A DNA stretch of 64,000 nt from Candidatus Omnitrophota bacterium. Its GTDB lineage: Bacteria; Omnitrophota; Gorgyraeia; Zapsychrales; JANLHA01. Shown here piece by piece: positions 1-64,000 of the stretch (positions are counted from its first letter, which is position 1; the number at the start of each line of letters is the position of its first letter). Under the pieces are notes generated by a model. The model did no database searches, was not told the DNA's origin, and saw only the letters and a program-made list of their open reading frames with translations. Both the position numbers and the translations under genes were made by a program. The stretch spans positions 2,010,662 to 2,074,661 of the forward strand of contig OY759724.1 in assembly GCA_963662715.1 (NCBI GenBank), read 5' to 3'.

Positions 1-219
1 GACGAGGCCGTCCGGTTGGTCATCGAGACCAATCAGGCTTCGGTCTCTATATTACAGCGGCGCATGAGACTGGGGTATACGAGAGCCGCCCGTCTGATCG
101 ACATGATGGAGCAGGACGGCCTGGTAGGCCCTTACTGCGGGAGTAAGCCGAGAGATATTTTAGTCGACCGTGAAGAATGGCTTATGGAACATCTGAACCA
201 GAATGAAAGTGAAGCATAA
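1..219 (+). CDS. ftsK: DNA translocase FtsK, C-terminal (gamma/winged-helix) fragment; 5' end lies outside the window
   Basis: Translation '...[42 protein letters not shown]' matches the conserved FtsK gamma-domain signature. The reading frame is open from base 1. Confidence 0.7.
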
Positions 220-221
220 GC

Positions 222-1070
222 ATGTCTGATGCCCAACAAAAACATCGTCCAAAGGGCGAAATACTCAAGGAAGCCAGGGAAGCCCAGGGGTTATCGTTGC
301 TGTCGGTTCATGAAGCCACAAAAATCCCTTTGGATGTCCTGAAGGCTATTGAAGAGGGCTATACGGTCAGAACCCTGTCGCCGTTTTATCTTAAGGGGTT
401 CGTTAAAATGTATGCCCAGCATTTGGGTGTCGATATCCATCAGGTCATTGATAATTATCACCGGGAAAAATTGCCGAAAAAAATAGAAGAAGAAAAAGAA
501 CGCGTTTCGGTCAGTTTTGATATTCAAAGATTCTGGACAAAGAATATTCAACAGCAGTTTTTTAAAGGGGCTGCCGTTCTCCTGGCCCTTTTCCTGGTTT
601 TCCGGGTCGTCGGGTGTATTAAGAATAACAGGCAGCAGCGGGCTCAGAAGGGAGATACGGAAGTTTCTGGCACAGCTCCTTCTTCCGAAGAGGATGCTTC
701 TCAAGCCGGACAGCAAGAGGAGGGAAAGGAACAACCGAAAACTTCTGCTCCGGCCCCGACAGTTCCGCCCAAGAAGGAAAAAACTCCTCCGGAACCTGTT
801 GCCTCGGTTAAAGAAGTTCGCTTAACGGTAAAAGCGAAAAAGAGCGGTTGGTTGCAAGTTAAGGTGGACGGGAACCTGGTGTTTCAGTCGATATTAAACA
901 GCGGCGCGACTGAGACGTGGGAAGCCGAGCAATCCATAGAACTTTCCGGTAAGAATATTCATTCCCTGGAATATGAAGTGAATGGGAAAGTTCTGGGGGA
1001 ACTCGGACGCACTGACCGTTCAGCCAGACGGGTGGTTATTACTAAAGATGGATTTACCGTTAAGCAGTAA
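222..1070 (+). CDS. RodZ-like cytoskeleton/HTH membrane protein
   Basis: N-terminal XRE-type HTH ('LKEAREAQGLSLLSVHEATKIPLDVLKAIEEG'), a single TM segment, a Pro/Glu/Lys-rich linker and a C-terminal beta-rich domain. This architecture is typical of RodZ/DUF4115 proteins. Confidence 0.55.
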   Translation: MSDAQQKHRPKGEILKEAREAQGLSLLSVHEATKIPLDVLKAIEEGYTVRTLSPFYLKGFVKMYAQHLGVDIHQVIDNYHREKLPKKIEEEKERVSVSFDIQRFWTKNIQQQFFKGAAVLLALFLVFRVVGCIKNNRQQRAQKGDTEVSGTAPSSEEDASQAGQQEEGKEQPKTSAPAPTVPPKKEKTPPEPVASVKEVRLTVKAKKSGWLQVKVDGNLVFQSILNSGATETWEAEQSIELSGKNIHSLEYEVNGKVLGELGRTDRSARRVVITKDGFTVKQ

Positions 1071-1177
1071 TCCTCAAGTTTGCCATTCCAGTCTTTTTTT
1101 CATATTTTAGAAAGAAGGGTCGCCCGTAGCCTCGGGGAAGAAGTCGTAACCAAGAAAACGGCTACAACATACGTCCA

Positions 1178-2470
1178 ATGGATAAAGATTTTTTTACTCA
1201 ACATATTCATCCCGGTGAGAAAGTGGGAATGATTAACCTGGGATGTGCCCGCAATCTGGTTGATGCTCAGGAGATTTTAGGACGGCTGCAGGAGGAAGGC
1301 CGCCTTGTCGTCAGCCCTTCAGACGCGTCGGTGATTATTCTCAACACATGCGGTTTTATTGAAGAGGCCAAAAGAGAGTCGATCGACAAGATCCTTGACC
1401 TGATTGATCTTAAACAAGAGGGTAAAATCCGAAAAATATTTGTTGCCGGCTGTCTGTCCGAGCGGTACCCTCGGGAGTTGTCCAAAGAGTTCGCCGAAGT
1501 TGACGGGATAACAGGGATCCATCCTTTTCAGGCGCAAGGAGCTCCTTCTCAGATATATCTGACTCCTGCTCATTTCGCCTATCTTAAAATATGTGAAAGT
1601 TGTTATAATCATTGCAGCTTTTGTGCTATCCCGCTTATCAAGGGGCCGTTTCGATCGAGAACCCAGGAAGCCGTCATTGAAGAAGTCCGCCGTTTAGACC
1701 AGCGGGGCGTGAAAGAAATTAACATTATCGGCCAGGATATCACAGCGTATGGCATGGATCTTTATGGAGAAAAGGTCCTGGCGTCTTTGCTGCGAAAACT
1801 GTGCCGGGAGACGCGGAATGTCGAGTGGATACGGCTTCTTTATACGTATCCGGCCCATATAACCGATGAGTTGATTGACGTTATCGCAACGGAGAAAAAA
1901 ATATGTAAATATCTGGATATCCCGTTGCAGCATATTCATGACAGGCTTCTCATGCTGATGGGCCGTAAAATGAAAGCAGGCCAGATCCGGGAACTTCTGG
2001 GCAGGGTACGGAAACGCGTCCCCGGGGTTCACCTGCGATCCAGTTTTATCGTGGGGTTCCCGCAGGAAACCGGGGAGGAATTTCAGGCTTTGCAGGATTT
2101 TATCGAAGAAATCCGTTTTGACAGGGTGGGGGCTTTCCTTTTTTCCCCGGAAGACGGGACCCCGGCTGCCCGGCTGCCCGGGCAATTGCCCCTGCGGGTG
2201 AAACGCAAACGTTACGATAGCCTTATGTCCCGGCAGCAAAAGATTTCCCGGGAATTGTCTCAGGAGAAGGTCGGAGCAATTTTTAGGGTTTTGATTGACG
2301 AAAAACAAAAAGCAGGAGAAAATAGTTATATCGGCCGCACAGAATATGACGCCCCGGAAGTGGACGGACTTGTTTATGTCGCTACCCGGCAGTCCGTACA
2401 AGCGGGAAGCTTTGTTCAAGTTAAAATAACAGATTCATTAGAGTACGATTTAGTAGGGGAAGAGGTATGA
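1178..2470 (+). CDS. rimO: MiaB/RimO-family radical-SAM methylthiotransferase, probably ribosomal protein S12 methylthiotransferase RimO
   Basis: N-terminal MTTase domain ('INLGCARNLVDAQ'), the radical-SAM motif 'CYNHCSFCAIP', and a C-terminal TRAM-like segment. About 430 aa. Confidence 0.7.
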   Translation: MDKDFFTQHIHPGEKVGMINLGCARNLVDAQEILGRLQEEGRLVVSPSDASVIILNTCGFIEEAKRESIDKILDLIDLKQEGKIRKIFVAGCLSERYPRELSKEFAEVDGITGIHPFQAQGAPSQIYLTPAHFAYLKICESCYNHCSFCAIPLIKGPFRSRTQEAVIEEVRRLDQRGVKEINIIGQDITAYGMDLYGEKVLASLLRKLCRETRNVEWIRLLYTYPAHITDELIDVIATEKKICKYLDIPLQHIHDRLLMLMGRKMKAGQIRELLGRVRKRVPGVHLRSSFIVGFPQETGEEFQALQDFIEEIRFDRVGAFLFSPEDGTPAARLPGQLPLRVKRKRYDSLMSRQQKISRELSQEKVGAIFRVLIDEKQKAGENSYIGRTEYDAPEVDGLVYVATRQSVQAGSFVQVKITDSLEYDLVGEEV

Positions 2471-3054
2471 ATGTCCCAAACGTATTGACATTGTCACGTA
2501 TTTTTCTGACGTTAGGATTTATTTTCTTTATTAAACAAGGGGATGTTATGTCTGTTTGTCTGGCAGGCTGTTTTTTCGTCTTGGCCTCTGTGACAGATTA
2601 CTATGACGGCTACTTTGCCAAAAAAAGGAACCAGGTGAGCAATTTCGGAAAGATCATGGACCCGATTGCGGACAAATTCCTGATCCTCTCTGCGTTTTAT
2701 ATTTTTATGCGCATGCATATCGTTGCGGGATGGATTTTTTATTTGATCGCGTTAAGAGAAATCCTTTTGACAGGATTCAGGTTGACCGCGATGTTACTGG
2801 GTAAAGTGCTGGCGGCTGAGCGTGCCGGTAAAATTAAGACGGTTTTGCAGATGTCATCGATTTGCGTTATCCTGCTGTCCTTGGTGATGCAGGACCTTAA
2901 CCTGTTCCCTTCATGGAATTCTTACGGGAGCCAATTCTTTACGCAGTTTTGGCAATTGAGTATCGATGTCTTGCTGGTGATGACCGTGATTGCCACCTTG
3001 TATTCCGGTGTCTTGTACCTCCTGAACAACCGGATGAGTTTCGTCAATACATAA
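2467..3054 (+). CDS. pgsA: CDP-diacylglycerol--glycerol-3-phosphate 3-phosphatidyltransferase
   Basis: CDP-alcohol phosphatidyltransferase motif 'DYYDGYFAKKRNQVSNFGKIMDPIADK', a polytopic membrane protein, and a 4-nt overlap with the upstream gene. Confidence 0.8.
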   Translation: MNVPNVLTLSRIFLTLGFIFFIKQGDVMSVCLAGCFFVLASVTDYYDGYFAKKRNQVSNFGKIMDPIADKFLILSAFYIFMRMHIVAGWIFYLIALREILLTGFRLTAMLLGKVLAAERAGKIKTVLQMSSICVILLSLVMQDLNLFPSWNSYGSQFFTQFWQLSIDVLLVMTVIATLYSGVLYLLNNRMSFVNT

Positions 3055-3057
3055 CTC

Positions 3058-3537
3058 TTGTTCCCCATTTCAATAACAATGATGTCTGACCGATTGAGCA
3101 AACTTTTTGCAACCTTTTTTTACTGCGGATATGTCCCCGGTGCTCCCGGGACATTCACCAGCGCCGTCGGGGTGCTGATTTATTTGAGCCTCTTGGGGCA
3201 TCCGTTTCTGTACGTCGTTGTTCTGGCCATCATAACCCTCGTGGGGTTCCCGGCCGGCGGCCGAACTGAAAAGCTAATCGGAAGAAAAGATCCCGGCTGT
3301 GTGGTTATTGACGAAGTTTCCGGGGTGTTGCTGGCCCTTTTTTTGTTGCCGCCGGTTCCGAAAGTCCTCTGGACGGCCTTCTTCCTCTTCCGGGCCTTTG
3401 ATATGTTCAAGGTCTATCCGGCCTGTAAGTTTGAAGAATTCAAGGGCGGCACGGGAATCATGATGGACGATATCGTTGCCGGAATTTATACCAATGTCAT
3501 TATGCATTTGGCCATCCGAATCGCTGGAATTGTATAA
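3058..3537 (+). CDS. pgpA: phosphatidylglycerophosphatase A
   Basis: 'YCGYVPGAPGTFTSAVGVLIYL' and 'GCVVIDEVSGV' match the PgpA family. It sits immediately downstream of pgsA. Confidence 0.75.
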   Translation: MFPISITMMSDRLSKLFATFFYCGYVPGAPGTFTSAVGVLIYLSLLGHPFLYVVVLAIITLVGFPAGGRTEKLIGRKDPGCVVIDEVSGVLLALFLLPPVPKVLWTAFFLFRAFDMFKVYPACKFEEFKGGTGIMMDDIVAGIYTNVIMHLAIRIAGIV

Positions 3538-3703
3538 ACCCTTCCTGTTGAATTTTAGATAATATCTATAAGCTCTTTAAGCCGTCTGTCCCGTCCCGGC
3601 GGGGTAAAACTGTAAGTGGCGCTGCCGATACTTGGCAAAGTGCGGATCCCCGGGCATCGATGGATGCGGTCAAGTTTCTGGGATGGGAGGCGGAGGGTTT
3701 AAT

Positions 3704-4288
3704 TCAAAGGGTTAGCGGAGCGTTTGAAAGGGCTTCATAGATAGGCCCCTGAGGCGTGAGTGTGCTTTTGAATAAAGTGATCATTTTAACCGGCTGTTTA
3801 AGCCCCGGGGGTATCTGAACGCGGCTGATTGTCTCAGCGGGGAATATGTGGTTTGTTGATCGCACCCGGCCGATCGTGATATGTGCCGTAAAGGGGCGTT
3901 TTTCTTTCTTGAATCCCAAGGGCTTCAGGCCTTGTTCCACCTCTGCGGCTAGCTCGGATAAAAGCAGGCTGTTGTCCTTTGATACCCCGACCCAGATGAC
4001 GCGCGGATGTTTCGTGCGGGGGAAAGCCCCTACAGTATCAAGGGTGAAGTCGAAAGGCCGGATTTTCTCAACATAGGAGGGAAGTTGTTCTTTGATAGAC
4101 TGAAGAATGGGGAGGGAAACTTCGCCAAGGAATTTGAGGGTCAGATGAATATTTCCCGGTTTAACCCATCTGATGTCGGGGATATGGCGCTGCATGTCTT
4201 CCTGGACATCATGAAGGTGTGTTTGAATGCTCTTATCCAGTTCTATCGCAATAAATGACCGAAGGGTTTCATTCATAATTCCCGTCAT
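3704..4288 (-). CDS. thpR: RNA 2',3'-cyclic phosphodiesterase (2H phosphoesterase, LigT/ThpR)
   Basis: Two H-x-T-x motifs ('HLTLKFLG' and 'HITIGR') at the spacing characteristic of the 2H family. Confidence 0.7.
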   Translation of the reverse strand: MTGIMNETLRSFIAIELDKSIQTHLHDVQEDMQRHIPDIRWVKPGNIHLTLKFLGEVSLPILQSIKEQLPSYVEKIRPFDFTLDTVGAFPRTKHPRVIWVGVSKDNSLLLSELAAEVEQGLKPLGFKKEKRPFTAHITIGRVRSTNHIFPAETISRVQIPPGLKQPVKMITLFKSTLTPQGPIYEALSNAPLTL

Positions 4289-4324
4289 CGCCTTTTGATT
4301 CGCTGTTCTTGAGATATAGGCTTT

Positions 4325-4876
4325 TTATCCCAGAAATTCCATGAGCAGATTGAGGGCGGTGGCTGTCGCTGCTTTTTTGATTTCAAGCCGTTGTCCCGAA
4401 AACTGACATTTCAGGCATAAGGTTTCGAGCGGGGTGGACACCGCGATATAAGTTAACCCTACGGGTTTGGTCTTGGTTCCTCCGCCGGGGCCGGCAATGC
4501 CGGTAATCCCGATCCCATAATGGGCCTGAAATAATTTGCGGACGTTTTGGGCCAGCAATTCCGCGACAACCTCTGAAACAGCGCCATGGGCCGAGAGGGT
4601 CTTCCCCGGGATCTTCAGGAGTTTTGTTTTGGAAATATTGCTGTAGCAGACCAGATCCGCCAGCAGAAACCGGGAGCTTCCCGGGATGTTGGTTAACCGA
4701 TGTCCCAGAAGCCCTCCGGTGCATGATTCGGCTACAGCCAGGGTTTCTTTTTCAGATAATAGCCGTGAAGCGACTTTTTCTTCTATGAGCATGAGGTTAT
4801 TATAGGGATGTTTATTGATTTTGACAAGATTGTTTTTGGAAGCTTTAAAGTGGTTTGGATGTTTTTTTGTCCCCAT
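4325..4876 (-). CDS. CinA C-terminal domain protein / nicotinamide-nucleotide amidohydrolase PncC-like. The true start is probably internal, around the 'MLIEEK' Met.
   Basis: 'LAVAESCTGGLLGHRLTNIPGSS' is the hallmark of the CinA-C/PncC domain. There is no N-terminal MocF domain. Confidence 0.7.
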   Translation of the reverse strand: MGTKKHPNHFKASKNNLVKINKHPYNNLMLIEEKVASRLLSEKETLAVAESCTGGLLGHRLTNIPGSSRFLLADLVCYSNISKTKLLKIPGKTLSAHGAVSEVVAELLAQNVRKLFQAHYGIGITGIAGPGGGTKTKPVGLTYIAVSTPLETLCLKCQFSGQRLEIKKAATATALNLLMEFLG

Positions 4877-4967
4877 GATATTTATAAATTATTAATTATT
4901 AATGAATTAATAATTTTTTCCCTTTGGGGGCAGCCTTTTATGGCTTGTAGGGTGTGGCACATTTTGT

Positions 4968-4996
4968 TTGCAAATGTCAACAATTTGTATTATATT
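4968..4996 (+). promoter_or_regulatory. candidate sigma70-type promoter (TTGCAA-N17-TATATT) in the cinA/ABC intergenic region, with no ORF downstream
   Basis: -35 'ttgcaa' at 4968-4973, a 17-nt spacer, and -10 'tatatt' at 4991-4996. Confidence 0.3.
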
Positions 4997-5129
4997 TAAC
5001 TAAGAAAGGGTTGATCGCGTAAGCGGTCCACTAATGCACATTTAGCGAAAAAAGCAAACCCGTTGTAAGACGGGGACGCAAAGCCAAGGTTCCTGATAAA
5101 GGAAAGCCCGGCTGCCGAAATAAATGATG

Positions 5130-5170
5130 AAAAACCTATTCTCTGACCGGGAATAGGTTTTTCATTTTTC
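5130..5170 (+). terminator. rho-independent terminator (12-bp perfect stem, 9-nt loop, T-rich tail)
   Basis: AAAAACCTATTC-tctgaccgg-GAATAGGTTTTT is followed by CATTTTTCTTC. Confidence 0.55.
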
Positions 5171-5354
5171 TTCAGCATTCTGCCGTCCAATATTTACCAT
5201 TTCAAAAATAAATCATTTTGCCAGGAGTACGGATGAAAAGAGTTGGCGCTTTCGATTATTTCAGATATGGTCGAAGGAAGCAAGGACGTCTTATCGGGAA
5301 ACACTTCTTTAGCGGTGTTTTGAGAACCGGATGTCAGGAACAAAGGAGAAAGCA

Positions 5355-5384
5355 TTGGCTTTTTAAGTGATTATTTACTATAAT
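5355..5384 (+). promoter_or_regulatory. candidate sigma70 promoter for the ABC transporter operon (TTGGCT-N18-TATAAT)
   Basis: -35 'ttggct' at 5355-5360, an 18-nt spacer, and -10 'tataat' at 5379-5384, about 30 nt upstream of the ATG at 5413. Confidence 0.4.
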
Positions 5385-5412
5385 TTTTCAAAATAAGGTT
5401 TATAAATCAATT

Positions 5413-6330
5413 ATGAAAGCTTTGCATATCAAAAATCTAAGTAAGACTTACGCCAATGGCACGCAGGCTCTTGATCATGTCAGCCTGACGGTCGAAGCGG
5501 GTGACTTTTTTGCCCTTTTGGGGGCCAACGGGGCCGGTAAGACCACGTTGATAGGCATTCTAACCGGTTTGGTTATAAAAAGCAGCGGAGAGGTCAGAAT
5601 ATTTGAGCAGAGCATTGAGTCAGAATTCAGCCGGATCAAGAAGATGGTCGGAGTCGTGCCGCAGGAGATGAATTTTAATATATTTGAAAAAGTGCAGGAT
5701 ATTTTAATGACCCAGGCCGGATATTATGGTATTCCCCGAAAGCAGGCGGTTCATCGTGCAGAGGAACTGCTTCACAGACTCGGTTTGTGGGAGCAGCGGT
5801 ATAAGGTTTCCAGGCAGCTGTCCGGCGGCATGAAGAGGAGACTGATGATTGCCCGGGCGTTGATGCATCAGCCGAAGCTTTTGATCCTTGATGAACCGAC
5901 GGCGGGCGTGGATGTCGAATTAAGGCACGGGATGTGGGATTATCTGAAGCAGTTAAATCAGCAGGGCATTACGATTTTGTTGACGACGCATTATCTGGAA
6001 GAAGTGGAACAAATGTGCCGGCATGCGGCGATGATCAAAGAAGGCCGCCTTGTCAAGTGTGATAAGGTGGATAATCTTCTGAAGATTATTGATAAGGAAC
6101 CGTTTATCCTGACTGTTGACGAAGTCAGGAACACGAACCGTTTAAAAGGATATGCTGTGAGCGTCGTTGACCGGCATACGATGAAAGTTGAGTTGGATAA
6201 GCGGCATTTGCATGCCTTTATCCGGGACCTGGAAAAAAACGGAATGTCCCTGCAGGATATCCGGCCCCAAGGACATAGACTAGAAAGACTGTTTTTGCAA
6301 CTGCTTCGCGAGGATGAAATGGCCGGGTGA
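5413..6330 (+). CDS. ABC transporter ATP-binding protein (ABC-2 type)
   Basis: Walker A 'GANGAGKTT', ABC signature 'LSGGMKRR', and Walker B 'LLILDEPT'. Confidence 0.8.
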   Translation: MKALHIKNLSKTYANGTQALDHVSLTVEAGDFFALLGANGAGKTTLIGILTGLVIKSSGEVRIFEQSIESEFSRIKKMVGVVPQEMNFNIFEKVQDILMTQAGYYGIPRKQAVHRAEELLHRLGLWEQRYKVSRQLSGGMKRRLMIARALMHQPKLLILDEPTAGVDVELRHGMWDYLKQLNQQGITILLTTHYLEEVEQMCRHAAMIKEGRLVKCDKVDNLLKIIDKEPFILTVDEVRNTNRLKGYAVSVVDRHTMKVELDKRHLHAFIRDLEKNGMSLQDIRPQGHRLERLFLQLLREDEMAG

Positions 6331-6376
6331 AGCCCGGCCATGAATATCCTCCCCCGTCAGTCAGGGAAGGTTTTGT

Positions 6377-7147
6377 ATGATCCGCGATCAAATTATAGCT
6401 TATCAAACACTCGTCCGCAGAGAAGTGTTGCGTTTCTTGAGGATCTGGGTGCAGACACTGTTGCCGCCGGTAATTACCCAGACCTTATATTTTGTCATCT
6501 TCGGTTCGTTTATCGGGTCCAGAATCGGAGACGTTCACGGGGTGAGCTACATGGCGTTTATTGTGCCGGGCCTCGTCATGATGGCCGTTATTAACAGCTC
6601 TTACTCGAACGTTGTGAGTTCTTTTTTCAGCGCAAAATTCCAGCGCTGTATTGAGGAACTGCTTGTTTCTCCGACGGCTGACATCGTGATCTTGCTGGGA
6701 TACATTACCGGAGGGATTTTAAGAGGCCTGATCGTCGGCCTGCTGGTGTTTATTGTCTCTGTGTTTTTTGCGCGCCCCGTGATTTGTCATTTTGTGCTTA
6801 TTGTTTTCTTTATTTTTTTAACAGCCGTGGTTTTTGCTCTGGCCGGGCTGCTCAACGCCATATTTGCAAAAAAGTTTGATGATATTTCCATCTTCCCGAC
6901 GTTTATTCTTGTCCCTTTGACTTATTTGGGAGGGGTTTTTTATTCGATCCGCAGCTTGCCGCGGTTTTGGCAAAATCTGTCTCAGTTAAATCCGATCCTT
7001 TATATGGTCAACGGTTTCCGTTACGGATTCTACGGCTTTTCTGACGTGAGTGTTTCTTTCAGCGTACTTATTCTGGTTTTTTTGGTCCTGTTGCTCACAG
7101 GTCTTAATCTGTTCTTTCTCCGGAAGGGGACCGGGTTAAAGACTTAA
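6377..7147 (+). CDS. ABC-2 family transporter permease
   Basis: Six-TM hydrophobic protein immediately downstream of the ABC ATPase; typical ABC-2 permease organisation. Confidence 0.7.
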   Translation: MIRDQIIAYQTLVRREVLRFLRIWVQTLLPPVITQTLYFVIFGSFIGSRIGDVHGVSYMAFIVPGLVMMAVINSSYSNVVSSFFSAKFQRCIEELLVSPTADIVILLGYITGGILRGLIVGLLVFIVSVFFARPVICHFVLIVFFIFLTAVVFALAGLLNAIFAKKFDDISIFPTFILVPLTYLGGVFYSIRSLPRFWQNLSQLNPILYMVNGFRYGFYGFSDVSVSFSVLILVFLVLLLTGLNLFFLRKGTGLKT

Positions 7148-7247
7148 GAGCAGGGGAGAAACGGATTCAGGCCCTGTTGGTTGAGAAGAGGGGGGACAAG
7201 AGGGCTTTCAAAATTCTTATCGGTTGACTTTTCCGGGGAATTCCTCT

Positions 7248-10200
7248 ATGTTGAATGCTATGAATAAAGATACGATACATCCTGTAGAAGCGTTGCTTAA
7301 GGACAGAATTCTGATCCTCGATGGAGCCATGGGCACCATGGTTCAGGAATACAACCTGGATGAAGAGGCTGTCCGGGGCGAACTTTTTGCCGATCATCCT
7401 GTTGACCTCAGGAGAAATAATGATGTGCTGTCTCTCACGCAGCCCCAGATTATTGAGGATATTCATCTGAAATATTTTTCTTCTGGAGCGGATATTATTG
7501 AAACCAATACTTTTAATGCCAATGCCATAAGTCTGGCGGATTATCAGTTGGCGGACCGGGCCTATGAACTGAACGTGGCCTCCGCCCGAATCGCCCGAAA
7601 GGCCGCTGATGCCGTTAGGCAGCAGGATCCGGAGCGCCCCTGTTTTGTTGCCGGATCCATCGGCCCGACCAACCGGACAGCATCCATGTCCCCTGACGTC
7701 AATGATCCCAGTTATCGTGCGGTGACATTTGATCAGCTGGTGGCCGCGTATTCCCAGCAGATTCAGGGCCTGTTAGACGGGGGGGTTGATTTTCTTTTGA
7801 TCGAGACGATTTTCGACACATTGAATTGTAAGGCGGCTCTTTATGCCGCTGAGTGTGTTTTTGAGAGAAATCAGCGGCGGCTTCCTTTGATGATTTCGGG
7901 CACGATCACAGATGAAAGCGGCCGGACATTATCCGGACAAACCGTGGAGGCTTTCTGGATCTCGATCATGCACGCCCGGCCGTTCTCTGTCGGGTTGAAC
8001 TGCGCTTTAGGGGCGGATAAATTACGTCCTTATATCGCGCAATTGTCCCGAATCGCTCCGTGTTACATCAGCTGTTATCCTAATGCCGGCCTGCCGGACG
8101 GCTTCGGCGGCTTTGACCAGACTCCTGAGCAAATGGCAAAGTTTCTGGCTGAGTTTGCCCGGGAAGGTCTTCTAAACATCGTCGGCGGATGCTGCGGAAC
8201 AACTCCGGAGTTTATCCGGAAGATCCGGGATGCGGTCAAACCTTTTAAGCCGCGCATGATTCCTTCTGTCCCCGTACAGTCTTCTTTCAGCGGGCTGGAA
8301 CCCCTCATGGTCCGGCCCGACAGTAATTTTATCAATGTCGGGGAGCGGACGAACGTCGCCGGTTCAAAGAAATTTGCTAATTTGATAAAGGAAGAAAAAT
8401 ACGAAGAGGCTTTGTCCGTGGCGCGCCAGCAGGTTGAAGCCGGAGCCCAGGTTATCGATGTGAGTATGGACGAGGCGATGTTGGATTCAGAAAAGGCCAT
8501 GGTGACCTTTCTCAATCTTGTGGCTGTTGAGCCGGACATCGCCCGTGTACCGGTGATGATTGATTCATCCCGCTGGCCGGTTATTGAAGCCGGGCTGAAA
8601 TGTGTTCAAGGCAAGTCGATCGTCAACTCTATTTCTTTGAAAGAGGGCGAGGGCCCTTTTAAGAAACAGGCTGTTGAATTGAAGAGGTTCGGGGCTGCTG
8701 TTGTGGTTATGGCTTTTGATGAACAGGGACAGGCGGATACGAAAGAGCGCAAAATTGAAATCTGCAGGAGAGCTTATAAAATTTTAACGGAAGAGGTCGG
8801 CTTCCCTCCTCAGGATATCATTTTTGACCCGAATATCTTCGCGGTTGCCACCGGGATTGAAGAGCATAGCCGTTATGCCGTCGATTTTATTGAGGCCACA
8901 CGGACGATCAAGCAAACCTTGCCGCATTGTTTAATCTCCGGAGGAGTCAGTAATATATCTTTTTCTTTCCGGGGCAATAATGCCGTCCGGGAAGCCATGC
9001 ATTCGGTCTTTCTTTATCATGCCATTCAGGCCGGTATGGACATGGGAATCGTCAATGCCGGGATGATCGCCGTTTATGACGATATCCCTAAGAATCTGCT
9101 TGAACGGGTGGAAGACGTTCTTTTTAATAAACGTACGGATGCCACGGAACGCCTGATCGCGTATGCGGAACAGGTGAAGCAGCAGGGGCCGAAATCGGCG
9201 CAGGGGGACCTTTCCTGGAGAACCCTGCCGGTCGAAGAGCGGCTGGCTCATGCTCTGGTCAAAGGGATTGTTGAATATATCGAAGAAGATACGGAAGAGG
9301 CGCGGCAGCAGACCCGGCGTCCGCTTGATGTGATTGAAGGGCCGCTTATGAAAGGAATGAGTGTCGTGGGCGATTTGTTCGGTTCCGGGAAAATGTTCCT
9401 TCCGCAGGTTGTCAAAAGTGCCCGGGTGATGAAAAAATCCGTTGCCTATCTTACCCCTTATATTGAAAAAGAGAAAGACAGCGGGCTTGTTCATAAGCTG
9501 GGGAAGATTCTTTTTGCGACGGTTAAAGGGGATGTCCATGATATCGGGAAGAATATTGTCGGCGTTGTTCTGGCCTGTAATCATTTTGAAGTCCTTGACT
9601 GCGGGGTTATGGTCCCGTATGAAAAGATCATTGAGACAGCTCTGAAGGAACAGGTTGATATGATAGGCTTAAGCGGTTTAATCACCCCGTCTCTCGATGA
9701 GATGGTGCATGTCGCCGAAGAAATGGAGAGGGCCGGCCTGTCCGTCCCGCTTCTCATCGGCGGGGCCACCACGTCTATTCAGCATACGGCGGTTAAAATC
9801 GCGCCTTGCTACAGCGGTCCGGTTGTGCATATTAAAGATGCGTCCCGCTGCGTTCAGATCAGCCGGCAGCTTCTGAACCCCCGGCAGAGACAAGAGATTG
9901 TTAAAGACCTGCAGGCGGAATATCAGCGAGTCCGGGATGAGTTTTATCAGCGGAGGAGCGAGAGCCGGTTCCTCTCTTTATCCGAGGCCCAGGACAAAGG
10001 ATTGAAGACAGACTGGACGCAGCTGCAGATTAAAAAGCCGTCGTTCCTGGGGACACGTGTTTTTTCTGATTTTGATTTAACGGATATCCGTTCCAGGATT
10101 GACTGGTCGCCTTTTTTTATGGCCTGGGAGCTGAAGGGCCATTTCCCCCGTATCCTCGACGACCCCCAGCAGGGGGAAGAAGCCCGCAGGCTTTATGAAG

Positions 10201-10952
10201 ATGCCCAGGCCCTGCTGGATGACATGATCCGGAATCATCAGCTGACGGCCCGCGGTATTATCGGTTTTTTTCCGGCCAACAGCGTAGGACATGATATTGA
10301 AGTCTATGCGGATGATCACCGCAGCAAAGTTTTAACCGTTTTTCATACTCTGCGGCAGCAGGCCGTAAAATTTGATAAACGGCCGTATTATGCTCTGGCC
10401 GATTTTATAGCGCCTAAGGAAAGCGGCCGGAAAGATTACCTGGGCGGATTTGCTGTGAGCGCCGGTTTTGGCGCTTCAGAGCTTGCCCGGAAATACGAAC
10501 AGGAAAACGATCACTACCGCAGTATTCTCGTTAAGGCTTTGGCGGACCGTTTGGCAGAGGCTTTTGCCGAGCGCATGCACGAGCTGGTCAGGAAAGAATA
10601 CTGGGGCTACGCCGCCGGGGAGAAATTATCCAATGAAGAGATGATTCAATGCAAATATCAGGGGATCAGGCCGGCCCCGGGTTATCCGGCCTGTCCGGAT
10701 CATAGCGAGAAGCCATTATTATTCCGCCTGCTTGATGTGGAAGCCCAGACGGGAATACAGCTCACGGAAAATTTTGCGATGATCCCGGCGTCATCGGTAT
10801 GCGGTTTTTATTTCTCCCACCCCGAATCCAAATATTTCTGGTTGGGAAAAATTGTCGCAGACCAGGTTGAAGATCTTGCTGCGAGAAAAAACATGCCTTT
10901 AAAAGAACTGGAAAAATGGCTGGGGCCTAACTTGGGATATGATCCGTCATAA
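7248..10952 (+). CDS. metH: cobalamin-dependent methionine synthase
   Basis: Hcy-binding '[14 protein letters not shown]', pterin-binding, B12-binding ('[11 protein letters not shown]') and AdoMet-activation domains, about 1230 aa. Start set at ATG 7248, which has the SD 'GGGGAA' 7 nt upstream; the ORF track begins at TTG 7224. Confidence 0.9.
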
Positions 10953-11164
10953 CCCGGTTTTGTCTCATGTCCCCGGAACCCCGGCGGTCCTGTCCGGAAG
11001 ACAAACCCCCGGAGTTGGGAAAGAAAACAGGGGACATGGGTGTTGGTGTCCGGTCTTGCCGGACAAACGCTTTCTTGATCAACGGGTTGCAAGGTAAAAG
11101 AGTCTTGCATAATTCCTCATTTTGTCTTGTCTTCGTCCTCTGAAATAGTTAAAATTAATCTACT

Positions 11165-11554
11165 ATGAGTGCGGAAATTCATAAAAGAAAAATTCTTATC
11201 ATTGATGACGATCTGGGTGTTTTACGTCTTGTCGAAACATTGCTGGGAGCCCATGGTTATGCGGTCTCATCGACCAATGATGCCGCACAGGGTTTAGAAA
11301 TGGCGATAAAAACACCTCCGGATCTCATTGTTCTGGATGTGATGATGCCGATCATTAACGGTTTTAATATTTGCCGTCTGCTGAAATCCCAGGAAGAAGC
11401 CAAGGAGATCCCGGTCGTTCTTCTGACATCAAGGTCCGCGGATGAAGATTTTGCGATAGGGCAGGAAGTCGGGGCTAATGCCTATCTTTCCAAACCCATT
11501 GATACGAGTGTATTCCTTAATAAAGTGAAGGAACTGCTGTCCGTCTCAAAATGA
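11165..11554 (+). CDS. single-domain response regulator receiver (CheY-like)
   Basis: 'ILIIDDDLGVLRLVE...DLIVLDVMMP...KPIDT' carries the phospho-acceptor Asp context. There is no output domain. Confidence 0.8.
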   Translation: MSAEIHKRKILIIDDDLGVLRLVETLLGAHGYAVSSTNDAAQGLEMAIKTPPDLIVLDVMMPIINGFNICRLLKSQEEAKEIPVVLLTSRSADEDFAIGQEVGANAYLSKPIDTSVFLNKVKELLSVSK

Positions 11555-11625
11555 CAAATCCGTTTCGGTGTTTTTCAAAATGTCTCGTCATTCATCCTGA
11601 ATTATAAGAAAGCCAGCAGAGAATT

Positions 11626-12423
11626 ATGGATAATTTTTTTGCAAAATTAGGCCGTCCGATCATGGAATGGATCAATGTCCTCAAGGGTTTTATGCATTTG
11701 AGTCTGCAGACTTTTTACTGGATCATCTTCGGCCCTTTTCAGGACAAGCCCGTGAAGCGTCAGACAGCGTTCGAGCAAATGGTTTTTATGGGCATTCAGT
11801 CCATTCTTATCGTTTTTTTCGTGATGTTTTTTACCGGCGTCGTTCTGGCCATGCAGTCGGCGTATCAATTATCGAAACTCGGCGGGACAATTTACGTCGC
11901 GAGTTTAACCTCGGTCTCCATCTGCCGGGAACTGGGACCCGTTTTGACCGCGTTAGTCGTTGCCGGCCGCATCGGGGCAGCCATCACAGCCGAAATCGGT
12001 TCGATGCAGGTCAATGAACAAATAGAAGCCCTGGAAACGATGGCGATTAATCCGATCCGCTTCCTCGTCGCGCCAAAACTTGTGTCCCTGTTCGTCATGC
12101 TGCCCTGCCTGACGATCTTGGGCAACCTTTCCGGGATTTTAGGAGGATATGTGATCGGTGTTTATAACCTGGGGATTAACGCGCACCTTTATGTGCAGAC
12201 GACTTTTAAATATTTAACCTTGAAAGATATTTATACGGGTCTTTCAAAATCCTTCGTTTTTGCCATTATCATCGTTTTGGTCGGCGCCTATCAGGGGCTA
12301 AAAACCAAGGGCGGCGCCGTTGGCGTGGGGAAGCATACGACCATCAGTGTCGTAACGAGTTTTATTCTGATCATTGTGGCGGATTGTATTGTGACCGGGA
12401 TTTATTATTTTCATAATATGTGA
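11626..12423 (+). CDS. mlaE: MlaE-family ABC permease (phospholipid/toluene tolerance)
   Basis: 'GPVLTALVVAGRIGAAITAEIGSMQVNEQIEALETMAINP' is the MlaE/Ttg2B signature. Confidence 0.8.
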   Translation: MDNFFAKLGRPIMEWINVLKGFMHLSLQTFYWIIFGPFQDKPVKRQTAFEQMVFMGIQSILIVFFVMFFTGVVLAMQSAYQLSKLGGTIYVASLTSVSICRELGPVLTALVVAGRIGAAITAEIGSMQVNEQIEALETMAINPIRFLVAPKLVSLFVMLPCLTILGNLSGILGGYVIGVYNLGINAHLYVQTTFKYLTLKDIYTGLSKSFVFAIIIVLVGAYQGLKTKGGAVGVGKHTTISVVTSFILIIVADCIVTGIYYFHNM

Positions 12424-12456
12424 TGTGCGCAAGATACGGGATTCCGGCAGGGGGTA

Positions 12457-13290
12457 TTGGAAACAGGACTTAAAAAAGAGAAAGGTTTTTCCATGACAGA
12501 CAGGCCGATCGCGATATCTGTACAGAATCTGGTTAAGACTTTTGACGGACGGACGGTCTTAGAAAATATTAACCTGGATGTTTATCAGGGGGAAACTTTT
12601 GTCATTATGGGCGGATCGGGATGCGGAAAGAGCACGCTCCTGCGGCATATGACAGGAGCCATTCAGCCGGACTCAGGGAAGGTTTTTTTTCACGGCAAGG
12701 AAGTGACTTCGATGACGGAGCAGGATAAGGAGAGAATTAAGCGACGTTTCGGAATGAGTTTCCAATCAGCGGCTTTGATCGATTATATGACTGTCGCGGA
12801 GAATGTCAGCCTGCCTCTTCTCGAACATACGAAACTGGATCCCAGAATTATCAATATCATTGTAAGAATGAAGCTGAGCCTTGTCGGAATGCAGGGGTTT
12901 GAGCACTTGATGCCGAGCATGTTGTCGGGGGGGATGAAAAAACGCGTGGGGTTAGCCAGGGCGATTGCGATGGATCCGGAAGTTGTTTTCTACGATGAGC
13001 CCACAGCCGGCCTGGACCCGATTGTTTCCGCTGTGGTCGATAAGCTGATTTTGGATTTGAACAAAAAGTTGCTTTTGACATCGGTCGTTGTCACGCATAA
13101 TATGGAAAGCGTATTCAGGATTGCCGATCGTGTCGTCATGCTGCATAACGGACATGTTTTACAGATCGGTACTCCGGAAGAAATCCGAAGCTCGGGTAAT
13201 GCCATCGTTCAGCAGTTTATCCGGGGTGATATCAACGGTCCTATTAATATTATGGACCAGAATTCCCTGGAATCTTTGCCTCAGGCATGA
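12457..13290 (+). CDS. mlaF: MlaF-family ABC ATP-binding protein
   Basis: Walker A 'GGSGCGKST', 'LSGGMKKRVGLARA' and 'VFYDEPTAGLDP'. Probable start at the internal Met 'MTDRPIA'. Confidence 0.8.
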   Translation: METGLKKEKGFSMTDRPIAISVQNLVKTFDGRTVLENINLDVYQGETFVIMGGSGCGKSTLLRHMTGAIQPDSGKVFFHGKEVTSMTEQDKERIKRRFGMSFQSAALIDYMTVAENVSLPLLEHTKLDPRIINIIVRMKLSLVGMQGFEHLMPSMLSGGMKKRVGLARAIAMDPEVVFYDEPTAGLDPIVSAVVDKLILDLNKKLLLTSVVVTHNMESVFRIADRVVMLHNGHVLQIGTPEEIRSSGNAIVQQFIRGDINGPINIMDQNSLESLPQA

Positions 13291-13322
13291 CAGGAGACTC
13301 GGGCCATTAAAAGGGGAATATC

Positions 13323-14033
13323 ATGACAATAAATAATGAAACAAAAGTGGGGATTTTAATCGTCATTGCGCTGGCCATCCTCGGGTACATAACGGTTAAC
13401 GTCGGAGATTTCCATATCACGGAAAAAGGGTATGAACTTAAAGTCCATTTCATGAATATTGACGGCATTGACTTAAACTCCCCGGTCACGCTCAACGGAT
13501 TGGAAATCGGCCGGGTGAAGGATATCCGCATCATTTACGGCGAAAAGCCCAAGGTGGAATTGACGTTATGGATTAAAGATGAAATTAAGGTTCTCCGGGG
13601 AGTTCAGGCGCATGTTAAAAACTTGGGTTTTATGGGAGAAAAGTATGTCGGGTTGACCATGACGGAAGAAAGCCAGGGGTACTTGTCTCCCGGGGAAGTT
13701 GTCGCGGGGATAGAGCCGACCAGCTTTGAGAATTTGCTGAAACAGGGAGAAGTTATTGCTACCAATATTAAAGAAATATCCGGAAACATTAACGAAAGGC
13801 TAAAGGTCAATTCCCAGGCCATTGACGACGTTATTTCGGATATGCGTTCAACGATGAAAAATGTGAATGCCATATCAGAAAATATTAACGAGCGCTTTGC
13901 GGTTAATGAACACTTGGTTGACGAAATGATGCTGCATGCCAATAAGACAACCCAGAACCTGGAAGAGCTCAGTTATGATTTGAAAGAAAATCCGTGGAAG
14001 TTGCTGTATAAATCTAAAAAGGAAAAAGAATAG
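13323..14033 (+). CDS. mlaD: MlaD / MCE-domain protein
   Basis: N-terminal TM, then an MCE fold ('VTLNGLEIGRVKDI') and a C-terminal coiled-coil-like tail. Confidence 0.75.
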   Translation: MTINNETKVGILIVIALAILGYITVNVGDFHITEKGYELKVHFMNIDGIDLNSPVTLNGLEIGRVKDIRIIYGEKPKVELTLWIKDEIKVLRGVQAHVKNLGFMGEKYVGLTMTEESQGYLSPGEVVAGIEPTSFENLLKQGEVIATNIKEISGNINERLKVNSQAIDDVISDMRSTMKNVNAISENINERFAVNEHLVDEMMLHANKTTQNLEELSYDLKENPWKLLYKSKKEKE

Positions 14034-14060
14034 TCAGGGTATTGATGCAAGGGAATTGTT

Positions 14061-14237
14061 ATGGAGTATAAATGTCCGGTTTGCGGTAAGAATTTGAAGG
14101 AAGATTTGCCTGAGTATATGGATCATACAGAAAAACATATCATTGATGTCATTAAAGAAAAACATCCGGAATGGGTCGAAAAGGACGGGCTGTGTCATAA
14201 ATGCCTGGAGTATTATAAAAAAGAGATGTCGGGATAA
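14061..14237 (+). CDS. small (58 aa) zinc-ribbon protein with two CxxC motifs. It is absent from the ORF track because it is under 60 aa.
   Basis: ATG at 14061 reads 'MEYKCPVCGKNLKEDLPEYMDHTEKHIIDVIKEKHPEWVEKDGLCHKCLEYYKKEMSG' to TAA at 14235-14237. It fills the mlaD to next-gene gap exactly. Confidence 0.4.
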   Translation: MEYKCPVCGKNLKEDLPEYMDHTEKHIIDVIKEKHPEWVEKDGLCHKCLEYYKKEMSG

Positions 14238-14282
14238 AATATTTATAAAGGACAACGATACACAAGAGAGGGTTGTAAGACA

Positions 14283-15068
14283 ATGAAAGCCTTTAAATTT
14301 TTATTATTTTTGTTGATATTCATGATCGTTGCAGTTATTTTTACGAAAAATTTTGTCGTTAAAGCAGGTATTGAACAAGGCGTTAAAATTGTTACCGGTC
14401 TGCCGTTGAAGATTCATTATATGAATATCAATCTGAGGGAGTCGTCTGTCCATATCCAGGGATTCCAATTGTATAACCCTCCCGGATTTTTTGACCCGAT
14501 CATGCTTGATGTCCCGGAGGTTTACGTGAATATTGATATGCTCGCATTATTGAACAGGAAAATTCATGTTGAGGAGATTCGGTTCCATCTAAAGGAATTT
14601 GCCGTTATCACAAACAAAGACAAGGAATTGAACCTGAATAAACTGAAAGCTTTGCAGCCGCCGGAAGACCGTTCTCCCGCGGAAGAATCAGCTCCTGCCG
14701 AGAAACAGGAGCTTCCTGATATCCAAATTGATTCCCTTCAGCTGAAAATCGACAAGGTTGTTTCTAAAGATTATTCCAGGGGGGATAAGCCCGTCATTAA
14801 TGAATACACCGTTGGAATAGATGAGACAATTGAGAATATTGATGACCCGTACCGTTTGGTCCAAATTATTGTCTTTAAAAGTTTAATAAAGACTCCGCTG
14901 GCGAATCTTCCGGCATTGAATATGGAGGAGCTGAAGTCAATGGTAGGAGACACCATCGATACGGCGAAAGGCCTTGCACAGGATATCGTGGATTCGACAG
15001 GTGATGCCATCAAAGGCACCGTCAACGAGATTACGGATATTATTCAATTGCCGTTCGGGTCGAAATGA
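14283..15068 (+). CDS. hypothetical membrane-anchored protein, possibly an AsmA-like/DUF748-type lipid-transfer domain
   Basis: N-terminal TM 'FKFLLFLLIFMIVAVIF', followed by 'LPLKIHYMNINLRESSVHIQGFQLYNPPGF', which resembles AsmA-family N-terminal repeats. It is adjacent to the Mla genes. Confidence 0.4.
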   Translation: MKAFKFLLFLLIFMIVAVIFTKNFVVKAGIEQGVKIVTGLPLKIHYMNINLRESSVHIQGFQLYNPPGFFDPIMLDVPEVYVNIDMLALLNRKIHVEEIRFHLKEFAVITNKDKELNLNKLKALQPPEDRSPAEESAPAEKQELPDIQIDSLQLKIDKVVSKDYSRGDKPVINEYTVGIDETIENIDDPYRLVQIIVFKSLIKTPLANLPALNMEELKSMVGDTIDTAKGLAQDIVDSTGDAIKGTVNEITDIIQLPFGSK

Positions 15069-15152
15069 GTTCCGGACGAATTTTAAATTATTGTTAGGAA
15101 ATATTACTTGGATTATTATTGTGCGGTGATGTCCCTTCGTTAGGATATATTT

Positions 15153-15827
15153 ATGCAATTACAGGGCAATTTTTTTGATTATTTTGTCGTGTTTTGGGCC
15201 GGAGTCGTGGTGAGCTTTACACCTTGTGTCTATCCTGTGATCCCTTTGGTTGCCAGCGTTATCGCCGGGGTCAATACAAAAGGGACAAAACTGATGGGAT
15301 TTGTTATCTCCCTTGTTTATGTGTCCGGGATGGCGGTGACCTATTGCGGGCTGGCGGCCGTGGCGTCGTTAACAGGAAAAATTTTTGGCCAAATGCAGAA
15401 TACGCCTTTTATTTTCCTGCTGGTCGGGAATGTCTTGTTATTGTTTGCTTTGGTTATGCTGGATGTGATCCCCTGGCCGGTGTTTGGCATGAACTGGCAG
15501 AGCGGTGTTAAAACTAAAAGTCTCGGGTCGGTCTTGTTGCTGGGATGTGTTTCCGGGTTAGTCGTGGGCCCGTGTACGGCGCCGATTCTCGGCACAATCT
15601 TGCTTTATGTCGCTTCCAAGCAGAATCTGGCCCATGCCATGAGTCTTTTATTCGTTTTCTCTTACGGTGTGGGGGCATCATTAATCATCGTTGGAACATT
15701 CAGCGGCATCCTCAGCCAGATGCCCAGGTCGGGGACGTGGCTCGTGAGAATCAAACAGCTTTGCGCTTTGGTTCTTGTCATTCTGGCAGAATATTATTTC
15801 GTAAAAGCCGGCCGGTTGATGCTTTGA
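15153..15827 (+). CDS. ccdA: cytochrome c-type biogenesis/thiol-disulfide transporter CcdA (DsbD transmembrane domain)
   Basis: 'VSFTPCVYPVIP' and 'VVGPCTAPILG' are the two conserved Cys-containing TM motifs of the DsbD_2 family. Confidence 0.75.
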   Translation: MQLQGNFFDYFVVFWAGVVVSFTPCVYPVIPLVASVIAGVNTKGTKLMGFVISLVYVSGMAVTYCGLAAVASLTGKIFGQMQNTPFIFLLVGNVLLLFALVMLDVIPWPVFGMNWQSGVKTKSLGSVLLLGCVSGLVVGPCTAPILGTILLYVASKQNLAHAMSLLFVFSYGVGASLIIVGTFSGILSQMPRSGTWLVRIKQLCALVLVILAEYYFVKAGRLML

Positions 15828-15922
15828 TTTTTTCTTCCTCCCGGGCTTTGCTCCTTTAGAATATGGTCGCGAATAAAAGACATGCTCCGTTCGAGGGGAA
15901 GACTCCGGACGCCTGAATTTTC

Positions 15923-17740
15923 ATGATGATTTTCAATGAAAAAATTTTCCGCCGCTGTCTTACGGTCCTTTTTCTTGTCCTCTGTCTTCAGGGGGGCTGG
16001 TTTCTCGCCAGAAAAGTCTATATTTCTGCAAAAATGTTCGCCGACGCCGGTTTGGATTATGACACATTACGCCGGCAATCAGAAGTTTCGCTGGCGGCTT
16101 TGCGGACCCGGGAGCTGTTGCCGCCTCGGGCCGATGTGTCGCTCCCCCCGAGTCAACGAACCCTTTCCAAGGTCCTGATTACTTATCTCCTTTTCCCGCA
16201 TCGTATTGTAGAATCGAGTCATTATCTCCTGGACTGGAACCAGCGGGTCACTGTTTATCCTCCCGGATGGGAGAGAATCCCTCTTACTTCGAATATTTTT
16301 TTATATGTGCATGGAAAAGAAGTTAAGCCCTTGTCGCCTTCTCCGTATCCTAAGTTGCCGCTCGCCGTTCTCCTGCCGGGCGTCGTTTGTTTTTTTGCGT
16401 ATAATGTTCTGTTGGGCAGTTTTGTCCTGCAAGCCTTGCATATCGCCCGCTGCCGGTATGATGATGCCTGGTATTACATGACGAGTTATTTGTTGGGATA
16501 TGTCGTATCAACGACGATGATATGGCTGCTTCTTTTAGCCGGGATGAAGTTGACGGCCGGTTCGGTGCTTTTCTGCTGGGGGACGCTGTGTGTGCTTGCG
16601 GGATGGATCCCCTGTTGGCAGCGCACATCCCGGGAAAAACAAATTTTACAGAGTCAGGATAATGTTGCAACGCAGGGCAAAATCTTGACTGCGGTTACGG
16701 GCTGGATATTGTTTTTGGTCCTGAGCGCTATATTTGTGGTAGCTGTTTCAAGCGGCGTTTCGGATTGGGACGGAATGTCACATTGGATCCTTAAATCCAA
16801 AGTATTTTATTATTATCAGGGGCTGAGATTCGATGCCACCCACCTGAATTCTTATCCGCTTTTATGGCCGTTAAACATCGCCTGTCAGTTCGTTTTGATG
16901 GGCGGGATGTTCGATGAACTAGCGAAATGGACGGCGGGTTTTTTCTTCCTGGCCTTCGTTGTGCAGCTTGAAAAATCCCTGCAGTATCTCGGCCTGAAGA
17001 CACATTGGCGCCGTTTGATTCTTGTTTTTTATGTGGTTTCCGCTTTTCACGACATTTTGAAACCCTGGTGGTATGTGCATTTTGTGTTCGCCAATGCCGA
17101 GAACATGTTTTTGGCTTTATGGGCGGCTGTTTTGACGCTCGTGATAAGATGGGTAAAAGACAAAAAACAAACAAATGCCTTGTGGCTGGCGCTTATTTTT
17201 ATGGCCGGCTTAAACCTGACAAAAGTTGAAGGCATGGTCGCGACAGGAATCCTGGGCGTCGTCATGAGTGTCCTTTTCCGTCGGGAAATATTTTGTCGAA
17301 AGGGACGGTTGAGTTTATGGCTGTGTTTGGCTTTTCTGTCCCTGGCCGTTCCGGTAGGCTGGTGGCAATGGCTTAAATGGCAGGGATATTCCCCGAGTTT
17401 TTCCCATATGCAGGAAGGATTGTCCTTGGTCAAACTTTTTTTATTATTTAAGATCAATTTAAAGCATTCTTTTGTCAACAATATGCCTATCCTGACGCTC
17501 CTTCTGGGGATATATGTTCTTGTTTTCCGCCGGGCCAGCCGATGGAGCGAGTCTGATATCCTGTTGGGGCTCATATCTGCGGGGATGATTTTTTTCACCT
17601 GGGGGGCGCATATCGGATATTCTTCAGATGAGATGAAAGTTATTCCCCCGGAAGTTTTTATAAGACTTTTTCTTCACGCAACCCCGCCGCTGGTCCTTTT
17701 CTTTTCAAGCCGGCTGTCTTCCGCACATTTTAAGGATTGA
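15923..17740 (+). CDS. large polytopic integral membrane protein of unknown function (at least 12 TM)
   Basis: 605 aa, hydrophobic throughout, with no recognisable catalytic motif. Confidence 0.6.
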   Translation: MMIFNEKIFRRCLTVLFLVLCLQGGWFLARKVYISAKMFADAGLDYDTLRRQSEVSLAALRTRELLPPRADVSLPPSQRTLSKVLITYLLFPHRIVESSHYLLDWNQRVTVYPPGWERIPLTSNIFLYVHGKEVKPLSPSPYPKLPLAVLLPGVVCFFAYNVLLGSFVLQALHIARCRYDDAWYYMTSYLLGYVVSTTMIWLLLLAGMKLTAGSVLFCWGTLCVLAGWIPCWQRTSREKQILQSQDNVATQGKILTAVTGWILFLVLSAIFVVAVSSGVSDWDGMSHWILKSKVFYYYQGLRFDATHLNSYPLLWPLNIACQFVLMGGMFDELAKWTAGFFFLAFVVQLEKSLQYLGLKTHWRRLILVFYVVSAFHDILKPWWYVHFVFANAENMFLALWAAVLTLVIRWVKDKKQTNALWLALIFMAGLNLTKVEGMVATGILGVVMSVLFRREIFCRKGRLSLWLCLAFLSLAVPVGWWQWLKWQGYSPSFSHMQEGLSLVKLFLLFKINLKHSFVNNMPILTLLLGIYVLVFRRASRWSESDILLGLISAGMIFFTWGAHIGYSSDEMKVIPPEVFIRLFLHATPPLVLFFSSRLSSAHFKD

Positions 17741-17775
17741 GAAAACAACTGCGGGTTCAGCGGAATACAGGGGCA

Positions 17776-17804
17776 TTGCGGTGAGGAATGTTTTTCTGTA
17801 TAAT
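17776..17804 (+). promoter_or_regulatory. candidate promoter for the EndoQ-like/helicase operon (TTGCGG-N17-TATAAT, TG adjacent to -10)
   Basis: -35 'ttgcgg' at 17776-17781, -10 'tataat' at 17799-17804, and TG at 17797-17798. Confidence 0.35.
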
Positions 17805-17900
17805 GTGCTCAATTATAGCGAGCCGTTATGTTAGGCGTACGAGGTTTCCAAATAAAATTATAAGAAAATTCAATGTCATTCAAATTTAGGTGTTGTTCCT

Positions 17901-19190
17901 ATGAAATATTACGCAGACTTTCATATCCATTCTCATTTCTCCCGGGCAACAAGCAAAGAACTCAATCTTGAACATTTATTTGTTTGGGCCCAAATCAAAG
18001 GGATTCAGGTTGTCAGCACCGGGGATTTTGTGCATCCCGGATGGTTGAAGGAGCTGAGGGAAAAACTTGTTCCGGCGGAGGACGGTTTGTACCGGTTAAG
18101 GCCGGATTTAGCCAAGCCCATGCAATCCCGTGTCCCTCCGGCTTGCCAGGGGGAAGTCAGGTTTATTTTATCGGCGGAGATTTCCAATATCTATAAAAGA
18201 ATGGACAAGGTCCGTAAAGTGCATAACGTGATCCTCGCCCCTAATTTATCTGTCGCTGAAGCTGTTCAGGGCCGGTTGGATGAGATAGGGAACATCCGTT
18301 CAGACGGCCGTCCTATCCTGGGGCTGGATTCCCGTAATCTGCTGGAAATTGTCCTGGAATCTGATCCTTTGAGCTTTCTTGTCCCGGCCCACATCTGGAC
18401 GCCGTGGTTTTCAGCCCTGGGCTCCAAAGGCGGCTTTGACCGCATCGAGGATTGTTTCGCCGATTTGACTCCGGAAATTTTTGCCGTGGAAACCGGCCTG
18501 TCTTCCGATCCTCCCATGAATTGGCGTTTGAGCCAATTGGACCCTTTTGTCATGGTTTCTTGTTCGGATGCTCATTCTCCGGCAAAACTGGGGCGCGAGT
18601 CGACCATCCTGGAAACGGATTTATCTTATCCGGCTATGTATAAAGCTTTGAAAGACCGTTCCGATAAAGGGCTGATCGGAACAGTGGAATTTTACCCTGA
18701 AGAAGGGAAGTATCATTATGACGGGCACCGGCAATGTCGGCAGCGCCTTCATCCCAGGCAAACCATAGCGAATAAAGGCCTTTGTCCGGAATGCGGGAAA
18801 CCGGTTACTGTCGGCGTTATGGCCCGCGTCGAGGAATTGGCCGATCACCCGGACGGCCGGAAATCTCCGAATGCCCGTGAATATTTCAGTTTGATCCCTT
18901 TGCCGGAAATCATCTCCGAGGCCCGGGGTGTCGGAGTCAATTCCAAAGCTGTCCAGACTGTTTTTATGGAAATGCTTGCAAAACTCGGTAATGAAATGGC
19001 GATTTTACAACATATCCCTGTTGCGGAAATTCAGAAGGTCAGCGGCAGTGTCATTGCCGAGGGGATACGGAGAATGAGGGAAGGACAAGTTGAGATCGCT
19101 GCGGGCTATGACGGTGAGTATGGAAAAATTAAGCTGTTCTCGGAAGATGAACGGGACAGCATCGACAACCAGCTCACCTTATTTGGGTAA
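17901..19190 (+). CDS. endonuclease Q-like PHP-domain protein (TIGR00375-like) with an internal zinc-finger
   Basis: N-terminal PHP signature 'YADFHIHSHFSRATSK...VVSTGDFVHPGW'. A His/Cys cluster 'HYDGHRQCRQRLHPRQTIANKGLCPECGKP' lies at the position of the EndoQ Zn-finger. Length about 429 aa, close to archaeal EndoQ. Confidence 0.5.
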   Translation: MKYYADFHIHSHFSRATSKELNLEHLFVWAQIKGIQVVSTGDFVHPGWLKELREKLVPAEDGLYRLRPDLAKPMQSRVPPACQGEVRFILSAEISNIYKRMDKVRKVHNVILAPNLSVAEAVQGRLDEIGNIRSDGRPILGLDSRNLLEIVLESDPLSFLVPAHIWTPWFSALGSKGGFDRIEDCFADLTPEIFAVETGLSSDPPMNWRLSQLDPFVMVSCSDAHSPAKLGRESTILETDLSYPAMYKALKDRSDKGLIGTVEFYPEEGKYHYDGHRQCRQRLHPRQTIANKGLCPECGKPVTVGVMARVEELADHPDGRKSPNAREYFSLIPLPEIISEARGVGVNSKAVQTVFMEMLAKLGNEMAILQHIPVAEIQKVSGSVIAEGIRRMREGQVEIAAGYDGEYGKIKLFSEDERDSIDNQLTLFG

Positions 19191-19197
19191 AACTTTG

Positions 19198-20748
19198 ATG
19201 GCGAATTTCCCCCAACCTGAAAATGTCAATGCGGCGCAATGGCGGGCCGTCAGCGCGCCGGGAGGCCGGTTGCTTATTATCGCCGGTCCGGGAACAGGCA
19301 AAACGCACACATTAACCTACCGCATTTTCTGTCGTCTTAAGGATTTAGCTCTCCCGCAAAAATTCTGCGTTATCACCTTCACGAATAAAGCGGCCGGTGA
19401 AATAAAGGAGCGGGTTCGGTCCCTTTGCGGGGAGGAGAAAGCCGGGCGGCAGTTAACCGTGGGCACATTTCATTCTTTCTGCTGGCAGATATTAAATGAG
19501 CATGCTCAAGACGCCGGCTTGCCGGCCCAGCTGCAATGTGCGGCTCCCCCGGATATCGCTGAAATGGCCAAGGCCATTTGGCCGCAAACAACAGCGGCGC
19601 AGCGGAAAAATATTTTGGCGCTGGTTTCATCCTGGAAATCCTGTTCTTACACGGCCCCGGTGCCCGATGAGGTTGTTGTGTACAACAGAGAGCTCAGGCA
19701 GCGGGGATTCCTGGATTTTGATGATTTGTTGTTGGAAACGTTAATTCTTCTCAGAAAAAATCCCGTATTATTACGTGAAATTCAGAACGGTTATCCGGAA
19801 ATTTTTGTCGATGAATATCAGGATATTAATCCTGTCCAGCATGACCTGTTGAAGCTGCTGGTGGGAAACAGCGGCGGGATCACCGCTATCGGGGACCCGA
19901 ACCAGGCGATTTATGGTTTCCGCGGATCGGATACGCGTTTTTTTGAAAGTTTCTCCGGAGACTTCCCGGGCGCACAGGTTATGACCCTGCAGGAAAATTA
20001 CCGCTCGGGAAAGAACATCCTGTCGGCCTCAAGTCAGGTGATTGAAAAGAATCCGGATTGCCAGGTCCCGGCCTTAACGGCGCAGATGTATGTTGACGGA
20101 AGACTCACGATTTATGAAGCGGCAACGGATAAGGCAGAGGCGGAATATGTTGTCCATAATATTGAAAAATTTGTGGGCGGGACAAGCATGTTTTCTCATG
20201 ACTCCGGGAGGGTGGATAGTCATGCGGAAGGGGAGTGGAGTTTCGGAGACATTGCCGTTTTATGCCGGTTAAAAGCCCAGATGAGACTTCTTGTAAAGGC
20301 TTTTGAGCAGTTGGGCATTCCGTCTCATGTGTCAGGACAGGAGGTGTCCGAGGAAGCCGAAGGCCTAGATTTTATCTGCCCCTCGCGGTACGATGATATT
20401 ACGCTGGACGTGGAAAAAGTGACTTTAATGACATTACACGCTTCGAAAGGACTGGAGTTTCCTGTTGTTTTTATCGTGGGCTGCGAGGAATGTCTGCTGC
20501 CGCTGCATTGGGAAAAGATGGTGTCGGACCGGGAAGAAGAACGCCGGTTATTTTATGTCGGGATGACCCGGGCCAAGGAACGGTTGTTTCTTACACGGGC
20601 CAGAAAGCGCGTGCTGTTTGGGAAGACCTATCAGCCGCGGATATCGCCGTTCCTGACAGATATCGAAGACAGCCTGAAGGACTATGAGGAGGCTATTTTG
20701 AGAAGCAAAAAGCGAAAAAAAGAAGACGAGCAGATGAGTCTGTTTTAA
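19198..20748 (+). CDS. compact UvrD/PcrA-family DNA helicase
   Basis: Motif I 'AGPGTGKTHTLT', II 'DEYQDINPVQ', IV 'ENYRSGKNIL', V/VI 'TLHASKGLEFPVVFIVG...YVGMTRAKERL'. Start taken at 'MANFPQPENV', 8 nt after the upstream stop. The ORF-track start at 19090 would overlap the upstream gene. Confidence 0.75.
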   Translation: MANFPQPENVNAAQWRAVSAPGGRLLIIAGPGTGKTHTLTYRIFCRLKDLALPQKFCVITFTNKAAGEIKERVRSLCGEEKAGRQLTVGTFHSFCWQILNEHAQDAGLPAQLQCAAPPDIAEMAKAIWPQTTAAQRKNILALVSSWKSCSYTAPVPDEVVVYNRELRQRGFLDFDDLLLETLILLRKNPVLLREIQNGYPEIFVDEYQDINPVQHDLLKLLVGNSGGITAIGDPNQAIYGFRGSDTRFFESFSGDFPGAQVMTLQENYRSGKNILSASSQVIEKNPDCQVPALTAQMYVDGRLTIYEAATDKAEAEYVVHNIEKFVGGTSMFSHDSGRVDSHAEGEWSFGDIAVLCRLKAQMRLLVKAFEQLGIPSHVSGQEVSEEAEGLDFICPSRYDDITLDVEKVTLMTLHASKGLEFPVVFIVGCEECLLPLHWEKMVSDREEERRLFYVGMTRAKERLFLTRARKRVLFGKTYQPRISPFLTDIEDSLKDYEEAILRSKKRKKEDEQMSLF

Positions 20749-20884
20749 ACGGGGACAGGCCGTCAAGCCGTTTAGAGGCTGTAGGGAGTGAACCTGTTTT
20801 TAAAATCTCTCAGCCAGCACGACGTAAAGCAACAGGCTGATTTAAGATAAAAGAGTTGTTTTTTAACCTGGAAAAGAGAATCAT

Positions 20885-21865
20885 ATGTTCATGAACTTAC
20901 GCAAGAATAAAGAAAATATTATTTATTTCATTGTCTCTCTTTTACTGCTTGAAACTGTGCGGGTCAAATATAATAAACTCGTCCAAAAAGAACAGTTTGA
21001 AAAGCAGGCCGGGGGAAGCGTTGTAAGAAGACAAAAAATGCTTCTTATGAAAGCGTCCTTCCTCTATGCCATATTCCTTTTTTGGCTGATGTTTGATTAT
21101 TTCACGACCCTCTCGGGTAAAATTAGCCTGGTCTACCCGCAGGCCCATTATTTGAAAACGAATATGGCCTTATTTTTAAATGGTATCCTATCCTACGGGC
21201 TCACGGCCTGGCTGATACGGTTTCTCTTGGAACTGTATATCATGAAAATGAATGAAGCGTTCGGTTTCTGGAAAAAACTGGGGCGGTCGGCCATTGACGG
21301 AACAAAGGCGATTGTTCACGCTCCCTTTAAAGCCGGCGGAGTCGTTAAAGATAAACTGGTCGATGGTGTTAAATCGGGGTCAGAAAAAGTCAGGGATACC
21401 GCCTGCGTCAGCGTTTACGCCGCCGGACGGCTTCCGGAGAATATGAAAGAAGCTGCGCAGGACAGTGAAAACTGGAAGTACGATGAACTTATCGCCAAAA
21501 TTTCCCAATTGGGGATTCCGGCTCTTGTTTTGATCATAGCCGTTGAGTTTACGGGACTGGTCGGCGCGGCTGCGATAGCCGAGGCCCTGGCTCTGCTGGG
21601 AGGCCCCTGGGGCATTGTCGGCGGGCTTGGCGTTTTGGGGATATTGGTCGTCATATCGAAGGGAATAGGGCGGTATGGATTTAAAGCCGTATTTGAAGGG
21701 GTTCTGAAAAACCTGTATAAAAAAGGTCATACGAAACAGGAAATTTTTCGGAAAGTCGAAGGATATAAAATGACCCGGAAGATGAAAGCTTCTTTGTTGA
21801 AGTATATTGAAGAATTAAGCGATAAACAAAACAGCGGGATATCCAAAGACAATCCCGGTGTTTAA
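20885..21865 (+). CDS. hypothetical membrane protein
   Basis: Multiple TM segments and a Gly/Ala-rich TM 'AAAIAEALALLGGPWGIVGGLGVLGIL'. No family recognised. Confidence 0.5.
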   Translation: MFMNLRKNKENIIYFIVSLLLLETVRVKYNKLVQKEQFEKQAGGSVVRRQKMLLMKASFLYAIFLFWLMFDYFTTLSGKISLVYPQAHYLKTNMALFLNGILSYGLTAWLIRFLLELYIMKMNEAFGFWKKLGRSAIDGTKAIVHAPFKAGGVVKDKLVDGVKSGSEKVRDTACVSVYAAGRLPENMKEAAQDSENWKYDELIAKISQLGIPALVLIIAVEFTGLVGAAAIAEALALLGGPWGIVGGLGVLGILVVISKGIGRYGFKAVFEGVLKNLYKKGHTKQEIFRKVEGYKMTRKMKASLLKYIEELSDKQNSGISKDNPGV

Positions 21866-22735
21866 TTAACGCAGGGCACTCAGAATCGTGTCGACCGGAT
21901 GGAGTTTGTTCAGGGCATAAAAATGTAAGCCAGGAGCGCCGTGTTGCAAAAGCTCCTGGCATTGCCGGATGGCGAACTCGATGCCTTCTTTGAGACAGCG
22001 GTCAGGATCATCTTGAATCGGTTCGAAAATGTTCTGTACTTCTTCCGGGATGGTTGTCCCGCATGTCCGGCAGAAACGGACAAGAGCATCGTAATTGGTG
22101 ATAGGCAGAATGCCCGGTATGATACGGGCCTGCACGCCAATCTGGCGTAATCTTTCGACGTAATGAAAATATTGCTGGTTGTCGAAAAATAATTGCGTGA
22201 TGACAAAATCGGCCCCGTTATCGATTTTTATCTTGAGATATCGGGCATCCTGATCTTTATCCGGACAGAGCAGATGTCCTTCGGGAAATCCTGCCACCCC
22301 GACACCGAAATCGTCCCCGAAATATTCGCGAATAAACGCACATAACTCACTTGAATATTTAAAATTGTTTTTTCCCGGCTGCCAATCCGGATTGTCTTTC
22401 GGGGGGTCGCCTCTTAAGGCTAGGACATTGCAGATACCCCGCTGCTTGATGTGTTCGAGGATATGTTTGATTTCCTCTTTTGTGTGGCAGACACAGGTCA
22501 GATGGGCAACACTCGGCAAAGCATAGGTGTCTTGGATATGCTGGACAATGTCGAAAGTGCGTTCCCGGTTCCCGCCGCCGGCTCCATAAGTGCAGGAAAT
22601 GAAGTCCGGCTGAAGATTTATGAGCTTTTCTATGGTTGCAAGAAGGTTTTGATACCCTTTTTCTGTTTTGGCAGGAAAAAGTTCGAAAGAAAACGTGCGC
22701 TCTTGCTCCGGGAATAGATCTGTTATCTTTTTCAT
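21866..22735 (-). CDS. metF: 5,10-methylenetetrahydrofolate reductase
   Basis: 'TFSFELFPAKTEKG...FISCTYGAGGG' and the overall MetF-family TIM-barrel pattern; about 289 aa. Confidence 0.85.
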   Translation of the reverse strand: MKKITDLFPEQERTFSFELFPAKTEKGYQNLLATIEKLINLQPDFISCTYGAGGGNRERTFDIVQHIQDTYALPSVAHLTCVCHTKEEIKHILEHIKQRGICNVLALRGDPPKDNPDWQPGKNNFKYSSELCAFIREYFGDDFGVGVAGFPEGHLLCPDKDQDARYLKIKIDNGADFVITQLFFDNQQYFHYVERLRQIGVQARIIPGILPITNYDALVRFCRTCGTTIPEEVQNIFEPIQDDPDRCLKEGIEFAIRQCQELLQHGAPGLHFYALNKLHPVDTILSALR

Positions 22736-22984
22736 TTTGAATATAGGACGGTTCGTTAACTTTTGGATATTGTATCACGGGGCTTTATCTTGGGGTATCG
22801 GAATTTGAAAAAAATAAGCGACATAAACATTGCAAGGGCCGGGGTGAAATACCGGCAGAATCCTGTTGTAAAATGATAAAATGTGTTTTCAGCGGACCTG
22901 GATTTGTAATACAATGGATTCATTCCCAAGAGGCGGTGTGCTGTCGTGAAACCGGAAAAGACTGTTAAAACGAAAATGTAACAT

Positions 22985-23758
22985 ATGGGCCTTATTGATT
23001 ATTTAAAGCTGCCGAATCCGGAGACATTTGATAACCTGGATGATCCGAGAGCAACGCTTTGGCATCGTCAGGTTATTCTCGAAAAAGGGTTCTTAAAGAA
23101 AATCTACCGGGATTTTTATCAGCGTATTGCCCGCAGTCTGTCTGCGGGGCCTGACGGACCGGTGATTGAACTGGGCAGCGGCGGCGGTATTATTAAAGAC
23201 GTTATGCCGCGGGTAACGACCTCGGATATCCTGTTTCTCCCTCATGTGGACTTATGTTTCCGGGCCGATCAAAGTCCTTTTAAAGACGAGTCTGTCAGCG
23301 CTTTTGTCATGCTCAATGTTTTTCATCATGTCAAAGATACAAAGTCCTTTCTCGGGGAACTTGACCGGTGTTTAAAGCGGCACGGAAAAATTATTATGAT
23401 TGAGCCGGCCAATTCCGTTTGGGGCCGCTGTATTTACCAGAATTTACATCACGAAGTCTTTGATCCTTCGGCTGAGTGGGGGGTGGAAGGCGACGGGGCC
23501 CTGTCCTGCGGGAACGGGGCTTTACCCTGGATTGTTTTTCAGCGGGATGCTGAGAAATTCCGTGATATGTTCCCGCGGCTCAAATTGAAAAGAATGTCTC
23601 CGTTCGCCCCTTTCCGGTATTTGCTGAGCGGAGGGGTGTCCTTCCGGCAATTGCTGCCCACAAGTTTTTACGGTCTGGTGAAGGCCGTCGAATGGCTGCT
23701 AAGGCCTTTTAACCGCTGGCTGAGCATGTTTTACTATATTGAGATTGAAAAAGAATGA
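22985..23758 (+). CDS. class I SAM-dependent methyltransferase
   Basis: Motif I 'VIELGSGGGII', post-I 'VTTSDI', and motif II 'FVMLNVFHHV'. Confidence 0.6.
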   Translation: MGLIDYLKLPNPETFDNLDDPRATLWHRQVILEKGFLKKIYRDFYQRIARSLSAGPDGPVIELGSGGGIIKDVMPRVTTSDILFLPHVDLCFRADQSPFKDESVSAFVMLNVFHHVKDTKSFLGELDRCLKRHGKIIMIEPANSVWGRCIYQNLHHEVFDPSAEWGVEGDGALSCGNGALPWIVFQRDAEKFRDMFPRLKLKRMSPFAPFRYLLSGGVSFRQLLPTSFYGLVKAVEWLLRPFNRWLSMFYYIEIEKE

Positions 23759-23921
23759 TTCATGAGATTTTATTGCCCGAGGGATCCGGCCGCGGAGGTC
23801 TTTCCTCTGTGCGCCCAGCGGTTGTCTTGCTTGCGCGGGTGAGCCGCTGTCCTGTGGCTGGCGTAACTGTTAACAATACATTCGGGTTAACTGCGTTGTT
23901 CCGGAAACAGTGGGAGTTGAA

Positions 23922-25001
23922 ATGGATATTGCCCTGATAACCGGCTCAGCCGGACTGATAGGCTCCGAAGCCGTGGAATTCTTCGCGCAAAAAGGGTTCA
24001 AGGTGATCGGAATAGATAATGATATGCGCAGGTATTTTTTTGGTCCCGAAGCTTCAACGCAATGGAATGCTTCCCGCCTGGAACAGGATGTTCTTTCGTA
24101 CGTGCATAAGAATATCGATATCCGGAATTTTTCCGGCCTGGAGCCGTTATTTAAAGAATACACCGCTGACATTAAACTTATTATTCATACGGCCGCGCAG
24201 CCTTCGCACGACTGGGCGGCCCGGGAACCGATAACGGATTTTACGGTCAACGCCAACGGCACCCTGAATCTTCTGGAATTGACGCGGCAGTGCTGCCCGC
24301 AAGCGGTTTTTATCTTTACCAGCACGAACAAGGTCTACGGGGATCTTCCCAACGCTTTGCCTTTGGAAGAGACGGAAACGCGTTGGGAGCTCAGCTCCCG
24401 GCATCCTTTTTTCGAGGGGATTGGCGAGACGATGAGCATTGATCAATCAAAACATTCTTTGTTCGGGGCTTCGAAAGCGGCGGCGGATATCCTGGTGCAG
24501 GAATACGGACGGTATTTTTCTCTGAAGACAGGATGTTTCCGCGGCGGCTGCTTGACCGGGCCCCGGCATTCCGGAACGATGCTGCACGGATTTCTAGCTT
24601 ATCTGATGAAGTGTGTTATGACCGGGACTCCGTATACGGTTTTCGGGTATAAAGGCAAACAGGTCCGGGATAATATTCACAGTTTTGATCTTGTGAATGC
24701 ATTTTATCATTTTTATTTACAACCCCGCCCGGGAGAAGTTTATAATATGGGAGGCGGCCGCAAGAACAACTGCTCCATGCTGGAAGCGATCCGGTACTGC
24801 GAGGATATTGCAGCGAAAAAATTATCCTGGACGCTTTGCGAGCAGCCACGGGCGGGTGACCATATCTGGTATATCAGTAACCTGGGCAAATTTAAAAGGC
24901 ATTATCCCCGGTGGGAGCAGAAATATGATATCCTGGAAACGCTTCAGCAGATCAGGGATATTAACAAGGAAAGATGGACCTTAAAGGAGGAGCCTGAATG
25001 A
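23922..25001 (+). CDS. NAD-dependent epimerase/dehydratase (SDR), CDP-paratose 2-epimerase-like
   Basis: '[19 protein letters not shown]' Rossmann motif and 'YGASKAAAD' catalytic YxxxK. Confidence 0.75.
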
Positions 25002-26398
25002 ACAAGTCAATCGCGGAACATTACGACAGCCTGGCAGACCAGCGGGATGATTTTCATAATAAGCATAAATATTATTATTCCCTCCTGTACAAACAGTATC
25101 ATTATTTGATCCCGGAAGGGAAGAAGGTTTTGGAAGTAGGATGTTCGACGGGAGACCTGCTCAATGAACTCAAACCCTCTTTGGGGGTCGGCATAGATAT
25201 CAGCCGGCAGTCGGTTCAGAAAGCCGCAGAGAAATACCCTCATCTGCAGTTTGAAGCTTGTGCCTTGCAGGATTTTTCGTCCCCGGAAAAATTTGATTTC
25301 ATTGTTCTTTCCGGTGTCTTGGGCGAGCTGGATGATATTCAGCAGTTTTTCCTGGACTTGAAGCCGTTTTGTCACGCACAGACGAGAATCATCATCGAGT
25401 ACTACAGTTATTTATGGCAGTACATTTTAAAATGGGGCGAAAAGACCGGGATGAAGATTCCGCAGAGGATACAAAACTGGATTACGTATCATGACCTCTG
25501 TAACTTTTTAGCTTTGACGGGGTTTGAGCCTGTTAAAACGGAAAGAGCTGTTTTATTCCCGGTGAATATTTGGGGGGTGAGTTATCTTATCAACAGGTTT
25601 ATGGCCCCTTTGCCGATTTTCAATGCTTTAACTCTGAACCATATGGTCATTGCCCGGCCGATTCTGGAGTTTGAACGGGATTTCTCTGTTACGATCCTTG
25701 TCCCCTGCCGCAATGAGAAGGGGAATATTGAGCATGCTATCACCCGAACCCCGGCTTTCGGCCAGCACCAGGAGTTTATTTTTGTGGAAGGCGGTTCCAA
25801 AGACGGGACGTATGAAGAAGTGGAAAGGGTCATCCAGGCCTATCCGGAAAAGGACATTAAACTTTTCCGGCAAAAGGGCAAAGGGAAGGGCGATGCGGTT
25901 CGTTTAGGTTTTAGTGAAGCCTCCGGGGAAATCCTGATGATCCTGGATGCCGATTTGACCGTGCCCCCGGAAGACTTGCCGAAATTTTACGATGCGATCC
26001 GTCACAACCGGGGCGAATTTATTAACGGTTGCCGGCTTGTGTATCCTATGGAAAAACAGGCGATGCGGTTTTTAAATCTTATTGCCAATAAATTTTTTGG
26101 TGTTTTCTTTTCCTGGCTGCTGGGGCAGAGATTTAAGGATACCCTTTGCGGGACGAAAGTCCTTTTTAAGCGGGATTATGAATCCTTGGTGGCCAACCGG
26201 GCTTATTTCGGGCATTTTGACCCGTTTGGGGATTTTGATCTTATTTTCGGAGCTGTGAAGTTGAACCTGAAAGTCCTCGAATTGCCGATCCGTTACAAAG
26301 AAAGGACTTACGGAACCACGCAGATCCAGCGGTTCCGGCACGGCCTGCTGCTTTTCAGGATGTGTTTTTTTGCGATGAAGAAGATTAAATTTCGTTAA
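24998..26398 (+). CDS. bifunctional fusion: N-terminal class I SAM methyltransferase plus C-terminal family-2 glycosyltransferase (DPM1-like)
   Basis: N-terminal '[15 protein letters not shown]'. C-terminal '[18 protein letters not shown]...[10 protein letters not shown]...[12 protein letters not shown]' carries the GT2 DxD. Confidence 0.65.
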
Positions 26399-26470
26399 GT
26401 TCTTTACTATTAATATTTTTTGTTTTTTCAAAAACAATAAAAAGAGACCGTACTAAAGCAAGAAATACAC

Positions 26471-26499
26471 TTGACAATTAATAATATTATTAATAATAT
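26471..26499 (+). promoter_or_regulatory. consensus sigma70 promoter (TTGACA-N17-TAATAT) whose spacer is a perfect 18-bp palindrome ATTAATAATATTATTAAT; likely an operator
   Basis: -35 at 26471-26476, palindrome at 26477-26494, -10 at 26494-26499. It lies 38 nt upstream of the GTG of the wHTH regulator gene. Confidence 0.45.
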
Positions 26500-26536
26500 G
26501 TTCAGGACTTGAACACGTATAACAGAGAGATCCCTT

Positions 26537-27091
26537 GTGATCAAAAATACCCTGAACGATAGAGAATTTGAATTAATTAATATTATTGGGTCAGAGCTTG
26601 CTAATAATCAAAGAGATCTTTCCCGCCATCTGAATATCTCCTTAGGCACAACCAATATGATTATCCGTCGGCTTATTGATAAGGGGTATATTCGCATCCG
26701 ACCTTTAAGAAAACGTAAAGTTGAGTACACATTAACTCCCAAAGGTTTTTCCGAAAGGCTGGAACAATCCATACATTCAACGCTTAAAACCCTTCATTCT
26801 ATTAAGCAGGTTAAACAGAATATCCGGGATATTATCAGAGACTGTTATGCCAGGGGGGAAAGAATGTTTTTTGCTTGCGGGGATGACGATATCTCTTTTT
26901 TAATGGAAACCGTGTTTAAGGAACCTGAATTTCAGGATTGTACGTTCCGTTGCTCATCTCAGGAACCGTTTCCTGAGGCAGAAGGGGTGGTTTTTATTTG
27001 TCAGCCGCAACCTGAATCATGGATGTCAGGGAACGGTAAGAGAATAAATTTAATCGAAATGTTAGCCAAAAAAGTTAATGATGAACAGTGA
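26537..27091 (+). CDS. winged-helix (MarR-like) transcriptional regulator
   Basis: 'NQRDLSRHLNISLGTTNMIIRRLIDKGYIRIRP' is an HTH followed by a wing. GTG start. Confidence 0.5.
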   Translation: MIKNTLNDREFELINIIGSELANNQRDLSRHLNISLGTTNMIIRRLIDKGYIRIRPLRKRKVEYTLTPKGFSERLEQSIHSTLKTLHSIKQVKQNIRDIIRDCYARGERMFFACGDDDISFLMETVFKEPEFQDCTFRCSSQEPFPEAEGVVFICQPQPESWMSGNGKRINLIEMLAKKVNDEQ

Positions 27092-28056
27092 GGTCCGTGG
27101 TGGAAAAGAAATTTATCATCAGAGAGGAAGATAAGATTTTTGTTGCCGGCCATAACGGCATGGTGGGCTCCGCAGTGGTCCGTCAGTTTCAAAAGAGAGG
27201 CTTTACAAATCTTGTCTTGAAATCCAGAAAAGAGTTGAATTTGATAGATACCGGGGCTGTTAAACGGTTTTTTGATGAAGAACAGCCGGATATTGTCATT
27301 GACGCCGCTGCCCGCGTGGGCGGGATTAAAGCCAATAATGAACATAAAGCCGAATTCCTTTTTGAAAATCTGGCGATTCAAAACAACATTATTCACCAGG
27401 CGTTTCTTCATAAGGTGAAAAAACTGTGTTTTTTGGGCAGCTCGTGTATCTACCCCAGAGAGTGCCCTCAGCCGATGAAGGAAGAATATCTGCTTACCGG
27501 GGCTCTGGAGCCGACGAATGAGGGCTATGCCCTGGCCAAGATCGCAGGCTTAAAAATGGTGGAATACTATCACCGGCAGTATGGTTTTCCCGGCATCAGC
27601 CTTATGCCGTGCAACCTTTACGGAACCAATGACTGTTTTGAACTCGATAAATCACACGTTATTTCCGCCTTGATTAAGAAAACCGTTGATGCCGTTGATG
27701 CGGGGAACGACCGTGTGCCCATTTGGGGGACGGGGAAAGCCTTGCGGGAATTATTGCATGTTGATGACGCCGCTGCGGCGATTGTTTTTATGCTGGAATA
27801 TTATGATGAACCGGAATTTATTAATGTCGGTTACGGGGAGGAGATTTCCATAAAAGATCTGGCTGAACTGATCGCCGAAAAAGCAGGGTTCAAAGGGGCG
27901 TTGGAATGGGATGCCAGCAAACCGGACGGTATGCCCCGAAAATGCATGGACGTCAGCCGGATGAAAGCCTTGGGATTTACCCCGCAGATTTCCTTGACCG
28001 AAGGCATCGAAAGGACTATTGCTGAGTACCGGGAGCTCAAGAAATCTTTTTCGTAG
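27088..28056 (+). CDS. fcl: GDP-L-fucose synthase (GDP-4-keto-6-deoxymannose 3,5-epimerase/4-reductase)
   Basis: 'KIFVAGHNGMVGSAVV' together with the 'LGSSCIYP' and 'YALAK' catalytic motifs; about 320 aa. The true start is probably GTG 27097 or 27100, which has a GAGGT SD. Confidence 0.8.
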   Translation: MRSVVEKKFIIREEDKIFVAGHNGMVGSAVVRQFQKRGFTNLVLKSRKELNLIDTGAVKRFFDEEQPDIVIDAAARVGGIKANNEHKAEFLFENLAIQNNIIHQAFLHKVKKLCFLGSSCIYPRECPQPMKEEYLLTGALEPTNEGYALAKIAGLKMVEYYHRQYGFPGISLMPCNLYGTNDCFELDKSHVISALIKKTVDAVDAGNDRVPIWGTGKALRELLHVDDAAAAIVFMLEYYDEPEFINVGYGEEISIKDLAELIAEKAGFKGALEWDASKPDGMPRKCMDVSRMKALGFTPQISLTEGIERTIAEYRELKKSFS

Positions 28057-28100
28057 TTTTATAAGATATAGCATAATTTTATTATTAAGAAGGAGTCTTC

Positions 28101-29084
28101 ATGCTGAATCAAAAAGTCATTTTAGTTACCGGAGGGACAGGGTCGTTCGGAAAGAAGTTCACCGAGACGATACTTAAACAATTCAAGGTCAAGAAACTGA
28201 TCATCTTCAGCCGCGATGAGTATAAGCAGTTTGAGATGGCGAGGCTTTTTCCGGAAAAAAAATACCCTATCCGTTACTTTTTAGGAGATATTCGGGATAG
28301 AAACCGGCTTTACCGGGCCTTTGAAGGCGTTGATTACGTGGTCCACGCGGCCGCGCTCAAACAGGTCCCGGCTTTGGAATACAACCCGACCGAAGCGGTC
28401 AAAACAAATGTCAGCGGCGCTGATAATATTGTTAATGCGGCGATAGACGCCGGGGTTAAAAAAGTTGTCGCTTTGTCTACGGATAAGGCGGTGAACCCCA
28501 TCAACCTTTACGGGGCCACAAAACTGGTGGCTGAGAAAATATTCATCGCGGCCAATGCCTTTGCCGGAGGCCGGGTGAAATTCTCCGCGGTCCGGTACGG
28601 GAACGTCGTGGGCTCCCGGGGCAGCGTTATCCCGCTTTTTCTTCAATTGAAGAGCAAGGGATGCCATGAGTTTCCGCTCACTGATGAACGCATGACCCGT
28701 TTCTGGATTACTTTAGAGCAGGGCGTTAAACTGGTGATTAAAGCTCTGGACACATCAGAAGGCGGAGAAGTTTTTATCCCTAAAGTGCCTTCGATGAAGA
28801 TTGTTGATCTGGCCCGGGCGCTTGACCCGGCATGCCGGTTTAAGACGGTCGGCATCCGGCCGGGCGAAAAAGTCCATGAAACGTTGATTTCGATAGACGA
28901 ATCCCGCAACACCAAGATTGACGGGGATAATTACGTCATCCTTCCCCAGTTTTATGAAACGAAGGATGTCCACCGTCATTATGATAAATTGCCTCCTGTG
29001 CCCGAAGAGTTTTCCTATACGAGTGACAACAACCAGCAGTGGTTGACGGTTGAGCAGTTAAAGAAAATCATTTCAGAGCTCTGA
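28101..29084 (+). CDS. pseB: UDP-N-acetylglucosamine 4,6-dehydratase (inverting), PseB/FlaA1-like
   Basis: 'VILVTGGTGSFGKKF...LIIFSRDEYKQ...YFLGDIRDRNRL...YGATKL' is the PseB/CapD short-form signature. Confidence 0.8.
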   Translation: MLNQKVILVTGGTGSFGKKFTETILKQFKVKKLIIFSRDEYKQFEMARLFPEKKYPIRYFLGDIRDRNRLYRAFEGVDYVVHAAALKQVPALEYNPTEAVKTNVSGADNIVNAAIDAGVKKVVALSTDKAVNPINLYGATKLVAEKIFIAANAFAGGRVKFSAVRYGNVVGSRGSVIPLFLQLKSKGCHEFPLTDERMTRFWITLEQGVKLVIKALDTSEGGEVFIPKVPSMKIVDLARALDPACRFKTVGIRPGEKVHETLISIDESRNTKIDGDNYVILPQFYETKDVHRHYDKLPPVPEEFSYTSDNNQQWLTVEQLKKIISEL

Positions 29085-29090
29085 AGCGAT

Positions 29091-30536
29091 ATGAATGTAG
29101 CCTTTGTTTTCTCTTCTCAAAATGTTTTCTCTCCGGAGAAACCTTTACAATATCAGGAAGAAATGAATTTTGGTATTTCCTACATATCAGCATTTATAAA
29201 AAAACACGGGCATCAAACGCGGCTGTTTATAGTGACCAAAGACACAAAAATGAAGACTTTTCAGGAATTTGTAGACTCTTTTCAGCCTGAGGTTATCTGT
29301 TTTTCCAGCGTGACCAGCGAGTTCCCGTTTATAGTCCGCTGGATCAGAGATATCAAAGGATCCTACCCGCATATTTATTGTGTCGGAGGCGGCTGTCATA
29401 TAACCTTGAATCCTCATGACGGCCTGGAGACATCTCTGGACGCCCTTTGCATCGGAGAGGGGGAATGGCCGATCCTGGAACTTGTGGAGCAACTGGATCA
29501 GGGACGCATTCCGCAGGGAATAAGTAATTTATGGATTAAGCGGGACGGACAGGTTGAAAAGAACCGTATCCGTCCGTTTTTGGAAAACATTGATGATCTG
29601 CCGTTCCCGGACCGGGAGATGTGGCATCCCTGGACATTGGATCTGGACAGCCGGCCGGCGGTTCTTTTAGGCCGCGGATGTCCTTTTCAATGCACGTACT
29701 GTTCAAATCATGCCTTAAAGAAACTGGCATCAGGCACGTATGTCCGCTGCCGTTCCGCGGAGAATATTATTGCCGAACTCAAAGAGATCACGTCCCGGCA
29801 GCCTTCCGCCAGGGAGGTTTACTTTGAGGTGGAAACATTTAATGTGAATCTCCCCTGGGCTATCGGTTTGTGTGAAAGATTGGCAGAATTTAACCGGAAA
29901 AGGGACATCCCTCTGGAGTTTGGCGTGAACATCCGCGTCACGCCTAATACGGATTTTGCTTCGCTTTTTGCGGCCATGAAGAAGAGCCGGTTTTCTTTTA
30001 TCAATATCGGGGTCGAATCCGGCAGCGAACGGATCCGCCGGGATATTATGAAGCGGCGGTATTCCAACGACGATATTATGAAGACCGTTGCCCTGGCCCG
30101 GGAGCATGGATTAAAAGTGCATTTTTTGAACATGATCGGTCTCCCGACGGAAACAGAGGAGGATATCCGTCAGACGATTGCTGTTAACCGTGCCTGCCAG
30201 CCGGATATGTGGCCGTCCCATTCGATTTTTTTCCCGTACCCCGGGACAGAAATTCACCGTATGTGCCGGGAAATGAATTTATTGCCCCCCCAGATGGATG
30301 TCGAACGGGAACGCTCCCGGGCCGTGCTTAATCTGGACGGGTTGTCAAAAAGCAGAATTATGCATTATTTTGTCTGGTTTGACTATTATGTTTATAAAGG
30401 TCACCGCCCTTTATGGAAACTGCTGGCCCGGGTTTTTGTGGCCCGGCTGCATTGCTCGTACCGGTTGATGCGTATTTACCGGGGGCTGACCGAACGGGGC
30501 GTTCTTAAAAAATTGAAGGAGTTTCTCAAAAAATAA
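29091..30536 (+). CDS. B12-binding-domain radical SAM enzyme (copy 1)
   Basis: N-terminal cobalamin-binding Rossmann-like region, then 'LGRGCPFQCTYCSN', the CxxxCxxC radical-SAM cluster motif. Confidence 0.8.
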   Translation: MNVAFVFSSQNVFSPEKPLQYQEEMNFGISYISAFIKKHGHQTRLFIVTKDTKMKTFQEFVDSFQPEVICFSSVTSEFPFIVRWIRDIKGSYPHIYCVGGGCHITLNPHDGLETSLDALCIGEGEWPILELVEQLDQGRIPQGISNLWIKRDGQVEKNRIRPFLENIDDLPFPDREMWHPWTLDLDSRPAVLLGRGCPFQCTYCSNHALKKLASGTYVRCRSAENIIAELKEITSRQPSAREVYFEVETFNVNLPWAIGLCERLAEFNRKRDIPLEFGVNIRVTPNTDFASLFAAMKKSRFSFINIGVESGSERIRRDIMKRRYSNDDIMKTVALAREHGLKVHFLNMIGLPTETEEDIRQTIAVNRACQPDMWPSHSIFFPYPGTEIHRMCREMNLLPPQMDVERERSRAVLNLDGLSKSRIMHYFVWFDYYVYKGHRPLWKLLARVFVARLHCSYRLMRIYRGLTERGVLKKLKEFLKK

Positions 30537-30538
30537 AC

Positions 30539-31702
30539 ATGGCGAACGAAACCAAAAGAAAAGTTATCCCTTACGGACGGCAAAGCATTTCCCAGGAAGA
30601 TATCAAGGCTGTTGTAAATGTTTTGCGTTCGGACTGGATCACTCAAGGGCCCAGGATTCAGGAATTTGAAAAGGCGCTGTGCCGTTATACGGGAGCGAAA
30701 TACGCGGTTGCCGTGGCCAACGGAACCGCGGGCCTGCACCTGGCCTGTTTAGCGGCCGGAGTCGGCCCCGGAGATGAAGTCATCACATCCCCGATGACTT
30801 TTTTGGCTTCTGCCAATTGTGTTTTATATTGCGGAGGGACCCCGGTCTTTGCCGACATCCAGCCGGATACGGGGAATATCGACCCGGAGGAGATTGCTAA
30901 GAAAATCAGCGCAAGAACCAAAGCCGTTATTCCTGTACATTTTGCCGGCCATCCCTGTGATTTGAAAGAGATCCGTCGCATGGCCAGGAAGCACAAACTG
31001 GTTGTGATTGAAGATGCCTGCCATGCGTTAGGGGCTGAATACCAGGGGAAAAAGATCGGCGCCTGCCAGTATTCTGATATGACGGTCTTCAGCTTTCATC
31101 CGGTTAAGAGTATTACGACCGGGGAGGGAGGAGCCGTCTTAACGAATAATAAAAGGATGTATGAAAAACTTGTTCTATTGAGAAACCACGGGATGACGCG
31201 GGACAAGGCCAAAATTAAAAAGGGACAGGGGGACTGGTATTGCGAAATGCAGGCGTTGGGATTTAATTACCGTATCACCGATATCCAGTGCGCCTTGGGT
31301 ATAGGGCAGTTAAGCAGACTGGACCGGTTCCTGGCCAAAAGACGGCAGCTGGTTCAAGTCTATCAGAAGGCTTTGGCGGATACTTCGCACATTCAGCGTC
31401 CGGTTGAGCTCCCCGGGGGGCGTTCGGCCTGGCATATTTATCCCGTTTTTATTCACCCCTCAAGCCTGAAGCCTGTTGTTTTCAAGAAATTAAAGGCGGC
31501 CGGAATCAGACCGCAGGTTCATTATATGCCGGTTTACTGGCATCCTTATTATTATTCCCTGGGGTACAGAAAAGGGTTATGCCCCGGGGCAGAAGAATTT
31601 TATCGCGCGGAAATCACGGTCCCGTTGTATCCTTCGTTGAAATTACGTGAGGTTCATTATGTTGTCCGGACGTTAAAAGATATCTTGGAAGAGGTGAGGT
31701 AA
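30539..31702 (+). CDS. pseC: UDP-4-amino-4,6-dideoxy-N-acetyl-beta-L-altrosamine transaminase (DegT family)
   Basis: 'IPYGRQSISQEDIKAVVNVLRSDWITQGP' is the PseC N-terminal signature. PLP lysine in 'SFHPVKSITTGEGG'. Confidence 0.8.
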   Translation: MANETKRKVIPYGRQSISQEDIKAVVNVLRSDWITQGPRIQEFEKALCRYTGAKYAVAVANGTAGLHLACLAAGVGPGDEVITSPMTFLASANCVLYCGGTPVFADIQPDTGNIDPEEIAKKISARTKAVIPVHFAGHPCDLKEIRRMARKHKLVVIEDACHALGAEYQGKKIGACQYSDMTVFSFHPVKSITTGEGGAVLTNNKRMYEKLVLLRNHGMTRDKAKIKKGQGDWYCEMQALGFNYRITDIQCALGIGQLSRLDRFLAKRRQLVQVYQKALADTSHIQRPVELPGGRSAWHIYPVFIHPSSLKPVVFKKLKAAGIRPQVHYMPVYWHPYYYSLGYRKGLCPGAEEFYRAEITVPLYPSLKLREVHYVVRTLKDILEEVR

Positions 31703-32433
31703 TGAAAACAGTGGCTGTCATACAAGCCCGGATGAATTCTACCCGTCTGCCCGGGAAAGTCCTTATGGATATTGCCGGGCAGCCGATGCTGGCACATGTG
31801 GTCAGACGGTTGACACATAGCAGCCGGATTAATGAAATTGTCGTCGCTTTAACAACAGATACCGCTGATGATGTTGTGGAAATGTTTTGCCGGGACAGTA
31901 AAATCAAAATTTTTCGGGGGGAAAGTCATGACGTGTTGGACCGTTATTATCAAACAGCCCGATCTTTTCAGGCGGATTGTATCGTCCGGATCACCTCAGA
32001 CTGCCCTTTGATCGATCCTCAGGTCGTGGATCACGTTATCCGTGAATTCAAAGATACTTCCGCTGCTCTGGACGGGGCCACGAATTGTCTTCGCCGGACA
32101 TATCCTCGCGGACTCGACTGTGAAGTGTTCGGCTTTTCCGCCCTTGAGCGGTGCTGGAGACTGGCGGAGAAAGATTATTGCCGTGAGCATGTCACGATAT
32201 ATATGTATGAACATCCTGAGCTTTTTAAGATGAAAAATGTTGAATATAAGGAAGATTTGTCTTTTTACCGGTGGACCGTTGATGAAGAGCTTGATTTGAA
32301 ATTGGTGCGGGAGATTTATCTGAGACTGAGATCGGCAAAGGAGATGTTTTTTATGCAGGATATTCTGGAGGTGTTTGAAAGAGACCCGGCCCTTAAACAT
32401 ATCAACGAACATGTCCTTCAGAAACACGTTTAG
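31702..32433 (+). CDS. acylneuraminate cytidylyltransferase-family protein (PseF/SpsF-like CMP-sugar synthetase)
   Basis: 'AVIQARMNSTRLPGKVLMDIAGQPML' matches the cytidylyltransferase motif AR-x-x-S-x-R-x-x-x-K. Confidence 0.65.
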   Translation: MKTVAVIQARMNSTRLPGKVLMDIAGQPMLAHVVRRLTHSSRINEIVVALTTDTADDVVEMFCRDSKIKIFRGESHDVLDRYYQTARSFQADCIVRITSDCPLIDPQVVDHVIREFKDTSAALDGATNCLRRTYPRGLDCEVFGFSALERCWRLAEKDYCREHVTIYMYEHPELFKMKNVEYKEDLSFYRWTVDEELDLKLVREIYLRLRSAKEMFFMQDILEVFERDPALKHINEHVLQKHV

Positions 32434-32445
32434 AGAAATTTATTT

Positions 32446-33459
32446 ATGTCAGAACAGGTTTTGATTTTAACAGAAGGAGGAAAAGACGTCGGCCTGGGGC
32501 ATCTGTCCCGATGCTCCGCCTTGTACCAGGCTTTTGCGCAGAAGGGCGCTTCTCCGGTCCTGGTGGTTAACGGAGAAGAACATATCCTGGATTTTATCCC
32601 TGGTTTGCAATGCCATATTCAGCCCTGGCTGGACAAAGATGTCCTTTTGTCTTTATTGCAAGAAACGCCGGATATCGCGGTGGTCGATTCTTATTTAGCC
32701 GGGGAAGATCTTTATCAGATCATTGCGCGTAAGTGCAAGGTTGCCGTTTATATGGATGATAATAAACGTATGGATTATCCTCCGGGAATCGTGGTGAACA
32801 GCGCCGGAAACGCTGAGGCGTTGGGATATCCTCCCTGTCACGATAAGGTTTATTTGTTAACAGAAAAATATGCGTTGTTAAGAGCCCCGTTTTGGCAAGA
32901 CTCCCCCAGGAGAGCCGGACAGGCGCTTGAAACAATTTTGTTGACAATGGGTGGGAGTGACATGCGCAATCTGACTCCAAAGATTTTACAGGTTTTAACG
33001 CAGGAGTACCCGCAGGCGGAAAAGATTGTCATCGTGGGGCATGGGTTCAGCCGGCAGGAAACGATGTCATCATGGATCGATGATAGAACACAGATTGTAC
33101 AATCTCCAGATGCGGAAGCTCTGAGAGCCTTGATGCTTCAGGCGGATATGGCTGTTTCCGCTGGCGGGCAGACATTATACGAACTGACACGGTGCGGGGT
33201 TCCGGCTTGTGTCGTATGTGTCGCGGATAATCAGGCGTCGCATATCTCCTGGTTTCAAGAGAAAGGTCTGGTAAAGGATTGCGGACGGTATGATGCTTCT
33301 AACCTATCAGCGCGTGTGCGGCAGGCCTTAGGAGAATTGGCTGATGAGGAGCTTCGCAGCCGGATTTCGGCGGCAGGCAGAAAGATTGTCGACGGCCGGG
33401 GCGCGTTACGCCTCGTGGACGAAATATTAAAATATTTGCCTCTGCAACAGCATTATTGA
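32446..33459 (+). CDS. pseG: PseG-like UDP-2,4-diacetamido-2,4,6-trideoxy-L-altropyranose hydrolase (GT28-C-like)
   Basis: 'VLILTEGGKDVGLGHLSRCSAL' and a GT-B C-terminal pattern. Position in a pse cluster. Confidence 0.6.
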   Translation: MSEQVLILTEGGKDVGLGHLSRCSALYQAFAQKGASPVLVVNGEEHILDFIPGLQCHIQPWLDKDVLLSLLQETPDIAVVDSYLAGEDLYQIIARKCKVAVYMDDNKRMDYPPGIVVNSAGNAEALGYPPCHDKVYLLTEKYALLRAPFWQDSPRRAGQALETILLTMGGSDMRNLTPKILQVLTQEYPQAEKIVIVGHGFSRQETMSSWIDDRTQIVQSPDAEALRALMLQADMAVSAGGQTLYELTRCGVPACVVCVADNQASHISWFQEKGLVKDCGRYDASNLSARVRQALGELADEELRSRISAAGRKIVDGRGALRLVDEILKYLPLQQHY

Positions 33460-33488
33460 ATTTTACATTAAAAGGGGAAGAATGAGTT

Positions 33489-34130
33489 ATGGAAAAAGTC
33501 AAGATAGCTATATATGGCGCTTCCTTAGGGGGTGAGACCGTTAAAGAATGTCTTGCTCTGGAAGATACCTGTGATATTGCTTGTTTCCTGGATGATGACC
33601 CCCGGAAGTCGGGAATGGAATTTTGCGGTTTACCTATCCGGTCCTCGGATGATCTGGAGAAATTAAGCGCAGAGGGCGTGTCCCGGGTTGCCCTGGCCGT
33701 TGCCAATGCCTCGAAGAGACTGGAACTCCGGGGCCGGCTCATGGCATGCCGCCTGGAGCCGATGAATGTGATACATCCGCGCACTTATATAGCCCCGTCT
33801 GTAAAGATCGGGAAAGGAAACTATATTAAAGCCGGCGCGGTTATTGAGACAAATAGCACTGTTGGTGATTGCTGTATTATCGATAACGGTGTCATTGTCG
33901 CTCATGACAATGTCATTGAAGACGCCTGTCATCTTGCACCGGGTGTCGTTTTGGGAAGCAGTATTGTGGTCGGATCAGGGAGCATTATCGGAATAGGGGC
34001 CAGTATATCAACAAAGATCCGTATCGGAAAAAATGTGATTGTCAGCGTGGGAACCAGTGTCACCAGAGACGTTCCGGATAACAGTATTGTAGAAGGCGTT
34101 CCGGGAAAAATCATTGGAAGACGAAAATAA
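33489..34130 (+). CDS. NeuD/PglD-family sugar O-/N-acetyltransferase (hexapeptide LbH)
   Basis: N-terminal Rossmann-like 'IAIYGASLGGETV', then hexapeptide repeats 'IGKGNYIKAGAVIETNSTVGDCCIIDNGVIVAHDNVI'. Confidence 0.7.
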   Translation: MEKVKIAIYGASLGGETVKECLALEDTCDIACFLDDDPRKSGMEFCGLPIRSSDDLEKLSAEGVSRVALAVANASKRLELRGRLMACRLEPMNVIHPRTYIAPSVKIGKGNYIKAGAVIETNSTVGDCCIIDNGVIVAHDNVIEDACHLAPGVVLGSSIVVGSGSIIGIGASISTKIRIGKNVIVSVGTSVTRDVPDNSIVEGVPGKIIGRRK

Positions 34131-34186
34131 AAAATGCTTCCTGTCCCCGGGCCGCGGAAGCGGGTGAGGGCTTACAGTTAGGGTGT

Positions 34187-35104
34187 ATGATGAAAACAGA
34201 AGTGTTGTATGAAAAGATGTTGTTAATAAGGCTCTTCGAGGAGCAGGTGGGTCTTTTGTTTACCCGGGGAGATTTATTCGGGACGACACACGCCTGTATC
34301 GGGCAGGAAGCCGTTGCTGTGGGTGTTACGCAGGGGCTCCATCAAGATGATATCATCACGAGCAATCACCGCGGCCACGGCCATTATATTGCTTTCACCG
34401 GAGATGTCGAAGGCCTGCTGGCGGAACTGATGGGCAAAAAGACCGGAGTTTGCGCCGGTCGCAGCGGCAGCCAGCATTTGTGTTATAAAAATTTCTTTTC
34501 CAACGGAATAACCGGAGGCATGATCCCGGTGGCAACGGGCATGGCTTTGGCGGAAAAGAAAAAGAAGAGCGGAAAAATCGTTGTTTGTTTCTTGGGAGAC
34601 GGTGCCTTGGGAGAAGGCCCGCTTTATGAGTCTTTGAACATGGCCTCTTTATGGGGGCTGCCGATTATTTTTGTTGTTGAGAATAACAGTTATGCCATGA
34701 GCACGCATATTTCCGAGGCCGTGGCCGGAAAGATTTTAGAGCGCGGGAAAGCCTTCTCGATCAAAACAGAAGAGTTTTATACTCAGGATGCCGGGAAAAT
34801 TTTCTCCGGGTTTGAAAAAATTATCAGCCATGTCCGGACACAGGTTCAGCCGTATTTTTGTCTTTTTCATACATACCGGTTTTGCGGGCACAGCAAGAGC
34901 GATGATTGCTGTTACCGCGATAAGAATGAAGAACTGGAATGGCGTAAGAAAGATCCGCTGCTTATTTTAGAACAGCGTTTAGAGCCGCAAACCGTAAAAA
35001 GGATTCAGGAAAAATGCCGCCGTCAAATTGAGGAAGCTTTAAGCCAGGCGGCGGAAGCTCCCTTTCCTGACCCGGCTTGCTTGTCTCAGGGATTATGGGG
35101 TTGA
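34187..35104 (+). CDS. TPP-dependent 2-oxoacid dehydrogenase E1 component, alpha subunit
   Basis: 'ITSNHRGHGHYIA' and the TPP-binding 'GDGALGEG...NN'. Confidence 0.8.
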   Translation: MMKTEVLYEKMLLIRLFEEQVGLLFTRGDLFGTTHACIGQEAVAVGVTQGLHQDDIITSNHRGHGHYIAFTGDVEGLLAELMGKKTGVCAGRSGSQHLCYKNFFSNGITGGMIPVATGMALAEKKKKSGKIVVCFLGDGALGEGPLYESLNMASLWGLPIIFVVENNSYAMSTHISEAVAGKILERGKAFSIKTEEFYTQDAGKIFSGFEKIISHVRTQVQPYFCLFHTYRFCGHSKSDDCCYRDKNEELEWRKKDPLLILEQRLEPQTVKRIQEKCRRQIEEALSQAAEAPFPDPACLSQGLWG

Positions 35105-35113
35105 GGAAGATGT

Positions 35114-36127
35114 ATGAAAACATTTGCGCAATCGATTAATACCGCGTTGGAGGAAAAATTAGCTGAAGATCCCCGGGTGCTTTTGCTGGGCGAAGATCTC
35201 CGGGATCCTTACGGCGGTGCCTTTAAAATCACAAAAGGACTGTCTTCCCGGTATCCGGACCGGGTTCTCAACACGCCGATGAGCGAGTTTTCATTAGCCG
35301 GAGTGGCTGCGGGGCTGGCCATACGGGGTTTGCGGCCGGTCTTGGAGATCATGTTCGGTGATTTTATGACATTTTGCGCGGATCAGCTGATCAACCATGC
35401 CGTGAAGTTTCGCTGGATGTACAACGGACAAGTGGATGTCCCGCTTGTGATCCGGACTCCCATGGGAGGGGGACGCGGTTACGGTCCGACCCACAGCCAG
35501 TCTCTGGAGAAGATTTTTATGGGCATTCCGGGGCTGAAGATCATTGCTGCGAGTCATTTTCATGATGCCGGGACATTGTTAAAAGACGCTATTGATGACG
35601 ACAATCCGGTTTTATTTATAGAACATAAACTTTTATATCCCCGTAAGATCGGCCAGCCGGTGGACGGTTACATTTCGGACTTTGCCGTTAAATTTTCTGA
35701 CGGCAGGTATAAAACATTGAGATTATCTAACACGGACTTTGACGATCCTCAGCTTACGGTGCTTGTTTATGGCGGAATGTTGCCTTGGGTGACAGAGGCT
35801 GTTAATGAACTGCTCGTTGAAGAGGAGGTCGGAGCGGAGATTGTTGTCCCGAGTTATATTAACCAATCTTTCATCCCGGAGATGATGGAATCCGTTAAGA
35901 CAACAGGGAGGCTGGTGATTGTGGAAGAAGGGACTCTGTCGTTCGGCTGGGGGGCAGAAATGGCCGCCAGGATTGTGACACATGAAAGCATAGGGTCCTT
36001 GAAGGCGCCTGTCAGGCGGGTGGCCGCGAAAGATCTGCCTTTGGCGAATTCACGTGTTTTAGAAGAAGCCACATTGCCGCAGGTCAGGGATATCAAAAAG
36101 GCTGTTCAGGAGGTCTTAGCGTCATGA
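35114..36127 (+). CDS. 2-oxoacid dehydrogenase E1 component, beta subunit (transketolase-like C-terminal)
   Basis: 'VLLLGEDL...GGAFKITKGL...RVLNTPMSE' and the overall E1-beta pattern. Confidence 0.8.
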   Translation: MKTFAQSINTALEEKLAEDPRVLLLGEDLRDPYGGAFKITKGLSSRYPDRVLNTPMSEFSLAGVAAGLAIRGLRPVLEIMFGDFMTFCADQLINHAVKFRWMYNGQVDVPLVIRTPMGGGRGYGPTHSQSLEKIFMGIPGLKIIAASHFHDAGTLLKDAIDDDNPVLFIEHKLLYPRKIGQPVDGYISDFAVKFSDGRYKTLRLSNTDFDDPQLTVLVYGGMLPWVTEAVNELLVEEEVGAEIVVPSYINQSFIPEMMESVKTTGRLVIVEEGTLSFGWGAEMAARIVTHESIGSLKAPVRRVAAKDLPLANSRVLEEATLPQVRDIKKAVQEVLAS

Positions 36128-36561
36128 TACACGATATCCTTGTGCCGCAGTTGGGCGTTAATGATGAGTTCGTCACCATTGTTGAGTGGCGTGTTAACGA
36201 CGGGGACAAAGTTGAGGTTGGGACGCCGTTATGCATCATTGAGACAACGAAGGCGGTCGTAGACCTGTTAGCTGAAAATCCCGGGGTTATCGTCAGGATA
36301 CGCTGTGAAAAGGAGCGGGTAGCCATAAAAGATCTTTTGGGATACATCGGCGATTCTTGGGAGGAGATCCAGCGCCTTATCCCGGAGAAACAGGCGACCG
36401 GAAAAAAGTCTGTGGGCGGCGAAGCCGATATTAAAGCCACGCAGAAAGCCCGGGCCCTGGCTGAATCCCTGGGAGTGGATATCGGTCTGATTCTTAAGAA
36501 AGGGATCATCCGCGAAAAGGATGTGCAGGAATTTTATGCTTCCCGGCAAAAGGAATTTTAA
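36124..36561 (+). CDS. stand-alone lipoyl/biotinyl carrier domain protein with a peripheral-subunit-binding domain (E2 lacking the acyltransferase catalytic domain)
   Basis: 'GTPLCIIETTKAVVDL' carries the lipoyl-Lys in a TTKA context. 'TQKARALAESLGVDIGLI' is a PSBD. There is no C-terminal CAT domain. Confidence 0.7.
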   Translation: MIHDILVPQLGVNDEFVTIVEWRVNDGDKVEVGTPLCIIETTKAVVDLLAENPGVIVRIRCEKERVAIKDLLGYIGDSWEEIQRLIPEKQATGKKSVGGEADIKATQKARALAESLGVDIGLILKKGIIREKDVQEFYASRQKEF

Positions 36562-36562
36562 G

Positions 36563-37618
36563 GTGAAAAGGACGAACGAGACAACCGGAAAAAGATTTTT
36601 TCACGAGGATAATTCGGTCTTTATTATCGCGGAGGTCTCTGCTAATCATGGGCAGGATTTTAAGCGGGCCGTCCAAATGATCAAGACGGCCAAAAAGTGC
36701 GGCGCGGATGCCGTGAAATTTCAGGCGTACACTCCTGATACGATGACGATGGACGTCAACACCCGTTATTTTCAGGTCCGTCATGCTCAATGGAGCGGAC
36801 AGTCTTTGTATCAGCTGTATCAAAAGGCGTATACGCCTTTTGCATGGTTTAAGAAATTGAAAAAAGTGGCTGATGATATCGGTATTTTGTTTTTTGCCAC
36901 GGCGTTTGATAAAACGGCCGTTGATTTGCTGGAAGAAATCCGGGTGCCGGTACACAAGATTGCATCGTTTGAACTTAACGACATCCCTTTGATCCGGTAC
37001 ATGGCCAGGACGAAGAAGCCGCTGATATTATCCACGGGGATGGCAACGCTGGCTGAGATTCAGGCGGCCGTTGATGCCGCCTGTCAAAACGGAACCCGTG
37101 ATATATCTTTACTAAAATGTGTCAGTGATTACCCGGCTTCCCCGGAAGAGATGAATTTAGCGACCATCCCGGATATGAAAAAAAGATTTCCTGCCGTTAT
37201 CGGCCTTTCGGACCATTCTTTGGGCATAGGGGTGTCTGTGGCCGGAGTATCGTTAGGGGCGAAGATTATTGAAAAGCATTTTACCCTTTCAAGAAAGCAC
37301 AGGACGGCAGACAACTTTTTTTCCCTGGAGCCGGACGAGTTAAAGGATCTGGTGGATAATATACGGGTGGTAGAAAAGGCTGTGGGGCAGATTCATTACG
37401 GATTGACCAAAAAGGAAAAGGCGAGCCGAATTTACCGGCGTTCGTTGTTTGCGGTTCAGGATATTCGGAAAGGGGAGAAGCTGACCGAGCACAATGTGAG
37501 GTCGATCAGGCCTGCTTACGGTCTGGACCCCGAGGCTATCGACGAGGTGCTGGACAAAACGGCCAGCAGGCATATCCGGAAAGGGGTTCCTTTAAGATGG
37601 GACATGATTGAAACATGA
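36563..37618 (+). CDS. pseI: pseudaminic acid synthase / NeuB-family nonulosonate synthase with C-terminal SAF domain
   Basis: 'VFIIAEVSANHGQDFKRAVQMIKTAKKCGADAVKFQ' plus a C-terminal SAF region 'VAVQDIRKGEKLTEHNVRSIRP'. GTG start at 36563 has an AAAGGAA SD; the ORF track begins at ATG 36521. Confidence 0.8.
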   Translation: MKRTNETTGKRFFHEDNSVFIIAEVSANHGQDFKRAVQMIKTAKKCGADAVKFQAYTPDTMTMDVNTRYFQVRHAQWSGQSLYQLYQKAYTPFAWFKKLKKVADDIGILFFATAFDKTAVDLLEEIRVPVHKIASFELNDIPLIRYMARTKKPLILSTGMATLAEIQAAVDAACQNGTRDISLLKCVSDYPASPEEMNLATIPDMKKRFPAVIGLSDHSLGIGVSVAGVSLGAKIIEKHFTLSRKHRTADNFFSLEPDELKDLVDNIRVVEKAVGQIHYGLTKKEKASRIYRRSLFAVQDIRKGEKLTEHNVRSIRPAYGLDPEAIDEVLDKTASRHIRKGVPLRWDMIET

Positions 37619-38580
37619 TTTCACTGAAAAATAAACATCAGAATCAGCGTGCTCTTGTCATTTTCGGAGGGCCTTCTATTGTCGCGAACCGGTATCCTCT
37701 GCAGAGCATTGACAAAAGCCGGTATACGGTCTTCCTGGAATCAAAGGCTTTAACGCCGTATTTCTTGAAATCAGGCCTGGTCCCGGATTATTATTTAATG
37801 TTTTTCCTTGAGAAATGCAAGTCGAATGCGTTCCAACACGTGGTTTTCCAGTCGTTCCTGGCCGACATAAAATTGGATGACCTGCTCCGGGAACAATTCC
37901 TGGCAGAGTATCACTTTATGAAAGATCATTTTGACATGTTCTTTGAGCCTTTCCGGCCGCATAAAGGCCCGCATAAGAAATACCGCTATAGACCCGATGT
38001 GTTCCTGAAAAACAGTCCTTTGGATCTGCTGGCAAATTTTCCCGGGGTGGCAGGGCTGTCTATAGAAAGTAATTTCCAGGACTACGCCGGAAGTTTTTCT
38101 TATCAGAATCCGGTCCATAAATTTCATGTCAGGAAAGCGGAAAAGCAGTTTGATCTTGATGATTATTTTCATGTTGATGACGAGGGCGACATCCCGTCTC
38201 TTAAAGATTACAGTTTCTTAAACTCGGCGGCGATAGCCTTGTTCCCCATCCTGAAGTATCTGGGATTCGACAGTGTTTTTTTTCTGGGGATGGATATGTC
38301 CATGCTGGGGAGCATGGAGTTTGCCGCCTGCTATACTTTTAAATCCATGAAGCATTATGAAAAATTTTTCAAAAAGGCGCAACGGGTTTTCAATGCTTCG
38401 TTCAGGGAGAATAAGAGAAAATTCATGCGTCCGCCTTATGACTTTGAGGCGGTAGAGCAAATTCTCTCTTACCGGGGAATGACATTTCTCAATATCTATG
38501 AACCATTTGAATATGCGATGCCTGTGCCGGGTATTCGCAGTATCTCATTTAAGGAATTTCTTAATGGAACAGTCCAATAA
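37615..38580 (+). CDS. hypothetical protein, possibly a DUF115/MptE-like (Maf/PseE-like nonulosonate transferase) domain
   Basis: 'ALVIFGGPSIV' and 'VFFLGMDMS' resemble the DUF115 motifs of motility-accessory-factor glycosyltransferases. Confidence 0.35.
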   Translation: MISLKNKHQNQRALVIFGGPSIVANRYPLQSIDKSRYTVFLESKALTPYFLKSGLVPDYYLMFFLEKCKSNAFQHVVFQSFLADIKLDDLLREQFLAEYHFMKDHFDMFFEPFRPHKGPHKKYRYRPDVFLKNSPLDLLANFPGVAGLSIESNFQDYAGSFSYQNPVHKFHVRKAEKQFDLDDYFHVDDEGDIPSLKDYSFLNSAAIALFPILKYLGFDSVFFLGMDMSMLGSMEFAACYTFKSMKHYEKFFKKAQRVFNASFRENKRKFMRPPYDFEAVEQILSYRGMTFLNIYEPFEYAMPVPGIRSISFKEFLNGTVQ

Positions 38581-39247
38581 TCATTCGGTTGGCGTTTTTT
38601 CTTTCGCAAGGGTGCAAAGCGAACGATGTTCGCAGAAAATGATCCGCCCCTTTGGCGACACGACATTAACTGATATCGTTCTGAAGAAATTGAGGGAAAT
38701 CGGGCCGGACACCTTTTTCGCCGGCTACGAAAAGGTGTTCGCCGATAAATGTCAGGAGGCCGGGGTCTCTTTTGTCCGCCGGAGTGAGCACTCTGTTCAT
38801 ATCGATGGTCCTATTACTGAAATCCTCTCATTTCTGAAAGACCTCCCGTATGATTACTTTCTGATCATCAATGCCTGTCTGCCCTTTCTGCCGGTCCGGA
38901 CCATTAAGGATTTTCTGCAGTACTGTCAGCAGGATTTTCGTCCCGTCTTTGCTGTTATAAAAAGGCATAATTTTTATTTTGATCATAAACAGCAGCCGCT
39001 TAATTTCAATTTATCTTTAAAAACGATCAACACAAAAACCGTGACCCCGGTGTTTGAATTTGCTCACGCGTTATATTTTTTTAAAAAAGACTATTTTTTT
39101 GAAACGGGACGCTACTGGGACTGGCAGGAAGTGCGCCTGTTTGAACTGCAGAGCAAATTGGAATTGTTCGACATTGATACGGAGGAAGATTTTTTGATAG
39201 CAGAGGGAATGAGGAGAACTTATGAAAGTCGTATTCTTGGTTCATAG
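38564..39247 (+). CDS. second cytidylyltransferase-like protein (divergent NeuA/PseF family)
   Basis: 'VFSFARVQSERCSQKMIRPFGDTTL' fits the AR-x-x-S-x-R-x-x-x-K-x(n)-G-x-x-L pattern. Start at the internal Met 'MEQSNNH'. Confidence 0.45.
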   Translation: MEQSNNHSVGVFSFARVQSERCSQKMIRPFGDTTLTDIVLKKLREIGPDTFFAGYEKVFADKCQEAGVSFVRRSEHSVHIDGPITEILSFLKDLPYDYFLIINACLPFLPVRTIKDFLQYCQQDFRPVFAVIKRHNFYFDHKQQPLNFNLSLKTINTKTVTPVFEFAHALYFFKKDYFFETGRYWDWQEVRLFELQSKLELFDIDTEEDFLIAEGMRRTYESRILGS

Positions 39248-40574
39248 AACGAATTACTACCGGTATTTGACTCCGGTTATCCAGGAAGCCCTGAACCGTG
39301 GCCATGAGGTGGAATGCTGGCATGATTACAGCGCCCCTCGTCATGGCCTGAAAGGGTATAGTTTCCCTTTCTTGGAGCATATGCCGGTCTTTTCCGGAAC
39401 CCGGCAGCCGACGCCTAAAGCCTTTGCCGGCATCGCCGAACTGGAGCCTTTGCTGTATTCCCGGCAGATCGATGTTGTTTGTTCCATTTATCCGCTGAAG
39501 TTGTCTTTGCCGCATGCCTCTTTAGACAGTTTTTCTTTTACTTGGGTGACGCTGATGACCGGCCCGGACAGTTTTTTCCAGATCCCCAAATTTGAATTAT
39601 TAAAGAAGCGGGAAAACAAAGAACTGTTCATGGCTTACAGTGATTTCTTTGTTGAAAAAGGCCGGGTATTTCTGGAAAAATATTATCCCTCGCATAAAAA
39701 TTATCTTGATAGTGATTATACAAAAGTTTTTGTTCCGGGCAACCCGGAGTTTGATGCCTTTCGTGATATTCAGGAAGAACATGTCCGTGATAAATACGGC
39801 CTGCCTTCGGGGAAAAAGATTTTGCTGTATCTGCCGTTCCCTTATTGCAACCGCAATAGACATTCTGCCTGGGAGAGGGCTTTTTGCGGACGGTTAACAG
39901 ATACGGCGGTCAGTCCGGGAGGTTTGCTGGTCCATGATAAAAGAAGAGCTCCTCTGAAACGTTTTATGACGGATGTCAGTCATTTCCTTCGGATTTGCCG
40001 TGATCCTTTGAGCCTGGACTATCTGCTCAGGAAGATTGATGAAGCGGGAGTCTTTAAATCGATTAGGAAATTTTGCGACAGGAACGATCTTTATCTCGTT
40101 GTCAAACCCCGGTTGAAATTCCCGGTTGCCGAATATGTTAAGGAAACAGCCGATTTGGTTGTTTGGGATAATGAACAGGAAGAGAATCCTCCTATATTGA
40201 AAGAACTGTTGTCCGTGACGAAAATCTGCGCCATGTATTTCAGCTTTGCGTCTCTGGCGTCTATATATCATCAGGTGTTTTGTCTCAACATCAATCTGCC
40301 TGACGAATTCTTCGTGAATGACGCCCAGCGGTTTTGGTTTTCCAATACTTTGGGGGGGAGTTTTAATTATCCCGGAGTTATAGAGACGTGGGAAATGGTC
40401 GATGTTATACAAAAATTGCCGCAGACGCCCTTAGAAACATTTGATGTCGATGCCGGACAGCATAGGGAATTTGTCAGGAAATTTGTTACCCATGATGACA
40501 CCCTTTCCAGCCGGCGGGTATGGAATATTGTCGAATCAGAAGTATCCCAAAAAAAGGATATTGTGGCCGTATGA
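39222..40574 (+). CDS. hypothetical protein, possibly a TagF/capsule-type glycosyl/glycerophosphotransferase
   Basis: 450 aa soluble protein in the glycan operon with no clear motif. The assignment is speculative. Confidence 0.4.
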   Translation: MKVVFLVHRTNYYRYLTPVIQEALNRGHEVECWHDYSAPRHGLKGYSFPFLEHMPVFSGTRQPTPKAFAGIAELEPLLYSRQIDVVCSIYPLKLSLPHASLDSFSFTWVTLMTGPDSFFQIPKFELLKKRENKELFMAYSDFFVEKGRVFLEKYYPSHKNYLDSDYTKVFVPGNPEFDAFRDIQEEHVRDKYGLPSGKKILLYLPFPYCNRNRHSAWERAFCGRLTDTAVSPGGLLVHDKRRAPLKRFMTDVSHFLRICRDPLSLDYLLRKIDEAGVFKSIRKFCDRNDLYLVVKPRLKFPVAEYVKETADLVVWDNEQEENPPILKELLSVTKICAMYFSFASLASIYHQVFCLNINLPDEFFVNDAQRFWFSNTLGGSFNYPGVIETWEMVDVIQKLPQTPLETFDVDAGQHREFVRKFVTHDDTLSSRRVWNIVESEVSQKKDIVAV

Positions 40575-42493
40575 GAAACAATGTTGCTGTTGTTTTGTGT
40601 TGCCATCATAAGCCGTGGTTGATCATGTCAACGTTGATCACTTTGGCGGTGCAGGATTATCAGGATTATGATATCTTTGTCCTTTTTCAAGAGGGTGACG
40701 GGAAATGTCTTGATAAGCCGTCTTATAGAGAATATTTTCATTTGGCGGAGAAACACGGGGTGAATATTCAACTGAGCCCGCATGACAGGCGGGTTCGGGA
40801 TATTGTCCGTCAAGTCAGTGGTAAGAATGTCCAGGAGATCTTCTTGGAAAATGATCATGCTCTTGATTCCGGTGCTTGGTATAAGTTTATCCGCACGAGG
40901 AAATGGGAGGAGTATGATTATATTTTTATGATCCAGGAAGGGACATTGCTGACGCGGGATAACGTTTTATCCTCATCTTTAGGGTTTGTCCGGGAGCGCG
41001 GTATTCATTTCCTTTCCGCAGGGCATGAAAAGCGGAAAATGTCTAAGAACCATTTTTTGAATTATAATACCCAGGGGGAGCATTCGAGCGAATTTGACCT
41101 TTACCATGATGAACAGATTAAAAAGGTTTTTCAGATGTTTTGTCGCGACCCTGAATTTAAGGAAATCTTTTTGTCCTGGCGCCCTGATTGTCCTTTGACA
41201 ACGCAGAATCACGTGCCGGATGTTTTTGTCCCTTGGAGAATGAAATGTTACCAGATTTTACAAACTGTTAAGCACTTCGGGGAAATTTCTGCTTTCGGGC
41301 CGGCTATTCATGAAGACACTTATCGCCGTTCTTTGAAAAATATTGTCCGTGATTTTAGTGTCTGGGACAACATCATTTTTCACAAGGATAATGCCCCCGA
41401 ATGGTTCGGGTGTTCTTGCCAGCATCTTTTCAGCCGTGAGTTCCTGGAAAAGTTTTCCGCAAAGCTGGAAAATTATGATATTTATGATGTCCTGGATATC
41501 CCTTTTGCCGGGACCCCTCTGGAGCCTATTTGGGGATTTTTGCCGCAATGGCTGGGGTATGACAAATGGTTTTTTGACGGCATTCACCGTATCAGGAAGA
41601 ATTTTGTGACCTATGCCAGAGAGGATGATCCTGCGGGTATGTGCCGGTATATTCATGCTTATTACCGGGACAGGATAAGATTAAAAGTGGAGGGGGATTA
41701 TTTAAGAATAGGGACACTGCATAAGAAGTATTGTCATGCTCGACATATGCTGGGGGCACATTTTTGGAGCGATGTTGAGCACAATGGAAAATCGAAAGTC
41801 GAGGGTGCCAAAAATTATTGGAGAAATCTGGCTATCCCGGCAAGAAATGCTTCTCTCATTTTTGATGCTGTCCAGAAATATTATGCTCGGCCGCTTCATC
41901 GAGTGCTGGAGTTCGGCTGTGGAGGAGGTGGAAATTTAAAATATTTTATGGATAAAATCCCCGGGCTTAATACTTGGGGGATAGATGTCAACAGCCGGGT
42001 CAATGAGTTGAGGGAGCAATATCCAAATTTTACGGGAATAGTTGGGGATGAAAAGAGTCTGGCTCTGTTTGACCGGAACGAATTTGATGTGGCTTTTACG
42101 ATTTCCGTCTTAGATCACATTCCTTCTGATTTTTTAGTCAAACAGGCTATCACTGATTTGACGCGCGTGGCACGGTTCGTGATATTGCTCGAACCTTATA
42201 TTGAAGGGGTGCATGGCGATGTCTCGGATAAGAAGAGAGGGCAAGTCAAGAAAGGACTTATCAGGCCGGACAAGAAATTTGCGAAGCATTCTTATATTTG
42301 GAATTATGATGATATGTTAAAATCTATCGGCGTTACCTACATAAAGTATCCTATGTCGCTACACGTCTCTTCGTTAGGGCCATTTTATTATCTTTATGTA
42401 ATAGAGGCATTCTCCTTAGGAGAAGAAGGTCCAACCAGAGATTCTCATCTGACAGATGCCATAGGGGCCACTAATTTAGAAGAGTCCAATTAA
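40571..42493 (+). CDS. hypothetical protein with a C-terminal class I SAM methyltransferase domain
   Basis: C-terminal 'VLEFGCGGGGNLKYF...DVAFTISVLDHIP'. N-terminal about 450 aa unassigned. Confidence 0.5.
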   Translation: MRNNVAVVLCCHHKPWLIMSTLITLAVQDYQDYDIFVLFQEGDGKCLDKPSYREYFHLAEKHGVNIQLSPHDRRVRDIVRQVSGKNVQEIFLENDHALDSGAWYKFIRTRKWEEYDYIFMIQEGTLLTRDNVLSSSLGFVRERGIHFLSAGHEKRKMSKNHFLNYNTQGEHSSEFDLYHDEQIKKVFQMFCRDPEFKEIFLSWRPDCPLTTQNHVPDVFVPWRMKCYQILQTVKHFGEISAFGPAIHEDTYRRSLKNIVRDFSVWDNIIFHKDNAPEWFGCSCQHLFSREFLEKFSAKLENYDIYDVLDIPFAGTPLEPIWGFLPQWLGYDKWFFDGIHRIRKNFVTYAREDDPAGMCRYIHAYYRDRIRLKVEGDYLRIGTLHKKYCHARHMLGAHFWSDVEHNGKSKVEGAKNYWRNLAIPARNASLIFDAVQKYYARPLHRVLEFGCGGGGNLKYFMDKIPGLNTWGIDVNSRVNELREQYPNFTGIVGDEKSLALFDRNEFDVAFTISVLDHIPSDFLVKQAITDLTRVARFVILLEPYIEGVHGDVSDKKRGQVKKGLIRPDKKFAKHSYIWNYDDMLKSIGVTYIKYPMSLHVSSLGPFYYLYVIEAFSLGEEGPTRDSHLTDAIGATNLEESN

Positions 42494-42543
42494 CGGCATT
42501 GGGAACGATTTTTTGATTGGCCTTATCAAGCAAGGAGGGGCAC

Positions 42544-43317
42544 ATGAAGGTTGTTATTCTGGCCGGGGGGCTTGGTTCGCGGTTAAGTGAGGAAACCTAT
42601 TTGAAACCCAAGCCGATGATTGATGTCGGGGGCCGGCCGATTCTTTGGCATATTATGAAGTTTTATTCCAGTTACGGGTTTAACGATTTTGTTATCTGCC
42701 TGGGGTATAAGGGATATATGATTAAAGAATATTTCGCGAATTATTTCCTTCATGAAACGGATGTGACCATTGATTTGAACTTTAATAATATGCTGTTTCA
42801 CGATTCGAAAGCCGAACCCTGGAAGATCACTCTGGTGGATACCGGCCTGGATACCATGACCGGGGGAAGAATCAAACGCATACGGAATCATATCGATAAT
42901 ACAACATTTATGCTGACATACGGCGACGGCCTGGGGGATGTTCCTCTGAAAGAATTGCTGTCCTTCCATCAGTCGCACAAAAAGATGGCCACGCTCACAG
43001 CCGTACAGCCTATCGGACGCTTCGGTGCTTTGGACATGGCCGGCCAGGCCGTTAAGTCTTTTATTGAAAAGCCTAAAGGGGACGGGGGATGGATCAACGG
43101 CGGGTTTTTTGTCCTGGAACCGAAAGTTTTTGATTATATTGAAAATGACCAGTCTATCTGGGAAAAAAAACCGCTGGAAGCCATTGCCGCCGAACGGCAG
43201 CTGAATGCCTATCAGCATACAGGTTTTTGGAAGCCCATGGACACTCTTCGGGATAAAAGGGAGCTGGAAGAGTTATGGAATACCGGCAAAGCTCCCTGGA
43301 AAGTTTGGAATGATTAA
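42544..43317 (+). CDS. rfbF: glucose-1-phosphate cytidylyltransferase
   Basis: 'MKVVILAGGLGSRLSEETYLKPKPMIDVGGRPILWHIM' is nearly the canonical RfbF/DdhA N-terminus. Confidence 0.85.
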   Translation: MKVVILAGGLGSRLSEETYLKPKPMIDVGGRPILWHIMKFYSSYGFNDFVICLGYKGYMIKEYFANYFLHETDVTIDLNFNNMLFHDSKAEPWKITLVDTGLDTMTGGRIKRIRNHIDNTTFMLTYGDGLGDVPLKELLSFHQSHKKMATLTAVQPIGRFGALDMAGQAVKSFIEKPKGDGGWINGGFFVLEPKVFDYIENDQSIWEKKPLEAIAAERQLNAYQHTGFWKPMDTLRDKRELEELWNTGKAPWKVWND

Positions 43318-44407
43318 TTCGTTTAACAATATTTACCGCGGAAAGAAGGTCCTTATCACCGGGCATACGGGTTTTAAAGGGTCCTGGTTAAGTCTTTGGC
43401 TGAGAGAATTGGGGGCGGATATTGTCGGTTATGCTTTGGCCCCTGCCACGCAGCCGAACCATTTTGAGCTTTTAGACCTGGATATGGTTTCTGTCATTGA
43501 CGATATCCGTCATCAGGAGAGCCTTGCAGCCGTTTTCGCTCAACACCGGCCGGAAATGGTTTTCCATATGGCCGCCCAGTCCCTTGTCCGGTATTCCTAT
43601 CCCCACCCGGCGGAGACCTTTGAAACAAACGTTATGGGAACGGTACATGTTCTGGAAGCCGTAAGGCGGTGCGCTTCGGTTAAGGCGATTGTGAATGTGA
43701 CCAGCGATAAGTGCTATGATAATAAAGAGTGGGTCTGGGGATACCGGGAAACAGATCCTTTGGGGGGATATGATCCTTACAGCGCTTCCAAAGGGTGTGC
43801 GGAAATCGTTACAAACGCTTATCGCAATTCTTTCTTCCCCCTTCACCGGTATGGAGAGGAGCATCATGTTCTGCTGGCCAGCGTCCGAGCCGGAAATGTT
43901 ATCGGGGGAGGGGACTGGGCCGAGGACAGGCTTGTCCCGGACATCATGCGGGCAGTGGCAGACCATAAACAAGCTGTGATCAGAAATCCTCAGGCGACAC
44001 GTCCCTGGCAGCATGTTTTGGATCCTTTAAGCGGGTATCTTTTGCTGGGACAGCAGTTGCTCGAGGGGCGGAAAGAGTTTGCCGAAGCCTGGAACTTCGG
44101 ACCGGCCGATGACGCTGTTCTGACCGTAGAGGATGTTGTTCTTGCGGCCCGTTCTTCCTGGGACAGGATATCTTTGAAAATGAATGGCCCGGAAGAACAA
44201 CCTCACGAGGCGCATGATTTGAAGCTGGACTGTTCCAAAGCGCACCGTAAACTTCAATGGCAGGGGCTGTGGGAGACCTCCCGGGCGATACAGCAGACGG
44301 TTGAGTGGTATAGGGCTTATTTTGAAGACAAGACAATACTGAGTCGTGAACAGTTGAAATCCTATATGAATTCGGGCAGGCAGAAGAAAGCTGTGTGGGG
44401 GGAATAA
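43310..44407 (+). CDS. rfbG: CDP-glucose 4,6-dehydratase
   Basis: 'KKVLITGHTGFKGSWLSLWL' and 'YSASKGCAE' are the RfbG/DdhB signatures. Start at the internal Met 'MINSF', overlapping the rfbF stop. Confidence 0.85.
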   Translation: MINSFNNIYRGKKVLITGHTGFKGSWLSLWLRELGADIVGYALAPATQPNHFELLDLDMVSVIDDIRHQESLAAVFAQHRPEMVFHMAAQSLVRYSYPHPAETFETNVMGTVHVLEAVRRCASVKAIVNVTSDKCYDNKEWVWGYRETDPLGGYDPYSASKGCAEIVTNAYRNSFFPLHRYGEEHHVLLASVRAGNVIGGGDWAEDRLVPDIMRAVADHKQAVIRNPQATRPWQHVLDPLSGYLLLGQQLLEGRKEFAEAWNFGPADDAVLTVEDVVLAARSSWDRISLKMNGPEEQPHEAHDLKLDCSKAHRKLQWQGLWETSRAIQQTVEWYRAYFEDKTILSREQLKSYMNSGRQKKAVWGE

Positions 44408-44965
44408 ATGCAATTTTCTGAAACTAGAATTCCCGGTGTTTATATCATTGAGCCCAGGGTTTTTACGGATGAGCGCGGGGCTTTCATCAAGATTTTTCAT
44501 AAAGAAGAGTTTCAGAATCACGGCCTGGCATGCGAATTTAAGGAGTCATTTTACTCGATCTCCCAAAAGGGCGTTATCCGGGGCATGCATTTTCAGACCC
44601 CGCCGCATGAACATGCCAAATTGATTTATGTGACCCGGGAAGCCATCAGGGACGTTATTGTCGATATCCGCCGCGGATCGCCGGCCTACGGGGAATATGT
44701 TTCGGTTGAACTGTCTGAAGAAAACCGGAAGATGCTTTATGTCCCGGCAGGCTGTGCTCATGGTTTTTCCGCTTTGCAGGACGGCGCCTGTGTGATTTAC
44801 TCGCTGACGTCGGTCTATGCCGAGGATCATGATAAGGGCATCCGCTACGATTCATTCGGTTTTGACTGGGGGAGGATTGAAGCTCCCATCGTGTCTTTAA
44901 GAGACCAGGGGTTCCCTCCTTTGAAAGATTTTCAGTCCCCTTTCCGGTACGGGGGATCATCATGA
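44408..44965 (+). CDS. RfbC-family cupin sugar-nucleotide 3,5-(or 5-)epimerase
   Basis: 'IPGVYIIEPRVFTDERGAFIKIF...RGMHFQ...KLIYV' matches the dTDP-4-dehydrorhamnose 3,5-epimerase fold. Confidence 0.75.
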   Translation: MQFSETRIPGVYIIEPRVFTDERGAFIKIFHKEEFQNHGLACEFKESFYSISQKGVIRGMHFQTPPHEHAKLIYVTREAIRDVIVDIRRGSPAYGEYVSVELSEENRKMLYVPAGCAHGFSALQDGACVIYSLTSVYAEDHDKGIRYDSFGFDWGRIEAPIVSLRDQGFPPLKDFQSPFRYGGSS

Positions 44966-45870
44966 AAGTTTTTATAACAGGCGCAACGGGGTTCATCGGA
45001 AGGCACTTGACGGAAACGCTGATACGTCGTCATACCGGTGTTGTCGCGCTTGTCCGTCCGTCCACGGACGTTGATCTCCTGGTCCCGGGAACAACCTATT
45101 ATTGTGACCAGGGGGACACTTCGGCTTTGGTGTCATATGTTCAGGAACAGAAATTTGACGGTATGATTCATTTGGCGTCCCTGTTCCTGCCGCAGCATAA
45201 CCCGGGAGATGTTGAGCCTTTGATTCAGTCCAATATCACGTTTGCCGCCAGGGTCCTTGAAGCGGCGGTACAGGCGGAGGTCCCCTGGTTTATTAACACG
45301 GGAACATTTTGGCAGCATTACCGTAATCAGGATTATAGCCCGGTGAATTTTTATGCGGCCACCAAACAGGCGTTTGAAGTGATAGCCCAGTATTATTTAG
45401 AGACAGCCGGAATTAATTTTGTTACTCTTAAACTTAATGATACATTCGGCCCCGGTGACCGGCGGCCTAAAATATTCCACTCCTGGATGAAGATGGCCGA
45501 AAACGGGGAAGCCCTGGACATGTCCGGCGGGGAGCAGGTGATGGATGTCAGTTACATTGACAATGTTATTGATGCCTACGTTCAGATGGTAGACCTGCTG
45601 GCCCGGGATCAGGAACGGAAATTCAAAGGCCGGTCTTTTGCGGTCCGTTCCCAGGAAAGAATGACTTTAAAAGAGTTGGCCGCGGTTTTTGAAGAGGTCA
45701 CCGGCAAATCCTTGAATATCCGCTGGGGACAACGCGACTACCGTGAACGCGAGGTGTTTAATCCCTGGGATCAAGGGCCGACCGTCCCGGGCTGGCAGCC
45801 GAGGGTGTCGTTGCGGGAGGGTATTGTAAAGACATTCAAGCAAGGAGTTGAACATGATCATTATCGCTGA
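44962..45870 (+). CDS. NAD(P)-dependent epimerase/reductase (SDR), likely a 4-ketoreductase of the CDP-sugar branch
   Basis: 'MKVFITGATGFIGRHL' Rossmann and 'YAATKQAFE' YxxxK. Confidence 0.7.
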   Translation: MKVFITGATGFIGRHLTETLIRRHTGVVALVRPSTDVDLLVPGTTYYCDQGDTSALVSYVQEQKFDGMIHLASLFLPQHNPGDVEPLIQSNITFAARVLEAAVQAEVPWFINTGTFWQHYRNQDYSPVNFYAATKQAFEVIAQYYLETAGINFVTLKLNDTFGPGDRRPKIFHSWMKMAENGEALDMSGGEQVMDVSYIDNVIDAYVQMVDLLARDQERKFKGRSFAVRSQERMTLKELAAVFEEVTGKSLNIRWGQRDYREREVFNPWDQGPTVPGWQPRVSLREGIVKTFKQGVEHDHYR

Positions 45871-46576
45871 AATAGGGATTAATCATAACGGAAACATTCA
45901 TCTGGCCCACGAACTGATCAAACAGGCCAAATTATGCGGGGCGGATATCGCCAAATTTCAGTTTTATGATCCGGACAAGATTTTCGGCCCTAAAGGCGCC
46001 TACCCGGATAAAGATAATTACGAATTTGCATTGACGGTGCAGTTCGGTTTTGAGGAAGCGAAAAGGCTTAAGGCCTGGTGTGATGAGGAAGGCATAGAGT
46101 TCATGGCGTCTGTTTTTGACGAAGAGAGGTTTGAGTGGATGGAGGCCCTGGGGATGAAAAGGTATAAGGTCGCCAGCCGCACCGTGCAGGAAGAGAGTCT
46201 TTGTAAAAGAATTTTTTCCACTCAAAAAGAAGTTTTCATTTCTTTGGGATTCTGGGAGAATGCGGATGTGCCTTATGATTATGAGAACGCCAAATACCTT
46301 TATTGCGTGGCGAAATATCCGGCGGAATATAAGGACATCCATCTGCCGGTGTCTTTTAAAGCCACGCCCTATGACGGCTTCAGCGACCATACGATCGGCA
46401 TTGAAGCCGCGCTTGTCGCTGTTGCCAGGGGCGCGAATATTATCGAAAAGCATTTTACGCTAAATAAGGGCCTTGTCGGTCCGGATCATGTTTGCAGTGC
46501 GACTCCGGAAGAGCTGAGCATCTTGTGCCAGCAGTCGCGGGAGATGGAGAAATTTATTAATGTGGCCGAAGATTAG
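45848..46576 (+). CDS. NeuB-family TIM-barrel protein lacking the SAF domain (sialic-acid-synthase-like)
   Basis: 'IIIAEIGINHNGNIHLAHELIKQAKLCGADIAKFQ' is NeuB-like, but the protein is only 242 aa with no C-terminal SAF domain. Confidence 0.6.
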   Translation: MNMIIIAEIGINHNGNIHLAHELIKQAKLCGADIAKFQFYDPDKIFGPKGAYPDKDNYEFALTVQFGFEEAKRLKAWCDEEGIEFMASVFDEERFEWMEALGMKRYKVASRTVQEESLCKRIFSTQKEVFISLGFWENADVPYDYENAKYLYCVAKYPAEYKDIHLPVSFKATPYDGFSDHTIGIEAALVAVARGANIIEKHFTLNKGLVGPDHVCSATPEELSILCQQSREMEKFINVAED

Positions 46577-46633
46577 TCCGCAAGAATCATTCGTGGAAAA
46601 TCGGGCCCCGGTCAGCTGTGAGGGAGTAAGATT

Positions 46634-47287
46634 ATGCGCTTAATTGATATTTCGGTTATTGTTGTGAATCATAATTATGGCACGCTTATCCGCCGGTGCA
46701 TCCGGTCGCTGCTCAATCAGGACCTGGATAAATCTCATTATGAAATTATTGTTGTCGATGACGGCAGTACGGATGACTCCATAAAAGCTTTGGATACCTT
46801 TGTCAGGGCCGGGGATATTAAGGTCATTAAAAACGAGGAGAATTTAGGCATCGGGGCCAGTGCCCAGATCGGGGTGGCGAACTCCCGCGGGAAATATTTT
46901 GTCCGGGTTGACTCGGACGATTATGTGCAGCCTCCTTTTTTGTACATGCTTTATAATTTTCTGAAATTTAACCCGAAATACGTCGGTGTTTCCTGCGATT
47001 ATTATATGACGGATAATGAAGAGCGGATCATTTCCAAGGAATCCTTCAAGGATAACGGCATTGCCTGCGGTCTTATGTTCAGGACATCTTACCTGGAAAT
47101 CATCGGCTCCTATAATTCCGAGAAAAAAGTCTTTGAGGACAAAGATTTATCTAGGCGGATGGAGAAAGATAAAATTTTTCACCTTCCCGTTCCGCTTTAT
47201 AATTATGTCAAACACGGGAATTCCATGACCGATAAACATGTCGTATCTGTCTATAAGATAGGAGAATCGGATGAGTCAAAATCATAG
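46634..47287 (+). CDS. family-2 glycosyltransferase
   Basis: 'ISVIVVNHNYG...IIVVDDGSTDDS...RVDSDD'. Confidence 0.7.
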   Translation: MRLIDISVIVVNHNYGTLIRRCIRSLLNQDLDKSHYEIIVVDDGSTDDSIKALDTFVRAGDIKVIKNEENLGIGASAQIGVANSRGKYFVRVDSDDYVQPPFLYMLYNFLKFNPKYVGVSCDYYMTDNEERIISKESFKDNGIACGLMFRTSYLEIIGSYNSEKKVFEDKDLSRRMEKDKIFHLPVPLYNYVKHGNSMTDKHVVSVYKIGESDESKS

Positions 47288-49190
47288 CCATAAAGCCACA
47301 TTATTTTCCTTATTAAGCCATTATGCCAGACCGGTTTGGAAAGAAATTTCCGTTTTGGTTTTTATCACACTAATTGCGAACTTTTTTACAGTCGCACAAC
47401 CTGTTATTGTGTCAGGCATCATTAATGTGATTACAGAGTACAAATCAGGAACTGTCTTGGCTTCCAGAGAGATGAACTCTTCTGTAGTGCAGACTAATTT
47501 TTTTAACTTAAATAATATCGGGGGCCGGGTTAAAGACTTTATGCAGGGGGTTATCCCTTATGAAGGAGCGGGAATTTGGACGATGTTGCTTTTTATGCTG
47601 ACAGCCTTTTTGCTGTGTGTCCTATTGTCTGCGGCTTTGAATTACCTTGCTCTGGTTATTACCCGCTGGGTTCGCACCCGCTGTACTCATCTTATTCGGA
47701 GAGACGCTTTACAACATCTCCTCAACCTTAACTTGGGGTTTTACCATAATCAGAAGTCAGGAGAATTGATTTCCCGGATCATTCAGGATTCGCATAATAC
47801 CGGGCAGGGGTTAGGCCCTCTCGTGCGGGGATATCTTCATCATTCTGTATTAATTGTAATGTACAGCACTTATCTGATCAGCACGAGTCTGTGGATGACG
47901 GTCTGTACTTTTTTTATGATTATGCTTCATTTTGGCCTTACGGAATTAATCAAACGTCCGGTCAGACGGACGACAAGGAAATTTTTTGATAAAGTGGCTG
48001 ATTTGACATCGACATTACAGGAAACCTTAACAAGTATCCGCGTTGTGAAATCGTTCGGTGTCGAAGACTATGAGATGGAAAAATTAGATAAGGATTTGAA
48101 TAATGTCCGGAAGGCCGGTTTTAAAGAGGGGGTTATCCGCCATATTGAACCCCACGTTCGTGAATTCCTCGATGCCGTAGCTTTCGTCGGGATTTTTTTG
48201 GTTGCGGCAATTCAATTGATGAACGAAAGCCTTTCCCTGCAAGGATTTCTTTTGTATATTTACGTCGGCCGTTTGTTGATTCAGCCGGTTAATAAATTTG
48301 CTGTTGCTGTGACCTGGACTCAAGCTCTTTTAGCTTCTTATGAACGGTTGAATGAATTGTTTGCCCATACATCACAGGTGAAAGACGGCCCTGTTTTTAA
48401 GCCAGATTTTAGGGAAAGCATACAATTTCAAAATGTAAGTTTCACATACGATATCTATAGTGAGTTTTCGCTCAAGAATCTTAATATTAATTTCAAAAAG
48501 GGCGAAAGCATTGCTTTAGTAGGCCCGAGCGGGGCCGGGAAATCCACATTAACGGACTTGATTTTGAGGTTCTATGATCCCCAGGCCGGGGAAATTCTGA
48601 TGGACGGGATGGACCTTAAGAAACTGAGAATTTCTTCCTACCGTAAATTATTCGGCGTTGTCCCTCAGGAGAGTCTGTTGTTTAATGATACCGTTGCCAA
48701 TAATATTGTTTTCGGCAGGGACGGACTCACCCGTGCAGATGTGATGGAAGCCGCTCAGCTGGCCAATGCGCATGAGTTTATCCAGGATCTCCCTGAAGGC
48801 TATGACACGTATGTCGGAGACCGGGGGGTGCGCCTTTCCGGCGGCCAGCGGCAGCGTATTGCGATTGCCCGGGCCATCGTGGCTAAACCGGAAATCTTGA
48901 TCTTTGATGAAGCGACGAGTTCGCTGGACAGTCATTCTGAAAAGCAGGTGCAAAAGGCGATTGACAGCGTTTTGGAACGCTGCAGCGCTATCGTTATCGC
49001 TCACCGCTTATCCACGATACTGCATGCTGATAAAATCATTGTCCTTAACAAGGGCCGTATCGAAGCTATCGGGACGCACCCGGAACTGCTGAAGATTTCC
49101 AGCTTATATCAGCAGCTTTATCACCTGCAGTTTGAAATGCAGAAGAATATTTTTGAGGGGCAGAATGAAGAATTGTCTGTTAAATCTTAA
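47271..49190 (+). CDS. fused TMD-NBD ABC exporter (MsbA/PglK-like lipid or lipid-linked-glycan flippase)
   Basis: Six-TM N-terminal half, then Walker A 'GPSGAGKST', 'LSGGQRQRIAIARA' and 'ILIFDEATSSLD'. Confidence 0.85.
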   Translation: MSQNHSHKATLFSLLSHYARPVWKEISVLVFITLIANFFTVAQPVIVSGIINVITEYKSGTVLASREMNSSVVQTNFFNLNNIGGRVKDFMQGVIPYEGAGIWTMLLFMLTAFLLCVLLSAALNYLALVITRWVRTRCTHLIRRDALQHLLNLNLGFYHNQKSGELISRIIQDSHNTGQGLGPLVRGYLHHSVLIVMYSTYLISTSLWMTVCTFFMIMLHFGLTELIKRPVRRTTRKFFDKVADLTSTLQETLTSIRVVKSFGVEDYEMEKLDKDLNNVRKAGFKEGVIRHIEPHVREFLDAVAFVGIFLVAAIQLMNESLSLQGFLLYIYVGRLLIQPVNKFAVAVTWTQALLASYERLNELFAHTSQVKDGPVFKPDFRESIQFQNVSFTYDIYSEFSLKNLNINFKKGESIALVGPSGAGKSTLTDLILRFYDPQAGEILMDGMDLKKLRISSYRKLFGVVPQESLLFNDTVANNIVFGRDGLTRADVMEAAQLANAHEFIQDLPEGYDTYVGDRGVRLSGGQRQRIAIARAIVAKPEILIFDEATSSLDSHSEKQVQKAIDSVLERCSAIVIAHRLSTILHADKIIVLNKGRIEAIGTHPELLKISSLYQQLYHLQFEMQKNIFEGQNEELSVKS

Positions 49191-50046
49191 AAGAACATGC
49201 GGTAAAAAGGTTAAGCGGTATCTACGTTCCCAAAGACGCAAATACAAAGAAGCGATTTATTCTCGCTACCCCAGGAACCATATTTTTCATATCTGCGTGG
49301 ACGAAACGGCTTTCCAGATGACCTTTTTAGATTATCGGCTGGATTACGCGATCATCGAGCGTATCGAAGGGCTGCGGGAACCGGTAACAACGGCGGTTAT
49401 TAAATCTCTCGTTCAGCGGGGGAGCCGCGTTCTGGAAATCGGAGGATGCTACGGATATTTTACAGCTATTATGGCGCAATGCGCAGGAGAGGAAGGCCGG
49501 GTTGTTTCTGTTGAAGGAACGCCCAACAACTATAATATCCTGAGGGAAAATATCCGTATCAATAATTTTTCCCGGGTTGAGTGCTATAATTTTTTTATAG
49601 CCGCGGGACCGGACCAGATCCTCTTTGATGAGGGGGATACCAGCCCTTATAAAGCCATGGAAAGGTTGCAGCAAAAGGAGGATTCTCTTGAGCGGTCCGT
49701 CAAAGTCCCGGTCAGGACAATAACAGCGTTCTTAAAGGAAATCGATTTCTCCCCGGACTATATTTTTATGGATATTGAAGGATATGAGGCGGACATTTTT
49801 GCGGACTTTTTAGCACAAAAATATTTGCAGCATCACCGGCCGGTCATTGTCTTTGAGCTGCACCCGGATTATTATCGTCCTGAGAAGGATCTGGTTTATA
49901 TCGAACGGATACTGACCGACCATAACTATACTTTCAGAAAGATTGCGACGAATTATATTTGTTTCCCCCAGCAAAACATAAACAGGAATAAAAACCTTTT
50001 TTCAAATGTCGTGCATTCATTCTCTCAGAGCCCGTCTCCTGATTAA
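49132..50046 (+). CDS. FkbM-family SAM methyltransferase. The start is uncertain and likely internal, since the ORF overlaps the ABC gene.
   Basis: 'RVLEIGGCYGYFTAIMAQ' and 'IFMDIEGYE' are FkbM hallmarks. Confidence 0.6.
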   Translation: MKCRRIFLRGRMKNCLLNLKRTCGKKVKRYLRSQRRKYKEAIYSRYPRNHIFHICVDETAFQMTFLDYRLDYAIIERIEGLREPVTTAVIKSLVQRGSRVLEIGGCYGYFTAIMAQCAGEEGRVVSVEGTPNNYNILRENIRINNFSRVECYNFFIAAGPDQILFDEGDTSPYKAMERLQQKEDSLERSVKVPVRTITAFLKEIDFSPDYIFMDIEGYEADIFADFLAQKYLQHHRPVIVFELHPDYYRPEKDLVYIERILTDHNYTFRKIATNYICFPQQNINRNKNLFSNVVHSFSQSPSPD

Positions 50047-50097
50047 ATCATGAAAGACAGGGGAAGAAGACACCTGTCTGATGTTTAAAACATTATT

Positions 50098-50754
50098 ATG
50101 ATAGAAAATTTAAAGAAAAAAATCGGATGTTTTTATTCCCGTTCATTGCACAGACAATACCTGGATGCTGTTATCTCCCGAAAAGCTCCGCTGGTGTCCC
50201 GGACCGTGCTGGATGTCGGCTCTAAAAACAGACGTTATGATCATCTTTTTCCCCTGGCCGACCCCCTTGTGGCGATTGACCGCCGTCCGGGGCAAGACAA
50301 TGTTATGGCCGCCGATGCCCTGCAACTGCCTTTTAAGAATCATAGTTTTGATGTTGTGCTATCATTTGAAGTCCTGGAATATATCCCTTCCACGGATGTG
50401 GCTTTAAGCGAAATCGCCCGGGTCCTTAAACCGCGGGGGGTTTTTATTTTTTCTGTCCCGTTCCTGGACCCGGTTCACGGGGACATCGATTATGTGCGGC
50501 ACACGTACAGGTCCTGGGAGCGTTTGTTGGCCCCTTATTTTAGCGTTCAGGAGATGATTCAGCTCGGAGGCCGTTTTGCGTGTATCTGGGATTTTTATTT
50601 CGAAAAAGTGCGGAACCATTATGGGAAATTTGCTAAACTGATTGTCCTGCCTTTTTTGTATGTGACAAAAAAGATTGTGTTATGGCTGGATCAGAGAGAG
50701 AAAAGCTGGAGGTATCCCATGGGGTATTTTTATGTTTGCCGGTCCCGTCATTGA
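50098..50754 (+). CDS. class I SAM-dependent methyltransferase (Methyltransf_11-like)
   Basis: 'VLDVGSKNR...LPFKNHSFDVVLSFEVLEYIP...LKPRGVFIFS'. Confidence 0.6.
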   Translation: MIENLKKKIGCFYSRSLHRQYLDAVISRKAPLVSRTVLDVGSKNRRYDHLFPLADPLVAIDRRPGQDNVMAADALQLPFKNHSFDVVLSFEVLEYIPSTDVALSEIARVLKPRGVFIFSVPFLDPVHGDIDYVRHTYRSWERLLAPYFSVQEMIQLGGRFACIWDFYFEKVRNHYGKFAKLIVLPFLYVTKKIVLWLDQREKSWRYPMGYFYVCRSRH

Positions 50755-50792
50755 GTTGGTAATCGGAATGAATTTAAGGAAGAAATATAAGA

Positions 50793-51872
50793 ATGCAACA
50801 AAGCAAATTAGCACAATCGGTTCAAATTATTAAGCAGCGAGGCGTCAGGGATTTTTTAAGAATTGCCAGCAATTATTATCTTTATAATTCTCATACCCGG
50901 AAAAATCTTCCTGCCCGCTGTCTGACAAAACCGATTCATTTGCAGGTCGAAACAACAAGGTTATGTAATCTTCGCTGCAAAATGTGTGAATACTCATATC
51001 GTAACGGCGAGAGAAGTTTCATGTCTCTTGAGACGTTCAAGAAAGTTTTCGGCCAGTTCCCCCAGCTTCGTTCGATGGACTTAACCGGCATTGGGGAACC
51101 GTTCTGCAACCCTGATTTCATGAAAATCGTACGCTACGGGAAAAAACATGGCGTAAAGATCGAATTTTCGACCAACGGACTTCTTTTAACAGAAGCTCAT
51201 ATGGATGAACTGATAGAACTGGATGTGGATAAAATATCTTTTTCCGTCGATGCCTCAACCCGGGAAACGCATGAAAAGATCCGGCAGGGGTCCTCTTTTG
51301 AAAAATTAACAAGTCATATTAAATTGTTAAGCCGGAAGAAGCGGGGTTTGAGACGGCAGAAACCGGTTGTTTATTTGAGTTACATCGTTTCGCTTGAGAA
51401 TATCCTGGAGGCCGAGGCGTTTCTTGATCTGGCCGGGGAGGTCGGGGCCCAAACCGTTGTTTTCCGTGATCTGCTGGTTTTTGAGTCCGGGGATTATTCG
51501 GACAAGGATAAGGTTGAGAGTCTGTCCTTGCAATGGCGGCAAGATTTGGGGAGGAAAATATTGGATAAGGCACGGCATCTGGATATTGAGGCAGCTTTGC
51601 CTGATTCCCTGTCCATCTCTGGTCCGAAGAAAAAAATATTCTGTTTCCGCCCCTGGCGTTCAGCTTTTGTGGATGTTTTCGGCCATATGTATCCCTGTTG
51701 TCGTTTGACGCAAAAGAATGTTAATATCATGGATTATTCTTTCGGCCACCTGCTTTCCCAGGATGTCAATGAGATATGGAATAATCCCCGATATGGCGCG
51801 TTGCGGAAGACCCTGGTTCATCCCACCGCGATCCCCCGTTTGTGTGAAGGGTGCGGTTGCCTGAGAAAATAA
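50793..51872 (+). CDS. radical SAM enzyme with C-terminal SPASM/twitch Cys cluster
   Basis: 'TTRLCNLRCKMCEY' gives the CxxxCxxC motif. The C-terminus reads 'CFRPW...YPCCRLTQKN...RLCEGCGC'. Confidence 0.75.
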   Translation: MQQSKLAQSVQIIKQRGVRDFLRIASNYYLYNSHTRKNLPARCLTKPIHLQVETTRLCNLRCKMCEYSYRNGERSFMSLETFKKVFGQFPQLRSMDLTGIGEPFCNPDFMKIVRYGKKHGVKIEFSTNGLLLTEAHMDELIELDVDKISFSVDASTRETHEKIRQGSSFEKLTSHIKLLSRKKRGLRRQKPVVYLSYIVSLENILEAEAFLDLAGEVGAQTVVFRDLLVFESGDYSDKDKVESLSLQWRQDLGRKILDKARHLDIEAALPDSLSISGPKKKIFCFRPWRSAFVDVFGHMYPCCRLTQKNVNIMDYSFGHLLSQDVNEIWNNPRYGALRKTLVHPTAIPRLCEGCGCLRK

Positions 51873-51905
51873 CTCCGGCCGGAAGAACTCTTCATAAGGA
51901 ATTTT

Positions 51906-53333
51906 ATGAAATTATTTTTTATAGAGCCGCCGCTTATCAATGCTTCCAACGAGGCGTGTCTTGCCCGCGGAGAACTGGCCGCCCCGGATGTTGCGCCTTT
52001 CCCCAATTTAGGCATCGCCTATTTGGTGGCGGTTGCCGAACAACTGGGGCATCAATGTCGCGTTGTTGACATGAACGTCTCCCCGGGCGGCTTTGAGCAA
52101 AAGGTCCTTGGCTTCTCTCCTGATATTTTGTTTTTAACCGCCCTGACGACGCAATACCGGGCTGTTAAAATTATCATCAATACGTTTAAAGGGCGAATTC
52201 CCATTGTCCTGGGCGGGCCGCATGCCAGCATTTTTGAGGAAAGACTTTTAGACGACGGGGTGGATATTGTTGTCGTGGGAGAAGGGGAAGAGACCTTGCG
52301 TTCCCTGCTGGCCCGTTTCCCTGACCAGCTGGGCAGTGTGCCGGGAGTAATCTTTAAGAAGGAAGGACAGGTTGTCAAAACCGGCCGGCCGGAGCGCGTG
52401 TTAAATCTTGACGATCTGCCGTTCCCGGCCTGGCATCATTATCATCTTGATTTATACGACAATATGTACGGCGGCCGGAAATGTTTGCCGGTGATATCGA
52501 GCCGTGGCTGTCCCTTCCATTGCGTTTATTGTTTTAAAGGGGTTTTTGGCGATAAGATCCGGATGAGAAGCGCGGCTAACGTTGTTGAGGAAATAATGTT
52601 TTTTAAAAATAAATATGATATCGGAGCCGTGCTTTTTTGCGATGATTTGTTCACTGTTAAACGGAAACGCGTTGAGGAATTCTGTCATCTTCTCCTGGAG
52701 AAAAAAATGGATATTATCTGGCGGTGTCTGGGGAGAGCGGACCAGGTTGATTACGATCTTTTATCCCTTATGAAAAAGGCCGGATGTCGCTCGATTGCTT
52801 TAGGTATTGAATCCGGCAATCAGGAAGTTCTGGATAAAGTGGGGAAGCGGATCAGCCTGAAGCGCGTTGCGGAAGCGATTCAGGCGTGCCGCCGTGTGGG
52901 GATTGTTTCCAAAGGTTATTACATTATCGGCCTGCCCTGGGATACCCATAAAACGGTGCAGGATACGATCAATTTTGCTAAAAAGAACCGGACGACGCAA
53001 TCGCAGTTTACGCTTCCTCTGGCTTATCCGGGAACGGAATTGTGGGACATTGGAAAGCAAAAAGGGCTTCCGGTTGAAGACTATGTCGAAACTTTTTCCT
53101 GGGATAAGAATCTGCCCCCGTATTCATTCTCGGATGATTTGAGCGAGAAAGATATTGAATATTATATCCGGACGGCCCGCAGGATTGATGCGTGGGCGTA
53201 TGTCGTTAAAAGATTGCGGAAAATGAAGTGGCAAGAATATCCTGGTTTTATAAAATGGATTTGTATTAAAAGTTATGCCCTGCTCAGAGCCAAATTGGCT
53301 ATGATGTTCAGATTAGCTAAACATCATGCCTGA
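51906..53333 (+). CDS. B12-binding-domain radical SAM enzyme (copy 2)
   Basis: N-terminal B12-binding region 'IVLGGPHAS...VVVGEGE', then 'SSRGCPFHCVYC'. Confidence 0.8.
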   Translation: MKLFFIEPPLINASNEACLARGELAAPDVAPFPNLGIAYLVAVAEQLGHQCRVVDMNVSPGGFEQKVLGFSPDILFLTALTTQYRAVKIIINTFKGRIPIVLGGPHASIFEERLLDDGVDIVVVGEGEETLRSLLARFPDQLGSVPGVIFKKEGQVVKTGRPERVLNLDDLPFPAWHHYHLDLYDNMYGGRKCLPVISSRGCPFHCVYCFKGVFGDKIRMRSAANVVEEIMFFKNKYDIGAVLFCDDLFTVKRKRVEEFCHLLLEKKMDIIWRCLGRADQVDYDLLSLMKKAGCRSIALGIESGNQEVLDKVGKRISLKRVAEAIQACRRVGIVSKGYYIIGLPWDTHKTVQDTINFAKKNRTTQSQFTLPLAYPGTELWDIGKQKGLPVEDYVETFSWDKNLPPYSFSDDLSEKDIEYYIRTARRIDAWAYVVKRLRKMKWQEYPGFIKWICIKSYALLRAKLAMMFRLAKHHA

Positions 53334-53353
53334 TAATCTTTGGCGGGGAGGGT

Positions 53354-55075
53354 GTGGGAAGTCAACATAAAGGACCTTATAAGGAGTTTCTGGTGGAAAT
53401 AAAGGTTGGTCATATTTGTCGGCTGAAAGATCCCGAGCGCATTTGCGCGGAGACGCCCGTGGACGCGGTTTTGATTGTCGATATCCTGGCTTTTAATAGT
53501 TATGTTTTTATCCCCCTGGTGCCGGCCGGCGCCCTGCCAGGGGACAAAGATATCATTCTTGAAAGCCGGGAAAGTCTTAAGGGCTCCCTGCCGCAGGTGA
53601 AGGCCGCCTGTGCCTGCATGTCCTCGCTTAAAGGGGAGGATATCGCGGAGGTGGTGGATGAGCTTAAGAAGCCGGCGTTGGAAAAAATTCTAAAGATATG
53701 TATTAAACGTTCAACGGAGAATTATTATGAATCCGTCCACGCTCCTGCTCAGTCTTCGGCTTTTGTCCCGGGGCAGTCCCGGATTCCCTATGCGGGCAGG
53801 GTTTATACCGCAGAAGAGATCGGGAACCTGGTGGATTCTTCCCTGGAATTTTATCTGACCGCCAGGCGTTATGACAAAGCCTTTTGTGAAAATTTCAATA
53901 ATTTTTTATCAGGAGCCGGGCTTCCTGGGGCGGTCCGGAGCTTGACGGTTAATTCCGGGTCATCGGCCAATCTGTTGGCCTTGGGCGCGCTCACCTCTTA
54001 TAAGCTGGATGATTTGAGCCTGAAGGAGGGGGATGAAGTCATTACGGCTGCCGCCGGATTCCCGACAACGATTGCGCCGATCATCCAGCATAAACTGACG
54101 CCGGTTTTTGTGGATGTTGATTTGGGGAGTTATAATATAAAGACCTCACGGCTTGAGGAGGCGGTCACGGAAAAAACCAAGGCGATTTGCGTGGCGCATA
54201 CTTTGGGTATCCCGTTTGATTTAGAACGTGTGCTGGAGCTGGCCGAAAAACATCGTCTTTGGATCATTGAAGATAATTGTGACGCGCTCGGGGCCGAGTT
54301 TCAACTGAAGAAGGAATATCATCTTATCAAAGGGCGGTGCGTTTCCGGGAAAAGATACACCGGGACCTTTGGACACATAGGAACATCGAGTTTTTATCCG
54401 GCGCATCATATTACAATGGGAGAAGGCGGGGCTGTTTACACTCAGGATCTGGAGCTTTATCGGATTTTATTGTCCCTGAGGGACTGGGGCCGGGACTGCT
54501 GGTGCGAGCCCGGACAGGATAATACGTGTCAAAAACGTTTCGGCTGGCGGTTGGGAGATTTGCCGGTCGGCTATGATCATAAATACATATATTCCCATTT
54601 GGGATATAATCTGAAGATTACGGATTTGCAGGCGGCGGTTGGTTTGGCTCAATTGAAAAAGCTGCCGTCTTTCATCGAAGCCCGGAGACGACACTGGCAA
54701 CTGCTCTGCGACGGACTGAAAGATTTGGCGGATTATTTTATCCTGCCGAGCTGTCCCGTTCAGGCTACGCCGTCCCCCTTTGGTTTTGCGCTAACGGTGC
54801 AGCCCGGGGCCGGTTTCAAGCGAGACGATATCACTCAGTATCTGGAGAGCCAGGGCATTCAGACCCGGACGGTTTTTGCCGGGAATATTTTAAAACAGCC
54901 GGCTTTTGTTTACACCCGGCCCGGGCACCGTGTTGTCGGAGACTTGGCCAACACGGACCGTGTCATGAACGATACGTTCTGGCTGGGCGTTTATCCCGGG
55001 TTAAATGACGAGAAACTGGAATATGTTATGGACCATGTCCGGAGGTTTATCAAGTGCAAGATCAAAGTCTGTTAA
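53354..55075 (+). CDS. rfbH: CDP-6-deoxy-D-xylo-4-hexulose-3-dehydrase (E1; RfbH/DdhC/AscC), PMP-dependent, with an N-terminal extension of about 115 aa
   Basis: 'VNSGSSANLLALGAL' is RfbH-type. 'SFYPAHHITMGEGGAV' has His in place of the PLP Lys, the E1 hallmark. 'DCWCEPGQDNTC' matches the E1 [2Fe-2S] C-X1-C-X7-C motif. Confidence 0.8.
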   Translation: MGSQHKGPYKEFLVEIKVGHICRLKDPERICAETPVDAVLIVDILAFNSYVFIPLVPAGALPGDKDIILESRESLKGSLPQVKAACACMSSLKGEDIAEVVDELKKPALEKILKICIKRSTENYYESVHAPAQSSAFVPGQSRIPYAGRVYTAEEIGNLVDSSLEFYLTARRYDKAFCENFNNFLSGAGLPGAVRSLTVNSGSSANLLALGALTSYKLDDLSLKEGDEVITAAAGFPTTIAPIIQHKLTPVFVDVDLGSYNIKTSRLEEAVTEKTKAICVAHTLGIPFDLERVLELAEKHRLWIIEDNCDALGAEFQLKKEYHLIKGRCVSGKRYTGTFGHIGTSSFYPAHHITMGEGGAVYTQDLELYRILLSLRDWGRDCWCEPGQDNTCQKRFGWRLGDLPVGYDHKYIYSHLGYNLKITDLQAAVGLAQLKKLPSFIEARRRHWQLLCDGLKDLADYFILPSCPVQATPSPFGFALTVQPGAGFKRDDITQYLESQGIQTRTVFAGNILKQPAFVYTRPGHRVVGDLANTDRVMNDTFWLGVYPGLNDEKLEYVMDHVRRFIKCKIKVC

Positions 55076-55920
55076 CGGTTCTCATCACAAATTATAACAC
55101 CCTGGACTTTGTTAAGGTCTCACTTCTGGCCCTTCAGAAGCTTACGATCAACCCGTATAAAGTTTTTATTAATGACAACGGTTCCCGTCCGCGGGAAACG
55201 GCGGAGCTGAAAAATATTGCAAAGGACAATCCTCATGTTTGGGTGAATTTTAGAAAGAGTTCGCGCAAACAGACATCTTACGCCCATGCCGAGGCCCTGG
55301 ATTTGCTGATCAGCCGTGTTGAAACAAAATATGCTGTTGTCCTGGACAGTGACTGCACGTTCCTTATGAAAGGGTGGGACGAGTATATGATCCGTCAAGT
55401 CGATGATGCGGTGAAGATTGTCGGTTCTCCGCTGGCCAAAGGGCGAAGCGGTCTGAAACCCGATGATTTTCCTTTTCAGTTTGCGGTTTTATTTGATACG
55501 GCTGTTTATAAAAGCCTTAACATCAGCTGTATGCCGGTGGATATCGCCGGAGGAAAAGACACCTGCTGGGAATGGAAACATAAGTTTACAAACGGAGGAT
55601 ATAAAGGGAAAGTCTTTTCCGCGCTTTGCACCCGGGATTATAAGGAAGGGCCGTTCAGGAGCATCACCGGGGTTGCTGAATATTACACCGAGGACGGACG
55701 TCTCATCGGGTCCCATTACGGGAGAGGCTCCACACAGGGCATTACGAAATTCCGGGCCGGAATATACCGTATCCCGTATCTTTCGAAACTGTTGAACATT
55801 TATGTCGGGTTAAAAGAGAAAAAGGACTGGTTAGGAATTTGCCGGCGGATTATTGAAGAACAAGCGGACCTTTGTCCCGCCAGCACCCCGGCCGCCCGGC
55901 CCGTCATGGCAGGAAGATAA
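55054..55920 (+). CDS. putative glycosyltransferase (GT2-like N-terminus)
   Basis: 'LTVLITNYNTLDFVKVSLLAL...FINDNGS'. Confidence 0.45.
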   Translation: MQDQSLLTVLITNYNTLDFVKVSLLALQKLTINPYKVFINDNGSRPRETAELKNIAKDNPHVWVNFRKSSRKQTSYAHAEALDLLISRVETKYAVVLDSDCTFLMKGWDEYMIRQVDDAVKIVGSPLAKGRSGLKPDDFPFQFAVLFDTAVYKSLNISCMPVDIAGGKDTCWEWKHKFTNGGYKGKVFSALCTRDYKEGPFRSITGVAEYYTEDGRLIGSHYGRGSTQGITKFRAGIYRIPYLSKLLNIYVGLKEKKDWLGICRRIIEEQADLCPASTPAARPVMAGR

Positions 55921-55926
55921 AAATTT

Positions 55927-57228
55927 TTGTTTAAAGGTGAGATCATGAAAAAAAGAATCGCCAACCTTGTCGCCGGTAACAGCTGTTTGTTTGGGGCGGC
56001 ATCGGCTTTGAAATTTGTTAATTTCAGAAAATTTAATAAACTGCATTGTTTCCGCTCAGCACGGAAAAATGAAGTGAAAGCGACCTGTTTGCCCTGCCGG
56101 GGGGTTTTGAATTTAACAGATATGTGCAATTACCGCTGCGCCTTTTGTGAAATTCATTATTTTCATGATAAGTTTCCGGAGCTGCACAAAAATTTTATCG
56201 ATATAGAAGTGGTCAAAAAGTATGAAGATTGGATTAAAAACCTGGACAGCCTGGCTTTCTACGGTTCTGTGGGCGAACCCATGATGAACAAGCAATTCGC
56301 ACACATCGCCCGGTACTTAAAGACCAGATATCCGTCCCTGCAATTAAGCGTGACGACAAACGGATATTTTCTGAATCAGGAGACGGCGGATATCCTGATC
56401 GATTGCGGTTTTGACCATGTCCTGGTTTCTCTGCACGCGGCGAAAGGGGAGACGTATAAAAGACTTTTAGGCGGAAATTTGGACAGGATCCTGAAAAATA
56501 TCCTCTATTATACAAAGCATAAGAAGCCGCAACAGGAAGTGGCCGTGAATTTTATGCTGAACCGGATTAACGCGCAGGATATTTATTCAGTTGTCGACCT
56601 GATCCTGGACCTGCAGTGTGATTACCTTGTTGTTAATAATTATTATGACGTCCGCAATAAATTGGAGCGGGAAATTTCTTATTATTTCAGCCCGGAGGAG
56701 GGGAATCATATCCTGGACAACCTCTACTCCTATGCCCGTAAACAGGGGCTCCGTCTGATGCCCCTTGCCCCGCCGTATTATTATGAGCTGAAGGACTATA
56801 GCGATCTTGATTATGATGACTTGACCGTTTCGCAAGGTGTCTGCCCGGAGCCCTGGCGTTCGGTTCAGTTTAAAGGAACCTTGGAACACGCGGATTCGCA
56901 TTATATTTCTGTCTGCAACCGCATTGAATTGATGCGTTTGAACTATAAAGAGTTTTTTGCGGACGGGACAAAAACTTTTTCCGATATCTGGAACCATCCT
57001 ATCCTGCAGTTTTTGAGAGAGACAGTGAATTCAGAAAACATGAACCTGATATGCCGGTTATGTAAATCCCAGGAATACAAAGTCATCCGGTGTCTGGATA
57101 ATGACCGTTATCGCATCCTGCGGGACCATGCGGTGAATGAATTTTACCGGAATTTCAAAAAGCATTGCGCCGGGGCCTATCAGCCTGTCAAGGGGCTGTA
57201 TCTGCTGGATGAAATTCCTTTTAGTTAA
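55927..57228 (+). CDS. radical SAM enzyme with C-terminal Cys-rich (SPASM-like) region
   Basis: 'CNYRCAFCE' radical-SAM motif. The C-terminus reads 'CPEPW...CNRIE...CRLCKSQE'. Confidence 0.7.
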   Translation: MFKGEIMKKRIANLVAGNSCLFGAASALKFVNFRKFNKLHCFRSARKNEVKATCLPCRGVLNLTDMCNYRCAFCEIHYFHDKFPELHKNFIDIEVVKKYEDWIKNLDSLAFYGSVGEPMMNKQFAHIARYLKTRYPSLQLSVTTNGYFLNQETADILIDCGFDHVLVSLHAAKGETYKRLLGGNLDRILKNILYYTKHKKPQQEVAVNFMLNRINAQDIYSVVDLILDLQCDYLVVNNYYDVRNKLEREISYYFSPEEGNHILDNLYSYARKQGLRLMPLAPPYYYELKDYSDLDYDDLTVSQGVCPEPWRSVQFKGTLEHADSHYISVCNRIELMRLNYKEFFADGTKTFSDIWNHPILQFLRETVNSENMNLICRLCKSQEYKVIRCLDNDRYRILRDHAVNEFYRNFKKHCAGAYQPVKGLYLLDEIPFS

Positions 57229-57247
57229 ATTTTTTGGGTAAGGATTT

Positions 57248-58765
57248 TTGATTGTTGAGAAAGGACAGATGTTAGAACGCACAAAAGATCAAGTGAAAAT
57301 TTTGTTGATGTACCCCCCGACCGGATCGATCGGGACCTACAATACGCCGACAGGATTGCTTTATATCGCAACGGTCCTTCAGCATCATGGATATTTCGTC
57401 CGGCTTGTCGACTGTTCGGTCGAGCCGCGCTATCAGGATATTTTAGACCGGGAAATACCGGACACGGATTTGCTCGGCATTTACGCGATGAGCGTGCATA
57501 TCCGTTATCTTCTCCCGGAGCTCAGGCGACTGAAGGCCTTGAATCCACGGCTCAAAATTATCTGGGGCGGCCCGCATGCGATCCTTTTCCCCGAACAGAC
57601 GGCCAGCAGCCCTTTGGCGGATATCGTGACCCGGGGAGAGGGGGAAGACTTGATGCTGGAAATTGTCCGGGAATATGAAGCCGGCACCCTGGATTACCGC
57701 AAGATCAAAGGAATTTATTTTAAGGATAACGGGCAGATCACTTCAACCCCTCCGCGGCCTTTTGTCGACGTCAATCAACTTCCGTTTCTGGACTGGTCTT
57801 TTTTAAAGAAAGACGTCCTTGATACGGTGCGTAAAGGAATTATCCGGGTGCAGGCCAGCCGGGGTTGCCCTTACCGATGCGCCTTCTGTATTAATGTGCT
57901 TACGAATAACAGAAAGATGCGGTATCGGGATCCGGAAAAGGTCGTTGATGAAATCGAATACTTAACCCGGGAATATCATATCCACCGGGTCGGCTTCCGG
58001 GATGAGGTCTTTATGTCCAACCGTAAACAGGTGAAGGATATTGCCCAGGGGATTCTTGACCGGGATATCCATATTACCTGGCTGGCTAATCCCCGGGTCG
58101 AGTATCTCAGGGAATCCTATATCGACGATGCTTATTTAAAACTGCTGGCCGATTCCGGCTGCAACAAGCTGCAGTGCGGAGGAGAATCCGGGTCCCAGCG
58201 GATTCTGGATATGCTGCATAAAGGGATTAAAGTGGATGATATCCTTAATTTTGTCCGGAGAACCAAAAAATATAATATTTATCCGCTGGTCGCTTTTATG
58301 ACCGGGATTCCCACCGAGACAAAAGCGGAGCAGATGCAGACGCTGAGGCTTATCAGGGATATTTTACGTATACAGCCGGTAGCTTTTATCAACGGCCCGG
58401 CGAATTACCGCCCTTATCCCGGAGGGGAACTGTATGATATGTGCGTGAAGGAGTATCATTTGAAGATGCCGGATTCCCTGGAAGGCTGGGAGAAAGCGGA
58501 AATTCTGGGGGGGAGTGCGCCTCCGTGGGTCGAAGACGTCTGTTTCAACCAGTTTTTGTGGACCAGCACGAAGGCGGCGACCTATTCTTTCTCCTATTTG
58601 TGGAAACAGATCCGCCGGAATCCTTTGAAAGGGTTGGCGATTTCCTTTTTAAGCATAATTTCGAGGATGCGTTTACGCTGGCTTTTTTACCGTTTCCCTT
58701 TTGAATTTTATCTGTTGAATTTTTATTATCAAAGAATCCTTAAAAAAGTCCCGGAATACAGTTAA
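57248..58765 (+). CDS. B12-binding-domain radical SAM enzyme (copy 3)
   Basis: 'IIWGGPHAILFPEQ...TRGEGED', then 'ASRGCPYRCAFC'. Confidence 0.8.
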   Translation: MIVEKGQMLERTKDQVKILLMYPPTGSIGTYNTPTGLLYIATVLQHHGYFVRLVDCSVEPRYQDILDREIPDTDLLGIYAMSVHIRYLLPELRRLKALNPRLKIIWGGPHAILFPEQTASSPLADIVTRGEGEDLMLEIVREYEAGTLDYRKIKGIYFKDNGQITSTPPRPFVDVNQLPFLDWSFLKKDVLDTVRKGIIRVQASRGCPYRCAFCINVLTNNRKMRYRDPEKVVDEIEYLTREYHIHRVGFRDEVFMSNRKQVKDIAQGILDRDIHITWLANPRVEYLRESYIDDAYLKLLADSGCNKLQCGGESGSQRILDMLHKGIKVDDILNFVRRTKKYNIYPLVAFMTGIPTETKAEQMQTLRLIRDILRIQPVAFINGPANYRPYPGGELYDMCVKEYHLKMPDSLEGWEKAEILGGSAPPWVEDVCFNQFLWTSTKAATYSFSYLWKQIRRNPLKGLAISFLSIISRMRLRWLFYRFPFEFYLLNFYYQRILKKVPEYS

Positions 58766-58770
58766 GGACA

Positions 58771-59739
58771 ATGATTATGCTGAACGGCTTGCGGCTCGCT
58801 TTGGGTAACGAAATCAAAGAAGGCCCCTGGGGAGGAGGCAATCAGTTCCTGTCTTCTTTTAAAACGCATTTAGAGAGTAAGGGAGCCAAGGTTTTCTTCC
58901 GTTTAGAAGATGATCTGGATGTGATTATTTTGTTTAATCCCCGCAGAGAGAGCGGGACGTTCCACCATAAGGATGTTAAACGGTATAAAAAACGTTTTCC
59001 TAAAGCGAGAGTGATTCACCGGATCAACGAAACCGATAAGGCTAAAAACACCCGGTTTATCGACCGTTTACGCCTTGAGGCCAATAAAGTGGCCGATGCC
59101 GTTATTTTTATCAGCGAATGGGTCAGAGACTATTATATCAGCAAAGGTTTTGACCAGAGGATCCCTTCCTTCGTCATCCGCAACGGACCTGATGAAAATA
59201 TTTTCAACTCGCGGGGATACACCCCGTGGCAGCCCAACGGGTCCCTGAGAGTTGTTACGCATCATTGGTCGGATAATCCCATGAAAGGTATTGATATTTA
59301 TCAATATTTTGATAGACTTCTGAATGATCCCTGGATGAAGAGGTTATTCAACTTTACGTATATTGGCCGTTACCCTAAAGGGGTTCAATTGCAGCAGACA
59401 CAGTGCGTCCCCCCTTTATTCGGTGCGGATCTGGCGCGTGAACTGAAAAAGCATCATGTTTATTTGACGGCGGCCCGATGGGAATCCTGCGGTATGCATC
59501 AGCTGGAAGGCGCCTGTTGCGGCCTGCCGGTTCTTTATATTGATGAAGGCGGGGGCGTCGTTGAGACCTGCCGGGATGCCGGGATTAAATTTACCGTTGA
59601 GACCTTCCCGGTCAGCCTTTTCAAAATGAGGGAAGAATATCCTTCCTTGCAGCCGAAGTTAAACGCGTTCCCTTTTAATGCCCGCTTGATGTGTCAGGAA
59701 TATGAGAATGTTATCGAGAAAATTCTTATGAGCTCCTAG
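58771..59739 (+). CDS. putative GT-B glycosyltransferase (GT1/GT4-like C-terminal domain)
   Basis: 'ARWESCGMHQLEGACCGLPVLYID' resembles the GT4 E-x7-E donor-binding motif. Confidence 0.45.
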   Translation: MIMLNGLRLALGNEIKEGPWGGGNQFLSSFKTHLESKGAKVFFRLEDDLDVIILFNPRRESGTFHHKDVKRYKKRFPKARVIHRINETDKAKNTRFIDRLRLEANKVADAVIFISEWVRDYYISKGFDQRIPSFVIRNGPDENIFNSRGYTPWQPNGSLRVVTHHWSDNPMKGIDIYQYFDRLLNDPWMKRLFNFTYIGRYPKGVQLQQTQCVPPLFGADLARELKKHHVYLTAARWESCGMHQLEGACCGLPVLYIDEGGGVVETCRDAGIKFTVETFPVSLFKMREEYPSLQPKLNAFPFNARLMCQEYENVIEKILMSS

Positions 59740-59803
59740 CGAAAGGAGATTCAGTTGAAGAAAATAAAAGAAGGTTAATTGTTACCTGAAAGGAGATCGG
59801 CCT

Positions 59804-60523
59804 GTGAGTGCTAAAGCCTATAATACGGGAGATAATATTAATGTCGGTAATGCGCAATGGAATTTTTCGGCTGCCGCAAAGAATTTTGATGAACATGTCA
59901 AAAAGTCGGTTCCGTTTTATGAAGCCGGGCACGATTATATTGCCCAGCTGGCCAGTTTCTTTTTGCGGGATCAGGCCGTTGTTTATGAAATCGGCTGTTC
60001 GACAGGGGAACTGGCTCATCGAGTCCTGCGGCACAATTCAGAGAAAAAAGTCAAATATGTCGCTATTGACAATGTGGCGCCTATGGTCACACAGGCGAAG
60101 AAACGGCTCAAAGACGATAAAAGGGCCCGGGTTGTTCTGGGAGACGCTCTGACCCATTCTTATAAACCCTGTTGCCTTTATCTTTCTTATTATACGATTC
60201 AGTTTATTAAGCCCTGCGTGAGACAGGAACTTATCAATAAAATTTACAATGCCTTGGAATGGGGCGGGGCTGCCATTATTTATGAAAAAGTCAGGGGCAC
60301 GGATGCCCGTTTCCAGGATATCCTGACCCAGCTTTACACGGACTACAAGTTGGCCCAGGGATTTACGGAAGCAGAAATTATTCATAAGACACGGAGTTTG
60401 AAAGGAGTTCTGGAACCGTTTAGCACGGCCGGGAACATGGATTTATTTAAAAGGGCCGGTTTTGTGGATATTATGATGATTCAGAAATATCTCTGTTTTG
60501 AAGGGTATTTGTGTATTAAATGA
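59804..60523 (+). CDS. CmoA-like class I SAM-dependent methyltransferase
   Basis: 'FDEHVKKSVPFYEAGHDYIAQLA...VYEIGCSTGE' parallels the CmoA N-terminal pattern F-D-x-x-V-x-x-S-V-P-x-Y. GTG start preceded by the SD GAAAGGAGAT. Confidence 0.55.
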   Translation: MSAKAYNTGDNINVGNAQWNFSAAAKNFDEHVKKSVPFYEAGHDYIAQLASFFLRDQAVVYEIGCSTGELAHRVLRHNSEKKVKYVAIDNVAPMVTQAKKRLKDDKRARVVLGDALTHSYKPCCLYLSYYTIQFIKPCVRQELINKIYNALEWGGAAIIYEKVRGTDARFQDILTQLYTDYKLAQGFTEAEIIHKTRSLKGVLEPFSTAGNMDLFKRAGFVDIMMIQKYLCFEGYLCIK

Positions 60524-60632
60524 TGGAAAGAGGAAAGGGGGTAGGGGTATTTTTCCCCTCCGATGAATTGGCCTGGGATAATGAAAATGTATTTAAAATC
60601 ATTTTCATGAGCTCCTAAAGAAAGGAGATCTG

Positions 60633-61322
60633 ATGCAAACTTTTACAGAAAAACAAACTCGGCAGGAATACTGGGATATTCAAATCCAGTATTCAAGATT
60701 GAAATTCGCTTTCTGTAAAGTGAGCATCCCGTGTGTCAAGCATTGGAAAAGAATTATCACTCGCTGCCAAAAAGGATCGGCTATCAAGGGGCCGATCCTG
60801 TGCCTGGCGACCCGTAACGGCAGGGAAATCGATGTTTTTCGTAATGTTTTTTTCGGGCACCCTATGAGGGTCGCTTTCATGGGGCTTTTGGAACAACATA
60901 AAAACGCTTTTTCTTCCCGCTGGCGTTTTCTGGAAACGATTAATAAAAGTAACATTAATAATATTAAAGAAGGCAGTGTTGTCGGAGTCGAGATAAATCC
61001 AGATGGGAGAAGACAGGATGTGTTAATCGCGAGCTTTGACGAACTTCCGGCAGAATGGGGGGGGAAGTTTCAGGTCGTGTACTCAAATTCTTTGGATCAT
61101 GCCCAGGACCCTTATCGGGCGTCTCAAGAATGGTTCCGTGTTCTTCAGCCCGGCGGCTATTTGATCCTCGGTTCTCCGGGGGAAAATATTAATCCTTCCA
61201 AGGTTGATATCGTCGGGAATATTGGGCTTGCCGATATTCAGGAATTATTCCCCGGGGAACTGCTTTATCATAATAAGTACGGGAATGCTTTCCAGGACAC
61301 CATTATTAGAAAGCGGAAATAA
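60633..61322 (+). CDS. hypothetical protein, SAM-methyltransferase-like
   Basis: 'ILCLATRNGREIDVF', 'FQVVYSNSLDHAQDP' and 'VLQPGGYLILGSP' are arranged like MTase motifs I, II and III. Confidence 0.4.
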   Translation: MQTFTEKQTRQEYWDIQIQYSRLKFAFCKVSIPCVKHWKRIITRCQKGSAIKGPILCLATRNGREIDVFRNVFFGHPMRVAFMGLLEQHKNAFSSRWRFLETINKSNINNIKEGSVVGVEINPDGRRQDVLIASFDELPAEWGGKFQVVYSNSLDHAQDPYRASQEWFRVLQPGGYLILGSPGENINPSKVDIVGNIGLADIQELFPGELLYHNKYGNAFQDTIIRKRK

Positions 61323-61395
61323 CTGAGGCAGAAAATGTCTGCTCATTCAGTACGAATTTACTTTTTAGCCTGTATGATTTTTCTGTGAATATCAT

Positions 61396-62484
61396 ATGAA
61401 TCTTCAGCAAACGACGAAATATTACTGGCGGTTTCTTCAGGAGGGAATTAAAAACCGTTTGGTCAAAAAACCGACGGTTTTTTATATTACGGAATCAGCG
61501 GACTGGGTCGTTAAAAGAATCGGCGATATCCTGAGTGCGGGTACGGTTCCCGGTTTCCGGACAGCTGTTTCAACAGCAGGGATCAGGAATTCGGTCATTC
61601 ACTACGGGACCCCCTACGGATTGTGGGGCCCCCAACAGATACGCCTGCCCCACCCCTCTAATGCCCTTGTTGTCACCTGGTTTCATATCCCCCCTGATGA
61701 CGGACGTCTTCCGGTATTGCCCCAAGTCATCCCCCATGTGTCGCTCTGGCATACGGCCTGTACGCTCACCCAAGAGAAGCTCATTCAATTGGGCGTCCCT
61801 CCGGAAAAAATAGTCCTGATCCCTTTAGGCGTTGACACCAGATTGTTCAGACCCGTGAACGACGCAGAGAAAAAAGAGATACGGCAGGCGATGGGATTGC
61901 CTTTGGATAAGACCGTTATCGGCTCTTTTCAAAAAGACGGTGTGGGATGGGGCGAAGGGCAGGAGCCGAAACTCATTAAAGGGCCGGATGTGTTTTGTGA
62001 CGTTGTGGAACGATTAGCCCGGCGGCAAGATGTCTTCGTCCTTTTGACCGGACCTTCCCGGGGCTATGTCAAACAACGCTTAAAGGAAAAAGGGATCCCT
62101 TTTCAGCATTATTATTTTGATCGATATGAAGAAATCGTGCGCTGTTATCAGGCCTTGGATTTATATCTGGTCTCTTCTCGTGAAGAGGGCGGGCCTTTGG
62201 CTGTGCTTGAGTCCATGTCCGCGGGAATCCCTGTCGTCTCGACCCGGGTGGGATTGGCCCCGGATATCATACGGGACGGAGCTAATGGGTTTCTTGCCGA
62301 AGTGGAAGACCGAAGCGCCCTGGAATCGAACATAATGACTTTGCTCGAACAAAACTCCTTGCGCGAGGCGTTTGTCGAGCAAGGGAGACAAACTGTTCTT
62401 GCATATGACTGGGGGGAAATTGTCGGTCTTTATGAAAAACAGATTTATCGGGTGTTGATGGGCAGATCAACCTGCTGTCATTGA
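61396..62484 (+). CDS. family-1 (GT4) glycosyltransferase
   Basis: 'SSREEGGPLAVLESMSAGIPVVSTRVG' is the GT4 E-x7-E motif. Confidence 0.75.
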   Translation: MNLQQTTKYYWRFLQEGIKNRLVKKPTVFYITESADWVVKRIGDILSAGTVPGFRTAVSTAGIRNSVIHYGTPYGLWGPQQIRLPHPSNALVVTWFHIPPDDGRLPVLPQVIPHVSLWHTACTLTQEKLIQLGVPPEKIVLIPLGVDTRLFRPVNDAEKKEIRQAMGLPLDKTVIGSFQKDGVGWGEGQEPKLIKGPDVFCDVVERLARRQDVFVLLTGPSRGYVKQRLKEKGIPFQHYYFDRYEEIVRCYQALDLYLVSSREEGGPLAVLESMSAGIPVVSTRVGLAPDIIRDGANGFLAEVEDRSALESNIMTLLEQNSLREAFVEQGRQTVLAYDWGEIVGLYEKQIYRVLMGRSTCCH

Positions 62485-62563
62485 CCGCCCCGCATGACAT
62501 ACTGGCGGCTCCTTGACAGATTTTGGGGGAGCGTGAACGCTCCGTGGAACCCGGGGGGAAGTT

Positions 62564-63370
62564 TTGAAAAAACAACAGATGGCCTTACGTTTAGATGACG
62601 TGTTTGCTTCAACGAAAATGTTTGAAATTTACGGAAAAGAAACTGTCTCCGTAGGAGGCAGGGTTATCCCTGTTTCCATGATCTCTAATTTTTTATTCAT
62701 GAAATATGTCCCGGGTTTCAGGCGGAGGCTCCCTTACCGGGAAATGACGGCTGAAGAATGGGAGAGTGTTTTCCGGTTGCTGGAACGATATAACGCGAAA
62801 TTAACCATAGGTGTTACCGCGACTTGGGTCGAACGGGACGGGGCACAGACCCCGTTCTTTGAAAAGTTCCCTCAAGAGGCGGCCATACTTAAAGAAGGCG
62901 TTAAGGCCGGCCTTGTTGAAATTGCCAACCATGGGCTGACCCATTGCGTTGAAGGACGCCATTTGCCGCAATGGTTTTCATCCAACCGGAAATTCCATAG
63001 GGAATTCTGGCCTTGGATTCCTGAAGACGTGCAGAGGGATCATATTCAAAGAGCCCAGGCTCTTTTAAGCCACTATTTTGAAATTGATGTTGTGACTTTT
63101 GTCCCGCCTGGAAATGTCTGGACAGAGCAGACGGAACGCATGGCTTTTCATCACGGGCTCCGTGTCCTTTCTTCTCTGGAGACCAAGTGCCCTACCGGGG
63201 AAAAAAATCATGGTTTAGTATATATCGGGGATGCCGCTGTCTGCGCTTTTCATGATAGGGAACTCGTTTTGTGCGGGATAAAATGGTTTGAAGATTTGCT
63301 GAAGCAGCATGGCGATTATGATATTATAACTATCAAAGAATTAGCGGCGGGCTTTGACGCGCCTTGTTAA
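62564..63370 (+). CDS. hypothetical protein, polysaccharide-deacetylase-like (DUF2334/NodB-like)
   Basis: 'LRLDDVFAS' and 'EIANHGLTHC' resemble Asp/His metal-ligand motifs of carbohydrate esterase family 4-like proteins. Weak. Confidence 0.35.
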   Translation: MKKQQMALRLDDVFASTKMFEIYGKETVSVGGRVIPVSMISNFLFMKYVPGFRRRLPYREMTAEEWESVFRLLERYNAKLTIGVTATWVERDGAQTPFFEKFPQEAAILKEGVKAGLVEIANHGLTHCVEGRHLPQWFSSNRKFHREFWPWIPEDVQRDHIQRAQALLSHYFEIDVVTFVPPGNVWTEQTERMAFHHGLRVLSSLETKCPTGEKNHGLVYIGDAAVCAFHDRELVLCGIKWFEDLLKQHGDYDIITIKELAAGFDAPC

Positions 63371-63388
63371 ACGTGGACTTAATTCCAT

Positions 63389-64000
63389 ATGCATATTCTG
63401 GTGTTTCTAACATTTAATATTTCATTGAAAAAATGGGATGTTTATGGCCTTTTAGACCGGGAAATCGCTCTTTACCGGCAGCTCGTTGAAGATGGTCTTA
63501 AGGTGAGCTTGTTAACCTACGGAGATGAAGAAGATCTGGACTATCAGGAACGTTTGGGCGGCATCGGGATAATTCCCGTTTATCAGTTTGCCTCCAGGCC
63601 AAAATCCACGCTTTTACGTTTCCTGCAGAGTCTGATCCTTCCGTTTCGTTTAAAAGCCCAATTGCGCCAGGCAGATATTTATAAAACGAATCAGATGTGG
63701 GGTAGCTGGGTTGCTGTTGTGGCCAAGATCCTTTACCGGAAGACACTGGTCATACGGTGTGGATATGAACAGTTTCGCTTTGGCCTTTTGATGAAAATGC
63801 CGTGGACTTTTAAGATTTTCACCTACCTTAATTCTTTCATCTCGTATCGGGTTGCAGATAAGATTGTTATTTCATCCGAGATCGGGAAAAATTTTATAAT
63901 AAAATTTTTTAAAATACAGGAAAATAAGATTAAAATACAATATAATTATGTTGAAACGCAAAAGTTTAAGCCTCTGCCGGAAACAAGGCACCCGGACCGT
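63389..64000 (+). CDS. GT1/GT4-family glycosyltransferase, N-terminal part (runs off the window end). Not in the ORF track.
   Basis: ATG at 63389 is in frame to base 64000. Translation 'MHILVFLTFNISLKKWDVYGLLDREIALYRQLVEDGLKVSLLTYGDEED...' has a GT-B N-domain character. Confidence 0.5.
   Translation, partial: MHILVFLTFNISLKKWDVYGLLDREIALYRQLVEDGLKVSLLTYGDEEDLDYQERLGGIGIIPVYQFASRPKSTLLRFLQSLILPFRLKAQLRQADIYKTNQMWGSWVAVVAKILYRKTLVIRCGYEQFRFGLLMKMPWTFKIFTYLNSFISYRVADKIVISSEIGKNFIIKFFKIQENKIKIQYNYVETQKFKPLPETRHPDR

What the first reader, a model, noticed from the sequence alone, without database searches (positions are those of the whole stretch)
34187..36561. Pyruvate-dehydrogenase-type E1 alpha/beta plus an orphan lipoyl carrier embedded between the Pse acetyltransferase and PseI
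Seen in sequence: a TPP-dependent E1 alpha (305 aa), an E1 beta (337 aa) and a 145-aa protein. The third consists only of a lipoyl domain ('IETTKAV') and a peripheral-subunit-binding domain, with no E2 catalytic domain and no E3. All three are translationally coupled inside the pse operon.

Established knowledge: E1 transfers an acyl or hydroxyalkyl unit from a 2-oxoacid onto lipoamide.

Inference: an acyl-lipoyl carrier donates an unusual N-acyl or two-carbon group to the 4-amino or 7-amino position of the nonulosonate precursor. Possible groups are hydroxy-acyl or glyceroyl-like. Alternatively it builds a C-branched sugar. This use of a lipoyl shuttle in glycan tailoring is rarely, if ever, characterised.
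Basis: partly seen in the sequence, partly recalled or inferred. Interest (0 to 1): 0.7.

Follow-up and report, generated by a model that had tools for sequence, protein, structure and literature searches.

The report
Lipoyl-arm sugar N-acylation module
Inside a pseudaminic-acid sugar operon sits a cut-down pyruvate-dehydrogenase-like machine that most likely makes an acyl group on a lipoyl swinging arm and passes it straight to an amino sugar instead of to coenzyme A; this arrangement is widespread in bacteria, and I found no paper describing it.

Summary
Window 34187-36561 encodes a TPP-dependent E1 alpha, an E1 beta and a 145-aa carrier made of a lipoyl domain plus a peripheral-subunit-binding domain (PSBD). 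They lie between a NeuD/PglD-type left-handed beta-helix (LbH) acyltransferase and PseI. The 64-kb window has no E2 catalytic domain, E3, lipoate ligase or PseH.

The decisive evidence is comparative. In most relatives the same lipoyl+PSBD unit is fused to the N-terminus of the LbH acyltransferase, next to E1 alpha/beta. About 98 of the 112 closest LbH homologues are such fusions. Of 91 loci carrying an E1 beta relative, 48 are fused, 3 are split like the window, and 25 have a classical E2.

Sugar aminotransferase and NeuB genes accompany only the LbH type. The carrier plus LbH therefore act as a split E2 analogue: E1 acylates the lipoyl arm, and the LbH enzyme moves the acyl to the 4-amino group of the UDP-sugar (N7 of Pse), replacing PseH.

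The acyl group is unresolved: acetyl from pyruvate, or a non-acetyl group such as glycolyl. No paper describing this was found. The module is not specific to pse clusters.

The parts
28101..29084 (+). PseB-type UDP-GlcNAc 4,6-dehydratase/5-epimerase (first pathway step)
   Evidence: PF02719 Polysacc_synt_2, 334 bits
29091..30536 (+). B12-binding radical SAM enzyme inserted between PseB and PseC; role in the pathway unknown (possible methylation)
   Evidence: PF02310 plus PF04055. Homologues occur in related cluster L002.
30539..31702 (+). PseC aminotransferase; makes the UDP-4-amino-4,6-dideoxy sugar that is the proposed acyl acceptor
   Evidence: TIGR03588 PseC 523.8 bits, cutoff 423.5
31702..32433 (+). 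Cytidylyltransferase (probable CMP-nonulosonate synthetase)
   Evidence: PF02348 CTP_transf_3 E=2.9e-32. The PseF model scores only weakly.
32446..33459 (+). PseG-like UDP-sugar hydrolase
   Evidence: TIGR03590 PseG 132.6 bits, below its 153.55 cutoff. Homologues are present in L002 and L006.
33489..34130 (+). NeuD/PglB/VioB-family left-handed beta-helix (LbH) N-acyltransferase. Proposed catalytic half of a split E2 analogue, taking the PseH step.
   Evidence: TIGR03570 177.2 bits, cutoff 160.8. Nearest solved structure is PerB, and His139 aligns with PerB His141. About 98 of its 112 closest homologues carry an N-terminal lipoyl domain. 45 of the top 63 representatives are 355-383 aa with an N-terminal extension.
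34187..35104 (+). TPP-dependent E1 alpha subunit
   Evidence: PF00676 E=2.5e-56. Nearest solved structure is human PDH E1 alpha, 154 bits; TPP motif and GHS histidine conserved.
35114..36127 (+). E1 beta subunit
   Evidence: PF02779 plus PF02780. Relatives at 50-69% identity lie in glycan clusters. The PMSE and HSQ motifs are visible in the translation and lie within the region aligned to solved E1 beta structures.
36124..36561 (+). Free-standing lipoyl + PSBD carrier (swinging arm), lipoyl-Lys43
   Evidence: PF00364. Lys43 aligned to known lipoyl lysines and invariant. PSBD profile hit 1w4i E=1e-5. AlphaFold pLDDT 90.8. Foldseek matches E2 lipoyl+PSBD. Collinear with the N-terminal 150 aa of the fused proteins.
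36563..37618 (+). PseI pseudaminic acid synthase. The start may instead be the ATG at 36521, overlapping the carrier gene.
   Evidence: TIGR03586 453 bits, cutoff 340.25; NeuB plus SAF domains

Best explanation
The LbH acyltransferase, E1 alpha/beta and the lipoyl+PSBD carrier form a coenzyme-A-independent acylation module. It is a miniature 2-oxoacid-dehydrogenase-type system whose E2 catalytic core is a sugar N-acyltransferase.

Proposed steps, all inferred:
1. E1 alpha2beta2 uses TPP to decarboxylate a small 2-oxoacid, or to cleave an alpha-hydroxyketone. It then reductively acylates the lipoyl-Lys43 of the carrier, which docks on E1 through its PSBD.
2. The S-acyl-dihydrolipoyl arm enters the active site of the LbH enzyme (trimeric by analogy with known LbH transferases). 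His139 activates the 4-amino group of UDP-4-amino-4,6-dideoxy-beta-L-AltNAc, made by PseB and PseC, and the acyl group is transferred. This replaces the missing PseH.
3. PseG, PseI and the cytidylyltransferase finish a CMP-Pse5Ac7(acyl).
4. The reduced arm is re-oxidised by a dihydrolipoamide dehydrogenase encoded elsewhere.

The acyl group is not determined. It may be acetyl from pyruvate (about 45%). It may be a non-acetyl short acyl such as glycolyl or propionyl (about 55%). The non-acetyl view rests on the neighbouring de-N-acetylases in sister clusters.

What is shown: domain content, the conserved lipoyl Lys and catalytic residues, the gene fusions and the synteny.
For: 1. Rosetta-stone fusions. 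Lipoyl+PSBD is fused to the NeuD-type LbH domain directly beside E1 alpha/beta in L002, L003, L007, L088, L089 and L090. The window's carrier and LbH protein are collinear with the N- and C-terminal parts of these fusions.

2. The window LbH belongs to a clade defined by this fusion. About 98 of 112 homologues at 44-66% identity carry PF00364, after which scores drop sharply to ordinary NeuD/PglD at 38% identity or less. An exhaustive search agrees.

3. Tally of 91 loci: 48 fused, 3 split, 25 classical E2, 15 undetermined. DegT occurs in 23/51 LbH-type loci against 0/25 classical (Fisher p=1.3e-5). NeuB occurs in 11/51 against 0/25 (p=0.013).

4. A lipoate-protein ligase gene sits between E1 alpha and E1 beta in L002.

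5. Lys43 is invariant. The PSBD is retained.

6. Catalytic residues. In E1, the TPP motif and the alpha-subunit His are conserved in the alignment to human PDH E1 alpha; the PMSE Glu and HSQ His of E1 beta are visible in the translation. The LbH catalytic His is conserved.

7. The window has no PseH, E2 catalytic domain or E3.

8. Precedent for E1 plus lipoyl delivering an acyl group to a non-CoA acceptor: QncN/L/M and SclQ1-4 (PMC6335953).

9. De-N-acetylases lie adjacent to the module in L004, L006, L014 and L090 (PIG-L) and in L005 (CE4). This argues for a non-acetyl acyl group.
Against: - There is no biochemical evidence anywhere.
- No E3 is encoded in the window or in any of the ten annotated neighbourhoods, so re-oxidation of the arm is unexplained. 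An E3 motif scan of 87 loci found none, but it also found none beside the classical E2 loci, so that scan is uninformative.
- No structure or docking shows that a lipoyl-lysine arm fits the CoA tunnel of an LbH transferase.
- E1 is most similar to pyruvate dehydrogenase E1. The product may therefore be ordinary Pse5Ac7Ac, which would make the purpose of the system unclear.
- The E1 beta phylogeny is a simple neighbour-joining tree without support values.
- The loci are not phylogenetically independent, so the Fisher p-values overstate significance.
Confidence: 0.65

Rival explanations
1. Same architecture, but a trivial product. E1 uses pyruvate, the arm carries acetyl, and the module is only an acetyl-CoA-independent substitute for PseH, giving ordinary Pse5Ac7Ac.
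For: E1 alpha scores best against pyruvate dehydrogenase models and structures: TIGR03182 286 bits, and human PDH E1 alpha 154 bits against 109 for BCKDH. The window itself has no de-N-acetylase next to the module.
Against: The E1 alpha score is well below the PDH equivalog cutoff of 394 bits. De-N-acetylases sit next to the module in five sister loci, which would be futile if the new acyl were acetyl. Maintaining three extra genes plus a lipoylation requirement to do what a single GNAT does with abundant acetyl-CoA is hard to rationalise. E1 beta is equidistant from PDH and BCKDH.
Confidence: 0.3
2. E1 alpha/beta is a carboligase or transketolase-like enzyme that attaches a two-carbon branch to a keto-sugar intermediate, as proposed for E1-like pairs in branched-sugar antibiotic pathways. 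The lipoyl protein would be only an accessory.
For: From my own knowledge, E1-like alpha/beta pairs occur in pathways for two-carbon-branched deoxysugars (avilamycin and aldgamycin type). The PseB product is a 4-keto sugar. This was not tested here.
Against: This reading gives no role to the recurrent fusion of the lipoyl+PSBD unit to an N-acyltransferase. The alpha-subunit His and the beta-subunit HSQ His, which in classical E1s serve lipoamide acylation (my own knowledge), are retained. PseC (aminotransferase) consumes the 4-keto group, and PseI expects the normal hexose. A lipoate ligase is present in cluster L002.
Confidence: 0.04
3. The trio is a stray or decaying fragment of a catabolic acetoin/pyruvate/branched-chain dehydrogenase operon that landed in the glycan island and has no role there.
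For: Annotation pipelines name relatives 'acetoin dehydrogenase' or 'alpha-ketoacid dehydrogenase subunit beta'. The best NCBIfam hit of the carrier is the acetoin E2.
Against: The reading frames are intact and tightly coupled. The same gene set recurs beside NeuB/DegT genes in many phyla, including Saganbacteria, Omnitrophota, Magnetococcales, Azospirillum and Gammaproteobacteria. No E2 catalytic domain or E3 lies within 64 kb. The carrier ends after the PSBD in three independent split loci and is fused to LbH in 48.
Confidence: 0.01

Closest known systems
2-oxoacid dehydrogenase complexes with heterotetrameric E1 (pyruvate, branched-chain and acetoin dehydrogenase complexes)
   Same: TPP-dependent E1 alpha/beta with conserved catalytic residues. 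A lipoyl domain with the modifiable Lys, followed by a linker and a PSBD, exactly as in the N-terminal half of E2. The predicted chemistry of reductive acylation of lipoamide is the same.
   Different: The CAT-like E2 catalytic domain (PF00198) is absent. A left-handed beta-helix sugar N-acyltransferase replaces it: a separate gene here, fused in most relatives. The predicted acceptor is a nucleotide-linked amino sugar, not CoA. No E3 is encoded nearby. The genomic context is glycan biosynthesis, not catabolism.
QncN/QncL/QncM (quinocarcin, naphthyridinomycin) and SclQ1-4 (scleric acid) glycolyl-unit systems (PMC6335953)
   Same: A dedicated E1-like TPP enzyme plus a lipoyl arm inside a biosynthetic cluster, supplying an acyl unit to a non-CoA acceptor. 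SclQ2 and SclQ3 are 305 and 338 aa, essentially the sizes of the window's E1 alpha (305 aa) and E1 beta (337 aa).
   Different: Those systems keep a classical E2 acyltransferase domain and hand the unit to an ACP for an NRPS. Here there is no ACP and no E2 domain, and the transferase is an LbH sugar N-acyltransferase.
NeuD/PglB/VioB-family sugar N-acetyltransferases (PglD, PerB, VioB)
   Same: The window LbH protein passes the family model. It has the PglD_N nucleotide-sugar-binding domain plus the hexapeptide helix, and it keeps the His aligned with PerB His141. The acceptor position (a 4-amino-4,6-dideoxy sugar) is the same as for PglD and PerB.
   Different: Characterised members use acetyl-CoA. 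This clade is defined by fusion or adjacency to a lipoyl+PSBD arm and E1 alpha/beta, implying a protein-bound acyl donor.
Canonical pseudaminic acid pathway (PseB, C, H, G, I, F)
   Same: PseB, PseC, PseG-like, PseI and a cytidylyltransferase are present in one operon, in nearly canonical order.
   Different: The GNAT PseH is missing. In its place are the LbH transferase plus the E1 alpha/beta and carrier genes. A B12 radical SAM gene is inserted between PseB and PseC.

Membership tests
Classical 2-oxoacid dehydrogenase complex (PDH/BCKDH/acetoin DH) | TPP-dependent E1 alpha/beta with TPP-binding motif and catalytic His/Glu residues | tested here: met
   PF00676, PF02779 and PF02780. GDG...ENN and GHSKSD aligned to human PDH E1 alpha. 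PMSE and HSQ motifs in E1 beta.
Classical 2-oxoacid dehydrogenase complex (PDH/BCKDH/acetoin DH) | E2 with lipoyl domain, PSBD and a CAT-like catalytic acyltransferase domain | tested here: not met
   The lipoyl domain and PSBD are present. The protein ends at residue 145, and no 2-oxoacid_dh catalytic domain was found in any window ORF.
Classical 2-oxoacid dehydrogenase complex (PDH/BCKDH/acetoin DH) | Dihydrolipoamide dehydrogenase (E3) partner | tested here: inconclusive
   No Pyr_redox-type E3 lies in the 64-kb window or in the ten annotated neighbourhoods. The rest of the genome could not be examined.
Classical 2-oxoacid dehydrogenase complex (PDH/BCKDH/acetoin DH) | Lipoylated lysine on the carrier | tested here: met
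   Sequence level only. Lys43 aligns with the lipoyl Lys of E3BP and E2 and is invariant in 40 homologues. A lipoate ligase gene lies in sister cluster L002. Actual lipoylation cannot be tested with these tools.
NeuD/PglB/VioB sugar N-acyltransferase family | Family HMM above curated cutoff, with PglD_N plus hexapeptide architecture | tested here: met
   TIGR03570 177.2 bits against cutoff 160.8. PF17836 plus PF00132.
NeuD/PglB/VioB sugar N-acyltransferase family | Catalytic histidine | tested here: met
   His139 aligns with PerB His141, the residue replaced in mutant structures 4eaa and 4eab.
NeuD/PglB/VioB sugar N-acyltransferase family | Acetyl-CoA as acyl donor | not testable with these tools
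   Comparative evidence points to a lipoyl-bound donor instead. This needs an enzyme assay.
Pseudaminic acid biosynthesis operon | PseB, PseC and PseI equivalogs | tested here: met
   PseC 523.8 bits (cutoff 423.5) and PseI 453 bits (cutoff 340). PseB-type Polysacc_synt_2 334 bits.
Pseudaminic acid biosynthesis operon | PseH GNAT N-acetyltransferase | tested here: not met
   No GNAT domain in any window ORF of 90 aa or more.
Pseudaminic acid biosynthesis operon | PseG and PseF equivalogs | tested here: inconclusive
   PseG model 132.6 bits, below cutoff 153.55. The cytidylyltransferase matches CTP_transf_3 but only weakly matches PseF.
QncN/L/M-type glycolyl-ACP system | E1-like enzyme, lipoyl-E2 with classical catalytic domain, and a dedicated ACP | tested here: not met
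   No ACP or E2 catalytic domain lies in the operon. Only the E1 and the lipoyl arm are shared.

The most novel reading that the evidence does not exclude
This may be a previously unrecognised, phylogenetically widespread class of swinging-arm acyltransferase complex. A trimeric left-handed beta-helix transferase replaces the E2 core. It acylates nucleotide amino sugars directly from S-acyl-dihydrolipoyl groups generated in situ by a dedicated E1. That would let bacteria install acyl groups that do not exist as CoA thioesters, for example N-glycolyl made from hydroxypyruvate or a ketose phosphate. It would be a bacterial route to N-glycolyl or other unusual N-acyl nonulosonic acids.
Probability: 0.35. 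Interest if true: 0.85.

Novelty: new variant of a known kind. Interest (0 to 1): 0.75.

Why it matters
Lipoyl swinging arms are textbook parts of only a handful of central-metabolic complexes. A version whose catalytic core is a sugar N-acyltransferase would be a new use of the cofactor. It would also parallel the two chloramphenicol acetyltransferase folds, with a CAT-like core swapped for an LbH core.

It would explain how some bacteria decorate sialic-acid-like surface sugars. The enzymes that set the N-acyl groups of pseudaminic and legionaminic acids are largely unknown (PMC5378307). These groups determine antigenicity and recognition by phage and immune systems.

The module occurs in cultured bacteria: Azospirillum fermentarium, Aliidiomarina celeris, Rheinheimera nanhaiensis and Neolewinella marina. 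The hypothesis is therefore directly testable. The fusion proteins are currently annotated only as 'NeuD family acetyltransferase' or 'biotin/lipoyl attachment protein'.

Tried and rejected
- Exact-sequence look-ups of the window's own carrier and E1 beta to identify the source record found nothing. Cluster look-up gave no name or accession for them. The source genome was also absent from the species-representative scan, where the best hit was 54% identical. The organism therefore stays unidentified: a Gram-negative-type chromosome with RodZ, MlaE, AsmA and MetH, at about 47% GC.
- tblastn of a fused protein against plasmids gave no match.
- Literature searches combining lipoyl with nonulosonic, pseudaminic, NeuD, hexapeptide or O-antigen found nothing relevant. 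The 'lipoylation' in PMC4875605 means fatty-acylation. Mentions of pyruvate dehydrogenase in two genome papers concern central metabolism.
- My recollection that the Legionella LPS locus contains PDH-like genes was not borne out by PMC3766260.
- One literature search ('lipo' plus legionaminic) was wasted on lipopolysaccharide hits.
- A regex scan for the E3 redox-disulfide motif found none in any locus. It also found none beside classical E2 loci, so it says nothing either way.
- The substrate of E1 could not be inferred. E1 alpha leans towards PDH, while E1 beta is equidistant from PDH and BCKDH.
- The stray-catabolic-fragment and C-branching readings were rejected for the reasons given under rival explanations.
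Full report
**What is in the window**

Coordinates 34187-36561 hold three intact plus-strand genes.
- A 305-aa E1 alpha: PF00676, E=2.5e-56.
- A 337-aa E1 beta: Transket_pyr plus Transketolase_C.
- A 145-aa protein with a lipoyl domain: PF00364, E=1.2e-12.

NCBIfam places the E1 subunits nearest to pyruvate dehydrogenase E1, but well below the equivalog cutoffs (286 against 394 bits; 231 against 321 bits).

E1 alpha retains the GDG...ENN thiamine-diphosphate motif and the GHSxSD histidine when aligned with human PDH E1 alpha. E1 beta retains the PMSE glutamate and the HSQ histidine.

E1 alpha and E1 beta are separated by 9 nt. E1 beta and the carrier overlap by ATGA. The carrier's stop abuts or overlaps the PseI start.

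**The carrier**

Lys43 in IETTKAV aligns with the lipoyl-lysine of human E3BP (IETDKAV) and of bacterial E2.

Pfam did not call a PSBD. I therefore built a profile from the C-terminal segment of 29 homologues. It hits solved E2 PSBDs, best 1w4i at E=1e-5, with a loop three residues shorter.

An AlphaFold model (pLDDT 90.8) shows a beta-barrel at 1-76, a helix, a disordered linker at 94-105, and two helices at 107-116 and 131-144. Foldseek's top matches are the lipoyl+PSBD portions of E2 models, followed by isolated lipoyl domains at 1.5-1.9 A rmsd.

**Context in the window**

Upstream, in order, lie the following:
- PseB (28101-29084).
- A B12 radical SAM enzyme.
- PseC (TIGR03588, 524 bits).
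- A cytidylyltransferase.
- A PseG-like gene.
- A NeuD/PglB/VioB-family left-handed beta-helix (LbH) acyltransferase (33489-34130; TIGR03570, 177 bits, above cutoff).

Downstream is PseI (TIGR03586, 453 bits).

I scanned every ORF of 90 aa or more in the 64-kb window against Pfam. None has an E2 catalytic domain, an E3, a lipoate ligase or a PseH-type GNAT. The LbH enzyme is therefore the only candidate for the PseH step.

The window starts with housekeeping genes of a diderm bacterium (RodZ, MetH, MlaE/D, AsmA). From about 23 kb to its end it is a glycan island rich in radical SAM enzymes and methyltransferases.

**The decisive comparative evidence**

The free-standing carrier is rare. Only one non-identical homologue was found by the word-indexed search.

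E1 beta has many relatives at 50-69% identity, and their neighbourhoods are informative.
- In L002 (Saganbacteria-like) and L003, a 359-365-aa protein combining lipoyl, PSBD, PglD_N and hexapeptide domains lies directly upstream of E1 alpha/E1 beta and next to NeuB.
- L002 also has a lipoate-protein ligase gene between E1 alpha and E1 beta.
- L004 has the same split layout as the window: LbH, E1 alpha, E1 beta, 155-aa carrier, NeuB.
- L005-L007 and L088-L090 repeat the theme. L088 is from a cultured Azospirillum fermentarium.

Searching with the window's LbH protein gave the mirror image. Of about 112 homologues at 44-66% identity, about 98 carry an N-terminal PF00364 domain and are 355-373 aa long. 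Scores then fall abruptly to ordinary NeuD/PglD proteins at 38% identity or less.

An exhaustive HMMER scan of 1.84 billion representatives agrees. 45 of the top 63 are 355-383 aa, with the match confined to the C-terminal two-thirds.

The N-terminal 150 residues of the fusions are collinear with the window's carrier (PQLGVNDEF...IETxKA...KATxKARxLA...GIIREKDV). Lys43 and Glu40 are invariant across 40 sequences.

**Wider distribution**

A scan of one genome per species returned 80 loci with E1 beta relatives at 37-54% identity. I called ORFs in all loci and searched them with the window's proteins and with domain probes taken from the loci.

Of 91 loci including the window:
- 48 have a lipoyl-LbH fusion. 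There are two LbH subtypes, NeuD-like and WcaF-like.
- 3 are split (the window, L004 and L006).
- 25 have a classical lipoyl-E2.
- 15 are undetermined, mostly truncated contigs.

A DegT-type sugar aminotransferase occurs in 23 of the 51 LbH-type loci and in none of the 25 classical ones (Fisher p=1.3e-5). NeuB occurs in 11 of 51 against 0 of 25 (p=0.013). These p-values ignore shared ancestry.

In a neighbour-joining tree of E1 beta, partner type is coherent within clades, and the window groups with L001-L006.

The hosts span Chloroflexota, Actinomycetota, Acidobacteriota, Planctomycetota, Omnitrophota, Alpha- and Gammaproteobacteria and Bacteroidota.

So the module is a general amino-sugar acylation cassette. 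The window's subclade has recruited it into nonulosonate operons. It is not specific to pse genes.

**Mechanism (inferred)**

The carrier plus the LbH enzyme equal a split E2 analogue.
- E1 generates an acyl group on the lipoyl arm, which the PSBD holds on E1.
- The arm delivers the acyl group to the LbH transferase.
- That enzyme's closest solved relative is the 4-amino-sugar N-acetyltransferase PerB. Its His139 aligns with PerB His141, the residue mutated in structures 4eaa and 4eab.
- The acceptor is the PseC product. The acyl group ends up on N7 of pseudaminic acid, and the missing PseH is explained.
- LbH transferases are trimers (established knowledge), as are E2 catalytic cores, so the fusion proteins would form a three-armed mini-complex.

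A precedent for E1 plus a lipoyl arm feeding a biosynthetic, non-CoA acceptor exists in the QncN/L/M and SclQ1-4 systems. These make a glycolyl unit from a ketose phosphate (PMC6335953). SclQ2 and SclQ3 (305 and 338 aa) match the sizes of the window's subunits. That is a lead, not a test.

**Which acyl group?**

This is unresolved.
- E1 alpha is closest to PDH E1 alpha (154 bits, against 109 for Thermus BCKDH).
- E1 beta is equidistant from PDH and BCKDH.
- In favour of a non-acetyl group: de-N-acetylases sit immediately beside the module in five sister loci. These are PIG-L in L004, L006, L014 and L090, and CE4 in L005.
- L090 has one E1 pair, two lipoyl-LbH proteins and a PIG-L between them. 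That is the layout expected if both amino groups receive a new acyl group after removal of the original acetyl.
- The window itself has no adjacent deacetylase.

I put acetyl at about 45% and a non-acetyl short acyl (glycolyl, propionyl or similar) at about 55%.

**Open problems**

No E3 is encoded near any copy, so re-oxidation of dihydrolipoyl depends on a gene elsewhere or on an unknown oxidant. Whether a lipoyl-lysine arm fits the donor tunnel of an LbH enzyme is untested.

**Literature and novelty**

No paper in the searchable library links lipoyl domains with nonulosonic, pseudaminic or NeuD-type chemistry. The Tannerella work states that enzymes modifying nonulosonate N-acyl groups are largely unknown. 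No curated NCBIfam model reached its cutoff beyond the generic NeuD/PglB/VioB subfamily, so none names the fusion as such.

I rate this a new variant of a known kind: a 2-oxoacid-dehydrogenase-type swinging-arm system with a different catalytic core and acceptor. The alternatives of a C-branched sugar or a misplaced catabolic fragment are not.

Noticed in passing
window 29091-30536, 51906-53333, 57248-58765 (B12-binding radical SAM); 50793-51872 (radical SAM/SPASM); 55927-57228 (radical SAM): The glycan island carries five radical SAM enzymes, three with B12-binding domains. One is wedged between PseB and PseC. Related cluster L002 also has three B12 radical SAM genes. This suggests C-methylation or other radical tailoring of the sugars.
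   Followed up: partly
window 42517-46576: There is a second sugar pathway: a nucleotidyltransferase, a 4,6-dehydratase-like gene, an RmlC-like 3,5-epimerase, a reductase/epimerase, and then a short NeuB-family protein (242 aa) that lacks the SAF domain. It may be a second ulosonic-acid synthase or a truncated one.
   Followed up: no
window 37615-38580 and 38498-39247: Directly after PseI lies a 321-aa protein with only a weak MptE/Maf-like match, possibly a motility-accessory-factor-type nonulosonate transferase. It is followed by a second, divergent cytidylyltransferase-like gene that overlaps it.
   Followed up: no
L002 9406-10026: A lipoate-protein ligase (LplA-B_cat) gene is inserted between E1 alpha and E1 beta in a Saganbacteria-like cluster. 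This implies the host needs a dedicated lipoylation enzyme for this module.
   Followed up: partly
L090 5848-11107; also L004 7752-8429, L006 3096-3761, L014 12563-13231, L005 12897-13901: De-N-acetylases (PIG-L family, or CE4 in L005) sit beside the lipoyl-LbH genes. L090 has one E1 pair but two lipoyl-LbH proteins (WcaF-type 504 aa and NeuD-type 368 aa) flanking a PIG-L. This suggests replacement of both N-acetyl groups.
   Followed up: partly
L008, L011, L012, L014, L035, L055, L064-L073, L078, L082, L085: A second class of fusion pairs lipoyl+PSBD with a WcaF/maltose-acetyltransferase-type LbH domain and a further C-terminal region of about 100 aa with no family assignment (400-533 aa in total). 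It is common in Actinomycetota, Planctomycetota and Acidobacteriota. These may be O-acyltransferases rather than N-acyltransferases.
   Followed up: partly
L003 11613-15022; L002 13475-20580; L089 14105-17623: Sister clusters carry further acyl-supply genes next to the module: FkbH-like, MaoC-dehydratase/ketoreductase, AMP-ligase, small ACP-like ORFs, and PdxA/inositol-phosphatase-like genes. This indicates additional unusual substituents on the same nonulosonate.
   Followed up: no
L016, L027-L031, L033, L036 and many Bacteroidota loci: In many relatives E1 alpha and E1 beta are fused into one polypeptide of about 650 aa. This occurs both with classical E2 partners and with lipoyl-LbH partners.
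   Followed up: no
window 7224-10952 and 21866-22735: A cobalamin-dependent methionine synthase (MetH, 1242 aa) and a methylenetetrahydrofolate reductase flank the start of the glycan island. This fits a B12- and SAM-hungry locus, but it may be coincidence.
   Followed up: no
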